From: Lepidodermella squamata
Taxonomy: Eukaryota; Animalia; Gastrotricha
Direction of reading: 5' to 3'
Length of the DNA stretch: 64,000 nt
NCBI GenBank assembly: GCA_047495785.1
Contig: JBLDXI010000024.1
Location: 4,216,001 to 4,280,000, forward strand
Shown: in pieces, positions 1-64,000 of the stretch
Layout: every line of letters begins with the position of its first letter
Numbering within the stretch: the stretch's first letter is position 1
Translations under genes and position numbers: made by a program
Notes under the pieces: model-generated
Databases searched by the model: none
Seen by the model: only the letters and a program-made list of their open reading frames with translations
What the model was told of the DNA's origin: nothing

Positions 1-3000
1 TCCTGGCGCGCTGCACGTTCCACCGTTTTTGCAACCTCCAATGCCGCTACAAACGGCTGGGAACAAAATTGAATCAGTTCGACTTTTATTTAATTGAACG
101 ATTTTTACAATACCTGTGTTACAATTCGCCCCGGTCCATCCAGCTGTACAAGTACAAGTATTAGCGGTAACGCAAGTGCCGCTATTCAAACAGCCACCCA
201 GAGCAGTGCAATCGGCTTGGGTAAGATTAAGATGAATATTGAGAGCTGAATTGGCACAATTAGAGCCAAACTTACGAATTGAACAGTTGCTACCAATCCA
301 TCCTGAGGTACAAGTACAGGTGTTGGCTGATGAGCATACACCGTGCCCTGAGCAGTTATTTCGAGACGAACAATCCGCTGAAGTCAAATAGAGCGTGAAA
401 TCCTACGAAAAATCAACTCTGAGAGCCAAATTACCAACGCTGCAGTTTGTTCCCATCCAGCCGGCTGGACAGCTACAGGTGTTTGGCGCCGTACAAGTGC
501 CAGAATTTCGGCAATTTCCGATAGAGGAACAGTCCGCTGTTTGGAAAGAAATCATTTAGCTAGTGATTTTTCAGCAATAAGATGATTTACGATTTGAACA
601 GCTTGGTCCAAGCCATCCGGCTGTGCAAGTGCACGTATCTGGCTGCGTACAACTGCCATGTCCGGAGCAGGAGTTAACAGCAAGGCATGTTGCTATGGGA
701 AAGCCATAACGATTAGATGGGAAGTAATTAAAATCTTACCGGTGCTGCAATCAGATGATGTCCACCCTGCAGCGCATGTACAAGTGTTAGGACTGCTGCA
801 CGTGCCTCCATTCTTACACACACCGAGACTGGCACAGTTAGCTATGAAATAGTTTGAAAAGAATTTCTGCCAATACCCTCACGTGGAAACTTACGCGTGT
901 TGCAGCTCGCTCCAAGCCACGAAGCTGTACAGCTACATGTATTCGCATTAACACATGTCCCTCCGTTGTTGCAGCCTCCAATCGACGAGCAGTCAGCTAA
1001 AAAATATGTATGCTGTATTTATTTGACAGACTTGCTTATAAAACTTACGGGTAGCGCAGTCCAGTCCAGTCCAACCAGAGTTGCAGGAGCAAGTGCTTGC
1101 AGCGGAGCAAGTTCCATGGCCGGAACACTCATTCCGAGTTGAACAATCAGCTGAAATTAGAAATTATAGAGGAATTAAAATAAAATATACAGCATTTCAA
1201 CACTCACGCGTTGAACAATCTGTTCCCTTCCAACCAGCACTGCAAGTGCAAGTGTTCGCAGCAGAGCAAGTGCCACTGTTTTGACAACCGCCAGGGCAGT
1301 CAGCTGAAAGACAAAATGTTGAATTGCAGAAATTCGCAGCATTTCCCTTACGCTGCGAGCAGTTGGCATTTATCCATCCAGCCGAGCAGCTGCAAGTGTT
1401 GGCAGTAACGCAAGTACCATGACCAGAGCAACTGTTTCGAATGGTGCAGTCAGCTAGGTAGCCATTTGCCGAATAAAGGAATTAGGGGATAACAGATTGA
1501 AAATTGCATATTACCTGTTGCGCAAGTTGTACCGGCCCAACCAGACGAGCAAGTACAAGTATCAGGAGCAGAACACACTCCGCTATTCTGACAACCTCCA
1601 ATTCCTGAACAGTCAGCTTAAATAAAGGCATACTTCAGAGCAATGGAATCCTAATTTTTCCATCTTCTTACGAGTCGCGCAATCCAAGCCAGTCCAACCT
1701 GCACTACAGGTGCAGACATTGGGCGATGTGCAAGTTCCGTGACCGGAACAAGAATTTCGGGCCGGACAAGTTGCTTCAAATCAATTATCATTTTAATTTG
1801 GTGTGATTTCATGGAAACAAATCATACCAACACTGCAGTCTGCAGTTGTCCATAGAGCAACGCAGGTGCAAGTGTTGGGACTGTTGCAAGTGCCTCCATT
1901 CTTGCACCCACCGAGACTGGCGCAATTAGCTATCAAATCGTACTTGAAGTATTTATGCCGAGCACTGCATGCGGCAACTTACGGGTGCTGCAGCTAGCTC
2001 CAACCCACGAAGCTGTACAACTGCATGTATTCGCATTAACGCACGACCCTCCGTTGTTACAACCTCCAATCGATGAGCAGTCAGCTGAAAAATATGGGTA
2101 GGTTCGTCTGATGGATATGGCTTCATTAAACTCACGGGTGGCGCAGTCCAGCCCGGTCCAACCAGAGTTGCAGGAGCAGGTGCTAGCAGCGGAGCACGTT
2201 CCATGGCTAGAACACTCATTTCGTGATGAGCAGTCAGCTGAAGTTGGAATTAGATGGGAAATAAAAAATGTAATTGATGTCTTTGAACTCTCACGCGTTG
2301 AGCAATCTGTTCCCTTCCAACCAGCACTGCAAGTGCAAGTGTTCGGCGCTGTACATGTGCCGCCGTTCTGGCAACCACTGGGGCAGTCAGCTTAACGATA
2401 AAAAGATCAATAACTCCATTAGTTAGATTTGTTGAAAATTCATTACGCTGCGAGCAGTTTGCATTTATCCATCCAGCAGAACAGCTACAAGTATTTGCAG
2501 TAACGCAAGTACCGTGACCAGAGCAGCTGCTTCGTATTGTGCAGTCCGCTAAAGACGTTCGCCGAAATATGAACTACGGGCAAATTTTAATTTTATTAAA
2601 CTAACCTGTTGCGCACGTTGTACCGACCCAACCAGACGTGCAAGTGCAGGTATCAGGAGCAGAACATACTCCGCTATTCTGACAGCCTCCAATTCCGGAA
2701 CAGTCAGCTAAAAGTTGAACATACTGCAGAACATCAACTCAAGAATTCAAGAAATCTTCTTACGTGTCGCGCAATCCAATCCAGTCCACCCAGCGCTACA
2801 GGTGCAGACGTTGGGCGATGGGCAAGTTCCGTGACCGGAACAAGAATTCCTAGCCGGACAAGTTGCTTCAGATAAATTAAGAAATCAATCTCTGAGGGAT
2901 TGGATGAAAGAAAATCATACCAACACTGCAGTCGGCTGTAGTCCATAAAGCCACGCAATTGCATGTATTGGGACTGCTGCAAGTGCCTCCATTCTTGCAA

Positions 3001-6000
3001 CCACCAAGACCGCTGCAACTCGCTAGAAGCTATCAGTTTTAAGAATTTCGCTCAGGTGTCATACAAATAATTCACGTGTATTACAGTCCGCCCCTAGCCA
3101 ATTTGCGTCGCAAGAGCAGGTATCTAGCCCAGTGCATGTTCCATGACTTGAGCAATTGTTCACCCCCCGGCAATCGCCTATTTAAAAGGGAATAATCTAC
3201 GACGTATTGATCGAGCAAAAATTTACGCGTTGTGCAATTTGCTGCTATCCAGCCCGAAGCACACGTGCATTGATTTGGCGCAGTGCATACCCCTCCATTC
3301 AAGCAGCCACCTAGCGACGAGCAATCAGGAACGCAAGTACCAACACTTCCGCTCCATTGCTTGTTCACGACACAGGTCAAAAGCGCGGAGCTCAACCTAG
3401 TATCGTTGAAAACATAGCCAGCCAAGCAGTCGTAACGCCATACCGCGCCTCGAACATCTCGTTGGTCCACAGGAATCACAGAAGGGGTGGTAAAGTTGTT
3501 CGTAGTGTTGGGGAAAATAGGGGGTTGGGTCAAACACCGAGTTGAGTTGCATTGGGGAGCCCCGCCAGCCCAGCTCCCATAAGGCGGGGCACAAACTTGG
3601 CTCAAACTCCCAGAAACCAATTCGGTATTCGTATCACAAACATAGGTGAACGTGAGATTGCCACCGCTGACGATGGGCGTTGGCTGTAGAATGGCATTGC
3701 TATTAGGGAAGTCGGGTAACAGTCCACACAAAGACGTGCATTGCAGCCGAGTCCCTTCCCACCGTTTAGTCGCCGTGTTGCAAGTGAAAACTGCGAAGTT
3801 AGCCGAGCTGGAGTAACCACGTAGGCATGTATAGTTTACAGACATTTGCGTAGGCATGTTGACTATAGCCAGGTTTGTCCCGCTGATACCAGGCGGTGGC
3901 CCGCATACCGTTGAAACATGGGTGCATTTATCCATCCGGAAGTAAGAGTCATACGCAGCGTTAACAGTGCCAATTCCAGCTACGCAGGTCGCCGATCTGA
4001 GCTCACAACTAGAAATTCGGTCCCAAATAGCGACCGTGCATTCGAAGGCTTGAAGATTCGTACATTGCGATGTGCAGGCATCAGCAGAAGCCACGCTTGA
4101 AATTGTGGTCGAATTCCCAGTAGCTTGGCATCGGAAATTGCGGGCGATAATGTAACGGCCCCTTGGCCCCGCTCGGCGAATTTTCATTTCAACGAACTGT
4201 TGATTCATCGCAGTGTTGTTGTAGGATTTCCAGTAAATTCCCGTCAGCCCCGAATTTGCGTAAGGAGCGTTCAAGTTGGACCAAAGAGTTCCCGTGCTGC
4301 ACGGTGCGTCAAGCCACCATCCTCCAGTGCCACAATCGTCTACTATGAACTTATTGCCATTAAGTTGACTCAACGAATCGCCAGCTGTTGAGCAGCCTTG
4401 GTAACCAGTAGCTGTGATTTTGTACAAATCCGTGGTTAGATAGAACGTATTGTATAGGGCGAATGCATAGCCATTCGGTCCATACATCTCAACAAGCAGC
4501 TCGTAGCGCTCAGTCTCAGTCATAACCCTGATACTGCTCAGCCCGAGCCAAAAGTTAGCATTCAAAGAGCCGAATGAATTCGTGTAAGTAGGTAAATCCT
4601 GCATGAAGCTTTGCGAGGAATTCATGCGGCGCATTATTGTAATCCATCCTCCGCCTTTCAAATCAGTCAAGTTATCAAAGTTTTCAGAAAAACAAGTTTT
4701 CAGACTCTTACCCATAGTTTCTTGGTCACACCACGCTGTTATTGGATTGTATTCCTCGGGTCTTGATATAGACATTTGCCCAGATATGAATTTCAATGGA
4801 CCACCAGTTTGCTGCTGCAGGAAAGTGCAATCAAGACTAGGAGTCATGGTGGCTGCAAATAGGAATTAGCCAAATCAAGCATTACAATAGGGGGATTTAT
4901 TTACGCCAATATCTTGGCTGAGTTCCAGCGTATTTGTAACCGTAAGCTGCCCCCAATCTCATTCTTAGTTGGTCCCCAAACCTATACTTGAACGGATACA
5001 CTTGGATTTGTTGGAAGATCTCTTCGTTTCCATCGTCGAGCATAAAGCTTTTCGACGCATATGGGAGAGTTTCGGGATCGGCTAGAATAACTCATCAAGT
5101 CACACAAATTGCGCAGCGTGTTTTTGAAACTTGCATTTTCTTCTCACAGCCATCCATGACCCGGCCATCCTCACATTCGTAGGTGCTACGGTAGACCATG
5201 CAAGGAGTTGATTTGAGGTTGAGGAGCCCAAAATGTTGTTTAGATGGGACTGATACGAACAGTCTGACTTCAGCCACCATCCTCCGGGGAATCCGCAACT
5301 AGACGCTGGACCAGTAGTTGAAGTCGAGAAGTTCTGAAAGTTGTGATTTGTACTCAACGCGTCACCGCCGGTCGATGAGCCGTCGAAGTACATGAGGTAT
5401 AGCATGTAGCCATAGTTGCCCTCAAGCACGGTGAAATCCCACCAATGCGAAAAATAGGAGGTGGCATTTCTTGAATCATCGATCTTTACTAGAAGCTCGT
5501 AAGCGCTATTTCCAACAATAGCATTGATGTTATCTAGCCCTGTGAGCAAAATGCAGTAGGCTCAGTTAATAACCGATAATTATCAATTATTAATTTACTT
5601 ACCAATCCAATATTCACTTGCCGATGTGACGGTGGCGCTTTTGAAACCAACCTGATACGCTTGATATGATTGGTCGAAATTTACAGTGCTTGCAGGCCCA
5701 CGTTTCTGAATAACGGTCCAGCCTCTTGAGGACACAACGGGCAAAGCCGCGTTGAGGCATAGAACCTGACTGGGAGTACCAGCAAACGGGAAAATCCAAT
5801 AGACACCATCAGGGCTAGCGTTGTTTTGATCATAGATATCAGCGCATTCAGTCGGCTTTTGAAAAAGTGGTCTTATCATCATCATGACCATTCTTAGCGA
5901 GCTGGTTCGGCCATTCCAACTGGCCCAAGTTATGCCCTGCTCGTAAGTATTGTCCATTGCGGCACCGTTAAGGTTCGAGTCGAGGAACGACCCTCCACTG

Positions 6001-8734
6001 AAGGCTTTGAACCACCAGCCCCCGGTTCGATTTGCTATCACTTGAAAGGCTTGGCCGTTGTGTGACGATAGGGAATCCCCTGGAGCTTCAGGGTCGCTCA
6101 GCCAATTGTAGTTTGAAACGCTGAGCGTGTAGCTATTCGCAGAGCCAGATATGCTGAACGTCTTATATCGAGCTGTACGTCTAGCTCCGAAGACGTCTTC
6201 CATTACGATGGCCAACTCATAAGGATGGCTTGTAGAAGTCATCTTACTGATGACAGAGTTACCAAGATAGAAGCCAGTACTCATCGTGCCGAAACCTGTT
6301 TCATACGCAGCGTAATTCTGGTTGAAATCAGTGGTACCGCCTTGATAGTTCCGTTGGATAACTGTCCAACCTCCGCCATTGGCGCCCATTTCACAGTAAA
6401 CCTGCTTAGGATCAGAAGATTGACCGAGTAGGTATATTGTGTACACTCCAGTGGCTAAATTTGGCTTGTTGAATTGAAGATCAGCACAGTCGATGGGCCA
6501 AGCAATCTTCGGTGTTTTATCTATGAAGGGTGATTCAAATGTGAGATATTTTGACTTTCAGGTAGCTTACAAGGTACTCCGCTATATAGATCCGCTCGCC
6601 TGATCATTATTTGGGCGGTCTTCATCGACTCGCAGCAGCCTTTCCATGTTGGCCAGTTTACGCCCTGTGCGGAATTAGTGGTACCGTATATTCTGCGTAA
6701 ACGGAATAAACAAAAGGTCTAGTAAATAAGTGGGCAATCTGTTACCCATTGAAGTTTCCGGTACAAGCAGTGTTGTACCACCAGGCTGCCACATTAACAG
6801 AAGCGCAATTCGCAGCGTTTGCATCATTGTCTTTATCTTTCGCCGAGAACTTCCGGCCGTTACCTGCGGAGAACGAATCCTGCATATTTCCGCCAATGAA
6901 CGACCCAAGCGTTAGCGTATGATCCGCACTACTATCAGTGACTCTGAAACTGCTGTAGTAGGCCATGCCCATGAAGTCGTCGAAAGTTGTCGCTGTGAAT
7001 ACAAGTCGAAAAACGTTGAAAACACTCGTCAGAGCGCTTAGTGGCTGCAGGCCGAGCCAAAAGTTGGCTGATTTATTGCCGAAACCATTAGTGAAGCTGG
7101 TGAAAGTTTGATCGAAATTCTGGGCGTTGCTAACTCGCCGCTGGAAAACAGTCCAGCCGCCTCCGAATAGATCCATGTCACAATAGGTTGAAAACGGCGG
7201 TTTTGTTGGCGGGTTTATTGTGTAAACTCCACTGGGTGCATTCGGCTGGTTGAAAGCTAAATCCTCGCAATCCATAGGAGGCATGATCCATTTATCTAGT
7301 TGAGGAATTGGACCATATTCATCGTTTGCTATGGTTCAAAATTTGAACATACCGCAATGAGGCCATGGATCCGGTGACGTGAACGTTGAAAGGTCATTCG
7401 CGTAACCCATGGGACATTTACAGCCAGTGGGATCACAAGTCGTACAGCCAACGTGGCTTGGACATCCATATATAAGAAATCTCATCCTTGTTTCCGGCAT
7501 ACTCAAGCTGACACCGGTTGGATGAACCCTCAAACGCCTTGTTCTTACCACTGGGCAAAACATCGTGGGAACGAAATTTGTCGGGCTAGTAGATCCCGCG
7601 TTGCTGAACGATCTCGGTTGATTCGTTGAATCGTTCATGTTCGTGAGCACAGGGTAGAAGAACGAGCCTAGAGATTGTCTGGCCTGGAAGCTAACCTGAA
7701 AAGAAGTCAGGTAACCCTGCGCGCCTCCACCAGCTACTGTTAATCTGGAGATTGAAATGTCTCGATTGAAGTTGAATTCGATAAAAGGTGTCACGTCCCC
7801 AGCCGCTGGTTGCCAGTAATTCGAGGTGGCTAGATTCCCGTTGCCGTTAGCGGCTGTTCCTGTGGACGAAGTGATCGACCCTCCCCAAGTGCTGATCAGC
7901 GCAATAAGCTCAGAGTTACACCCAGCAACTATAATTCAATGACAAAGCTATAGAGAAGACGGCCATAACTAATTAACTTACACGTCCCGCAAGATGAACC
8001 AGACCATTCTGGAGTGCAGGTACAAACTCCCGGTGCGGTACAAGTCCCTCCGTTTTGACAAGCTGGTGCACATTTCGGATTTGCACAAGTCGGCCCTTCA
8101 TAGGTACCGGGACACTGACACGTATTGCCAACGAGACATGTACCGCCATTCTGGCAAGGAGGGGTACATATCGCTGTGAAGTCCAATATATAGGGTAAAG
8201 GTACGAAAATCCAGGGAAATTAGCTTACGCTGATTGCAGTATTTCCCAGTTACTCCAGCGGGGCAATCGCAGTAGCTTTTCGTAGCCTGTGTATTGCAAG
8301 TTCCTCCGTTTATGCAGATCGGGTAGTCAAGGGCATTGTAAGAGCAGAAAAAAGTGTCTTCGTTGGAAAAAAATTCAGAGAATTCCTGCGCAACCCTAGA
8401 AAATCGAGGCAACAATACCTGTTTGCTGGCATACTATGCCGGAATAATTGCCAGCGCAGAAACACAGGCCATTCGTGCACGTTCCGCCGTTGGAACAATC
8501 GACGTTCTGCGCACATCGCGAGGGCACCGCTGTGTCGCAAAAGGTTCCCATCCATCCTACTTGGCAATAACACTGATTGACCCCTGTGCAATTTCCATGC
8601 GAACACGCTGGATTGCACTCTACAAATAACCCGTTTATTAAATTTAAGTTTGTTATGAGCAAAGAAATATTACGTGCATCAGCAGCATCAAACATACTCA
8701 TAATCGAAATCAAAATTATTAGAAAATGGGTCAT
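1..8734 (-). CDS. Multi-exon receptor paralogue A, 3' end outside the window: signal peptide, EGFs, discoidin/FA58C-like, 4 FReD, PAN-like, 3 sushi, then about 21 tandem EGF exons; probably a polycystin-1-like gene like paralogue B
   Basis: ATG at 8734 (MTHFLIILISIMSMFDAADA). FReD motifs YCDM..GGGWTVFQRR, FWLGL and GGWW occur four times; sushi C..P/YxC/W..C patterns; about 100-nt phase-1 EGF exons separated by 50-60 nt GT-AG introns from 3177 to the window edge. Domain order and several intron positions match 10715-24028. The polycystin C-terminus is inferred, not seen. Confidence 0.85.
740..2867 (-). repeat. Higher-order tandem duplication of a 7-EGF-exon block (period about 1.09 kb)
   Basis: Exons in 740-1774 match exons in 1829-2867 one for one (e.g. 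ttgaacaatctgttcccttccaaccagcactgcaagtgcaagtgttc near 1211 and a near-identical copy near 2298). The exon at 2921-3023 resembles the 740/1829 exon. Confidence 0.85.
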
Positions 8735-10714
8735 TTTGATCAAAATTGAGTTTACAACTGAGTTATATCATATGTATTACACACTAATTTTGGCGGAGTG
8801 GCTTGGCGCTGGCGTGTTCTTGCCAAGAGTTACAATTGTTTTTTTTTTATCATTATTTTTTAATGGCTTGATCAAATATCGAGCAATGCCTACTGACCTG
8901 AGAAAGAGCGATGGCTCTATTTCCATTGTTAAAGCAATTCATTTCCCTTTCCTGCTATGTAACATTGCAGCATCTAGCCGCATTCATTATTGATGAGTTG
9001 GACGGGGTGTCGCCATCTCGTCGATGGGTCCGTTTCTTCAGATGTGCTTCAGAACAGCGTCATAGGTAAGCATTTCAAAATTGATGAATGATGAGGATAA
9101 ATTTAGTCTGCTATCAGCTCCTCATCGATGCATACTCGGGGAATATTACTCAGAGTTCATTTGAAGAAAAGTCTGCGGAATTTTTTCATTAATTATAGAT
9201 CATTTCGATCAATTGTTCCACCAAAAACGTTTTTTTTAATATAAAAACCCTTCTCATAGAAAAATAGCGACACAAGCTGAATGAATGATTCATGAGCAAA
9301 ACGGTGTGTGAACTTGTTATATAGAATCATCGGCCTGGAAAAGGCTTGACAATCAATAAAAAAAGGCTGGAATGCCAATATACTTTTCTCGTAACTTCTC
9401 CTTACCTGCCGTAACTATCTAATTTCCAGGCAGGACCGAAAAAATGCAGGGATAGACCGCCTCGTCAGAATTAAAGCACTGGTTTTGCATCGATATTGGC
9501 CGGGAAAACAATCCCTTTTTGTGGTTAAAAATAGAAAATAAAAGTAATTAATATTCTAGCAAAATAGAAAAAACGTGATTATCGATCAGCTGCGAGCTTA
9601 TCTGAATATCTAGTTCAAGCAGCACTTTTACAGGGTCCAGGTGTGAGAAGCGCAAGAGGGTACGAGGGTGCCGTACCCAACTCGAGTCTTGGCAAGAAAA
9701 CCCTAAAAAGTACTCTTAGGTCTGATAAATTTTGGACGAAAATGGCCTGAAAGTACCATCCATGCTCACGGTTCACGGTTCCTTGGATTTTTGCTGTGCC
9801 AAATCTCATTATTGCATTTAATATTTTAGATGACCCGCCAAGCGATTTCGGCCTATAAACCTTTCATGGCAGAATTATTTATCTGCAGGAGAAAATATAT
9901 TTGATATTTGACGGCAATTCTAGGAGTTTTCGAACGCCCTGATCACGATCCGTTTGTCTTCATCTATCACCGTTAAGGCTGTACTAAACTGTCCAAAATC
10001 GTCCTATCCGCCCACTGGCAGCTGATTTCAGTCGATTTTTAAAACAATTAGAATTGCAGATTATAAATTACTCCCACGAATTTCCTTAACATTCTCCCTC
10101 AATCATATCACCGATCAAAAGGACAATCGAGAATTCATTTAATTCAATTTTCTGCGGATTTTCGGAAATCGAAATTCCGAAATCGTCCTTCCCCCGAAAA
10201 GACAACATCTGACGCATAAAAATCACTAGTGCATAATACCCCCTTTTCGAATGATTGCAGACCTAGATGGCGGAAATCGCTTGGCGGGTCTCATTCATTT
10301 ATTTGAAAGCTCATACGCCCAAGAGAGGACAGCTTGACAATGTTATGGAAATCTCAAATATCTCCGCCCTTAGACATTCAGACTCACAATCTGGTTTTCT
10401 TTTCTATGAAACAAGTGTACATATCACTCAAACAATGGCTTCCTTTTACCATCACCAATCTTTTCCTTTGTTTCTTGATTATCTTTCTTCGAAATTAGTC
10501 ATCAGAGAGCAGAAAAACGGCAGATAACATTACTACCACCGCCACCACCGCTATTATTTGGAAGTCACAGCTTCAATGCAGTTACATTACACCTAAAATG
10601 CCGTGTGAAGATCAGGGAATTTAAAGTTAATTATTTATGATTATCCAGTATTTTAACCTGCTTACATCGCGTGCACATAGAATGAATGTACCTAGTGCCT
10701 GGAAAAATCAGTAT

Positions 10715-13700
10715 TCAATCGAAATGAATGTCTTTCGAAACGTCATGCTGACTGAATCTCCTCATAAAATCGTAGTGAGCCCGGCTGTTATTTTGTTTCA
10801 AAGCTGGAATCAGTGGCTCAATAGAGGCTATTCTCTTCGGTCTCCGACTGCCAACTGCCGATCGCGCTTCTTTCAAATATTCCTCTGCCAATCTGATACT
10901 ACAAGTTGTTCGCTTATCTTCATTGAAAAGCGAAGACGCATTGACCAACGAATCGATATGCTTTGACAATCGCTCAATCGAGAGATGAACTAATTTCGAT
11001 TCATTTCAAAAGAGGAATACAGTCAATTCGAATGGAAAAACTTACGATTGGACTGGCCGTTAGGTTTGTCATTCCCCAGAGGGTCCAGGTCAGTTTTGGC
11101 TCCTTTTCCATAGGATACGAGCTTCTTCAGTTCTTCAGCCATGTAATCCGCGACTTCTTTATCCCAGTCGGTAGTCCCTTCAGCGTTGTCAGATATCTTA
11201 CCATAGGTTACAGTAATGATTGTCATAAATATTTGGACGGCTAAGAACATCACAATTGACGAATAAGCTACGCAGTAGACCATGATGAATCGAGACTCAG
11301 ATCCCAAGGCGATTAAGTTCCCTGTCACACCAATCACATTCTGAATGAGTGTCATCAGAGATGCAGTCATTGATCTGAACTCGCTCTGGCTTGCACCAAG
11401 GGTCAGGAATCCAAGACCCGCAAACATACTGGTAATCATTGTGAATATTGCGATGAAAGTAGCAATGTCATTTCTGCCCTTCGACAAAGTAGCCAAAAAG
11501 ATGCACCAGTGCTTGTTAAACTTGAAATGACGGAAGAACAATAACATTGTCATGAAAAATGTCAATCCGTAAAGATTTGCCATCGCCTCGTCCCAGATAA
11601 CAAGTAGATCAAGATTAGTGAATGATGTACGGTCTGTTTGCATTTTCGTGATTACTTTGATGATGGCCGATATGCGGACGCAGAAGAGGCCGACAATGCC
11701 GAAAGCAATCAGTATCGATATCAGCTCTAATGAATTCCAGCCGTCTTTCAAGTGCTGCACCGCCCCGTTTTTCTTCATGAGATAGGCAACCTTGATTGCT
11801 TCACTGATGAGTAAGATGATCCACAACCCTTGGATGACGTATACAGCGGCACTGCTGGCGCCGGAGTACTGATAGAGCTGCAAAGGGTACACTCGGGTGT
11901 GGTAGTTCATGCCCCCAGCTGGCATAGCTTCGAAAACCACTTTGACGCTTAAGAACAGGTTTATTTGGCTATTGTACAAGTTGAAATCGACGAAAAGCAC
12001 AGAAGTTGCGTTATCCAGCCATCTGCCTGCTTTCAGGTAAGCAACAAGCTGCTGGGCTTTCCACATTTTGGTAGGTAGATCGACGTAGTAGCCATCGCTT
12101 CTGTAAATGGCAGACCAACCATTATATGGGATTCCAGCAGGATCTTCTCGATAGAGCCAGGGAGCGTCGAATGATGAAATATTCGATTTGTCAATCGAAT
12201 AAGGCGGTAAATAGCCCCATCCAAACGAGAAGTCACGATTTTCGGAGTTTGAGCCGAAGCCATAATTGTTCGCATAAAAATCTTGACATGCAATGCCACC
12301 AAGATTTTCTGGATAGCCGTCAATTACGGAAATGGGACAAGGGCGACTAGTTACTCGCTGCTGCTTGAGTCGAATCGGCCCAACCAAGACCACATCATGA
12401 TTTGGCACTACATACATGTTTTTCATATTGAAAATTCCGCCGTAGTTCAACTGGTTTCCGTTCAGGAAATTAGGGATGACTTTCTGGCTGAGCCAGTCGA
12501 GAATACGCCCGTGATCAGTTATCGGCTCCAGGACTTGCTGTGCCCCATCGAATACAACTAGTGGTCTGATATCATCGACTAGAGTGTATCTATATGTGTT
12601 CTGCGTGGTCGCAATCACTAGCGCAAAGGTGATGACGTATGCGATTTGATGGGCTATTCCAGCCAGCGTGTTGCGCGTTCGTTTGAATACGGTCGTTTTC
12701 TGTGAAGTGTTGTCTGAAAGAGAATGAATTTCAGTAGATGAAGATTTATAAATGAAAGTTGAATACTTCTTGAGTACACCAGCTTTCCCATTGCCATGCC
12801 GTCATCCGGGAGTTTCAGTAGAGACGAAGTGAACATGGAGATCAGGAGAACTTTCACCGACTGGACAACAATTATGTCTTGGACTATGTTCATTCCCATG
12901 CTTGAAAGCCATTGCAGAGACTTCTCGCTCCCCCATTGAAGGCTATATAAGATGACAACGGAGACGGAAACAATAATCGAGATTGCAACCACTGAAAAAA
13001 TGATTTTCTGTATAATAAACAGCGCAGTGCAGCTGAACTCACATGCCCATGCAATCCCAACAGTCCAAAATGGCAGCTGTATGGGTTTCTTCTTTTTCTT
13101 CTTTTGATCTGTCTCCGCGGCATCGTCTGTGTCATCAGGTTCTTTCACTGCAGCATTAAAGATGGTGATCCAGTTGCTCTTCTCAGCAGAACGCCGCTTT
13201 ACTCTTTTAAAGATGAAAGCAATAGCTGCTGTAGGAGGGATGATGATCAAGCAACTGGCCAAACTTGTGTATAACGTAAACCACGAAATGCGAAAGAAGC
13301 CACCAATATTTATCCCTATTCTCGGTGCGGAGCTTTCTTGCCCATAAAACAGACAGTTAACCATCATGGCCATGAAAAGTGCCGACACAACACAGGACAG
13401 CCGTTCAACACGGGTCCAGTTGCTGGGCAGAGGCCTTCTTATAATTGAAAGCCAGGGATGGCTATCAGTAATGCCGAGTCGCGAATGACTGGATACGAGG
13501 TATTTGAAGCTTTTAATGACATCTTCTGTCGCCAGATCAGACTTGACTCTGTCGCCGGACTGCATCTTTTGCTGAACTGGAAAAATGTACTTTTTGCCAC
13601 CATTCACATCGACAATTACGACCTTGTCCATGAAGATCTGAAAAGGGTTGCTACCAATTTCCCAAGGCTTGCTTATCACGTCAAGTTCGATTGCATCGAT

Positions 13701-16700
13701 GAATTCTATAGGATAAACCGTGGTAAAGGTGAAATTGCCGGGTACTTTTCCAGCAAAGTTTTTTCTGAGACCATCATGCAATCTTCGAAAAGACGTTTCA
13801 CAGCCATCGCCTATAAGGCGGATGAACACTTGAGGTTCTAGCTCGTATCTTTTTACGCCATAGTAGTCAACAGATATTAGATACGTGAATTCATGGTGGA
13901 GTTTGTTACTTAGGATTGGCAAAAAGGCCCAGTTCTTCAAATCCTCCTTATCAGAAGTAAATGCGAACCAGATCGTAGCAAGGTATGCTACCACGCATAT
14001 CGTCATCAACGAGAAGACGGACGCATTCTCCGCCACTAGAGTGGTAAAATTGGCCAAAATCTCAGTTAGCTGTATCGTATTGGGCGAAATTAGGAGATCG
14101 GCTCCGAAATCCCCGAAATAGGAACTTTTAAATGAGACCTTAGATTCTGTGGAATCTGCCTCGAGATCAAAGTCTTCCTGTGAAGTTGAATTAGAGCTCA
14201 CATCACGTTTCAACCTCGATCCTAAAATTCGATCCTCAGAAGCGAAACCGATTCGCAAGTGGTAGCCATAACATCTTTGCATTTCACAAACTGAAGGTGG
14301 CAAATCGTCGTTCGGAGAATAGCGCGTGAGGTTTTTCTTAAGAAATGCGCTTAAAGTGAATGAATGGTTCGCATTAGACCCAATATTTTGTGGCGCCTTA
14401 TTATTGAATGCAATCAGAGCTGATCGAGGGATGATGACTCGAAGTTCAACATCTTGGATGAAATTCATTTTCAGAGGACCTAAGTTTGAATTCACACTAG
14501 CTGTCAAGCTATTCCCAGTAACATTGATAGACCAAGAGTTTCTACCGGCCGTTAGAGTAGCAGTAGCATTCAGGGATATAAAGACAGAGTAGTCGAACGG
14601 TATGGCTGGAATTATGAGGATGAAGTCTCCCGCGTCTACTGATATAGGGAATGTTGCGAGTGAACCCAACTTGTCTGCATTTGTTGAAATGTCGCATTTC
14701 ACCTTACTGATATCGCACTGCGACTCGACTTTTTCCGTCGAAAACTGCCTTGCCTTGCCCAACATTGGGTATCCAGTCATCCTGACTGGCCAGTTTTTGT
14801 TCAAGGCTAACTTGGTCGATCCAAAGAACAGGTATAACGATATCGTTGGCATATTGAACGGCTTATTTATGTCGAATACATTCGAAATATAAGCAGTTAA
14901 CACTACTGAAACTTTGCTTGATTCATCCAAACCCTGCGGCAAATCGATTAAGAGATCTCTCCAATTCTCAACTGAAGGAATTTCGGTAGCAGCTAAATTT
15001 GAGCTGATTCCCAATCCAGGAAGCTTTCCGGGTAAAGTGTTGCGAATTACAACAGCGAAGAAGGTTCCGTTGAAGCTGAAGTCTTTACCAATAGCGAGTG
15101 CACTTTTCACCATTGCGGCTGTGGACTCCATCATCGACCTGAAATCATCGAGCAACTTGTGCGTCTGAGCTGTTGTCATTTCGATTTTTGTCGGTTTCAC
15201 CACAAGTGACTCGGAATCGAACTTGTCGGCTTCACAACGAACTGCGGTGGTGGGCAAAATGATGGCCGGCGATTCAGGCTGAGGGATAAGTTCTTTCTCT
15301 AGTACTGTCGTTAACACTGAGCTCACAGATTCAGTGTATGCTGGTAAATTACAGTGAAAGTTGTTTAAACCGGACCGGTCTAAACCGGACTTTCTCCAAA
15401 CCGGACGATTTCGGGTGGCTCGATCCGAAAGTGTGGACTTTACATTATAATTTTATTGTCTAAACCGGACTCTCTAAACCGGACTGGTGTATAAACCGGA
15501 CGGATTTGGGGCTCGAAGTCCGGTTTATGCAATAAAAAGTCCAATTTTCTATATAATTTTGAAGGAAGTGCCAGCCCCTGCCTGACAAGAGTAGCCTCAA
15601 AATTTCGAAAAAATTTTAACTTCCAAATTATTGCGAATAAAGCTGAATATATTGATAATTTATATTAAAATTGTCGATTCCGTACTCAAAAACTATTACT
15701 TAGCTTGTAAAACTTGAAAATTCCATGAATTTCACGTGGTATTTCCTATACCGGACTCAGTCCGGTTTAAAATAATTCGGACTTTCTCTAAACCGGACGA
15801 TTTTGCCTGGCACGACCTTAGTCCGGTTTAGACAACTTTCACTGTACATTATTCTTAATGGGGCATTATAGGTACATCTCATTAACAACCTTGAGAAACC
15901 GATAGAATTGTTTCCGTCGAGAGATTCGCTGCCATTTTCTGGTATCGACTGAGCAGTTCGGCCGAAAGTGACATGAAATTTTGCTAGAGAAAGAGTAAAC
16001 AGCCTAAATCGGGGAAAATCATCAAATAATGTAAGCTACCGAATCGACGACCACATTCGCCGAGCTGGAGCTGCTTGAAATCACACTTGCGCTATCTTTC
16101 ACTTGCGAACTGATTGATGTTACGTTATCAGCAAGAGTTTGGTCAGGGAGTTTGGCCACAGCTGCAAGCTCCACAATTACCTGACTGGGTTTAGCGGTGG
16201 TTGATAGCTGGATAGATGAAGTTGTTAAAATTGATGTTGTTGTAAGAGCTGTTATGATAGAAATAGAAATGCTCAACAACTCGCCAGTGAAGGTTTTGTG
16301 GATTACAAATATTGCATGAATCGCCCGTCCAGAATGCTGTGCAGCTGCAGTTGTTCGCCGCGGAACACGTTCCCCCATTTTGGCAACCCCCAATTGATGT
16401 ACAGTCAGGTATTGATTTCGCGGTAGTTGATGGCTGGTTGGTTGAAGTTGTCACAATTGATGTTGTTGTGATCGCTGACATCGTACAAGTTAAAAATGTC
16501 CGTAAAAAAGAGGAAAAGAAATTACGTATATTGCATGCATCCCCAGTCCAGAATGCTGTGCAGCTGCATTTGTTTGATGCCGAACAGGTTCCCCCATTAA
16601 AGCAGCCCCCAATTAACGAACAGTCAGGCACCGAGCAGCTCGAGCTTGTCCAGCCTTGGTCGCAAACACAGTTATTTTTTGAAATGCAGAGACCATGACC

Positions 16701-19700
16701 GGAGCAATTTGCCACATCAAGGCAATTCGCTGTTAAAGTAACAGACGGATAAAACGCCAAACCATTGAAATGGAATTTAACCTAGTTCCGTGCAGTTAGA
16801 CCACGCTCGACAATCACCTGTGAAAGCAAACATTCACATCAGAAGCAAGGAGGATGATTCACGCAGTTTACCATAGCTGCAATTCGCGCCTGTCCAACCT
16901 ACAGCGCAGGTGCATTGATTCGGCGAAGAACAGGTTCCTCCATTCAAACACGCGCCCAAACCTGAGCAGTCCGGCACACACGTGCCGACTGAGCCCGACC
17001 ATTTCCTGGTTGTCATATTGCACCACAAATTCGCATAAGGAAGGTTGGTGTCGTTGAAAATATATCCAGGCAATGAGCAGTTATACTGCCAGACAGCGCC
17101 CCCGATGATTCGCTCATTCAGAGGAATCGGCAAGGGTATGGTAAAGTTGTTTGTGGTTCCAGCGAATGTTGGCGGCTGGGGGCAGCTAACATTTAGGCAA
17201 AGAGGTGTTGCGCCCTGCCAAGTCGTATTTGGAGGGGCGCAGGTTTGGGTCAAACTTCCGTTCACCAGAGATAGGCCCTGGTTGCATTGATAGAAAATCG
17301 TAACCACCTCGTTGCTGACTTCAAAATTCGGTAGTAGGAAGGCGTTTACAGCAGTGAAATTAGGTGCAAGACCGCAGGCTGCTCTACACCTCAACCACTG
17401 TCCCTGCCAATACTTGCTAGTCGTATTGCACGTGAGAACGGTCCACAGTTTGTTTGATGCGATGTTTGTGTAGTTAGGCAGACATGTATAATTTACAGAC
17501 ATAACACTTGGCATGCCTATGATTTCAAGCTCTGTCCACCCCATGGCTGGCGGAGGCCCGCATACACTGAACATGTCGCACTTATCCATCCTGAAGTAAC
17601 TATCGTACGAAGGGTCGCTTGTACCCATGCCGACATCACAAAACGTGTCACTCATATCGCAGGTTGATCCGGATATAGCAGCAACGTCGCAAGCGGCTAC
17701 ATTGCTGCAAGAATCGATGCATGCTTGGACAGAGCTGACCGTTTTCGATGTGACAGTGCCAGCCGAGCAGCGAAAGCCTCTCGCCCGCACGTGTCTACCT
17801 CGAGGGGGAAGTCTCTGCCGAATCTTGATCTCAGTCCATTGCAAGCTTTGCGGGCCGTATGTCTGAGCAAATATTCCACCAGAACCTGTTCCACTATACG
17901 GACCGTTCAGGTTCGAATAGCCCACAGTTGTTGTATTGCAAGTTTGTGGGAACCACCAACCTCCTGTGCCACATGGATCAGTTTGAAAGGTCTTCTTCTC
18001 AAGAACTAGCGTTCCACCAGTTGAACAGCTCTGAAATGAGCCTGCATAATTCGTCATTGAGTAAGCTGATCCGTATGGATAAAAAAGAGTAGCATATGAG
18101 AAAGCGTATCCTGCAGGACCTCGCATCTCAAATAAAACTTCAAAGCCAAAAGAATCGGTGATCTTTCGTAAGGCGTCTAGTCCCAGCCAGTAATTACCGG
18201 TGATCGAACCAAATCCCGATATATAGGTGTCGTAATCCTGGTTGAATGAAACAGTATCGTCGATTCTGCGCTGGAAAACCATCCATCCACCACCTTGTAA
18301 TACACAAAACCTCGTAGAATCTAGACACTTTCAAGTGGCAATATAGTTACCCCAGGTTTCTTGATCGCAGAACGCGGTTCCATTCCATGCGCCTGCCGAG
18401 AAATTATTATAAATTGCTGACACGAATTTTAAGTTAGCAGGCTGTTGTTGCTGGAAATATGTACAGTCCCTAGGTGTGCTCCAAGCTATAGAAATAGAGC
18501 TTAGGCCTATCAATATTATGCTTCAATACGAATACTTGTGATTGTGGGCTCCTCGTTAGAATACAGATATCCATAGTTGGCGAGTCTAATGCGCGAAAGT
18601 TCACCCGACAGCCATCGATATGGTGGGTCTACCATGTAGTTCACCACATCGTTGCCCGGAATTTGATTAGACAGGCCACTTAATGGTGGATATTTGCAGT
18701 ACATCCCATTCGACACTAAAGCATTGCAAAATTGAAAATTCATCGAGAAAAATTAAAGAACTCGCCTCGTCGGCGGACACCCATCATTGTAGTAGCCATC
18801 GAAGTGTTAAGCGGAGCGTAACCCGCGTATGCTACGGCTTTCAGATCTTTTGATGAGCCCCAAACGTTGTTCAAATTAATTTTGTACGCGCAGTTAGTGC
18901 GCATCCACCATCCACCTTCAAGCCTTGAAGCAGCCGGGCCGAAGCAAAGGGTCGCTGAACCGTTGTCAAAAGTCGAAAACGGCTGATAGTGATGAACATC
19001 GAATGCATTGACTAGGACAGTGAATAAGAATTTACTTTAAAATTTTCCTACCATTCTAAACTTTGGCCACTGTTTTATCTTAGCTTGCTTTCAAACTGCA
19101 CCACACTGCTTCATGCGTGTGTTGCGCAATCTATAATCTATAGCCACTCAATAAGCCTGCTTAATCCGCTGTTTTGACGATCGCCGCAGAAATTAGTCTT
19201 TTTTACGAGCAGAAATTATGATGATATTTTAGCTAAATTTAGGGCGCTCGCGTCAACATTTGATGAAAAAAGTAAGGTAACGACCATAGAAAGCAATAGA
19301 TAAAACATGCCGCCCAAAGGCTGTAATTACTGTCTTCTCTGCTAGCGCCTTAAACTCAAATAAAGGTTTTGACTGGAAATTATTCGGAGATCTATAATTT
19401 TTTAAGAAATAAGTGATGTAAAAGGAGTAGTATTTTACAAATTCGACGCTGTTTCATCGATGTTTTACCATTATATATATATATATATCACTATTTGGTG
19501 AATCGCACTACTAAATTGTTTCATACCGGTGTCATAGGCTCAATTCCGGGCCCCCCTTAGATACGAGCAGGCCCCAAGCGTCGGTTGCGCAATCAGAGGG
19601 TAAAATTGGACTTGTGCGCGCGCACTAAGTCGAAATTTTTGTTAATGTCGGGGCCGCGCGCGCTAATGTCAAAAGGCTAGTTAAAAAATGTTTGGCGGTT

Positions 19701-22700
19701 TTTATACCAAAATAAAGTTCACACAATACTCTATCAAATAGATATAGTTTCTCACGTTATAGGATTAAAGGAAAAAAGTTTTACGCGCACCCAAAGTTAC
19801 GAGTAGCGAGTGCGCGCGCTCTCACCCGGCGCGCAAAATCTAAGGTGCGCGTAAAACTTTTTTATTTTAAATAATTCGCGCGAGAACACCACATTCAATC
19901 GATAGAGAAGTGTCTGAATTATCTTTTGGTATAAAAACCGACGCGATATTTGAAAGTAAGCCTTTACGATCATCGCGCGCGGTATTAAGTTTGTTAGAAT
20001 TTAGGAATCAGAAAGTTTGGAGTGCGACTGATGCGCGCGAGCCAAGTCTAGATATTTAACCAACTTAATACCGCGCGCGATGATCTTATAGGCTTAATTT
20101 CAAATATCGCGTCGGTTTTTATACCAAAAAATAATTCAGACAGTTCTCTATCGATTGAATATGGTGTTCTCGCGCGAATTATTAAAAATAAAAAAGTTTT
20201 ACGCACGCTCTAACTTTCCATGCGTGCACGTGCGCGCCCCTAACCACCGCGCGGAATTTGAAGTGCGCGTAAAATTTTTTATTTTGAATTTCCCGACCGA
20301 GAACCTATATTTATTCGATAGCGAATTGTTTGAAATTTATTTTGATATAAAAACCGCCGGAATATTCAAAAGTCGCCCTTTGAAATAAGCGCGCGCGGCC
20401 TTAATTTTGTTAAAAATTTCGACTTAGCGCGCGCAACCGACGTTTGGGGCCTGCTCGTATCTAATGGGGGCCCGGAATTGAGCGTGTCATAGTAACAATA
20501 AATTGATCAATAAGCACGCAGGTCAAAGATTAACTTACTACTCAAAACACAACGTAGCGCAAAACACTGCAAAACACTTGGGACCATTGGATACATAGGA
20601 ACCAATCTTAACTACTGCGCCTCGTTTCCAAAAACACCTATAACACCCATGAAATGCGCAAAGTTTTTCAAATACACTGAGCAAATTCGTCTTCAGCAAA
20701 AAATTCGACGGAAAAATTGTGGCGCATTATTTTTGCAAAATTGTAGGGAAATTTTCGATACAGTTTTTTCAAGATGCTTGCTATGATAATCCTTGACCAC
20801 CTTTGTGGACTAATTCATGAAAGAGTTTGATTCGCTTTTCAAGAAATTATTTTTGATGCGCGTGCTTCGCCACGCCGCAACCACCAACGCGCGCGAGCGC
20901 GTTAAAGACAAGTGATTGTGCAGCTGTTTGCGCACGCACACGACCTGTATACTCGCGTTCGCTTACGAGAAGGACAACCTTATCCGTCGGCACTGAGAGG
21001 GTTTAGTAAGCTCGCTCACCGGGATTGTTAGACGCAAGGTCATAATTATTCGAATCGATGTATATTTTGTAACCAGTATCCTCCGATAGAATTCTGAAGT
21101 CTCGCCAGTGGCCAACATTTGTTTCACCGTTAATCGGATCGGTTGTTATTGTGAAGAAATCCAAACACGTCCGACGCCCAAGTTGATAGATGTATTCAAG
21201 CCCTGTGAAATGCCATCGTAACAGGATTAAAAGGAAAATAGCGCATCAGCTAAGAAGGGGAAAATACTGGGGGTGCCCAAAAACGTATCTAATTCCACAA
21301 TCACTCGTGATGCGAGATACGAGAATATGTAACCTCCGCAAGATTCACATACCTAACCAATAGTCGCTTGATTCATTGAAAGGTTGCGCAGAAAAACCCC
21401 ATTTGTAGTCTTGCCAGCCTCTGGAAAAATTCACGTTTCCGTTAGTTCTCTTTTGAATCATCTACGCGAAGAAATTGTAAACGTGTTGTTGCTTATTCGG
21501 AGTAGGAAATACCGTGATTCCGCGATAGTCGGTCGTATTCGAGATGTAGGGCAATTTATCGAAGAGGCAATAAACTCTCAGTGGCTGCATTCCTATTGGG
21601 TAAATCCAGTAAACGCCATTTGTGGAGCTGTTGTCAATCGTGAATATGTCGTAGCAATCATATGGCTTTTGAACAAGCGGCTTTATCATCATCACACTAC
21701 TTTTTATCGAGTTGACCTTGCCCTTCCAAGACGACCATACGATGCCTTGTTCAAACGCATCATTCATTGGAACACCATTCAAGTTTGAATCGAGGCAGGA
21801 ACCGGATACCCAGTCCTTGAACCACCATGCCCCCGACCTGTTCGAATAAACACGAAATTCTTGCCCATTATGGGTCGACAGGGAATCTCCAGGTGTTTCG
21901 GTGTCATTCATCCAATTGTAGCCAGAAGCGTTCAATCTATAGTTCGTGCTGGAGTCACCGATGAAAAACCTCCGATACCTCGCAGTTCGAAAATTCCCGT
22001 TGGTGTATTCGAGTGTGACTGCTAGTTGGTAAATCGGCCCAGCGGCTGTAATTTGGTTAATTGCGGTGTTGCCAAGGTAGAAAGCCAAGTTCTGATCGCC
22101 AAAGCCGCTCTCATATGCAGCGAAACTTTGATTAAAGTTTTGGTTAGCTGCGGGATAATTCCTTTGAATAATCGTCCAGCCACCGCCGAGAGCCGACATT
22201 TCGCAATAGGCTTTAACCGCGCTCCCACCAGGCGGATAAATTGTATAAACTCCACTTGGTGCATGAGGCGAGTTGACAGCAATATCAGAACAGTCCACCG
22301 GGTTCGGGTAAGACATCGCGACACCTGGAATAATCTGTTTGCGAAGTACGAGGATTTAATCGGAGCACAAACCTGGCGTTCCGTAGAAATCATTAGGCTG
22401 CCGCCTCACCATCATCTGAATGTTCTTAATAGACTCAGATGCAGGCCGAAAGGAATCCCAATTTACTCCCTGGTAGGGTGTAGTTGAATTGTAAACTCTG
22501 GGTGGATATGGCTGACTGTAAGCGTGTCTCAATCGACTAAAATTAACCTACCCATTGAGACTTGATGCCTGGCAAGTGTTTCCGTACCACCAACCACCCA
22601 TGTTCGTCGCTGCGCAATTTGAGCCAGTGACCTTATCGTTGTCTTGATCGGCGGTACTGAATTGACTACCTAGTGCTGTGATCATCGGGTTTGCCCCCAT

Positions 22701-24028
22701 ATTGCCGATACCCGTCTGGAGGTAGGAAAGCGTGTAATTACTTGACGTGCTTATCGTTCTAAAGCCTTTCCAAATTCGGAAACCGTTGAGATTGTTCTCC
22801 AAATCAGCAATGTATATAGCCATTTGATAGTAGTTATACGCCGGGGATACTACAGAATGAAGGTTGTGCAAACCCAGCCAGAAACTATCGCTGAATGAGC
22901 CGAACCCGGATACGTAATCGGTCCACGGCCGATTGAAATCGACGGAAGCCGAAGATCGCCGCTGAAATACCGTCCAGCCGCCACCGAGTGCCTTCATATC
23001 ACAATATACTTTTCGAGTGGCTGTTCCAAAAGTGTTGATGGTGTAAGTTCCACTGGGAGCCGATGGCTGCCTCATTGCAATATCCTCACAATCGAGCGGT
23101 GGTATTGTCAATTGATCTGATAAATTAATTTCGTTCATAGATTAAGCGATCTTTCTGACTAACTCAATTAGGTAATACATACCGCAATGAGGCCATGGGT
23201 TAAGAGTCGGATCTTTACTAGAGTAACCAATCGGACATTGGCAACCAGCTTCTGAACACACAGTGCAACCAGCATGAGCCAAGCAGCCGTCCACCAGAAA
23301 CCTAATTCGCATCGCTGTAATAGACGTCGAACTGTTCCTCGGATGGATGCGCAATTTCTGCGTCCTAATAACAGGGCACAGAACGATCGGGGAGAAATAG
23401 GTCGTCGAAGAGCCATTTAGCGATGTGTTGAAGAGCACGGGAGTGCTCCTTGAATCTTGCTGATCAGTCAATACTGGCAAGAACAACTCGCCCATGCCGG
23501 TCTTCGCGAGAAAAGATAAAACAAATGAAGTCAAATAGCCGAAACCTATTTCCCCAGCAGCAGTTCTTATCGTGCGAACAGAGACCTCCCTGCCAAAGTT
23601 CAAATCCAAGTATATGTTGATTTCACTTCCCAAAGGTCGCCAAAAAGATCCTGGTGGCAGATTTCCGTTTGCATTTGCAGCAGTTCCAGATGAAGCAGTT
23701 ATTGATCCACCCCACTCAGCAATCTTAGATATCAGCTCAATATTTTGGCATGCCGTTGCTATTTCATTAACGATGTTCATAGATATATAATCCATAGTAT
23801 TACTTTTTAACTAACATTGATTGCAAGTTGGCCCAGTCCAATCATCCACACATGTGCACGTGTCTGGAGCCGTGCAGCTGCCACCGTTAAGACAAGGATT
23901 TGAACAGGACTCTGCTTACGTAAAATATGAAATGTATGCGGAATTTTCCCGTAATGGAACGAACGTGCGGTAACTTTTTGCTGCAAGGTGAAGATTGAAA
24001 TGTGTAGAAAACATATAAAAAGCCGCAT
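10715..24028 (-). CDS. Paralogue B: apparently intact polycystin-1-like (PKD1L-type) receptor-channel with EGF/discoidin/4xFReD/PAN/3xsushi/EGF ectodomain
   Basis: Manual splicing from ATG 24028 (MRLFICFLHISIFTLQQKVTA) to TGA 10715 keeps one frame through all ORF pieces. PKD1L hallmarks: PNTI..TM1..D..D, PLAT-like YLISV..VFIRLIG, HPWLSI..RP..SNWTRVERLSC, WG.EKS.QWL, GPIRLKQQRV, Y...GYYVDL, RWLDNATSVLFVDFNLYN..INLF, S1-S6 and a C-terminal coiled coil (IERLSKHIDSLVN). Confidence 0.88.
15352..15844. mobile_element. Non-autonomous Tc1/mariner/pogo-type MITE in an intron of paralogue B
   Basis: TIRs CAGTGAAAGTTGT(T/C)TAAACCGGAC at both ends, flanked by TA; repeated subterminal TAAACCGGAC motifs; no ORF. 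Confidence 0.9.
19538..20483. mobile_element. Fold-back/MULE-like non-autonomous DNA element with 9-bp TSD, in an intron of paralogue B
   Basis: TIR GCTCAATTCCGGGCCCCC..TAGATACGAGCAGGCCCCAA; TSD GTGTCATAG at 19529-19537 and 20484-20492; internal inverted repeats. Confidence 0.85.
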
Positions 24029-24697
24029 CAGGAAGCCACTAGATTATGAGATGGTTCCGAAAATCGATTTCGGCAGTAAGTTATCTGTTTCTTCAAAAAA
24101 ATCGTGATAATGCTTAACTGCCTTCAAAAACGCCTAAAATACTTATGAGGTCTCAGTTATCCTAAATCCAAGTGGAACAACTAAGCTATTGGCCATTTAT
24201 TGGAAAACGGTCAAAGAAAGTGCCTACGTGTTGGGAAACCCCTAACACGTAACCTTAAAACTGCAAAAAATTAAGTTATCATTTAGCAACAGGCAGCAAC
24301 ATTGATTCCGCCCCTTCCGCCAGTTTGAAATAAATCGATCGCTTGCAGGTTTTGTTGACTGCCAAGTTCAATAATTAGTTACCTATCCGCAGGGCATATC
24401 GTCTATAACAATGAAAATACCCAACCAGCAAATTTGTTATTAGCCATTGCGTATCTATTGTATAATTGATGTTACAGCTTTTTGCAACGCTTTTTTGGGA
24501 GAATCGATGCTTGCCATTCTTAGCTCTTTTGTTTAGATTTTTATCAATCAATAAGACAGAATGACCCCGGTGTGGTGCGCTTTCCGGTTCAACACTTTCA
24601 AGGTTTGCGCATTCATGATGTCGCACATGGTTCGCTCGAAGACGGGATGAATGTAGGTAGAAATGCCAAACCCACAGTTTGTTCGATAAGCGATAGG
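22129..24697. repeat. Segmental duplication shared with 61447-64000 (5' end and upstream region of paralogues B and C)
   Basis: Mostly near-identical at 22732-24697 vs 62051-64000 including upstream non-coding DNA; more diverged at 22129-22730 vs 61447-62050. Confidence 0.92.
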
Positions 24698-25202
24698 CAA
24701 ACCCAGGCTAGCTGTAGCGTACCACCTTTTGTATTCAGGGGAACTATGAGCGCCATTAAAATATTCATTAAGATTTTTTATTGTTCCATTATTTATGATG
24801 CCTCATTTTTGCTCGTTGGTTGTTGGGCCTGGATCGAATTGAATGGAGTGCAAACCTCGCACAAACTCGGTCACGCCTGGTGTTGCGTGAGGGCGAAGTC
24901 AAAGCTGAAGGATGAAACTACGATTCAATATTCAATGTTTATCCTCAAATGAGGCTTTTTGCCGTTTGTTAACTTGATTGAACGAATTGGCTCCATAGAC
25001 ATCAGACCCTTATTAGTAGAGATTTATGAAAATATGCAAATCTGAATGACTACATATTACAACTTCCAACTCTTTCACGCTACGAGTACAGTCGTACAAC
25101 GCTGAAAAAGATAAAATACGCGAGGGAGATAGAAAAAGTTTAAATTCTAGGGAATATTTCTCATTTCTCAGTTGTTTCAGCATGTCAAGCATATGTCAAG
25201 CA

Positions 25203-28200
25203 TCAGAAGTAACCGACCTGCAAGAACGAATAAAGGAAAACCGCCAGTGTTGTTATGGCGAGCAATGAGTAAACAGCGAAATCAATATAGCGACACAGCT
25301 TCTTCTTCGATTTCTGCTGACTCAGCCACAGCATAGCCAGGCTCTGCGTTGTCAACGCCAATGAAATTCCCTCCAAGCAGAACATCATATCGCTGATTAA
25401 AACGCGTTGATTGGATCGCGGAATTTTACCAGCAATAGGCCCGATCGATGCTGTGTAAGCAAGCAGCAAGTAAACATTGAAGCATGCCCGATCGCTGTTA
25501 TCCGGCGGCAGCAGAACCGTACTGAGCGCCAGGAGAACCAACACGAAACAGGGCCCGAGCAAATTGAACAGAAAATAGTCAGGCTTACGGCGCAGCTCAA
25601 TCGAAAATATGACTCGGCTCGATGCCAGTTCACTTTTGAGATTCGGCTTTGTAGTCTCAACTTTGTACCCAATCGGACGAACTCGCCACTCTTCTAACGT
25701 GCTAGCTGAATCGCCATCCATCGTGATAAGGTTAGCCTTAGTCACGCGGACAAGATTTACCGGTTGTTCAATTGTAAATACCAGGCTACAGACTTGCGTA
25801 TCAAACGGGAATTTCGACAAATCAAAGTCGCAATTAGCTTCAAACAGGCCGTATTGCCGCCAATAGAAATAAATCGGCCAATAAGTTGCGTTGTTCCACG
25901 TTTGGTTCAAATAAATATCCATGTAGCTTCCGATTGATGACAAAGTCATTCCTGAATCGTTTTCCATAACGATTGCAGGATGCCAGATTGAGTTGAGGTC
26001 GACCACTCGAACACGATTGGACACGTAAGATTCGTTGAATTGACATCTTACAACCATCCATTTTGTGTAAAGCTGGCCGGTGATAGCGAAGGACTTCGCG
26101 GCCTCTTGAACCTTTGCAAGTCGATCGAGAGAAAAGGCCATTCTGAGAGGCAGCATGGCTCGTAAAGGGCTTCTGTTCGAGGACGATAGGTCAGGGCACC
26201 ACAAGGTCAAGTCTTCCACAGTCAAATCAGTTATGGGTTTAGGCGGCGGAGGCACGGGGAAATCTGCAGCTTCAGCAGCTTCTTCCAGGATCTCGTAGTT
26301 TATCGTGGGGCTTACCGTTGATACCATTGCAGGTCGCGTTGTTGCTGTACTAACTAAAGATGTGGATGTCTCATGAGGAAAGGAGGTACTTTGGGATCCA
26401 GTAACAGGCTGTGATGATGCCGCACTACTAAAAGGAGAAGTTGACACCTCATTTGCAACAAAGGTATTAGTCCCTTCAGGAATCGTAATCCTAGTACTTT
26501 CCGGATACATCTTTCTAACTGTAGTGGAAATGATCGGATTTGCTGTTGTACTTTCTTGTGTTGTAGTCGGTGAGGTCGTAGGTGATGTATTGACGCTGAT
26601 GATTGGGTTCGTAGTTGTGTCTGGAGAGCTAGTACTAATAGAAGTCGTTATCGCAGTAGTTGTGGTGGGTGGTAATGATATTCCCGTCACTGCTATACTG
26701 GCAACTTCGGCCTTGCTATCAGACCAATCGTTCATATGCCCGGACACGACCGCAACTGTGTGGCTTCCCTGCTTTAAAAAATCGGCAAACATAGCATTGT
26801 TTGCATATCGAACACACTGGATTTTCGGGGCTGATGGATCTTGATTTCTTATCAGGGAAACATTAAGATAGCCATTTAGGCTTGTTATTGAGTAGGTGAC
26901 GTCTTCCAATCCAGATTGTGGAAAGTCGCACGATCCAATGGTGAAACCGGCATCAGGTTGTAGGTAGTGTAACGAGGTTACAGACGGCCCGGAGTCGTTG
27001 AAAAGGTGTACGTTAATAGACGGACGGTAGGGATAGAACCTTATTTGAAAACCTGCTTTGAAAACTCCGTCAGTAGTTCTAAGCCCATAATTATTTTCGT
27101 TAGCGCAATCACCTGAATTCGGTTTTAAATCTTGAAAGTAACCGATGTTTTATGAATAAGTTGTTACCTGTTGTCTTAGCTATGCTGTCGTTATGAACAA
27201 TGAAGATCGCATAGCCATCATTATTGGGATGCTCTGTATTATTTCTTGTAATCCTTATTTCAATGTGGATGTTTCCATCGGGTTGTAGTGCAAACGGTTT
27301 CGCTGCAAGAAGTGTGGCCCGTTTCGATACACCTGGCTCGGGGAAATCAGTTAGCATGCCGCCGTTTGTTTTTGCGTCGCATGCAACATCCCACGTTCCA
27401 AATCCTATCAATAAAACGAAAACGGCAGATTATTCTGGCTGGTCATCACGGAAAAAGATTAACTCACTCAATCCGAGTAAATAGCTGTAGTAAAACTGAT
27501 CGAAGAACAGTTTAGGCTGATAACTAGCGAATTTTGGAAAATCGATGAAAAATGCCTCCAATCCCCGACTTTTCACTAACAACAATTCCTCTTGATTGAG
27601 AGCTACAGGGTACAACGATAGCCATGATGCAAACGTTGGTTGGGTTAGCGTATAATGGGCACGGCGCCCTCCTAGCATAAAAGAACCCGGCGAGGTATCT
27701 GCCGTCACGCCATAGATTGTCCGATTCACATAATCCTGGTCACAAAACAAGCCGTAGCTACTCGTTTGATTGTTGTATGATACCGCGACAAAGCGCCAAC
27801 CCTCGCTGAATTTACACGGTCCGCTAATCGGGGTGGGTGGTTGAACGCCTTGCTTGCCTATATATGCGTAAATCCTGTCCTTGACAAAGCCGATTCCGTA
27901 CTCGTGATTCGCCAATAAATGAAGCCCGAAGGATTCTTCAGTAACGAATTCAATTATGGGTACATAAGCTGCTTGATCGAATTTGAAAAACAGAGAAGTA
28001 AGCTGCTTGATCGAATTTGAAAAACAGAGAAAATGTCCACGATTGACCGCCCAAAGATAAAGCTGGGTGGGTGAAAGAAGTCTCGTCCTTGGTGCCAGTA
28101 CCGATTTTTAGATAAGAGAAGCTCGTTTCTGAATCGCTGAGGATCTCATAAACACCTGCTGCATTGGAACCGTTTATTCCTCGGCCGCTAAGATCGGATA

Positions 28201-28306
28201 ATCTAGTTTCTAATCTTAAGGGCCAAAATGCAATAGGCGCAGGCAGTTGTAGTATGCCTTGAACCACAGCTAGTCTGAACAAGAAACAGGTATAGATCAT
28301 CAGCAT
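25203..28306 (-). CDS. Cys-loop (pentameric) ligand-gated ion channel subunit with N-terminal LamG/ConA-like domain, L-type-lectin-like domain and Thr/Ser-rich stalk; exon 1 frameshifted by a 34-nt duplication as assembled
   Basis: Signal peptide MLMIYTCFLFRLAVVQG; PIAFWPL..DLSG..WRFVAVSY (LamG-like); DGYAIF..FQIRFYPY..NDSG..C..YLNVSL..C (L-lectin-like); IWHPAI, Cys-loop CDFDLSKFPFDTQVC, LRRKPDYFLFNLLGPC, 4 TM. Two short GT-AG introns join the ORF pieces in frame. Confidence 0.85.
27965..28031. repeat. 34-nt tandem duplication causing a frameshift in the channel gene
   Basis: taagctgcttgatcgaatttgaaaaacagagaa occurs at 27965 and 27999; removing one unit restores FDQAAYVPIIEFVTEESFGLHLLANHEY in frame. 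Confidence 0.9.
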
Positions 28307-28775
28307 TTTTCGATGATGAAATGGAATAAACTGGACAAAAGAATGCAGCTCTCAGCGTGAAATCTAATATTTTTCCCCAACGCAATATTTCAGCTGCTTG
28401 AAACATACTATCAAACATTTTGTTCATGCAGATTTCTAATTTCCGTACAGACAATTTTTTTTTATTAAAAATACATTGGCCTCTGACGTTGTTGTTGTCG
28501 CAAGGATCGCCATTCGAACAAAGGATTCGAAAAAATACCTCAGTGTTGCCATTGTTTACTAAAGCACAGAAAATCTCATCGAAATAGTGAAAATAAACGC
28601 GAGGGCATCTTACGGTAAATCTTTTTATTTTTTAATTCAAGATATCAGACACAAATATTGAAGGATTTTCCTCGCTATGATCTATAAAAAGTCGATTCAG
28701 CTCGAATCCTGTTGAATCCAGTGGAACTCTCACATTTCCAGCAAACTTAGCCCTAATGACATGCCTTATTTCAAC

Positions 28776-29171
28776 TAGAGCTTTGGATTTGATTTGATTT
28801 GATTTAAGGCTTAAATCACGGACCTCCTTCAATCAATCAAAATCTTTCAACCAGGACTAAATCAATCAAATCAAATCATCGTCACCCATAAATCACAATA
28901 AATCGCGAAACATCGGGATTTTTAGGAAGCTGGGGGCTTCGAAATTCAAGAAATGAATAAAATAACGCGAATTTGAAGTAACTGTCCCTCTCCATAGCAA
29001 AATTTCATCAAAAAGGAGGAGAGATCTTGGTTTCGCGGTGTCAAGTTTTTCGATTGCATCACCTTGGCTAAATCAAAATCAATCAAATCAAAATGCTTCC
29101 CCGCGTAAATCAATCAAATCAGTGAAAATGGGGTCTAAATCAAATCAAATCAAATCAAATCCAAAGCACTG
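28776..29171. mobile_element. hAT-like MITE, copy 1
   Basis: TIRs (T/C)AG(A/T)GCTTTGGATTTGATTTG; 8-bp TSD ATTTCAAC; internal AAATC microrepeats. Confidence 0.85.
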
Positions 29172-29373
29172 ATTTCAACGCAACAACAGGCTGCGCAACA
29201 TCCGCATCATCTCGAATACAAGGTCTTTCGTTTCTGCCCCTCAGCCCTTTTACCGATGATGATCAGAACAAAGTATTTATCTAAGACATATTTATTAGAC
29301 ACCACTATCACAAATAAAAAACGAATTATAATTTCACGGCGATAAGTAATAGGTATTTAGCAGTCAAAATTTC

Positions 29374-30489
29374 TCACATTTCATTCAATTTGAGTTCATG
29401 TTCATCTTCTTGCTCAGTATTCTCAGAGTATTTACGATCCAGCAATGCCAGCTTGCTGTCCCACTCTTTTTGCTGTTCAGCATTTTCAATTTTGCATGGC
29501 AGGCCCAAGATGTAGGCAGTGTGCTGCGGTGAAATCACGCCGTCGATGATCCACTGCACTAGGTCAAGCTTCTTCGTGAAAGAAACATTCAACTGGCATT
29601 GATAGGCCCGCCCAGGCGCCAAATTGAAGTTCTTTTGCTTCGCCGTGAGTTCGAGGTCGAAAACAGGGTCTTCGTCACGCCACCGCTTGAAGTGCTTGCG
29701 AGCCAGCAGCTGGTGCCGCCCGATAAAGTCGAACTGGTACCGGAACCAGCGGTACTCGCTGATTTTCAACTCGCTCACACCCTCGAGTGTCGTCATGAAA
29801 TTCAGCTCCGATTTGAAGTCGCGAAACATGTCGTGCGTCATCTCCTGGATGACGAACGGCGAAGGATCCTGCCTCGCTTGAATCATGATTGTCCGCCATT
29901 CCAACGGGTGTGTCACATTAAGCGAGGTCCTTTTACGCGCCTGCTCGATCAAACTGTGACAATTGTCAACCGACATTTGCGTGTGGCCAGCCACCTTAAA
30001 TATAATGTCTTAATTCAGTTCAGTTAATCCTGGCTAAAAACCTACGAGGAACATGTGGTCAACGATGCGCAATTTCTTAAACTTGGGGCCGTATTTCGCC
30101 CGCCGCTGCTTGTTCGCCTCTCGCATGGCCCAGAAAATGGCGTTCGGCACGATTTTATTCTTGCCCTGGCCGCACGTGCTGTCCGAGAATATGCTAACTT
30201 CCTCGACGGAGTCTGCCAGATGGTTGAGGATGAAATCAGATAAAGCTGGGTGGGTGAAAGAAGTCTCGTCCTTGGTGCCAGTACCGATTTTTAGATAAGA
30301 GAAGCTCGTTTCTGAATCGCTGAGGATCTCATAAACACCTGCTGCATTGGAACCGTTTATTCCTCGGCCGCTAAGATCGGATAATCTAGTTTCTAATCTT
30401 AAGGGCCAAAATGCAATAGGCGCAGGCAGTTGTAGTATGCCTTGAACCACAGCTAGTCTGAACAAGAAACAGGTATAGATCATCAGCAT
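29374..30489 (-). CDS. Chimeric ORF: channel signal peptide and start of LamG-like domain fused in frame to the C-terminal part of the transposase
   Basis: MLMIYTC...HPALS|DFILNHLADS...SDSTCGQGKN...HMFL, then an intron to VAGHTQMSVDNCH; junction at 30238. Expression unknown. Confidence 0.6.
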
Positions 30490-30958
30490 TTTTCGATGAT
30501 GAAATGGAATAAACTGGACAAAAGAATGCAGCTCTCAGCGTGAAATCTAATATTTTTCCCCAACGCAATATTTCAGCTGCTTGAAACATACTATCAAACA
30601 TTTTGTTCATGCAGATTTCTAATTTCCGTACAGACAATTTTTTTTTATTAAAAATACATTGGCCTCTGACGTTGTTGTTGTCGCAAGGATCGCCATTCGA
30701 ACAAAGGATTCGAAAAAATACCTCAGTGTTGCCATTGTTTACTAAAGCACAGAAAATCTCATCGAAATAGTGAAAATAAACGCGAGGGCATCTTTCGGTA
30801 AATCTTTTTATTTTTTAATTCAAGATATCAGACACAAATATTGAAGGATTTTCCTCGCTATGATCTATAAAAAGTCGATTCAGCTCGAATCCTGTTGAAT
30901 CCAGTGGAACTCTCACATTTCCAGCAAACTTAGCCCTAATGACATGCCTTATTTCAAC

Positions 30959-31354
30959 TAGAGCTTTGGATTTGATTTGATTTGATTTAAGGCTTAAATC
31001 ACGGACCTCCTTCAATCAATCAAAATCTTTCAACCAGGACTAAATCAATCAAATCAAATCATCGTCACCCATAAATCACAATAAATCGCGAAACATCGGG
31101 ATTTTTAGGAAGCTGGGGGCTTCGAAATTCAAGAAATGAATAAAATAACGCGAATTTGAAGTAACTGTCCCTCTCCATAGCAAAATTTCATCAAAAAGGA
31201 GGAGAGATCTTGGTTTCGCGGTGTCAAGTTTTTCGATTGCATCACCTTGGCTAAATCAAAATCAATCAAATCAAAATGCTTCCCCGCGTAAATCAATCAA
31301 ATCAGTGAAAATGGGGTCTAAATCAAATCAAATCAAATCAAATCCAAAGCACTG
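30959..31354. mobile_element. hAT-like MITE, copy 2 (produced by the tandem duplication)
   Basis: Same TIRs and the same ATTTCAAC TSD as 28776-29171. Confidence 0.85.
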
Positions 31355-31556
31355 ATTTCAACGCAACAACAGGCTGCGCAACATCCGCATCATCTCGAAT
31401 ACAAGGTCTTTCGTTTCTGCCCCTCAGCCCTTTTACCGATGATGATCAGAACAAAGTATTTATCTAAGACATATTTATTAGACACCACTATCACAAATAA
31501 AAAACGAATTATAATTTCACGGCGATAAGTAATAGGTATTTAGCAGTCAAAATTTC

Positions 31557-34142
31557 TCACATTTCATTCAATTTGAGTTCATGTTCATCTTCTTGCTCAG
31601 TATTCTCAGAGTATTTACGATCCAGCAATGCCAGCTTGCTGTCCCACTCTTTTTGCTGTTCAGCATTTTCAATTTTGCATGGCAGGCCCAAGATGTAGGC
31701 AGTGTGCTGCGGTGAAATCACGCCGTCGATGATCCACTGCACTAGGTCAAGCTTCTTCGTGAAAGAAACATTCAACTGGCATTGATAGGCCCGCCCAGGC
31801 GCCAAATTGAAGTTCTTTTGCTTCGCCGTGAGTTCGAGGTCGAAAACAGGGTCTTCGTCACGCCACCGCTTGAAGTGCTTGCGAGCCAGCAGCTGGTGCC
31901 GCCCGATAAAGTCGAACTGGTACCGGAACCAGCGGTACTCGCTGATTTTCAACTCGCTCACACCCTCGAGTGTCGTCATGAAATTCAGCTCCGATTTGAA
32001 GTCGCGAAACATGTCGTGCGTCATCTCCTGGATGACGAACGGCGAAGGATCCTGCCTCGCTTGAATCATGATTGTCCGCCATTCCAACGGGTGTGTCACA
32101 TTAAGCGAGGTCCTTTTACGCGCCTGCTCGATCAAACTGTGACAATTGTCAACCGACATTTGCGTGTGGCCAGCCACCTTAAATATAATGTCTTAATTCA
32201 GTTCAGTTAATCCTGGCTAAAAACCTACGAGGAACATGTGGTCAACGATGCGCAATTTCTTAAACTTGGGGCCGTATTTCGCCCGCCGCTGCTTGTTCGC
32301 CTCTCGCATGGCCCAGAAAATGGCGTTCGGCACGATTTTATTCTTGCCCTGGCCGCACGTGCTGTCCGAGAATATGCTAACTTCCTCGACGGAGTCTGCC
32401 AGATGGTTGAGGATGAAATCAGCCAAGCACGTGCTGATCTCCGTGCTACCCTGGCCGCCTAGGAAACAGATCTTTAATAGCCTTCGTTTTTCATGTTTCA
32501 TGGACTAACCTTCATATTCCTCGTACGTGTAGCAAACGCATTTCTTCGTAACTGTGTCCAGCACAGTGAAGTTATGGGTGACTAGTTTTTCACGCCGATA
32601 AGCGAAATTGCAACACGGCACCTGAAATAATGAAAGTCATCTAAATTCATTCGGTTTTCAATGAAATCTGCTTACCTGTAACTGCTTCTGCATATCGAAT
32701 TCGAGAACGGCATATTTTGGCCCATCAGGTGAGTTCTGGAGAGATTCGTTGGCGACCTCCTTACGGTGAGCTCGCTCGAGACGGCTTTCATCCTTATCTT
32801 CGACGTGTGAACCGTATGATTCCCGCACCTTCTCCTTCTCTTGCGAATTCATGAAATTCCATCTCATGCAAACCTTGCAACTACATAAGCAGTTAGAGAT
32901 GTAAACAGGGTTCATAGTTGTTGGAATCAAAATTATACCGGTCGTTTCGTGGCTGTTTGAAAGAAACGTCGCGAAACAGCAGTTTGAACTTGCTTGCGAA
33001 CGTTCGCATCGAGCAGCGCGTCACTTTGAGGCTGTCCGGACTTCGCTTGATGTGGTCGACCCAGTCGCGGTAAAGCGACGACACTGTCATGTTTGGGTTC
33101 ACGTAAAGTCGCTTCGACCACTGGCGGCGGAAATGGCTCGCACTCCTACAATGATCACATAATCGAATGAGCTTGGCAATTCAAAATGAAAAATCCTAGA
33201 CTAGCGTTTCCAAAACCGTGTCCTATAGGATACTCGTGTACTACGCCAACTTTCAGGTTGAAGGGTGAAGTCGGTTCGAAAACATCAACATTTAACCAGA
33301 AATTATTTTTAGAAGTTTTCAAAATTTGAGTTTTGGTAGCCCGAGCTGCTATAGTAACAAATACATTGCCAATCAATTTTTCCAAAAATAGCTAAAATAT
33401 TGGCTTCTTTACGGCGTACTCATTCGAAGCCCGGATCTAGGACCGGAGGTCATATTTCTCAGGTATAAATGTAGCCTAAAACTCACGCTTTGAGGCGCGG
33501 TTCGACAAAGCGCTTGATTGACTGAATGGTTACGGCACTGCATATGTTGGAGCCGACGGCACTCGCTCGCCGCCGGTCTGGTTCAACCTCCATGCCGTTG
33601 TTTTTGATCTTCTTCTCGAGGTTGTAGCACAGGAACTTCTTGCCGATGTCTAGCGCCTTCATGAAAAAGGGCTTGCACACGCGGATTGTAGCGAGCGAGG
33701 CGCCGCGTTTCGGCACGTGCTCCTCCAACGCGTACAACGCAGGCAGTGTGTAAGTAACGATGCTGCGTTTGGGCCGCGGCTCGCGAGACACATAGCGGGC
33801 TAGAAACAGCCGCTGGTCGTGCAGCTTGCCGGATTTGCGGAAGTCGCGCTCCAGCTGCGTGATGCGCTCGTCGCTGAATTTGTCGTGGCAGCGCTTTGAG
33901 CAGCATTTGAGCAAGCGGACGCCCTTGCGAGCCCGAACGAGCTTAGCCTTGCGCTGAACGTAGATCTCGCCAGTCGTGCGGTTGCGGTACGTGATTTTGT
34001 TCTGGAAGAACTCGACGCCAGTGTGGCGCGCGAATTTCTCCTTCTCGGCGCGCAGTTTCGACGGCGAGATGGCCGCAGCGCCCGGGTTCGCTACGCCCAC
34101 CAGTCCGTCCGTACCCACGACGAAGTGCACCTGGGTAGACAT
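31557..34142 (-). mobile_element. Intron-containing DDD transposase gene, Sola1-like (6 exons, reading frame intact)
   Basis: Motifs VCKPFFMKALDI, SHFRR, PRNDRCKVC, FDMQKQLQVP, EGGQGSTEISTCL, SDSTCGQGKNK, GHTQMSVDNCHSLIE; five GT-AG introns splice in frame. The Sola1 label is from remembered motif patterns; TIRs not located. Confidence 0.75.
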
Positions 34143-34448
34143 GCTGCTCAACTACAACCGCACCCAATGCTGCTGCTGCTGCGATTGAATTAATTTTCTA
34201 TGAAACGAAAAACTTGTTATGGAATAGGAAAACATGGGTGAATTTCGCGGAGGCATTTCATAACTATGTAACTTAATTCGTGTAAAAAAAGAGTTTTGAA
34301 TATGTGTAGTAAGTATCAGTCACATCGAAACGTTCAAACATGGGGTCCTGCATTGCAAGATGAAGCGATATGTACAATTCAGCGCAATGTACAATGTGAA
34401 AATTAAGAAATTGATATGACTATCAAACTAGCGAAAATATCAATATAC

Positions 34449-34643
34449 TGTAATATCCGGCACGGTACGGATACCACACGGGTTCGATATAGAGAGTAAA
34501 TAACAGTCAGGCAGAAATGATCCAAAACTCCTCATTTTATTGTTATTGTGTTTCAGTATTTATACTGCGGCACGCAGGCCGCTTATTGGTTGGTATGCGG
34601 ACCAATCGCGCTCGACTTGCGTGTCGCGCGTCCGCATAGCACA
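34449..34643 (-). repeat. 3' LTR (195 bp)
   Basis: Identical to 42087-42281; TATAAA and AATAAA on the minus strand; preceded by a short purine tract GGGGAA. Confidence 0.95.
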
Positions 34644-34795
34644 TTCCCCAGGTGAAATAGTGCTTTACTCCTGGAAAGCGGGAAAAGCGAAAGGAGTGTA
34701 ACGGCAAGAGAAAAATTCGAAAATGATATTGTGAGAGAATTTACAATAAATACGATCACTGGTAAATATATATACAAACTTCGTGATTTTGATTT

Positions 34796-36897
34796 TCAAT
34801 AGTAGAAGCGCTTTTTGCGCGGCTGTGGTTTTGGTTCCGCTTCATTGGCTTTGTCGAGCGGAATGGCCGTTGACGGTGTTTCGTATCCTGGCGGTTGTGG
34901 GGCGGTTGGGACTTGAAGTGTCGGCATTATTGTCTGGATTTGGAGCGGATTTGGAGGGCGATTTCTATTGCAGATGAGGTAAATGATTGCGACGGTGTTC
35001 AGTGTCAGTATGAGAGAATTCGCTCCGGTTGGGAGAATCGATAGCAGCGCTGAGTGGGTGTCGTTGGAGGAGCCGATTTGTCCAACGTAGATACTCATCA
35101 GCTGCGTGAAGAGACCTAATTGGGCCGAGCTGGCGCTGATATTTTCGACGAGCCGCAGTGTTGTAGCATCATTCCGGTTGAACTCGTCACGCATGGTTGA
35201 ATCCTTAAGGCTGGCGACGATTTTATCGATATTTTTGCTGTGTTGGGTCGGGTAGTCGCTGGTATTGGGGTCAAGTAGCTTTAATCGACCCGACTCGGTG
35301 ACCGTTAGTATCTCTTGGCGCAGATCCTCGTCGCATTCAAAGGCCGATGGGTGTAATTCGAGGTCGCCAATTTTAATGATGTGGTTGCAAGAGAGGTGGA
35401 AAATGTGGCCACTTGTTTTCTGGCGGTGCCATTAACGCGCCAGAGTGAGACAGTCGCCGGTTTTTGAAGGAGGAACGAGCTGTGGTTGAGTCGCACAACA
35501 TCGCTGGCTTGTTCGCACCAGTTGAGCTCGGCTTTCGAGCTGATAACGGGGTCGAGAGCTAAGGCGTGCTCGGAATCAGCGACGAGGCCGGTCTGTTGTA
35601 GCCAGTCTGGTGTCGTGGAAATATCGCAGAATTCAAGTGGGCAGACGATTTTGTGGGGTGAAATTGTGGTACAGGCGTCGAGACAGCTGGTAGGAAATAA
35701 GCGGACGGGCTGGTCTGAGCATTGGATGGCGGACATGCCGATGTAGACAGATCGCGGGGCCGTTAAACAGCTGCGGTTGCCAAGCAAGCTGATCGGGGAC
35801 AACGCGATGATGTTGCAGACCGAGTTTCTTATTATCGGAAGTTTCGCTCGAATTGTAACGTCGATGACATCGGGTTGATCGGCGCCGGTGATGGACATCC
35901 AGGCCGAGACAAACAATGGGACACCCTGGGTTAGTAATTTGACCGTTTCGTTGTGCCTGGGTGAGATTTGTAGCTGGCGGATGATTTTAGTCGCCATGGC
36001 CTCGGTCATTTCATAGGTACCGAACGAGCCATCGTTTATGCCTACTCGGATGCGTTCGACATGCGCGAACTGGTCACGCATCGCTGCCTGCTTTGTGAAG
36101 TGAAAAGCAGTCAGTTTATTGAAGTTGTGCCACTTCTGCCGATCGCTGGTGTATTCGCTGGTCAAATTTATGAGCACATCTTCCACGGCTTGCAGACGTT
36201 GTCCTAGCCGGTGGGTTTGTTTCGCCAGCAGCATTGTGGCGTTGCCAATTTGTCTGATTTGAGTGTCATCCTCTTTTAAAGCAGCCGTCGCTGCGTAGAG
36301 GGCTTTCTTCGTATTTTCGTCAGTGGTTGAGCAACCGTTGTGTGAGAATAGTTCGTTGATGCCACGTAGAACTATCGAGGAGCAGATCCAGTCTAAGTCA
36401 CGCCTGGCGCGGTATCGTTTCCCAGTCACTGTCGACGAGGCGGTCAGCTTCGCGGTCGACGGCTGGCACTGAGTGGCCCACTGCGACAAACAGTCGAACT
36501 CTGAGAATCCGAACGGCGGTATCGGCGTACACCATTTTCCGAGATAGGCGGCACATGATTTCAATTTGTCCCAAGGCGACGGAGCGAGCGATGTCCCAGT
36601 TTCCTCCCAAAAATCGAGTACGTGTTGAACTTCTTCCGGATAAAATTGGCGAATAAATTTCGGCTTCTGAAACTCAACTTGCATATTCAAGGCGGTTAAA
36701 ATCACGTCGTCGAACATGTAGACCAGCTGTTTCTTAGTGCCTTTGAGCAATGCTTGCGGGAAAATCACGTGGTCAGAAGTGAAAGCGTCCGTGTTAAGTT
36801 CGATTTGCCGTTTTGAACGAGTAGAGGTGGCTGAAGAAATTAGCGAAGCGGCGAGTGTGGCTACGGCAAGCCACAGGCGAAGGCCAGTAAGCGACAT
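34796..36897 (-). pseudogene. env: env-like class I fusion glycoprotein (one frameshift between about 35305 and 35435)
   Basis: Signal peptide, furin sites RSKR and RARR, heptad-like helix, Cys-rich region, TM segment (SLILTLNTVAIIYLIC), short tail; lies between IN and the 3' LTR. Confidence 0.85.
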
Positions 36898-36977
36898 CGA
36901 AATTCGTTAATGAGTAAATATCAAGAAATATTTACAGATCGGATAAATGGTTGATTAAATTTTCGCTCAAATAAAAT

Positions 36978-39900
36978 CTATACAGTAGGAGAAGAATCTG
37001 TATTGTTTGAAGATTGTTTCTTTCTCGACGTTCTGGTGATTTGTGTTCTTCGAGTGTGTGCCTTGCCGGATTTCGGCGATGTTTGAACAACGGGGTTGGC
37101 GAAAGTTACACGCGTGCGAAGGTTATACGGCTGTTGTACGACCGTAGCGTCAAGATCTGACTTATTGAGCGAGTAGTTTCTGTCGGAGGTGACGCTAGTA
37201 GAGGACTTTTCAGGCGTCGTCACGCTTGATTGATTTTTCTCGGGTGACGAGGCTGGGCGGTGTTGCGGGGCCACTGATTGCGGTTGGACAGGTGGTACAA
37301 GGCTAACCAAGTCCATGTCGAACTGGAATGGTGTTGGTCGTCGGTGGAATCCTGGCGATGCTGTCAAATGGCCAGTGTTTTGCATTCGAAATTTGTGGGC
37401 TGGTGTTGACGTTATTATTGGACTGAAATGGTCGATGTTTGACGGTGCTGACATGGATGAATGGCGATTATCTTCGTCTGAGGTAGACGGTGCTGGCCCA
37501 GTTATTATTGGCGGTGACGGCATTCTGGGCGGTGTTTCAGGCAATTCCGACGTGCTTGGGGTACGTCGTCGCGGTACCGGTGGCGTTGTTGGCGTCGTAG
37601 TCGCCGACGTCGCGGTTGACGGCGTTGTACTTGCGGTCGTTGTAGTCGGTGTTGTGCTTGTAGAAGTCGCCGTTGTAGTACCCGAACTGGCCGAGGTCGG
37701 CCTTTTCGAACTACGGAGTATGTACCCACCCGTCGTGAAATTGTTGTCACGGGTTGGCTCACGAACAACCTGGCGGCTAAGCGTCTGGCGAAGATCAGGT
37801 AACGGCGACGCAGCGGCGGCGGGCGGACGCGGCGCAGTCGACGCAGGTGCTGATGCGGCCGCAGCGCCGGGCGGCGCAGTAGACTTGGTAGCGCTCTTTG
37901 TCGACGAACGGGCCGACTGTTGCGCTTGTGAATAGCGATCAGCCGTGGGGAAATCGCGCAACCAGGCCAACTTGAGGCGGTTGCGATGGGCAAGGATATC
38001 ACGACCGGACAGGTCAAAGAAGCGAATAGCGTAAGTAACGGGCGAAACTCGAGCCACGACGGAATACGGGCCCTTGTAGCGAGATGCGAATTTCGGTATC
38101 ACATCGGGCCGGTTACTTGGCACGTGGAGGTAGACAAGATCACCGATATCGAACGGCTCGCAATTTCCTGAACTGCGATCATAGCGCTCTTTCTCACGAG
38201 CACGCGCGAGTTGGAAACGAGTTCGAACGTCGTCGAAAGCGCGACGGAGTTAGTCATACAAGCCGTAGGCATGATTTTCACGCAACTCGCTCTGAGTCTT
38301 GGGCTGGGACGCAGGCTTCTCGGCGGAGCACTGCCAGTCCATAGCCAACTTGGGCATGTGACCTAGCATAAGATATGCTGGTGGGTGGCGATGAGTCGAA
38401 TGGTGAGACGAATTGTAGCCGGAGCAGCAGGCCTTGACGAAGCGGCACCAGTCGAGGCGCTGGCCGGGCACGACGTATTTCGCGATGCAGTTATTCATGA
38501 CTAAATTCAAGTGTTCGCAATGGCCGTTAGTCTGCTGGTGATAGGCGGAGCTTTTAATACGACGAATCGCAAACGCATCAGTCACGTCCTCGATGAGCTT
38601 GGAGATGAAGTAGCGGGCGTTGTCATTGAGCAAAGCACGCGGGCTACCGAAAATGTAGATCCAGTCGAGCAACTTCTCAATCACGGTTTCGGACTTAATA
38701 TCCGGAATGGGCTCCCATAGCGTGAAGCCACTGAAATGATCGGAAATGATGAGAATATAGCGCATTCCACGACGAGACGTAGGGTATGGACCGGCTACGT
38801 CCCAGGTGAGAAGCTCATTCACGTCATGCGAAAAGATGGGCTCCATCGGAGCACGCGGGTGTTTCACAGGGTGATCACGAATTTGGCACACCGCACATGA
38901 TTTGACGTATTCAGCAGTAATTTCCTCGTAATTGCGGAAATAGAATCGATCTTTTAAGGTGGATAGGGTGCGTTCAACGCCGAAATGACATTTCTCGTCA
39001 TGCATAGCGTGAAGCACGGTGACGATGAGATTCTCAGGTACGACGATCTGGTAACCCGATTCAGAGGCAGGGTAGTAGCGACACAACAAGCCATCAGGCG
39101 CTATGAAATACTTGCTACGCTGCTTTTGATTGTGACGAAGGCGGCGTTTCTTGGAGCGACAACGACGATCGGCGGCTTGCGCCGAAATCAAAACATCGCG
39201 AGTCAAGTTAACGCCACAGGGCGTGAGGGAGCGGAACGGGTCGCCCTCGTTGTACGCGTTCTCGTCGACAACAACGTCGTCATCGAAAGTAAGATCGGAT
39301 GTCATAGCGTTGATGGAAGCCGGGAGTGGCGTAGCTCGATCAGGCATACGCGACATCGCATCGGCATTCGCATGAGTTGAACCTCGGCGCGTTATTATAT
39401 TCAGCGGATATTGTTGTAGGCGTAGCGGCCGGCTCAGCAATGCCGTGTTTAACCCAGTCTTGTATTTCCTTCTCAACCATTTCCCTCTCATGATGCGACT
39501 GACGCCGAAGCGGCTGAATGAACGGCGGGCCTTCGACCTTGACCTTGAACTCAAGGGCATCGCACAGGCCGACATCCAGCCTATGGCGCGCGAAACAATC
39601 CTTGAATTCGCTTAACAAACTACGCATTCTACGGCGTTCATCAGTGGATAGTTCCGACTTTTCCAAGTCGACATCGGGCTCCCAGTCATCGCGGGCGTCG
39701 GCCGGCGGCGGCGACGGCCGTTTGGATGACTGGCGGTTACGATCAGCGCCTATTATGTCTATGTGGACACCCTCGACGAGAAAGGCGGCGACTTTTTGGC
39801 CTTTATAGATTTTCACAGGTGATCGCCCGGGGTTGAGTAACTCGACCCAAATACGACCCTCATCATCTACCTTGGAAAGTGAGCGTGAGACGACGAAGTC

Positions 39901-40587
39901 GCGCTCATGATTTTGCGTGTCGCTAGGCTCGTCATGTAAGTTATCACTAACGACGGTTTTTCCCGTAAGACCATGACCCGTAATGCGTGCACGGACGCGG
40001 ATGGGCTTACCCGGCGGAAGAACTACATCATCCAAAGACGCTGCACGCAAATCCGGATGCGTGACTGCGTTTATGGCGTACGGTGAATACGGCGCGGCGT
40101 GTAACGGAATAGAACCCGCGTCATCACGCAGAAAAATAACATTACGAGAATTGCTTATACTGTCGGCGAACTTGTACGTAAAATCGTGACCTAACAAGCC
40201 GTCGGCATGCAAATTCCGAATGAAATAAAACTGGTGTAAAAATTCGTGTCTACCGAAGCGTATCGGGATAGTCGCCTTGCCCAAAACTTGCAAGGGCTGG
40301 TTATCAGGCCCGTTGGCTTTAGCGGGCTCAAGGCGAATACCAGGGTAAAGAAAGCGGGCATCGATGCAACTATGAGTCGCACCGGAATCGAGAAGCATGG
40401 CAACATGCCGAAGTGAGCAACTATCTTTTCCAGCGACGTCAACTAAATCCATGTGAGCGACGAGGCCGCTCGGAGCGTGTGAACAAGAAGAAGACGGTAA
40501 AGTAGTGACAGATGAAATAATAGCGGGACAGGTGGCATCGGCGGAGGCGTGTCCGGTCCCATCGGACGGCCTCCTTAATAGTTTAAA
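36978..40587 (-). pseudogene. pol: pol: aspartic protease, truncated RT start, deletion, end of RNase H, integrase (H2C2, DDE, GPY/F) with long S/T/P tail
   Basis: LLDSGAT; RT N-terminus ends at HGIAEPA and jumps at about 39428 to LRLQQY..HANADAMSR; HDEKCHFG..CAVCQ, WDVAGP, NDNARYF, EHLN; in-frame TAA at 38250-38252; YKGPY. Confidence 0.9.
40525..40587 (-). promoter_or_regulatory. -1 programmed ribosomal frameshift signal (U UUA AAC plus stem/pseudoknot) between gag and pol
   Basis: TTTAAAC just before the gag stop; 6-nt spacer; stems GGAGGC/GCCTCC and GTCCG/CGGAC; loop GGGAC complementary to downstream GTCCC; the -1 frame is open into the protease ORF. Confidence 0.8.
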
Positions 40588-42010
40588 TGATCGCCACGCT
40601 GTTCACGCGCGTCATAAGACAAACGCGGCTGATAATCACGATCGCGCGACGGAGTACGGCGCATGCCGCGCTGATGATAGGGCGAGTGACTAGAACGGTA
40701 GTCATCGCGAGAACGACACTGGTCGGCGTAATGACCAGGGCGGCGGCATTTATCGCAAACAGGGGTGCGAGGACGGCGATCGTCCCGCTGTTGTAGCAAG
40801 TCGCGCATCTTGGAACGGCACTCGGCCTCGACATGGCCGGGCTTCGAGCAATAATAGCAGGACGGGCGCGAACCACCACGCCGATTATCATTATTAGAAG
40901 TGTGGTTATTATTATTACCGTTATCGCGGCTGCGGTAGGTTGTTGTAATTACCACGGCCCTTGTCGCCGTAGCTCGGCTTGTTGCGACCAAGCTCCTGAA
41001 CCTGCGCGGTCAGCGCGTTGACAGCTTGAATTAGCGCCGTTTCGGTCGGCTCAGCCTTAACGACGGCGGCAGCAGCAGGCGGCGCCGCAGCGGCGGGCGC
41101 AGGCGCAGGCGGTGCCAACGAGGCGGCCGCGCCTGGCGCGTAGTGCGGGGCGAGCGCGACCGGGGCCGGCGGCACGTACAGCGGCGTACCTAGCGAAGTC
41201 GCCGTCACGTGGGTGACCGGCGGCGGCGGGGCGCCAGGCAGGCCAATGGGAAAACCGGCATGGTTAAGGCCGAATGACGGCTGAGCATAAGGCTGGGGAT
41301 ACGAGGGAGTGTAAGAGACATGGCCGAATCCGGCTGGAAGCAGGGCCGACGCGGATCGAGGTATCCGCGACCTCGGCGAGGCGCAATAACTCCTCGCACG
41401 TCTGAGGTACGCCAAGCATAGCCATACGCTCACGAATAGCAGGCAAAATGCCGAAATAGACCCGATTAACAAGGTCCTTGCTAGTGTTTTCGGGTTCGCC
41501 ACGCCCGGAATCAATCCACAAACGGCGAATAACGTCATAATACTGGCGAACGGTCTCGCCAGGGTATTTTGGGCGAGAATAAAACTGCATTGAGGCTAAC
41601 ACGGTGTCCGGCGCAAGGCCAGACGCGGCGAGAAGCGCCTTCCGCGCCTCATCAAAAGTAGTAAAACCCGAATAGTCAATAGTCGCCCACACCCGCTCAA
41701 GTTTGTTCGACAGAAACAAGGGCAGCATGTGGAGGACATGTTGTAACGGGTGTAAGTGATTATCAGTGTCGCAAATGTAAGGCGCGACTTTAGCAAAACG
41801 ACCCCAGGACGAAACGAACTCGTCGTAGGAATCGCCAGAAATCTGGCCGACACGCACGAGCGCCAGCTCGATAGGCATGGCGAAGGCGGCGGCCGCAGTA
41901 GTAGGCGCCGGCGGCGCGGGACGGCCAGGCGCAGCGCTCGTGGCCACGCCAAAACCGGGAACACCACCAGACAGAGCAGACCCAGCAGGGCCGGAGGAGC
42001 CGGATGCCAT
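40575..42010 (-). pseudogene. gag: gag (capsid-like, Pro/Ala-rich linker, two CCHC zinc knuckles) with two frameshifts
   Basis: ETVRQYY..IRRL capsid-like motif; CYYCSKPGHVEAEC and CDKCRRPGHYADQC; coding moves across three frames at about 41350 and 40950. Confidence 0.85.
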
Positions 42011-42064
42011 TAGACCGTAAAAACGAGAAAATGAGTGTGATGTGGCGGTAAAAGCAACGAAAAA

Positions 42065-42079
42065 CCACTTCTGACACCA
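42065..42079 (-). promoter_or_regulatory. Primer-binding site complementary to a tRNA-Leu 3' end
   Basis: TGGTGTCAGAAGTGG, 7 nt inside the 5' LTR boundary; matches the known eukaryotic tRNA-Leu(CAA) end CCACTTCTGACACCA. Confidence 0.85.
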
Positions 42080-42086
42080 AAAATAG

Positions 42087-42281
42087 TGTAATATCCGGCA
42101 CGGTACGGATACCACACGGGTTCGATATAGAGAGTAAATAACAGTCAGGCAGAAATGATCCAAAACTCCTCATTTTATTGTTATTGTGTTTCAGTATTTA
42201 TACTGCGGCACGCAGGCCGCTTATTGGTTGGTATGCGGACCAATCGCGCTCGACTTGCGTGTCGCGCGTCCGCATAGCACA
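42087..42281 (-). repeat. 5' LTR (195 bp)
   Basis: Identical to 34449-34643. Confidence 0.95.
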
Positions 42282-43592
42282 ATACGAATAATAAAATGTT
42301 AAAACCCAATTTTGAGAATTGTTAATTTTTGGCTAATTAAGTTATTTCCAATGCCGCTCCTTTGATGAGCGTCATGGTGTGTATAAATAATGCTAAAATT
42401 TAGGATCGGGATTGTTATAGATTACATGCGGGTGTATAATTACAGGGCAAAACTGTGGGTAAATTTAGCGCGCTCGCTTGGCCCCCTTTCACGTTTCATG
42501 CGGCACAGCTAAGCGCAGGTGTGTGTTGCAAACGAGGCGAAAGTAATCCTACAATAATCGTCAAAGCGCCTATGCCACTGAAAAAAGCCGAGTGAACACG
42601 ATTACATGGTGAGATTTTAGGCGAAATTGAGACATGGATAAATAGAACGAGGCGAGATGTGCAGGGTCTGTGATGGAAATACTGAAAGGGACGCTATAGT
42701 CCGCGAACTCATTTATACAACACTGACGCATACGCAATGCTAGGTGTATTATCGATCATATTACTATTAATATGATATACAATATATGTATGTGCGATTG
42801 TTGTAAGCTGTGGACAGCCCGACAACAACAATAAAAATGCGTGCCGCTGATGATAAGCCCCTTTTCAGTATGCGTGCGTGAGCCTGCGCTCTAGTAATAA
42901 TAAAAGTGCGCGCGTGTACTAGCGCGCTCACTGCTGCTGCGGCTGCAGATAGGCGCTGACCTTTGTGCTGACCGCCGCTCTCCGCTCTCATATAGGCTCA
43001 TTCTGCGTGTGTTGTGCGCCGTGAGTGGCTACTGCGGAGGCGCGGATCTGGCAAACACACAGACACACATGCATATGCGCGTTACATAATGCGCGCATAC
43101 ACAAGTCACCGCGCATGCTGTAATGGTGACGACCTCGCCCTGCCCGCTCGCTTCATATGAGGTGACTATGCATGACGATGCTGATGATGACGACGAGAAT
43201 ACTGGAAGGGGCGCAATGAATAAAAATAATGCTCGTGGGGCAATAATTGTGGACTGTCAATGTAGGATTTGTTTTTATCAAAAATACGTCGAAGCAAAAA
43301 TTTTTAGCCCTATTTTTGGCCAACGTGTGATGCTGGCTAGTTGACTGAAGCTAATCAGCAAATATACAGACCGTGGCGATTCACGCGAAACATTCACTCT
43401 TTTAAAATCGTCTTGCGCGCGGTGAAGTAATGAGGGTTTATGCTGAGATAAATCGACATAGTGGTAAAATGTCAGTATTCTCTGCGAAAAATGCGAAAAA
43501 GTTACTAAATCCTTCCCGCCTGGAATCTTTCTTTTTTTCTCTTTTGCGCGATTTCTCGGCTTCAGGAAAATGCTAGCGCTAGGAAAAACTTA

Positions 43593-44535
43593 TGGTGTTT
43601 TCACAAATGCGTCCGACGAGCGTCCGACGTTTTCGGCGTCCGAAGTTTCATAATAGGCGTCCGAAGTAGCGTAATAGTTGTCCGACGTTTAGATTTCCTT
43701 TCACAAACGCGCGCACTTCGGCCCGCGCGCCCGAAGTTCAAACAATAGCGCGTCCGACGCGGCGCGCGCACGCACAACAAAGAACGTCGGATCGGAGGCC
43801 CCCAAAACTACCGTCCGAAGTGCGTCCGAACCGAAGCTTGTAGCGCGCGCTATTATTACACGCGCGCGGACATTCGACTGCTTGACTGGCTGTAAAACAC
43901 TCGAGTCGTCTTGAGTTACGACGAGTCATGAAAATGAGTTCCAAATATACCAATCTTTCCATTTTTAATTTAAAGACGCGCACACCGAAATATAGAATTG
44001 TCCTCAAAAATATAGACCCAGTAGCTTGGCCAATTCGATATTTTACGGTATAACATTCGTAAATTGTTTATATCTGAACTCGCCGCACTCGATTTACTCA
44101 TCTCAACTCGCCTCCGTCTCGTTTCGATTCGTAAATCTCGGTCGGCTCCGTTCAGAAATGAACTCTTTACTCATGTTATACCATACAAAAGTAAGGCCGG
44201 CAAAACCGCGCTCGGCGCGGCAAGAAAAACTTGATTGTATGCAAATCATGCGTGTCAATCACATACTTTTTCGATGAAATTTAGGTTTTCATGATCCGCA
44301 TCGCATTTCACGTCTCATTACTTAGTTGAATTCAGCATTTAAGCTAAAATGACCCCTGCCACTGTCATGCCCGCGCGCTTAAGTGCGTGACACCCAGCAA
44401 CTTCGGCGACTGAACAGCAGACTTCGGGCGCCCGACCGCGCGCGCGCGCGTCCGAAGTGCCACTGATAACGCTTTTATGAAACTTCGGACGCCGAAAACG
44501 TCGGACGCTCGTCGGACGCATTTGTGAAAACACCA
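43593..44535. mobile_element. PIF/Harbinger-like MITE
   Basis: About 60-bp TIRs TGGTGTTTTCACAAATGCGTCCGACGAGCGTCCGACG...; 3-bp TSD TTA; repeated GTCCGA motifs. Confidence 0.88.
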
Positions 44536-45506
44536 TTATGGTTCTCAAACACCACGGTGAGGTTTTGAATGACTATTTGCAGATAAGCTGCTGCCATAGT
44601 TCTCACTCGAGAGTTGATGGCTGCAGTATTTTATATCACGATATTGCGGGGGTGGGTGACAGAGCGACTTGCATAGAATAGAAACAGATGGCGCATTTGA
44701 TGCACAGAAATTTTTTTCTTTTTTAAGTTAGTTTTACGCCATTTGTTTCTATTCCTAGGCAAGTCTTTCCTGCCCTATCACCGACTGCATTTGTTGATCC
44801 TCGAAATGTTGAAGCAAGCTTTGTGGCCCTACGCTTGATAGCTGATATCGTTGGCAGCGCGGCAGAAGGAACCTCTAGGCTGGTTTAATTTTATTGTCAA
44901 TTTTACCGCCAACGACGTTGCACTTAGTCCGACCTACTTTTTATATTTTGTTTATTCAAAAAGCTTTCACTAAACACGCCGGCAAGACGCTTTCCGTTTT
45001 CCACTATCACAACTTGTTGAAGATACGTGTTCATTAAGGCTAAGTATGTTTTTTATCGCCACAGAATGCATAACATGCATATTTATTACATTTGACGACT
45101 GTTAACAAGTGAAAAGTGGGGTTTGGGGAAATCTTTGACATCGTGAGATTTTGCCGACGCTCTAAGAATTCGATGCAATCAAGGTAATGCTTGCACGTAG
45201 GTCGAAATCGATAAGCCGTTTCGGCGAAACTTTGGGATCTAATGTCTTTGAGGTGGACGGGAACCTCCTAGAGGTCTCATTTCCTTTTTAATTCAAAATC
45301 TTCGAGAAAATCTAAGTAAGGAAATGTAGGAATCGTCCTACTTGAAGTCAACGCACTACAGAAAATGCGCAAAACCCCTTTTTCACTTTTTAAGGGTCGT
45401 TTCATTCAACTTACTTTTACAACTTCTTATTATTATCATTTTTACTATTACTACATTAGTATCCACATAGTATTAGATGACACGATACCTACAAGATAAA
45501 GAAGGC

Positions 45507-47799
45507 ATGTTTGTTGACGTTAAATTGCTGCATTTTTATGGCACCTGTAGCCTGTTGTTCAACTTTCCGTCAGTACTTGAACATTTGTATATGGATCGGA
45601 CAATTTTTTTCGACTGCATTAACTTTTACCGCCTGACGTCATAAAAACAAGCCTAGAGGTTCCTTCTGCCGCGCCGCCAACGATATATTCAACGCAAGAA
45701 AGGACATTCTCAGCGATTACACGATCGAGTTTGACCTTCGAGATGAATTCATCGGATTCCAAGCGGCTTCACGCTTGATTTCTTACCAGAGAGATGACAC
45801 CGTACTGCAAGCACCTATTATGGGTGGGCCGGCCTTATCAACAGGATGTAAGGCAATCGGACCCATTCTGAAATATGTTCATATGGTAACGTTAGCAACA
45901 TATTGTGGGGCGCCGTTTCTTGCGAACAGCAAACTGTATCCTAATCTGTTTCTTTCCCAATCAACCGCGAAGAATGTTGCGATGGCTATGATAGCGTTCA
46001 TTCAACGAATCGGCGCATGGCGAAGGGTGGCTTTGATTGGAGCAACTGATAACCCAGCCGACTTTATCACAGCCCTGTTTTTCCATGATAAAGCGACTTC
46101 ACTTGGCATTGAAGTTCCATTTTTCGATGTTATGAACGACGCAACACCAGTTCGTGGAGAAGGTGAAAGAGTCAGGCCTTCGCGTCTTCGTCCTAACCCT
46201 GGGTAGCTCTTCTGTGGTTCCAAGGTTCATTTGCCAAGCTTTCAAAGCTGGACTATCTGGGCCTCGCTATGTATTCCTTTCGCTCATATCCGGATTCTCG
46301 CTATCCCCGTCGCCTGGGTGTCCTTTGGAGATTTTAACGACACAATACCGTCAAACGTTCTACTTCGGAAATGCTGTGAAACCTATCAATCCTAAATTGG
46401 TGGTTGATTCGGGGCTCACAGCGGAAGAATTTGATGCTCGGATGAGCCGTGCGACGAATATGACCACCGATCAATATTTGACTGTGTTCCAACAACATGA
46501 CACCTTATCCGCAGTGGTTTTAGCACTCAATGAAACTGAGCGTAGGCTGAAAGCTGAATTTAACCTGTCACTTAGCGATTATCCAAGGAAGCCGGAAATT
46601 GTTGCTGATATCGCTAGACAGTCGGTTTTAGCATCGGAACCTGTTGGATTTCGAGTGGGGAAGATCTCCTATAGTTCTAGTGGACAAATATTGGGTGACA
46701 TTCAAACTGTGACGCAATACAGCGTTTCCTCGGGCATGCATACTGCTTATCTCGTCGAGCAAAGTGGAAACAAATCGCTGGGTGATGAATTTGATTTGAA
46801 GAGATTCTCGCTGAGAAAAGACGCCGGGTCACAGTGGATAGCAGCAACTACACCGTTAGACCAGCCTCGGATAATCAACAACACTATTGGGGTACTTGAA
46901 TCAGTCCTGGTAATTATTTGGGTTCTCATTACAATAGCAGCATTGCTACAAGTCTCAGGATTCTACCTGATCACCTTCAATAAACGTGGGTCTTGGAATT
47001 ACAGAAAATCGAAGCTCATTTTCTTGACCGGATGTATAATTTTGGTTGTCTCATCAGCTCTTTTTTCGATTAACCGGTACGAATGTAGCTCATCTCTGGA
47101 AGTAGCGTCGTACTTCACTTTATTCCTGGGCTTAGCGATTTTATGCAGTAATGTTTCGGCTAGATTCTGCGCTATTTATGTTTATGTGAAAAGAGCTGTT
47201 GGGGATAAGCGCAGTTTGACTCGGGCCTCCTCGTCCGCTCCGATGTCCTTCTCTCATTCCAAAACTAAATATTCCTTACAGTTCGGGACGGAATTATTTT
47301 TAAATTTGACGGGCAAATTGTGAATTCATCATTGATTATAACAGCTCTGGATGCAGTTATGTTGACTGTATGGGCAGCAACTCAGCAAGTTGACTGCAGC
47401 TTGATATCGTATTATCAAACAATTTACGTTGAAATCATGAACACTGTAGAAAAGACTTGGTACTTCAAATGCTCCTTGAAAGGTATTTCAGCCCTAGGCT
47501 TTCTCGGTGCATGTGGTGCCATTCAATTGATCGAACTTTCTGCTGCGCTGTTAATGGCTTTTCAATTGAAACAAATTCAAGGACTAGCAGAGAATTGCCG
47601 CGAGTTTCTGGCATCGGCGATATCAGCCCTGGCTAGCGCTACTATTTTGCCCGCTGCTTGTCTTATATTTGTGATTCTGGATGAAAGTCCGACTAAGCAG
47701 CAAGCTGCGATCAGTCTGATTTCCGTAATTTTCTCAATTTTGCAGTCGGTTCTATGGCTTTATCCTGCTTTGAAACGATTAGTGCATGGGAGAACTTGA
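45507..47799 (+). pseudogene. Class C GPCR, GABA-B-receptor-like (Venus flytrap plus 7TM), frameshifted
   Basis: FNARKDILSDYTI, LANSKLYPNLF, GAWRRVALI, ICQAFKAGLSGPRYVF and seven hydrophobic helices; frame breaks in the 5' region (before about 45670), at about 46155 and about 47320. Start position uncertain. Confidence 0.75.
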
Positions 47800-48119
47800 A
47801 TTGCTCCGCAGATACAAGAAACCGAAATGGATCTAACACAATCTTAATGATGAATTGTATTTTGAATGCTGTATTGTAAATGTGTTAGCATTCCTAATTA
47901 CCCATTTTTATTCGTGCATTGTAGACCCAGCAATAACATAACCCCGGACCTCAGGTAGTAAAACATACAAAATATCGAGAAATTTTTTAGTTTTCTAAGT
48001 TCAGCTGAACAGATTCCACAGGTACAGAGTTACACGTTATCAACAATTTCTTACAGGTTGATTATCAAAAGGACAATTAAAGAAAATTGGAAAATCTACA
48101 TTTTTTTAAGCTACACAAT

Positions 48120-49149
48120 TTATAGTGGTTGGCATATAGCGCCAGTCAAGTCAGTACCACAGCCAACATCGTCCCAGACACCTGTATGGCTGATTCGTGT
48201 GCATGTAGTTCCACCGGCACAGCCGAAACCATCTGGCTGGCCGGGCGGCCAGCTCGAATAACTAAAAGCAGCGTTGTTGCTTTGCCAACGGAATGCACCA
48301 TCTCTATTGACGCCTCCAAGCCAGAATCCATTGCAGCCCCAACCTGGGTTATAATTTGCTGTTTTAACTGGGAAAAATGTGGCTATAATAATGTCAAAAA
48401 CATCTTTAAGGATACCTTACCAGCTATGAGAACTCGAACAGCTTCTTGCTCCACAGCATTGGTTATCTCAGCCTGTTTCCCGCCTTTCTGCTTGCAAACT
48501 TCCACGGCACTTAAACCAATTCATAATTTGTCTACCAAATAAACGTCTCCTCGGAAACCACGGCAACTTTGGCAATTGCACTTCTCCGCTTCGAATTAGG
48601 AAGAAACTTGGAATAGGCGCCTGAGAGGCATCCTGCATAATCGTACCATATGCCGGGTGCTTTCTCAGAGCTTCAAGAAGCTGAGTTTGGGCGAACTGAA
48701 ACTCTGCGTCTGAAATTCCGCGAGCTTCGTGGCCTACGACCTCGTGCCATACATCTGTACCACCGCCTTTCCACCACGGTTGCTTCTTAATGTGCTCGAC
48801 AACGATTTTTCGCTGAGCTGTGATAACTGCTTTCGATTCCAGTGTAGTTACCTCTGCGTTAATAGTGCGGTCCGCTGAGCGAGGAGCTTCAACTGCGATG
48901 GCGACGACGTAGGACATGTCATTCGGGCGAATTTCCTGGGAAAAACGCATGCCACTGTAGTCATCGCTACCGTGCATGAGTTGGGCAGCTCTGTCCAGAA
49001 AAGCTGATATTTGAGAGTTGTCCAGCCAGTCTGCACGAGAAGTAAGTTGTTCAACCAGCTTTTGTTTGATAACTGCGACCTACGACTGTTCAGCTGCGAG
49101 AGAAAACCTGCCCTCAATGAGAGCCGTAGAAATAGGCCCAAGCTCCATG
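48120..49149 (-). pseudogene. Unknown N-terminal domain fused to a QPD-type C-type lectin domain; premature TAG and a frameshift
   Basis: Last exon reads NPGWGCNGFWLGG...WPPGQPDG..C..WDDVGC..GAICQPL* (missed by the ORF track); MNWF/SAVEVCKQKGG half-domain is frameshifted; TAG at 49080-49082. Confidence 0.7.
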
Positions 49150-49937
49150 GGAAGATCGTGAGCACTCGTTGAGCCGCTATTCTTTATCTATTCTGTTTTT
49201 TCTGCCCGTTAAAAACTATTAAATTTTAAAGGATAAGGAAAAGTGTTAACAATATTATTCATCAATACCGGAAGTAAACTTTTAATTTGCTGAATAAATT
49301 ACTTGTGCATGTGGCTGTTTTTATGGCGAACGTCACGTCCGTGCAATTTGTTTGCCCTTTTAAAATTGACCGTTCAATTTGAATGATTCAGAAAAAGCTT
49401 ACATACAATATTAGCTATAATACGCTACTTTTTTTTAAATTTTTTGTCATGCTGAAATAGCTGAATCCGCGAAATTACTGATTTCGGAACTTCACTGTTG
49501 AAATAAACAATAAACCCGCAAAACGTTGGTAACCCAGGCCTTCGATGTCTAATTATTATGAAATTTACTGGACGAATTTTGGCTATGATGTGACAGACCG
49601 GATGTTTTTTTTTCAACGGCAGTCCAAGTAATTAGAGAAGCGCCTGCGTGCATGGGGGCCGTTGAATATATTATTTCTAGCGCTGACAGGCTTTGGCTAA
49701 ACCGCGGCCACCTTGTGAATTGCTGGCACGTTTCTTTAGGTGGCGAAAAACTGCCTGACATTAGAAGTAAGCATAGTAAGGTTAAAGTAAAACTCGCGAA
49801 CATTCTAGTAGTCTGAAAATTCGAAAATAGACAAAAACAGGATGCTAATGACGACAATAAAATTTCAGCTGTTTTGCGGTTTCACTAATCACATTTTCCC
49901 AGAAGGTAGGACATATTCAGTTATGAATTATTATTGA

Positions 49938-49966
49938 ATTATTATTATTATTATTATTATTATTAT
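49938..49966. repeat. (TTA)n microsatellite
   Basis: About 9 tandem TTA units. Confidence 0.9.
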
Positions 49967-50320
49967 TGAACTTGGCCGGAATTTTGGTGTTATGCTCTGC
50001 GGTCGAAGCCCAAAGGACCAAGAAGCCGTCCGCAACAGCCTCGAAGATCGCTGCAACTGGTGCTACAACCAGAGCCGCCTTAAATTGTCCAACTCCGCCG
50101 CGCATTTCCTGCGCTCGTTTTTCGAATAAAAACAAACCATGGCCAGTGGATGAAAACGCACTGAAGAGACTGCCGATTAAACGGAGCCTGACTAAGTCTG
50201 GAGCCTCGAAAAGCTGCCCGGTCGGAAGTCGGAAAAGTTACATTTACTAACAAGTATTGGTGTTTCAAGTCTCTTTCCCAGTGTCTTTCAAGCAAGAAGT
50301 GGAGTAAAGCGCCAACCTGG
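49966..50320 (+). pseudogene. Inverted, decayed partial copy of the 5' part of the sushi/C-type lectin gene
   Basis: NCPTPPRISCARFSNKNKPWPVD and CLSSKKWSKAPT match CPFPPRVSCARVSNKPWPVD and CLSNKKWSKAPT on the opposite strand. Confidence 0.8.
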
Positions 50321-50780
50321 TCGGAGGTCTGGAACTTGGGGTCAGAGGTCTTTGAAAATGGCTGTGAAAAAACGTCGAAATTTTGGATTAGAGCTAAAAT
50401 TCAGACCCAAGAATTGGACCTAATTATTAGACCCAGATTATCGCGCAACAAATCGAAATTTCACCGTTACTACACGTTGATTTCTGTGCGCTCCTTTCGC
50501 CCCAAGTTCGGTGTCAAAAGAACCGCTGGGTCATGGCCTACATTTTTCCGCCAGAGATTTCGCCCTACGACGCATCGTTGACCCGAAAAACAGGACTTTT
50601 GCCAGGCTCATGATTTGGATCCGCAGTAAATTTTTGGCGGTTGAAGTGTTAACGATGACAATTATACGACTAGCCAAGTCTGAGAGTGTTTATTTTCAAA
50701 TAAATAAATACGTTTCAGTATTTTAATATTGAATTATTCTCTATGCGTGAGTAACTGAAAGGGCTGGATTCTTCCAAGAC

Positions 50781-52141
50781 CTACAACTGTTGACAGAGGG
50801 CACCATCTATTTTAGTGTCGCAACCAAGATCGTCCCATTCGTAACTGTAGGCCATGCGCATGCAGACTTGTCCACCAGTACAGCCAGCGCCATCTGGTTG
50901 CGGAAAAACTTGCGACCAGTTTGAGTAGCCCAACGGGCTGTTGCTGCTCTGCCAACGGTAAGAGCCATTTATATTCACACCATTCAGCCAGAACCCGTTG
51001 CAGCCCCAGCCCGGATTGATATTGCCAGTGATACCTAAATCGTAGAGATTCCACGAGTTGCGAAAACTATGGGGGAAGTAACTCACTGGCAACCACAGCT
51101 GCAGCTGCTTGTTGCTCGTCTGCATTGTTTATTTCGGCCAACCGTCCACCTTGCTGCTTGCATCTATCCACTGCTTGATACCAATTCATCCGATCCCTAA
51201 TCATCGAATATTTAGGCAGAGCGGCTTTAGTAGTTGTAGGAACTGTTGTAGTAGTTGTTAGCTCTTGCGTAGTTTCAGATGATTTCCTGCAACTCGGCAA
51301 ACCGATCCACCTGTAGTTAACAGTAAATCCAAATTTTTAGAGGTTTATTTCAATTTTTTTTGACCTACCTAGCATTTCGTCCGCATCTCACACTTATTTT
51401 AGCCGTTGTGCCCCTGCAAGTGCAGGTGGTTGTGTCACCCACGTTGAAATTAGAGCCGACGCATTCGCCGCCGTCAATCACTGGGCTTGCGCATGTTTCG
51501 GCGATTTGACGGCGTTTGACGCATACAGGCAAATTGTCCCACTCGCCAGCGCTTTGACAAACAGGGTTGACGCTCCCTGAAGACTTGGAGTATCCCTCGT
51601 CGCAACGGCACAGTGTAGACTCTTTGACGTCAAATTCGTTCGTGTTTTCTCTCAACGCACCCTTGTCACAGTTGCCGTTTTCGATATCTGGCATGTTACA
51701 CCAAACGTCGCATGTTGGCGCTTTACTCCACTTTTTGTTAGATAGGCATTGAATTGTGTCATTCCCGTCGAGCATGCTTACAGTTTCGTCAAACACTTGG
51801 TAGTAGACATAACTTCCGACTGGGAAAATTGTCATGGCTCGTGACAAACTGTCGTCTACCGTAGTTGTCCGCTTAGGTGTAGTCGTCTTGATAGTAGTTA
51901 CATTACGGGTTGCAGACGATGCCGCTCTCGTAGTTCGTGTAACCGGCAGTTTCCTAACCGCGTTTCCAGTGTCCACTGGCCATGGTTTATTCGAGACACG
52001 GGCACAGGAAACGCGCGGTGGAAATGGGCAATTCGAGGCGGCTCTGGTTGTTGTTCGATTGACAGCCTTTGTGGTCAACGTGGCAGAGGCTGCGGCCATC
52101 GAAAACAGATGAAGAAAAATTCCGAATTGCAATGCCCGCAT
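50781..52141 (-). CDS. Secreted protein: signal peptide, 3 sushi/CCP, Thr-rich linker, QPD-type C-type lectin
   Basis: MRALQFGIFLHLFSMAAASA; three C..W..P.C modules; MNWYQAVDRC..GGRLAEI, FWLNG, QPD, WDDLGC; two GT-AG introns splice in frame. Confidence 0.85.
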
Positions 52142-53954
52142 GGCTGAAAATGGTTCAAGATTCAGCAAAAAAGTGTGGAGCTTGAGCGAACCCGTAAAAG
52201 ACCTGGCCTTTTATTGCCGCCATTAGCATCCGGTTATTTCACCTTCTACATTGTTTGCGCGTTTTTTACATTTCTAATTTTTTATTTTGACGAGCTATTT
52301 CGAATTATATTGTCAGGAAGGTTTTTTCCGCGTTATGAAAACGTGCCAGGTTCCAGCAATACACAGGGTTGCTGCAGTTTAGCCAAGGGCTGTCAATGAA
52401 AAAAAATATATATTCAACACTACGCACGTATGTGTTTGTCCTATTACGACGCTTTTTCTAATTATTTTCTATTTTAACGAGCTATTTCGAATTCTTGTGT
52501 CAGTGTTTCCGCCTTAAGATGTTGACGCGATGTTCCCATGCGTATCATCACGTGTTTACTCTAACGGATTTGTGTGGGGTGTGGGCCCATAACGCCCGCT
52601 TCATTCATAACAAGTTTCGCTGCGGTTTATCACAATGATCGGTGATTTTTTTCCGTTTGATATAACAGTCATGTTCCTGAAGTATAATCTGACGCGTTCG
52701 ACGCAACAAAAATCTACGAAGCCCGAATGACGGTTCGAGACGAATTACTCGCAGTTTTATGCTAGGATCCGTCTGTGATACCAACTGCCTGTGAAATAAT
52801 TTTCGCAATCAATTCGAACAATAACAGATCAATCCGAAATCTGATGTCCTATAATGTGTTATATATGCCATAAGGTATTCAACTGAAATCTGAAATATAT
52901 ATACATACTTATCTGTGGAGATAACATTTGAGAGCAGGTCTTTAGCCTTTAGTTTCTCATTGAAGCAGAAACCCAAGAAATCGCACGAAGGCTCATCTCA
53001 AGCTTTACCTGGTAAACTTATCAAATAAACTGTTCAATCGAAACCATTTTTAGGGTGACTTTTTTTGTCTATCAGTTTTTCAAGGCGGTCCAAGGTGTGT
53101 AAATATTTTTTTAATTCGACCATTTTTATGACAAGCAATGAGAAACTTATGAATTCTGTAAAAAACTGTCCTTAAATGTGCTGTTAACACTGGTGATAGC
53201 ACTCTGAATTGCGGTTTTTAAGGCATTGCTTGCGCTACCTATTATGTACTATCATTATGCTATCATACTTCGTCCAGTGCTACGTGATTTTTTATCCTGG
53301 TGAACTGATAAATTGTTGTTCCAGCAAATACCCAGCCATTCCGTTTACCTTTCTTTTCTACCTGCTTGAATTTATCGGTTACAATCGTTACTTGCAGCTT
53401 CATTCCTGTTGTATCACTATTTCCGGATATTTCATATTTCCCACAATGTGAATCTAAAGCAAATGCCACTTACCTTCACTAATATAATCACACCCTTTGA
53501 CGGAAGGCTTGCATGGAGAAGTGGTAGCCTAGATTAGTAGCAACTTTCTAATCCAATAGCTTATTTAAAGTAAGAACGATGCTTAACGCAGCACAGCAAA
53601 CTTTTATAAAGCTCGTCAGATGAGTCATAAGTCAAATGCAAAGAATTAGCGTTCATGCTTTAAGCAAGCCGCAACACTGCATATCTTTCAAGTTTCAGAG
53701 ATGCGTGGGGAAAGGATTTAATTGACCGCTGCCGGCAAATTTCTTCGAACCGTACATTCCACGAACAGATCCGACTGGCAGTCTTCCAGTCTGCTTTTTA
53801 CTTGGGAAAAGCATGCCCAATTGCAAGGCAATTTTCCCACCGTCTGGGAACAGCTTGGGGTCTTTGGTCATCCTTGCAATGATGTTGGCTGCAGGAACCA
53901 GCCGCCTGGCAGGGTTCGTTAGTCTTCGCAGGCGTAATACGCGCAATTTCATGT

Positions 53955-56900
53955 CTAACAAAGCATTAGGCATCGTTCTCGTTTCGCAGTTCGCTCGCAA
54001 CTATCGAATTCGATTCGTGATTCAACAAATCGCGAAAATCGATGGATTGAAAGCTCCACTATAAAGTATAGAAAATGACGAGAAAAGGCTATCAACAACA
54101 ATTGTGCAGTGACTTACATTTCGCTAGATTGCGTTCTCCGACAGGTCTGAAAACCGGAGCGAAAGTTGCCTTCTTTGCGAAAGCTTCATTTGCAGTGAAC
54201 TTTAGCCCCTCTGCTATGTAACCTGACAGTTCGTGGTCCCAGTTAGTATGTTCTTTGACGTTCCCAGCTACGTGGCTATAAGTAACCGATATTATGGTCA
54301 TGAAGACCTGAACAGCCAAAAACATGACAATAGTTGAGTAAGCCATGCAGAACAACATGATATAACGCGAAGTGAAGCGCAGCGACATCAAGGACCCAGT
54401 TACCCCGATGATATTCTGAACCAGAGTCATAATCGACGCGGTGAATGATTGAAATTCGTTGCAAGTCGTATTGAGGCTCAAATAGCCCAATTGGGCAAAC
54501 AGTAGTGTGATGACGACAAAAGTGAACAGGAATGAATATATATCCGCCTTGCCTTTGGAGAGCGTTCCCAAGAAGATACACCAGTACTTGTTAAAGGTTA
54601 GGTGACGGAAAAACAGCAGCATGGTCATAAAGAATGTGATCCCGTACAGATTGGCCATCAAAGCTTCCCAGTTTACCAGAAGATCAAAGTTTACAAATGA
54701 AATCCTGTCGGTCTGAAGTCGGGCTTCATCACAACCAGAATTCGAGCTATGAACAATCCAACGATGGCCAAGGCTATCAATATCTGGCACAGCTCTAACA
54801 AGTTCCATCCGTCTTTTCGGAATTTTGTGAAGCCTTGCTTCTTCATTTTGATGAAAATCTTAACGAGATGCGAGAAAACCAGCAAAATCCAGATGGCTTG
54901 AGTCGCGAAGATAAAGATTGAACTAGCCCCGATGTATTGATAGAGCTGCAGAGGATACATCCTCGCATGATAGGTCATGCCTCCGGCACTCAAGGCTTCA
55001 AAAACTACTTTAACAGCGATAAACAAGTTGACCTGAGCATTGAACAGGACCATGTCGACAAACAAAACCGAAGTTGCGTTGTCAAGCCATCTCCTCGACT
55101 GCAGCCCAGCAACGAATGCTTGAGCTTTTGCAAGATTCACGGGCAGGTCGACATAGTAACCCCCGCTAGTGTAGGTTGCCTGCCAGCCTGAGTAGGGAAT
55201 TCCACTGTCTTCTCGATGAATCCAAGGAGCCTGCTCTGTCGTTACGTTCTCTGGCACCCAAGCGTTAGTATCCACTTTGTAAGTCCAATTGAAATTCGAA
55301 AACTGCCTGCTTTCGGTATCCGCGCCCACTCCAAGTTGGCCAACGTATTGATTCTGACACTTTGTAGTGTTGACCACGAGTAGATCTGCAAACTTTTTGA
55401 CATACTGAGGAATCGGGGAAGTCTCCAACAGGCAAGGCGCTGAAATATTACAACGCTTTCACATGCATTTTCTAATGAAATGAAGCCCACTTACCTGATT
55501 GGACTCTTTGTTGTCGCAAGCGAACAGGGCCGAGTGACGTTCTCTGGCAACCAAGCAGTAGCATCTAGGTTGTAAGTCCAATTAAAGTTCAAAAACTGTC
55601 TGGTCTCGGTGTCCGCTCCTACTCCAAGCTGACCAACGTATTGATTCTGACACTTTGTAGTATTGGCAACGAGTAGATCTGCGAACATTTTGACATGTTG
55701 AGGAATCGGCGAAGTCTCCAACAAACAGGGAGCTGAAGCAATGTTCTCCGATGTGAATCAGTCAGCTCATTTTAATTGTAGCTAACTCACCTGAGCGGAC
55801 TCTTTGTTGCCTTACGCGAACGGGCCCCAGGACAACCACATCATGGTTCAACACTTGATAGATGTTTTTCGAGTTGAATTTCAAGCCCTTGCTCAACTGG
55901 TTGGCAGTGAAAAACTGCGGCAGAAGGTTGTTATTCAGCCACGAGTAAATTTGGCTGTGGTCGTTGATCACGCCCATCTGAGGTACAGTAGGCATTTTAA
56001 CCAATGGCTTCAAGTTCCCGATTTGTTGATAGGCAAGTCTGTTTTGCGTGGCAGATATCACAATAGCAAAAGCCACGACGTAAATGATGTGGTGGAAAAT
56101 CCCTCCGATGATGTTCCGCAAGCGCTTGAAGAGCTCCGATTTCTTATTAGAGCTTTTCTTAGAAAATGTCAGTTTGCCAATGTCGAGACCGTCATCGGGC
56201 AGAGACAACAAAGTTGAACTGCTGACAGACAGCAATGCGACTTTGACTGTTTGGATGAGAATGATGTCCTGGACAACACTCATGACCATTCCACTGAGCC
56301 ACTGCAGCGATTTCTCTTTGCCCCACATCAGGCTGTACATGACAATGAAAAAGGAAGAGGCTCCAACGCAGCCAGCGACCACTAGAAGGGAATGAACTCA
56401 ACATTGTACTGATAATTAGAGATTTACTTACAAATCCAAGCAATGATAGCGCAATAGTATGGAAGCTGGAATGGCTTCTTATCTTTGCTGTCAGCATCTC
56501 GTCGCTGCGGTATCCCAAGGCCACGTTGAAAATAGTTGTGTATTGGCTATTCTCAGCCGATCGACGTCGAATTCGCTTGAAAATAAAGGCCATTATGGCA
56601 GTTGGAGGGATGACGATGACACATCCGATGAAGCTTGTGTAGACTGTAAACCACGACAGGCGGAAGAACCCTCCGATATTGACGCCGACTCGGGGTGATT
56701 TACTCTCTTTCCCGTAGAACATTGCGTTGACGAGCATGGCCATGAAAAGGGCACTAACCACACAAGCTAGCCGTTCGCACCTGGTCCAGTTACTTGGAAG
56801 AGGACGCCTCGTGATGGATAGCCATGGGTGAGAGCTGAACAGGCCAACTCTAGAATGGGCACTGACCAAGTACTTGAAACCTTTGATCTCATCCTCAGTC

Positions 56901-59900
56901 GCGAGTTCTTTGAACATCATCTCTCCACTTTTCATGGGCGACTTGGTCAAGAAAACAAACTTTTGCGCCTTCTCAATGTCGACGATGACAACTTTGTCTA
57001 CGTGCATCTGAAGGGGCTTCATGCCATGCAGCGACCTAAATCGGCTGTGCAGTCGAATTTCAATCGCCTCGATGTGACCAATTGGCAGAGTTGTGGTCAT
57101 CATGAAATTAGCTGGTCTTCTACCTTTGAAATTCGCTTCTCTCTCACAATCTTCTAGAACTCGCCAGTTTGTATCACTGATATCACCGTAAGCTCGGAGT
57201 AGGACCACAGGCTTCAGATGGTAATTTTTAACGCCGAAGTGATCAACGGAAATAAGGTATCTGTGTCTTTCGTAAGGCTTGTTGCTCTTCAAAGGCACAA
57301 ATGCCCACTCTTTGATGTCGAGTTTGTCAAACCGCCAAACTATTATCGCTCCAATAATGAAGAAAAGCGTAGCGGCGACTATAAACGCGAGAACGAAGTT
57401 GTTATCCGATACAAGCGTCGCAAAATTGGCGAAGATATCAGAGAATTCGATGGTGTTGGGTGAGATGACGAGATCAGCCCCGAAATCGCCAAAGTAAGAT
57501 GATTTGAAACTAACTGCAGATTCAGTCGAACTTGGATCAAGTTCGAAATCATCATCAGAGCTCGTTTGTGATGCATCGCGTCTTTTCCTTGACTTTGTGT
57601 TTTGCGCCTTGGCGAATCATACTTTGAGATGATAGCCGTAGCATCGTTGTAGTTCGCAAGCATCTGATGGCAAGTCGTCGATTGTTGAGAAACTGGAAAA
57701 ATCTTTCTTCGTATAAACGTGCATCTTGAATGAGACATTTCCTTTTGAGGAGACCCCTTGAATCCTAACAAATTCCTGCAATGCTGATTGTGGAATCACT
57801 ATTCGCAGTTCGGCATCTATATTGTAGCTTGACATGAGTTCGCCGAGGCTGGCATTTACACTAGTGCTGACACTGGTTTGACTGACATTGACAGACCAGG
57901 TATAGCGTTTTACTGTGGGAGTGCTGTTGTATATGCCGTGTAGTTGTACTTGATGACCGGGAATATGAGCACATAATATCCGGAATCCGGAGAAACAGGG
58001 AATATGGCTAGCGATCCCAATGTATCCGCATTGGTGCTGACATCACATGTTATCTTGCTCACATCGCACTGAAAGTCAGACTTTTGCATGATAAACATAG
58101 CTGCCTTGGAGACAACAGGCTTCCCAGTAATTCTTATCGGATAACCTTTCTTGAGGACAAGCTCTCTCTTCTGATAGAGAACCTTGACAGAAATTGTTGG
58201 CATGTTGAACGGCTGCTTTGGGTCCAGGACGTTAACGATGTAGGCGGTTACTAGCACGGTGACTGTATCAGAATCTCCAATTGACAACCCCGAAGTCTGG
58301 GGATCTATGAATTCAACGGCAGATGTGGCGCTGGGGAAAACCACAGTTGCATGGACTGTATCGAGCCTCAAGTTCGCCAGCCTCTTGGCATCAATGACCA
58401 ATAGAGCCACAGAGAAAAATTTGCCATTGAATGTAAAGTTTTTGCTCGTTTTAAGATTCTCCTCAACCATCTTTAGCATGGTGTCAATGATTTTATTGAA
58501 ATCCCCGTAATGCGTAGACACCTGCAAAAGGTGTCTACGCATTACGGGTGAATTAGGTGGCATACAACTTGAATATAACAAACATGATCATTTGAAAGCG
58601 CAGAATTACTACTCGTCGATGCGGTCGTTTCTGGGTCAGTCCGGCAATTATCGTTTTGACCAGCAAGGTCGAACGGAGGCGAGGTTGATTCATACACTGC
58701 GAACATGGCAGAACTTGCTGCCGAAGCGTATGCCACTGTGATATTGGCAACAACCTCTGGGGCCATCTGACTCGCTAGATCAGCGTACTTCGCCACGGCG
58801 GAAGTCATATCAGCCATGAATGCAGTTGTCGACGGAGCTAAAGCTGGTGCGCTTTCAGCCAAACTTAAGCGGGATGCCGCCTCGATGACTACAGCGGTTA
58901 TGGGACTAACAGCCGCTATCAAAGTCTGGGGCAGCATGTTTGCTATGAATGAAATCGAAATCGCCGGCGGTGGAACATCTTCGTTCATTTTCTCTGAACA
59001 ATCTTTTCCGGTCCAGTATTTAGTGCAGGTGCAAATGTTGGGTTGCGCACATGTTCCTCCATTCTTACAACCACCCAAACTTGAGCATGATGCTATTTTC
59101 GAGAAATTATTTGAGATGCAGAATATAAAGTTCTGAATCTTACGAAAGACACAATTTGAATAGGTCCAGCCCGAACCGCAGTTGCATACATCGACATCAA
59201 TGCAGGTTCCACCGTTGTAGCAGGAACCCAAGTTCGAGCAGTTAGCATTCATCGATATCTGACATGCTATTCCACGCCATTGGCTCGGGCAGGTGCAGTT
59301 ATTAGGCGCCGAGCAATTGCCGCCATTTAAACAGCCTCCAATGGATGAACAATCGGCTAGGAATAGAAAAAAACAGTTATTTCGAATTTCGACTGTGACC
59401 TTCACAGTAATTTTCAAAGACTATTAGCTTATGAAGTTGGATTGTTCAAGCATTGAAACTTGGTGGTATTACCTATCAAATCATGCAACTTCATAATCAA
59501 TTTAAATTAATTGAAGCAATTTAACCTTGATCGCAAATAGAACCTCGCCAGCCACTTTTACACGAGCAAGTGTTCGGCGCAACACACGATCCACCATTGG
59601 TACAGGCTGGCGAACACACAGCCGCAATAGCCGTTGTTACAAGAATGTTACCACTGGAGGCTAAGTTAAAAAGATATTGCGACTTACGCGTGCTGCAGTC
59701 AGACCCAGTCCAACCCGCTGCACAAGTGCAAATGTTCGGAGCTGTGCAAGAACCTCCATTCAAGCAAACAGGAGAGCAGATAGCTGAAAAATCCATGGGG
59801 TTACATTAGCGAAGTAAATATAGCCTTTATTCATACTGGTTGAACAATTGGAGCCAGTCCAGCCCGCTGCACACGTGCAAATGTTAGGACTAGAGCACGT

Positions 59901-62900
59901 GCCGCCATTTAAACAGCCTCCAATTGATGAACAATCGGCTAGGAATGAAAAAACGGTTCGATATCAGCTTGTTCAATATTTCTTTCACTTTAGTTTACAG
60001 TTCAATGATTATTAGCTTTTTCGACTGTTTAAGAAAAAGGATTGAAACAAAAAATGTAAGCAACTGAGTCGTGTCGGCTTTAAAACTACTTTGAACTAAG
60101 CATAGAGATCAGATTAACCAGAGAGGAAACTCAATGCAAAACTTTACACAAAAAGTCAGCAAGTTTTTTAAGATGGATTTCAGATGGATTTCAGCTAATT
60201 AATGATGACCAGAAAACTGCTCATTTTTTATTCGCATTGTGAAAAATGGCATTGAGCTTTATATTCCTAAGGTTATTTTCGGCGACTCATTACGAGTTTG
60301 GCAACGCAAACCCCGTTCGATTAGACGCTACCGAACAGGAGATAGTGATGTGTAAAAATTTGTGTATTTTTCTAATTAGCTGAACACGATGGTGCATGCC
60401 AAATTGTCGTAGGACCTACAGAAGTGATGTTATTATGGGCCGAGTATGCCTACTTTGAGATCTAATAACTCGAGTTATACTCAAAAGCCTTCCGAGAGAC
60501 CTATACCATCTGGTAGAGCACATCCCAAACTTTCATTTCTGAAAAGCTCAGCCAAAACCCTGACCCTTTATGGAGATATGACAGATTACAGTTTTGCACT
60601 CTACACAAAAAACTGAATTTTATAAATTCCAAATATCTCCTCGTTGGAAGCTGATGCTTGCATACGGTTTTTTACCGTGTGCGATTTCTGAATCAAGGAA
60701 TCATCTGGAATTCTTGTCAATGATAAATTCGAGAGGATTCATGGCTAAATTTAGTGTTTTTTTTTAAACCTTGAAGAAAGGAAAAATTATCAAAATTCCT
60801 CCTTAATGGAAAAATGCGAAAATACTTTTTGTAGAGAGTGTTCTGCATGAGTTTCCTCTCTGGTTAATCTGATCTCTATGGAACTATGGAAGCTAAATTT
60901 AATAAATGCAATTATACCTTGGTCGCAAATAGAACCTCGCCAGCCAACGTTACACGAGCAAGTGTTCGGCGCCACACACGACCCACCGTTGCTACAGGCT
61001 GGCGAACACACAGCCAGAATAGCTGTTGTTACGAGAATGTTACCACAGGAGGCTAAGTAAAAATGATATTGCGACTTACGCGTGCTGCAGTCAGACCCAG
61101 TCCAGCCCGCTGCACATGTACAAATGTTAGGAATAGAGCACGTGCCGCCGTTTAAACAGCCACCAATTGATGAACAATCGGCTGTGAGTCAAGAAATGTG
61201 ATGCTAATCAGCATTGTAACAGTTTCAACTCACGCGTTGTACAATTTAACCCCGTCCAACCAAGCTGGCAAACGCAGGAATTGGGAGCCGCACAAGTTCC
61301 TCCGTTCAAACAACCTCCTATAGGGGCACAATCGGCTAAAAACACTTCAGCTATCACATATAATCATGTTCAAGGCTAGCGATTTCACCTTGATCGCAAA
61401 TAGAATCTCCCCAACCGACGTTACACGAGCAAGTGTTCGGCGCAAGTGATTGAAATTTTGGTTAGCTGCGGGATAATTCCTTTGAATAATAGTCCAACCA
61501 CCACCGAGGGCCGACATTTCGCAGTAGGCTTGTACCGCGCTCCCGCCAGGCGGATAAATTGTATAAACTCCATTTGGTGCATGTGGCGAGTTGACAGCAA
61601 TATCAGAACAGTCCACGGGGTTTGGGTAAGACATAGCGACACCTGGAATAATCGTTTTCCGAAATTTCACAATTTTATCGGAGCACAAACCTGGTGTTCC
61701 ATAGAAATCATTTGGCTGCCGCCTCACCATCATCTGAACTTTCATGATTGTTTCAGATGCTGGCCGAAAAGAAGCCCAATTAACTCCCTGATATGGTGTA
61801 GTTGAGTTATAAACTCTATGTGGATAAGACTGACTTTAAGTATGGCGTAATCGGCTGAAATTAACGTACCCATTAAGACTTGATATTTGGCAAGTGTTTC
61901 CATACCACCAACCGCCCGTGTTCATCGCTGCACAATTTACGCCACTGACTTTGTCATTGTCTAGATCTGGTGCGCTGAATTGACTGCCTATTGCTGGGCC
62001 CATCTCGCTGGACCCCAAGTTGCCGATACCGGCTTGAGTGAAGGATAGCGTTTAATTACTTGACGTGCTTATCGTTCTAAAGCCTTTCCAAATTTGGAAA
62101 CCGTTGAGATTGTTCTCCAAATCAGCAATGTATATAGCCATTTGATAATAATTATACGACGGGGATACTATAGTATGAAGGTTGTGCAAACCCAGCCAGA
62201 AACTATTGTTGAATGAGCCGAACCCGGATACGTAATCGGTCCAGGGCCGAGTGAAATCGACAGAAGCCGAAGAGCGCCGCTGAAATACTGTCCAACCGCC
62301 ACCGAGTGCCTTCATATCACAGTATACCTTTCGAGAGGCTGTTCCCAAAGTATTGATGGTGTAAGCTCCGCTGGGAGCCGACGGCTGTCTCATCGCAATG
62401 TCCTCACAATCCACCGGCGGTAGTGTCAATTGATCTGATAAAAATCGATTCGTTTCAAAATCGCGTCCATAAATTAGATTATCAATTAAGTAATATATAC
62501 CACAATGAGGCCAAGGGTTGAGAGTCGGATCTTTACTAGAGTAACCAATCGGACATTGGCAACCAGCTTCTGAGCACACAGTGCAACCAGCATGAGCCAA
62601 GCATCCGTCCACCAGAAACCTAATTCGCATCGCTGTAATAGACGTCGAACTGTTCCTCGGATGAATGCGCAATGAATTTCTGCGTCCTAATAACAGGGCA
62701 CAGAACGGTCGAGTAGAAATAAGTCGTCGAAGAGCCATTTAGCGATGTATTGAATAGCACGGGAGTGCTCCTCGAATCTTGCTGATCAGTCAATACTGGC
62801 AAGAACAGTTCGCCCATGCCGGTCTTCGCGAGAAAAGATAAAGCAAACGAAATTACATAGCCGAAACCTATTTCCCCGGCGGCAGTTCTTATCGTGCGAA

Positions 62901-63350
62901 CAGAGACCTCCCTGCCAAAGTTCAAATCCAAGTATATGTTGATTTCACTTCCCAAAGGTCGCCAAAAAGATCCTGGTGGCAGATTTCCGTTTGCATTTGC
63001 AGCAGTTCCGGATGAAGCAGTTATTGATCCACACCACTCAGCAATCTTAGATATCAGCTCAATATTTTGGCATGCCGTCGCTATTTCATTAACGATGTTC
63101 ATAGATATATAATCCATAGCATTACTTTTTAACTAACATTGATTGCATGTTGGCCCAGTCCAATCATCCACGCATGTGCATGTCTCTGGAGCCGTGCAGC
63201 TGCCACCGTTGAGACAAGGATTTGAACAGGACTCTGCTTACGTAAAATATGAAATGTATGCGGAATTTTCCCGTGATGGAACGAACGTGCGGTAACTTTT
63301 TGCTGCAGGGTGAAGATTGAAATGAGCAGAAAACATACAAAAAGCCGCAT
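53955..63350 (-). pseudogene. Paralogue C: mosaic polycystin-1-like pseudogene
   Basis: Same PKD1L motifs as paralogue B. Lesions: 4-nt insertion near 62673, large internal deletion near 61447, frameshifts near 57930, 56510, 55535 and 54725, and TGA at 57617-57619 where B has Gly. Confidence 0.88.
58504..58548. repeat. Perfect 20-bp inverted repeat with 5-nt loop spanning a putative 3' splice site
   Basis: cccgtaatgcgtagacacct-gcaaa-aggtgtctacgcattacggg. Confidence 0.95.
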
Positions 63351-64000
63351 CAGGAAGCCACTAGATGGTTCCAAAAAATCGATTTCGACAGTAAGTTATC
63401 TGTTTCTTCGAAAAATCGCGATAATGCTTAACTGCCTTCAAAAACGCCTAAAATATTTATGAGGTCTCAGTTATCCTAAATCCAAGTGGAACAACTAAGC
63501 TATTGGCCATTTATTGGAAAACGGTCAAAGAAAGTGCCTACGTGTTGGGAAACCCCTAACACGTAACCTTAAAACTGCAAAAAATTAAGTTATCATTTAG
63601 CAACAGGCAGCAACATTGATTCCGCCCCTTCCGCCAGTTTGAAATAAATCGATCGCTTGCAGGTTTTGTTGACTGCCAAGTTCAATAATTAGTTACTTAT
63701 CCGCAGGGCATATCGTCTATAACAATGAAAATACCCAACCAGCAAATTTGTTATTAGCCATTGCGTATCTATTGTATAATTGATGTTACAGCTTTTTGCA
63801 ACGCTTTTTTGGGAGAATCGATGCTTGCCATTCTTAGCTCTTTTGTTTAGATTTTTATCAATCAATAAGACAGAATGACCCCGGTGTGGTGCGCTTTCCG
63901 GTTCAACACTTTCAAGGTTTGCGCATTCATGATGTCGCACAAAGACGGGATGAAAGTAGGTAGAAATGCCAAACCCACAGTTTTTTCGATAAGCGATAGG

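Follow-up and report, generated by a model that had tools for sequence, protein, structure and literature searches.

Proteins of the polycystin-1 type are believed to link events outside the cell to a TRPP channel, and few of their ligands are known. One of them, PKD1L3, lines the pore in complex with PKD2L1. Members of the PKD1 family bear lectin modules, undergo cleavage at the GPS, and regulate channels (PMC1934368). Human PKD1L3 lacks a REJ domain yet is counted as a PKD1-family member (PMC1934368). The REJ proteins of sea urchin carry C-type lectin and SUEL carbohydrate-recognition modules, and a part in recognising egg jelly and in Ca2+ entry has been ascribed to them (PMC1934368, PMC2120838).

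Our analysis concerns a window of Lepidodermella squamata DNA, that is, the whole stretch of 64,000 nucleotides. Its minus strand, from 24028 to 10715, probably holds one intact 18-exon gene of the PKD1L family (gene B), whose predicted product is an 11-TM protein of about 3,165 residues with a type-I start, a lectin-type head, and a dead GPS (Table 1). Open frames are joined here through 17 in-frame introns into a coding sequence of 9,495 nt, which is exactly 3,165 codons with zero stops within exon bodies. Among the open exons are single ones of 857 and 555 codons. Exon boundaries were placed by eye with a simple junction score, and every junction has a canonical in-frame solution. Most introns are 51 to 75 nt long; 16 are GT-AG, including the in-frame 53-nt intron between exons 1 and 2, and one (18766-18487), whose donor is either GC or a weak GT, is probably GC-AG. 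Introns of 57 and 66 nt take out in-frame stops and restore canonical domain motifs, the former (18350-18294) by excising an in-frame TGA and restoring the canonical CDx-xxx-GGGW spacing. Exon 18, in which Pfam found no match, has an alternative acceptor at 10917.

The N-terminal half reads signal peptide, EGF, discoidin-like domain, four fibrinogen-related domains (FReDs), PAN-like module, sushi, and four EGFs with Thr-rich linkers. This is followed by a GAIN-fold domain, TM1, PLAT, TM2 to TM5, TM6, a polycystin domain, and a six-TM PKD channel domain, and by hydropathy the TM-like segments are confined to the last three exons. The first-pass annotation had spliced the same open frames into one protein, a chain that Pfam domains on the minus strand and in-frame junctions throughout bear out. 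Its reading of a single gene joining FReD, discoidin, PAN, sushi, and EGF modules to a PKD1L-type body likewise stands on the splice chain and on comparative evidence, although the discoidin and PAN calls are weaker. The sole public sequencing run containing the stretch is of genomic DNA. A search of the public runs found no RNA data, so the claim of a single transcript is supported by splice logic and by comparison.

Table 1. Positions of gene B features and of the neighbouring paralogues, counted from the first letter of the window
Feature	Coordinates	Strand	Evidence
Paralogue A: EGFs, discoidin-like, FReDs, sushi, many EGFs	1..8767	-	Pfam; 40-51% protein identity to B exons
Exon 18: C-terminal cytoplasmic tail and stop codon (10717-10715)	10715..10989	-	Junction options, translation
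Exon 17: TM6, polycystin (TOP) domain, six-TM PKD channel domain	11046..12713	-	Pfam, PDB
TM2-TM5 and cytoplasmic loops, to end of exon 16	12767..13535	-	Helices, hydropathy, polycystin-1 structural matches
TM1 (about 14018-13960), then PLAT (about 13925-13536)	13536..14018	-	Hydropathy, profile, model
GAIN-fold juxtamembrane domain with extra beta-sandwich insert	14064..15185	-	AlphaFold model, structure matches
Degenerate GPS 'FKSSYFGDFGAD'	14097..14126	-	Aligned with family consensus 'C-x-C-x-HLT-x-FG'
Furin-type RLKR motif	14205..14216	-	Low-confidence GAIN loop, just upstream of degenerate GPS
Exons 14-15: Thr/Ser-rich linker and lead-in to juxtamembrane domain	15890..16248	-	In-frame GT-AG solutions
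Exons 12-13: three EGF modules separated by Thr-rich mucin-like linkers	16307..16729	-	EGF_2 3.5e-09, EGF_Teneurin 1.2e-07
Exons 10-11: FReD4, PAN-like, three sushi-like, one EGF	16872..18486	-	Pfam, look-alikes, paralogue A
Three sushi-like modules	17565-16972	-	Sushi 1.5e-4, 22.6 bits, above cutoff
PAN-like module	17787-17563	-	Atlas look-alikes alone, all PAN (0.94)
Exons 7-9: remainder of FReD3	21461-21353, 21202-21020, 19011-18767	-	Fibrinogen_C 4.5e-05 (frame 18743-19036)
Exon 6: FReD2 complete and FReD3 start	21513..22334	-	Fibrinogen_C 7.6e-40 (frame 21465-22355), profile positions 3-220
Exons 4-5: FReD1	22410..23116	-	Fibrinogen_C 5.5e-37 (frame 22551-23141); C-terminal strand in exon 5
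Exon 3: discoidin-like (F5/8 type C-like) domain and short Cys-rich tail	23183..23758	-	Homology, look-alikes
Exon 2: one EGF module, ...SCSNPCLNGGSCTAPDTCTCVDDWTGPTCNQ	23816..23911	-	6 Cys in 31 residues, junctions
Exon 1: ATG at 24028, hydrophobic signal-peptide-like N-terminus (MRLFICFLHISIFTLQQKVTA...)	23965..24028	-	ORF list, translation
Paralogue C: mosaic pseudogene	54128..64000	-	Pfam, protein and DNA comparison

Sequence and fold together establish the extracellular part, about 2,100 residues, as a lectin-type head on an EGF/mucin stalk. Fibrinogen_C occurs in it as four separate domains, all above the Pfam cutoff. The third is spread over four exons, with FReD motifs in frame across exons 7 to 9 and a 2,008-nt intron (21019-19012) inside the domain, and the fourth matches at 3.9e-14 in frame 16837-18330 and at 2.8e-15 in exons 10-11. 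Read by eye, the translation keeps the calcium/ligand-loop signature 'FSTADQDNDK...SNCA...GGWWY..C' in FReD1 only, and the Asp cluster and NCA are absent from FReD2-4. We take the motif 'DQDNDK...NCA...GGWWY..C' to be the canonical FReD calcium/ligand-loop signature. Because FReD2-4 have lost this classical signature, the fibrinogen head may be structural or adhesive and not lectin-like. Pfam did not match discoidin in exon 3 itself. The exon is 46% identical to the paralogue A exon 7339-7935, which matches F5_F8_type_C at 1.7e-5 (below the Pfam cutoff); its single PDB profile match is a factor VIII C domain (E 0.29), and F5/8 type C is the only family among its Atlas look-alikes (0.91). A Pfam match for PAN was likewise lacking in gene B. 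The exons 10-11 region shares 43% identity over 620 columns with the paralogue A exon 3084-4865, which matches Sushi at 7.6e-10, and EGF families are matched by Pfam in frames 16837-18330 and 16194-16781.

Neither PKD repeats (PF00801) nor REJ (PF02010) gave a Pfam match in any gene B piece, as had been noted at first reading, and the juxtamembrane exon showed neither even at E up to 10. Since human PKD1L3 is also without REJ, this absence does not exclude polycystin-1-like membership. About 440 residues are all that separate the last EGF from TM1, and a GAIN fold housed in exon 16 (15340-12767), a domain that polycystin-1-like proteins have ahead of TM1, accounts for them. The AlphaFold model of this region (374 residues, pLDDT 81.7, pTM 0.80) was compared using VIA-align, and 8 of the 12 top matches are adhesion-GPCR GAIN domains over model residues 1-369: CD97 (Z 11.5), ADGRG6 (11.0), CELSR1 (10.8), BAI3 (9.8), GPR56 (8.7), GPR110 (8.5), ADGRL3 (8.1), and GPR97 (7.3). 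Foldseek reached a probability of 0.92-0.97 only for the BAI3 and CL1 GAIN domains, with low TM-scores. Despite the GAIN fold, an identity as an adhesion GPCR was rejected, as the matches of the membrane part are to polycystin-1 and to PKD channels and not to a family-B 7TM domain.

The GPS within this domain reads F-K-S-S-Y-F-G, where the family alignment has the consensus 'HLTSFG..F.VPPNTIDF'. Neither Cys is kept, nor the His-Leu, nor the Thr nucleophile (HLT to YFG), so the C-x-C-x-H-L-T/S autoproteolysis motif is absent, a loss shared by the nearest clade and by relatives from Lingula. The nearby RLKR motif sits in a loop with pLDDT below 50 (exon residues 367-386, GAIN model residues 320-334), described as disordered. 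All seven aligned clade members carry a basic R/K-x-K/R-R motif (RRKR, RKRR, RKKR, RRRR), and paralogue C has RKRR. Going by these motifs, the cleavage into N- and C-terminal fragments that is normally autocatalytic at HL^T may be performed by a furin-type convertase at RLKR.

Pfam returned no match, PLAT included, for the 932-codon frame 12657-15452. With the family profile of this frame, polycystin-1 chain 6a70_B scores 9.4e-88 and the PLAT domains of lipoxygenases about 1e-13. Its AlphaFold model (pLDDT 77.6), which matches polycystin-1 and PLAT folds, has a beta-sandwich at residues 472-601, after TM1, and the helices of TM2-TM5 at 611-664, 686-712, and 775-840. Foldseek gives polycystin-1 at E 7e-08 and lipase/lipoxygenase PLAT domains at an rmsd of about 3 A over about 121 columns. 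Profile and model together place PLAT directly after the first TM of a polycystin-1-homologous multi-TM block, the arrangement by which the family is recognised. A 53-nt intron (12766-12714) leads into exon 17, which is made up of a polycystin (TOP) domain at about 12522-11875 and a PKD channel domain at about 11865-11200; Pfam scores Polycystin_dom at 8.1e-29 and PKD_channel at 3.6e-19 in frame 11026-12801. The PDB matches of the exon are PKD2L1 (9.5e-34), PKD2 (about 1e-30), PKD1L3 (9e-26), and PKD1 (1.6e-09). By these matches gene B shares with PKD1L1-3 and PKDREJ the C-terminal six-TM cation-channel domain, in which the TOP domain sits between the first two helices. At the pore-filter position gene B has IGV (11334-11326), as opposed to LGD in PKD2 and PKD2L1. 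The "receptor-channel" of the first-pass annotation is a predicted role, and the filter Asp of PKD2-type channels is Val in gene B. This replacement makes it more likely that the predicted product serves a heteromer as an auxiliary or odd subunit than that it forms a channel by itself.

The same Val is also what lends some weight to a different reading, in which gene B is a single real gene but encodes an adhesion- or GPCR-like signalling receptor acting through GAIN/stalk and PLAT, with a non-conducting six-TM domain. The GAIN fold is retained, and cleavage at the conserved protease site could uncover a stalk peptide. Polycystin-1 itself is reportedly discussed as an atypical GPCR, judging by the title of one paper. 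We consider this reading rather unlikely, given how well the channel domain is conserved, with scores of 1e-30 to 1e-33 for PKD2 and PKD2L1 that surpass its score for PKD1, and PKD1L3, a comparable match (9e-26), has been solved with PKD2L1 (7d7e/7d7f). In the reading that we favour, the gene B product, like other PKD1-type proteins, probably joins PKD2-type subunits, encoded outside the window, in a 1:3 heterotetramer, to which it would contribute one odd pore position, IGV in place of LGD. An acetylated or other glycan is the probable ligand of the FReD head, chiefly of FReD1 with its retained loop signature, and gametes, microbes, or the environment are candidate sources of it. Ligand binding would then modulate either a Ca2+-permeable channel or a GAIN/stalk-type signal.

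The two halves of the gene are connected by exons 14-15, which are stop-free and flanked by introns 16039-15984 and 15889-15341. Were the splice at 15.3-15.9 kb an artefact, the locus would be divided between a gene for a secreted FReD/sushi/EGF protein that stops near 16.0 kb and, next to it, a shorter PKD1L-type gene whose start is near 15.3 kb. The 549-nt intron is repeat-filled and the second longest of gene B, the linker exons are of low complexity with homology to relatives too weak for scoring, and the public run is genomic. Automatic callers on related contigs also begin two channel-half proteins (P0001, P0003) near this point, although these are prokaryote-style ORF calls on eukaryotic DNA. 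Against these stands the structure of the halves themselves. The channel-half exon starts with some 440 extracellular residues, rich in N-glycosylation sites, and has no Met-led signal peptide of its own, whereas the ectodomain exons have no terminal stop or membrane anchor and run in frame through two canonical introns into exon 16. Two ENA metagenome contigs (L001 and L002, at 39-41% identity) are its nearest relatives from other organisms, and in both a sushi module ends at a consensus donor and is spliced directly, across a 56-62-nt intron, to the GAIN region, in frame and on the same strand. Paralogue C is arranged in this order too, and under 500 nt, nearly all of it open frame, separate its EGFs from the GAIN homology. 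We regard two separate genes as improbable.

Gene B is part of a locally duplicated, recombining family. Paralogue A, cut by the window start, is visible as an ectodomain half only. The 5' 2.6 kb of paralogue C is 91.5% identical in DNA to gene B (B 22129-24697), after which it passes directly to EGFs, GAIN, TM, PLAT, and channel at 40-56% protein identity, without FReD3, FReD4, PAN, and sushi. It carries a stop in the FReD1 exon, another at 57617-57619, and at least three frame breaks. The tandem family claimed from the first reading is thus present in the window as A and C, except that one is a pseudogene and the other only half visible. That gene B was itself recently silenced or never expressed within a large churning family, its frame merely undecayed, is very improbable: the pseudogene next door, the recombination and mosaicism of the array, and the genomic origin of the run would allow it, but 3,165 stop-free codons (including the two long single exons), splice sites that are all usable, and a B-C dN/dS of 0.07-0.24 argue against it. 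A broader proposal, which we consider unlikely, is that gene B belongs to a large recombining family of lectin-headed polycystin channels in which a germline-diversified FReD/discoidin head would couple recognition of foreign or gamete glycans directly to Ca2+ entry, and regulated furin-type cleavage would take over from activation by GAIN self-cleavage. If that is true, it would be a pattern-recognition or mate-recognition ion channel.

In a tree of the TM region, gene B falls in a fully supported 9-row clade adjoining PKD1L-like proteins of Lingula. Its nearest named relatives are the Lingula anatina PKD1L2-like proteins XP_013397161.1, XP_013397107.1, and XP_013384713.2 (32-35% identity), which share the loss of C-x-C-x-HLT ('FKSNFFGSF') and the habit of modular heads. 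These heads have a kringle, or MAM/fn3/CUB, or none, and no FReD was detected in them. More broadly, the heads of Lingula and amphioxus PKD1-like proteins include MAM, CUB, kringle, sushi, pentraxin, and others. The architecture had been thought undescribed, and our literature search for a FReD-bearing polycystin indeed found no describing paper. Public databases do, however, contain two similar Branchiostoma lanceolatum 'PKD1L3' models, CAH1271112.1 (P0139) and P0156, the only public proteins found that, like gene B, combine F5/8 type C, Fibrinogen_C, EGF, PLAT, and PKD_channel. These uncharacterised gene models have one FReD as opposed to four and, unlike gene B, a C-type lectin and an intact GPS (C-x-C-x-HLT). 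They form a separate amphioxus-specific clade far from gene B, and because the clades differ, FReD was acquired independently in the two lineages. The architecture is rare, not unique, a variant of a family known for swapping its outer domains.

Such independent capture indicates that the family shuffles recognition modules freely. That lectin heads vary within the family was known before, which limits the value of gene B. A head of well-understood lectin folds, FReD, discoidin, and PAN, with a putatively binding-competent FReD1, nevertheless makes it a tractable case for the question of what these receptors bind. Gene B is also a natural experiment on GAIN, in which the fold is kept, the self-cleavage motif lost, and a conserved protease motif placed beside the dead site.

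Of the described systems, human and mouse PKD1L3 (partner of PKD2L1; PDB 7d7e/7d7f) has the 11-TM layout of the PKD1 type in common with gene B: a GAIN/GPS region next to the membrane, PLAT following TM1, and then the polycystin and six-TM channel domains. It too lacks REJ (PMC1934368). Its ectodomain, however, is short and bears a C-type lectin module, and its GPS is canonical, whereas the extracellular part of gene B runs to some 2,100 residues, in which four FReDs are combined with discoidin-like, PAN-like, sushi, and EGF modules and a furin-type motif accompanies the dead GPS. The sea urchin REJ proteins (suREJ1-3 / SpREJ) are, like gene B, PKD1-family members of a multi-gene family, with EGF modules and a GPS/PLAT/11-TM body; FReD, PAN, and sushi, present in gene B, are unreported for them. 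Invertebrate FREPs and ficolin-type lectins have in common with gene B the Fibrinogen_C domain, the calcium/ligand-loop signature read by eye in FReD1, and tandem recombining gene families. FREPs and ficolins are secreted with one C-terminal FReD, whereas gene B sets four internal FReDs within an 11-TM protein.

Gene B, the 18-exon candidate that joins a FReD head to a polycystin-1-like body, lies in a region of eukaryotic sequence whose minus strand carries long open frames. Most of its introns are 51-75 nt, the exceptions being 142, 150, 280, 549, and 2,008 nt, and the exon phases sum to 9,495 nt (3,165 codons) with no stops in the exon bodies. With every junction traced, all introns are GT-AG save the one at the FReD3-FReD4 junction (18766-18487), which is best read as GC-AG (GAG/GCGAGT ... 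TTTCTATAG); the GT alternatives are weaker and have poor donors. Both triplets that look like in-frame stops (23142-23144 and 18331-18333) fall inside short canonical introns, and domain motifs such as CDQETW-GGGW in FReD4 are restored once these are removed. The TGA at 18331-18333 was considered as a nonsense mutation relative to paralogue A, the neighboring copy at the window's start. A 57-nt GT-AG intron takes it out and gives back the FReD motif, and the reading of B as a pseudogene is rejected on these grounds.

Head and body are joined at a critical link in which exon 14, whose last base is 16040, is followed by a 94-nt exon (15983-15890) and then by the large exon 16, which begins at 15340. 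Exon 16 opens with about 440 extracellular residues and no Met-led signal peptide, the chain of ectodomain exons lacks both a stop and a membrane anchor, and TM-like segments are confined to exons 16 and 17. B's two closest relatives, at 39-41% identity, are the metagenome contigs L001 and L002, which derive from either one or two organisms other than that of B. In both, a consensus donor (CAC/GTAAGT and AAT/GTAAGC) closes a sushi module, and the 56-62-nt intron after it connects in frame to the GAIN region. The EGFs and GAIN homology of paralogue C, the copy at the other end of the window, are separated by less than 500 nt, nearly all of it open frame. The linker exons themselves gave nothing significant against paralogue C and L001 by BLASTP and tblastn, and so the collinearity argument for the linker is one of position only. 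Database searches were made exon by exon. A search for public sequencing runs over the stretch gave no RNA run and a single DNA run, made up of genomic contigs that extend over introns and repeats, without splice joints. The single gene proposed in the first-pass annotation is a prediction from genomic sequence, favored by in-frame joints at every junction and by the layout in relatives.

A short GTCCGGTTTA-like motif recurs many times in the 549-nt intron (15341-15889). Contigs of the genomic sequencing run X1 pile up there to a depth of 750-3,700, vs about 100 in exons, a rise for which a high-copy repeat or miniature transposon is the probable source.

Features of the window, with the Pfam domains of gene B
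Feature	Window position	Strand	Source
Paralogue A	1-8767	minus	
Gene B	24028-10715	minus	
Paralogue C	54128-64000	minus	
Fibrinogen_C (gene B)	22551-23141, 21465-22355, 18743-19036, 16837-18330	minus	Pfam
EGF families (gene B)	16837-18330, 16194-16781	minus	Pfam
Sushi (gene B)	16972-17565	minus	Pfam
Polycystin_dom + PKD_channel (gene B)	11026-12801	minus	Pfam
648-codon frame with Cys-loop receptor ligand-binding domain	25206-27149	minus	Neur_chan_LBD, 4.1e-14
Retrovirus-like element	about 34-42 kb		
281-codon frame with sushi match	51368-52210	minus	sushi, 2.3e-05

PKD repeats and REJ were matched by Pfam in no piece of B, which bears out the earlier description of the protein as having no recognizable copy of either. 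The discoidin and PAN modules of that description are invisible to Pfam in B, but weaker leads agree with them. Three such leads for discoidin are concordant: the corresponding exon of paralogue A, 46% identical to that of B, matches F5_F8_type_C at 1.7e-5; a Factor VIII C domain is the only PDB profile match of B's exon; and the Atlas look-alikes of the domain are all F5/8 type C. For PAN the one lead is the Atlas look-alikes, all of which are PAN.

The 932-codon frame at 12657-15452 has no Pfam match, even at E 10, and so its family membership was taken from a HMMER search, a profile, and structural models. A full-library HMMER search returned 1,220 relatives, and a profile built from 62 of these matches polycystin-1 (6a70_B) at 9.4e-88, with lipoxygenase PLAT domains matched at about 1e-13. 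In the AlphaFold model of the exon (pLDDT 77.6), the extracellular domain is beta-rich and precedes a long TM helix, after which come a beta-sandwich (residues 472-601) and then four further TM helices. Searched with Foldseek, the whole 857-residue model matches only polycystin-1 chains and the PLAT domains of lipases and lipoxygenases.

Exon 17 supplies the channel part, with matches to PKD2L1 (9.5e-34), PKD2 (about 1e-30), PKD1L3 (9e-26), and, more weakly, PKD1 (1.6e-09). In the selectivity filter, L-G-D of PKD2L1 is aligned to I-G-V of B. PKD1-type subunits sit in 1:3 complexes with PKD2-type subunits, and from this together with the I-G-V filter we infer that the product of B would be the odd subunit of a complex rather than a homomeric channel.

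Of the 12 top VIA-align rows for the approximately 370 residues before TM1, modelled alone (pLDDT 81.7, pTM 0.80), 8 are adhesion-GPCR GAIN domains, with Z scores from 11.5 to 7.3; Foldseek returned mostly noise for this model, and the clear answer came from VIA-align only. The remaining parts of the model resemble Ig-like sandwiches, which argues for an insert in the GAIN domain. By this model the juxtamembrane region of B has a GAIN fold, and it has no REJ. In the family alignment the consensus C-x-C-x-HLT-x-FG is aligned to F-K-S-S-Y-F-G-D-F-G in B, and since the GPS residues are replaced, the chemistry of self-cleavage is lost. CYGYHL (14273-14256) was considered as the GPS and rejected, as the family alignment places the GPS at SSYFGDFG, about 50 residues downstream. 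Some 27 residues upstream of the degenerate GPS is RLKR (14216-14205), in a loop where pLDDT falls under 50. A basic furin-type motif occupies this position in paralogue C as well as in each of the seven nearest-clade members that were aligned. The RLKR of this disordered GAIN loop is a putative furin-type cleavage site.

The tandem family described in the first-pass annotation stands insofar as A and C lie beside B, but A is cut by the window edge and C, with stops at two places and three or more frame breaks, is a pseudogene. Paralogue A has a B-like head with more EGFs before it runs off the window. Paralogue C is mosaic in makeup. Over the first 2.6 kb, a stretch that takes in upstream DNA, its identity to B is 91.5%; it then passes directly into EGFs and a body at only 40-56% protein identity, without FReD3, FReD4, PAN, or sushi. 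In the most similar tract (22129-24697 in B vs 61448-64000 in C), exons differ by 4.6% vs 1.8% for non-coding DNA (Fisher p 0.003). The exon differences are clustered and mostly at third codon positions (dS 0.145, dN 0.018); at synonymous sites, exons 1-3 show about 8 times the divergence of upstream DNA and introns. Beginning at 23182 and continuing downstream, introns differ by 24-34%, a sign of an older boundary. Plain duplication does not predict exons more diverged than non-coding DNA; patches of exon-limited micro-conversion from other family members may have produced the pattern.

Over 12600-18500, those contigs of X1 that are 95-99% identical to B depart from it at positions lying a multiple of three apart (e.g., 13128, 13134, 13137; 13311, 13317, 13320, 13326), which suggests near-identical alleles or paralogues differing mainly at third codon positions. 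The Cys-loop receptor frame is a separate gene directly upstream of B, and the sushi-bearing frame downstream of pseudogene C may be a further fragment of B's family or another gene.

A tree of the TM1-PLAT-TM5 region was made up of 62 rows from the top search matches, with the remaining matches and rows that were too short left out. It places B within a 9-row clade of unnamed sequences (SH-aLRT 100). On L001 (1-1400) and L002 (60-2230), sushi, EGF, two concanavalin/LamG-like modules, and a Thr/Ser mucin stretch adjoin GAIN, the LamG-like and mucin calls being by-eye readings of the translations. FReD is absent from the roughly 1,000 residues available on these contigs, and so heads differ even inside B's closest clade.

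The first-pass annotation knew of no earlier description of the architecture. No description of a FReD-bearing polycystin was found in the literature, but two public gene models that combine FReD with a polycystin-1-like body came up, both from Branchiostoma lanceolatum. A phmmer screen of the 150 best representatives, run with the ectodomain exons of B, turned up FReD in a single one, the amphioxus 'PKD1L3' CAH1271112.1, and a search seeded with that protein gave one further model of such architecture along with numerous PKD1-like proteins of amphioxus whose heads are of other kinds (CUB, MAM, kringle, sushi, pentraxin, and SUEL). CAH1271112.1 runs from a signal peptide through two F5/8 type C domains, FReD, EGF, and C-type lectin to GPS, PLAT, and PKD_channel. 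In the tree it nests among amphioxus paralogues (support 99), and because B falls in a separate clade, the two lineages acquired FReD independently. Elsewhere in the family, sea urchin REJ proteins have lectin and EGF modules and GPS cleavage, and hPKD1L3, without REJ, is still counted in the polycystin-1 family (PMC1934368). The nearest named proteins are PKD1L2-like models of Lingula anatina (32-35% identity to B), which have in common with B the lost GPS motif, HLT being absent from them also, and which differ from it in their heads, these being kringle, MAM/fn3/CUB, or none.

What the first reader, a model, noticed from the sequence alone, without database searches (positions are those of the whole stretch)
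14103..14216. GPS autoproteolysis site apparently replaced by a furin site
Seen: where PKD1L proteins have C..W..W..GC..CxCxHL|T(F)FG...PNxI before TM1, both B and C read VSFKSSYFGDFGADL(L/V)ISPNTI, lacking His, the Thr/Ser nucleophile and the GPS Cys/Trp residues. About 27 residues upstream both carry a furin consensus plus acidic linker: RLKR|DV in B (14205-14216) and RKRR|DA in C (57578-57589), conserved despite divergent flanks. Inference: cleavage has moved from self-catalysis to a proprotein convertase, leaving a conserved tethered peptide that could act as a stalk agonist.
Basis: partly seen in the sequence, partly recalled or inferred. Interest (0 to 1): 0.82.

Follow-up and report, generated by a model that had tools for sequence, protein, structure and literature searches.

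The report
Dead self-cleaving site, furin-type site instead
A polycystin-1-like receptor gene of a small invertebrate keeps the fold of its self-cutting juxtamembrane (GAIN) domain but has lost every self-cutting residue. It carries instead a conserved furin-type RLKR motif in a floppy loop of that domain, so an outside protease may now do the cutting, though no cleavage has been shown.

Summary
On the minus strand, 14216-14205 encodes RLKR. Thirty-one residues downstream, the position where polycystin-1 relatives read CxCxHL|T reads SSYF|G, followed by a conserved stalk (DFGADLLISPNTI) and TM1.

- **Homology:** HMMER aligns this stalk with the human PC1 stalk. 81 more distant relatives keep H[LMF][ST] at that position.
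- **Conservation:** the basic motif is kept in all four database relatives of the clade and in copy C, although the surrounding loop is only 17% identical.
- **Wider pattern:** among 103 relatives with at least 100 residues upstream, Rx[KR]R lies within 120 residues upstream of the stalk in 12 of 29 GPS-less proteins and 0 of 74 canonical ones. The tree allows only three independent GPS changes, so this is not a phylogenetically sound test. One of the three, a crinoid protein, has RRKR inserted exactly between the last two strands.

Cleavage, continued association of the fragments and any agonist role are all untested. Copy C looks like a decaying gene. The scan has already noted this feature on several other windows of this genome, and one follow-up reached the same reading. 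I class it as a new variant of a known kind, the GAIN counterpart of the autoproteolysis/furin interchange documented for SEA domains.

The parts
11023..24028 (-). Gene B, a polycystin-1-like receptor-channel. Domain order: signal-peptide-like start, fibrinogen-C domains, EGF repeats, GAIN-like domain, TM1, PLAT-like region, TM bundle, polycystin domain, PKD channel.
   Evidence: ORFs and Pfam hits; PC1 match 6a70_B at E 1.2e-10; hydrophobic N-terminus MRLFICFLHISIFTL.
14085..15176 (-). GAIN-like domain (residues 51-414 of the 890-aa ORF), with no Pfam hit.
14244..14270 (-). Beta-strand YGYHLRIGF, the last ordered strand before the loop.
   Evidence: DSSP on the model, strand 314-322; GY and L invariant in the clade.
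14139..14243 (-). 35-residue loop (ORF residues 362-396). By MAFFT alignment and strand spacing it occupies the place of the Cys/Trp-bearing strands of the GPS motif.
   Evidence: The equivalence of strands is inferred, not superposed.
14184..14228 (-). ILGSRLKRDVSSNST, the only stretch of the model with pLDDT below 50.
   Evidence: (model 328-342), mapped to the window.
14205..14216 (-). RLKR, a furin/proprotein-convertase consensus R-X-K-R, followed by D-V and an acidic, Ser-rich linker.
   Evidence: A basic cluster sits in the same columns in P0001, P0002, P0003 and P0014. It is the only Rx[KR]R in B's ectodomain ORFs.
14124..14138 (-). Strand VSFKS, equivalent to GAIN strand 12 (the CxCxHL strand of canonical relatives).
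14112..14120 (-). Y-F-G at the position of H-L-T: the general base, the P1 Leu and the nucleophile are all replaced.
   Evidence: Alignment to PC1 and to 81 canonical relatives.
14073..14111 (-). Stalk / last GAIN strand DFGADLLISPNTI, homologous to the PC1 stalk AFGASLFVPPSHV.
   Evidence: strand 367-373.
13929..14024 (-). TM1 helix.
   Evidence: Model helix 396-427; aligned to PC1 TM1.
13557..13919 (-). PLAT-like region. It aligns to the PC1 region that follows TM1, where the PLAT domain is taken to lie, but is below Pfam detection.
   Evidence: alignment; no Pfam PLAT hit.
12714..12766 (-). 53-nt GT..AG intron joining the 890-aa and 531-aa ORFs.
   Evidence: The spliced frame matches copy C's sequence.
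11200..12522 (-). Polycystin domain and PKD cation-channel domain.
   Evidence: Pfam PF20519 at 6.6e-29 and PF08016 at 1.9e-19.
57578..57589 (-). RKRR in paralogue C, followed by D-A and an acidic linker.
57617..57619 (-). In-frame TGA in paralogue C, ten codons upstream of its RKRR.
   Evidence: Together with the frame changes, it suggests C is decaying.

Best explanation
Gene B encodes an 11-TM polycystin-1-like receptor-channel subunit whose juxtamembrane GAIN domain can no longer cut itself. H-L-T has become Y-F-G, and the GPS cysteines and tryptophans are gone.

The part of the GPS motif that carried those residues has been replaced by a 35-residue loop. The centre of that loop is predicted disordered and carries RLKR followed by an acidic linker.

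The most likely mechanism is that a furin/kexin-type proprotein convertase cuts after R374 as the protein passes through the late secretory pathway. The C-terminal fragment would then begin at DVSSNSTS... and would still contribute the last two strands of the GAIN sandwich (VSFKS and DFGADLL). The two fragments would therefore stay together non-covalently, as in GPS-cleaved polycystin-1, or in furin-cleaved Notch and GPR126 SEA domains.

Shown by computation: the dead GPS, the retained GAIN fold, the position of the motif in a flexible loop, and its conservation. Inferred: the cleavage itself, fragment association, and any tethered-agonist role of the stalk.
For: - **Dead GPS:**
- **Flexible loop:** RLKR lies in the only pLDDT<50 stretch, while the flanking segments score 90 and 95.
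- **Conservation:** basic clusters sit in the same columns in B, P0001, P0002, P0003 and P0014 (RLKR, RRKRR, RKRR, RRKKR, KRRRR). These proteins are 27-44% identical to B over this region, and the rest of the loop is 17% identical.
- **Real ORFs:** the relatives are uninterrupted ORFs from three different metagenome assemblies.
- **Topology:** signal-peptide-like N-terminus and extracellular domain types.
- **Enrichment:** Rx[KR]R occurs within 120 residues upstream of the stalk in 12 of 29 GPS-less relatives and 0 of 74 canonical ones. Background is 0.036-0.07 per 120 residues.
- **Independent case:** the crinoid protein P0130 sits inside the canonical clade. It has a degenerate CFCLLV|S and a 28-residue low-confidence insert with RRKR between strands 12 and 13.
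- **Precedent:** SEA domains are cut in one and the same loop either by autoproteolysis or by furin (PMC6954182).
Against: - There is no protein or RNA evidence. The only public run holding this DNA is not on record as RNA and is kept as contigs.
- Seventeen of the 29 GPS-less relatives lack a strict Rx[KR]R. Several have only RR or RRR, and some have nothing.
- The motif sits in different loops in different subgroups.
- The tree needs only three GPS-state changes, so the co-occurrence cannot be tested with phylogenetic independence (sign test p 0.5-1).
- Many adhesion-GPCR GAIN domains work uncleaved, for example BAI2 (8oek, the second-best match), so a dead GPS need not be compensated.
- An NST sequon five residues after the site could hinder a protease.
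- The model's loop disorder is a prediction from a shallow clade-specific alignment.
Confidence: 0.55

Rival explanations
1. The GAIN domain is simply uncleaved, as in several adhesion GPCRs. On this view the conserved basic cluster has a non-proteolytic role. It could bind sulfated glycans or matrix, or pair electrostatically with the acidic stretch that follows it.
For: Uncleaved GAIN domains are well documented, and the uncleaved BAI2 structure 8oek is the second-best structural match. The basic cluster is always followed by an acidic run. About half of the GPS-less relatives have no strict furin consensus.
Against: What is conserved is specifically the R-X-K/R-R pattern with P1 Arg, not merely positive charge. 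It lies in a disordered loop rather than on a structured surface. Canonical, self-cleaving relatives have none in 74 sequences. The crinoid case places RRKR exactly at the old cleavage turn.
Confidence: 0.25
2. A convertase does cut at RLKR, but the purpose is to shed or release the ectodomain, or to remove it during maturation. No stable two-fragment receptor with a tethered agonist results.
For: Same sequence evidence as the best explanation. After cleavage, two strands and the packed linker hold the fragments together, and the GPS disulfides are absent.
Against: The segment from the acidic linker to strand 13 is modelled with pLDDT 71-95 as an integral part of the sandwich. This argues for retention, as in cleaved GAIN and SEA domains.
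Confidence: 0.12
3. The motif has no function. It is a neutral remnant or a compositional accident in a fast-evolving, Arg/Lys-richer loop of a decaying domain in an expanding gene family that includes pseudogenes such as C.
For: GPS-less juxtamembrane regions are richer in Lys+Arg (10.9% against 7.0%). Copy C carries a stop and frameshifts. The family is large.
Against: The motif is retained in the same columns across five sequences at 27-44% identity to B, while the rest of the loop is 17% identical. The relatives are long intact ORFs. The background rate is 0.036-0.07 per 120 residues.
Confidence: 0.06

Closest known systems
Polycystin-1 / PKD1-like proteins with an autoproteolytic GAIN-GPS (human PC1, C. 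elegans LOV-1, sea-urchin REJ3)
   Same: The 11-TM architecture, with a GAIN fold directly before TM1. The stalk is homologous (DFGADLLISPNTI against AFGASLFVPPSHV). A PLAT-like region, polycystin domain and PKD channel follow.
   Different: H-L-T is Y-F-G. There are no GPS cysteines or tryptophans and no Pfam GPS, REJ or PLAT hit. A disordered loop with RLKR replaces the Cys/Trp strands.
Cleavage-resistant GAIN domains of adhesion GPCRs (e.g. ADGRB2/BAI2 8oek, CELSR1 8vy2)
   Different: Those receptors keep the five-strand GPS motif and its disulfides. I found no convertase site reported inside their GAIN subdomain B. The BAI2 furin site lies far away, between the CUB and TSP domains.
SEA domains cut in one loop either by autoproteolysis (Mucin-1, GPR110, GPR116) or by furin (Notch S1, human GPR126)
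   Same: A juxtamembrane or ectodomain fold whose fragments stay associated after a cut in a surface loop. Self-cleavage and furin cleavage are interchangeable during evolution (PMC6954182).
   Different: The fold is different: alpha/beta SEA rather than GAIN. For SEA domains the cleavage has been shown experimentally; here it is only predicted.
GPS-less 'FKSNFF|G' polycystin-1-like proteins of Lingula, Haliotis, Ylistrum and Mytilus (P0005-P0007, P0056, P0090, P0096 and others)
   Same: The same replacement of CxCxHL|T by F-K-S-N-F-F|G-type sequence. About half carry RxKR or RRRR within 30-90 residues upstream.
   Different: They keep the W..W hairpin, and the basic sites sit in other loops. 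They share only about 15-19% identity with B in the ectodomain.

Membership tests
Polycystin-1-like (PKD1L/PKDREJ) 11-TM family | C-terminal polycystin domain plus PKD cation-channel domain | tested here: met
   PF20519 at 6.6e-29 and PF08016 at 1.9e-19.
Polycystin-1-like (PKD1L/PKDREJ) 11-TM family | Stalk-TM1-PLAT-TM2-5 region homologous to PC1 | tested here: met
   phmmer against 6a70_B gives E 1.2e-10 over query residues 384-712; 1224 library relatives.
Polycystin-1-like (PKD1L/PKDREJ) 11-TM family | PLAT/LH2 domain after TM1 | tested here: inconclusive
   No Pfam PLAT hit, but the region aligns with the PC1 sequence that follows TM1, where the PLAT domain is taken to lie. It was not folded separately.
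Polycystin-1-like (PKD1L/PKDREJ) 11-TM family | REJ domain upstream of the GPS | tested here: not met
   No PF02010 hit in any ORF of gene B.
Autoproteolytic GAIN domain | GAIN fold (helical subdomain A plus beta-sandwich subdomain B ending in the stalk strand) | tested here: met
   [not shown]
Autoproteolytic GAIN domain | H-L-S/T catalytic triad at the strand 12/13 turn | tested here: not met
   Y-F-G at the aligned position.
Autoproteolytic GAIN domain | GPS motif with its conserved Cys and Trp residues (Pfam PF01825) | tested here: not met
   No hit at E<=1, while the controls P0010, P0018 and P0123 score above the cut-off.
Furin / proprotein-convertase substrate | R-X-K/R-R motif with a permissive P1' residue | tested here: met
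   RLKR|DV in B, RKRR|DA in C, and equivalent motifs in four relatives.
Furin / proprotein-convertase substrate | Site exposed in a flexible loop | tested here: met
   It is the only pLDDT<50 segment of the model. This is a prediction.
Furin / proprotein-convertase substrate | Lumenal/extracellular topology | tested here: met
   N-terminal to TM1 and homologous to the extracellular PC1 stalk. Signal-peptide-like start and EGF/fibrinogen domains. Inferred from homology.
Furin / proprotein-convertase substrate | Actual convertase-dependent cleavage | not testable with these tools
   No RNA or protein data are available.
SEA-domain furin/autoproteolysis interchange (Notch S1, GPR126) | SEA alpha/beta fold | tested here: not met
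   The fold is GAIN. The resemblance is in mechanism only.

The most novel reading that the evidence does not exclude
A whole lineage of polycystin-1-like receptors has handed GAIN-domain cleavage over from self-catalysis to proprotein convertases. The lineage comprises this animal's expanded family, its metagenomic relatives and part of the lophotrochozoan 'FKSNFF|G' subfamily, with an independent case in a crinoid PKDREJ-like protein. This would be the GAIN counterpart of the SEA-domain autoproteolysis/furin interchange. It would show that the cut itself, and not the chemistry that makes it, is what selection preserves in these receptors.
Probability: 0.3. Interest if true: 0.8.

Novelty: new variant of a known kind. 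Interest (0 to 1): 0.6.

Why it matters
Whether GPS cleavage of polycystin-1 and adhesion GPCRs is needed for its own sake is a long-running question. It could matter for two-fragment architecture, force-dependent dissociation or exposure of a tethered agonist, or it could be a dispensable by-product of the fold.

A natural lineage that lost the self-cleaving chemistry yet keeps a convertase site in the same domain would argue that the cut itself is selected. A convergent crinoid case would strengthen that argument. Such a lineage would also offer a GAIN domain whose cleavage can be switched on and off with protease inhibitors or a three-residue mutation, without disturbing the fold.

Tried and rejected
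- **Word-index protein search.** Searching ORF residues 150-640 found nothing, because full-length relatives are longer than the length window. The exhaustive representative search was needed.
- **JGI metagenome scan.** A scan with the clade alignment found no further relatives.
- **RNA evidence.** The only run holding this DNA is not on record as RNA and is kept as contigs. Laying it on copy C showed many paralogous unitigs. It could not confirm or correct C's stop codon or frameshifts.
- **CYGYHL as the real GPS.** I considered that CYGYHL upstream of RLKR is the degenerate CxCxHL. I rejected this because HMMER and 81 canonical relatives place HL|T at YF|G, and the model has a further strand (VSFKS) between the two.
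- **A 30-nt intron in C.** I considered that the TGA in C lies in a 30-nt GT..AG intron (57622-57593), which would keep the frame. The one verified intron here is 53 nt, and C has other frame breaks, so a pseudogene is more likely. This remains unresolved.
- **Strand equivalence.** I could not decide whether YGYHLRIGF corresponds to the strand before the GPS motif or to its first strand.
- **Phylogenetic test.** The phylogenetically corrected test of co-occurrence has no power, with only three contrasts.
- **Organism.** It was not identified. Earlier notes of the scan call it an unidentified small invertebrate.

Full report
**Observation.** The finding lies on the minus strand, inside an 890-codon open frame (12654-15326). 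Bases 14216-14205 read AGG TTG AAA CGT, which is RLKR. The sequence continues with DVSSNSTSQEDFDLEADSTESKVSFKSSYFGDFGADLLISPNTIQL and then a hydrophobic helix. In the second copy, C, bases 57589-57578 read RKRR, followed by DASQTSSDDDFELDPSSTESAVSFKSSYFGDFGADLVISPNTI.

**What the gene is.** The next open frame downstream (11023-12618) carries a polycystin domain and a PKD cation-channel domain. It is joined to the 890-codon frame by a 53-nt GT..AG intron (12714-12766). Upstream frames carry EGF repeats and fibrinogen-C domains. The frame at 24028 starts with a signal-peptide-like hydrophobic stretch.
- The 890-residue piece has no Pfam hit at all.
- phmmer matches it to the human polycystin-1 C-terminal fragment (6a70_B, E 1.2e-10). 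That alignment puts FGADLLISPNTI on the PC1 stalk AFGASLFVPPSHV and then runs on through TM1 and the following TM helices.
- B is therefore an 11-TM polycystin-1-like protein with an unusual ectodomain.

**The GPS is dead.** An exhaustive HMMER search found 1224 relatives, and I worked with the best 150.
- I anchored 110 of the 150 on the stalk. Of these, 81 read H[LMF][ST] at the cleavage position, typically CxCNHL|TSFGxDFFVPPNTIDF. B reads SSYF|GDFGADLLISPNTI.
- The general base, the P1 leucine, the nucleophile, the two cysteines of the strand and the upstream C..W..W..C are all absent.
- Pfam's GPS model scores above its cut-off on three canonical relatives. It gives nothing on B, on its closest relative, or on the molluscan and brachiopod GPS-less proteins, even at E<=1.

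**The fold is still GAIN.** I built an alignment of 63 sequences (A1) and ran AlphaFold2 on ORF residues 40-470. The result has mean pLDDT 87.5 and pTM 0.80.
- *Second structure search.* A search of 48,161 representatives that does not depend on Foldseek gives the same picture. It adds three axonemal proteins with a GAIN-like fold.
- *Coverage.* The matches run from the N-terminal helix to the last strand, DFGADLL (model 367-373).

**Where the basic motif sits.** The only stretch of the model with pLDDT below 50 is model 328-342, ILGSRLKRDVSSNST (window 14184-14228).
- It lies in a 35-residue connection between strand YGYHLRIGF and strand VSFKS.
- The segments on either side are confident, at about 90 before and 95 for STESKVSFKS. 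The acidic linker and the last two strands are thus modelled as part of the sandwich.
- By MAFFT alignment and by strand spacing against a canonical-type model, the loop takes the place of the Cys/Trp-bearing strands of the GPS motif. I could not superpose coordinates, so that equivalence is an inference.

**Conservation.** Only four cluster representatives share B's ectodomain: P0001, P0002, P0003 and P0014.
- They are unnamed proteins from three different ENA metagenome assemblies. All are encoded by long uninterrupted ORFs, up to 1632 codons.
- All carry a basic cluster in the same alignment columns: RRKRR, RKRR, RRKKR and KRRRR. In each case an acidic run follows, then S-T/S-E and the dead GPS.
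- Outside those four columns the loop is 17% identical between pairs. Outside the loop the figure is 40%.
- The background frequency of Rx[KR]R in this family is 0.036-0.07 per 120 residues. RLKR is the only such motif in B's extracellular frames.
- Chance retention is very unlikely.

**Copy C is weak evidence.** C has an in-frame TGA ten codons before its RKRR, and frame changes near 57925, 56500 and 54722 with no room for introns. The single public run holding this DNA could not settle whether these are real.

**The wider family.** A second, larger set of GPS-less relatives reads VxFKSNFF|GSF. It includes RefSeq models from Lingula, Haliotis, Ylistrum and Mytilus.
- *Raw count.* Among relatives with at least 100 residues upstream, Rx[KR]R occurs within 120 residues upstream of the stalk in 12 of 29 GPS-less proteins and in 0 of 74 canonical ones. 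The raw Fisher p is 3e-8.
- *Phylogenetic limit.* A maximum-likelihood tree built on the 310 residues after the stalk needs only three changes of GPS state. The contrast is therefore not phylogenetically independent, and the paired test has no power.
- *Variable position.* The motif sits in different loops in different subgroups, and 17 GPS-less proteins lack the strict consensus.
- *Independent loss.* One of the three changes is informative. A crinoid PKDREJ-like protein (P0130) is nested among canonical sequences. It reads TQCFCLLV|S and then has a 28-residue insert containing RRKR and an acidic run, directly before its stalk. In its model (pLDDT 80) the insert is a low-confidence connection between strands 12 and 13. 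It is a single gene model, and I could not check it against transcripts.

**Mechanism.** The best-supported reading is that a furin/kexin-type convertase cuts after R374 in the secretory pathway.
- The membrane fragment would start at DVSS and would still supply the last two GAIN strands, so the ectodomain would stay attached non-covalently.
- P1' Asp with a small P2' residue is compatible with known convertase substrates, such as proalbumin (RR|DA). That comparison is from my own knowledge.
- What this works like is documented for another fold. SEA domains are cut in one and the same loop by autoproteolysis in Mucin-1, GPR110 and GPR116, and by furin in Notch and human GPR126 (PMC6954182).
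- In three literature searches I found no report of a convertase site substituting for the GPS inside a GAIN domain. The BAI2 furin site lies far from its GAIN domain.
- Cleavage, association of the fragments and any agonist function of the stalk remain untested.
- The stalk is conserved in cleaved and uncleaved relatives alike. Its conservation therefore says nothing specific about agonism.

**Rivals.**
- The domain may simply be uncleaved, like BAI2 or CELSR1, with the basic cluster serving in binding or in charge pairing with the acidic run.
- Cleavage may serve to shed the ectodomain.
- The motif may be neutral.
The first rival is the serious one, because half of the GPS-less relatives do without a strict site.

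**Earlier notes of this scan.** The same feature has been noted on at least seven other windows of this genome, with RRRR, RKKR and RTKR variants. One follow-up (s1-374079) reached the same reading on another paralogue. Those are unchecked notes, and I did not use them as evidence. The high summed depth of near-identical unitigs over copy C agrees with a large family.

**Limits.** The organism was not identified.

**Verdict.** This is a new variant of a known kind, of moderate to good interest, and it can be tested directly with a simple cleavage assay.

Noticed in passing
window 54092-63415 (-), gene C: Copy C looks like a decaying gene. It has an in-frame TGA at 57619-57617 and frame changes near 57925, 56500 and 54722 with no room for introns. 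It also has an internal tandem duplication: 55491-55724 repeats the sequence at about 55200-55428.
   Followed up: partly
window 22129-24100 vs 61447-63415: The 5' two kilobases of genes B and C, introns included, are 90% identical in DNA. Their GAIN/TM parts are about 67% identical or undetectable by blastn. The genes are mosaics, through gene conversion or recent reshuffling of the N-terminal modules.
   Followed up: partly
window 54000-59500, run X1: Hundreds of short unitigs that are 90-99% alike lie on copy C. Their summed depth reaches about 2600, against about 55 for exact-match contigs. This suggests dozens of close paralogues in the genome.
   Followed up: no
P0005-P0007, P0011, P0012, P0016, P0056, P0090, P0096 (Lingula, Haliotis, Ylistrum, Mytilus): There is a lophotrochozoan polycystin-1-like subfamily with FKSNFF|G in place of CxCNHL|T. 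It keeps the W..W hairpin. Some members have RxKR or RRRR, and others have a conserved S-R-R-L-L motif at one loop position.
   Followed up: partly
P0130 residues 1787-1830 (Anneissia PKDREJ-like, XP_033100141.1): This is an independent GPS loss within the canonical clade. CFCLLV|S is followed by a 28-residue insert with RRKR, directly before the stalk. It could be a gene-model artefact and was not checked against transcripts.
   Followed up: partly
[not shown]
   Followed up: no
window 13191-13202 (-), ORF residues 708-711: A second Rx[KR]R (RVKR, within FKRVKRRS) lies just after a TM helix. The corresponding PC1 region suggests it is cytoplasmic, so it is not a convertase target.
   Followed up: no
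window 3081-6446 (-): The ectodomain frames of a third polycystin-like gene (fibrinogen-C, Sushi, EGF) are present. Its GAIN/TM part lies before the start of the window.
   Followed up: no
L001, L002 (ENA metagenome contigs): The closest relatives are encoded as single uninterrupted ORFs of 1584-1632 codons on metagenome contigs. B, by contrast, has at least one 53-nt intron. The source organisms are unknown.
   Followed up: no
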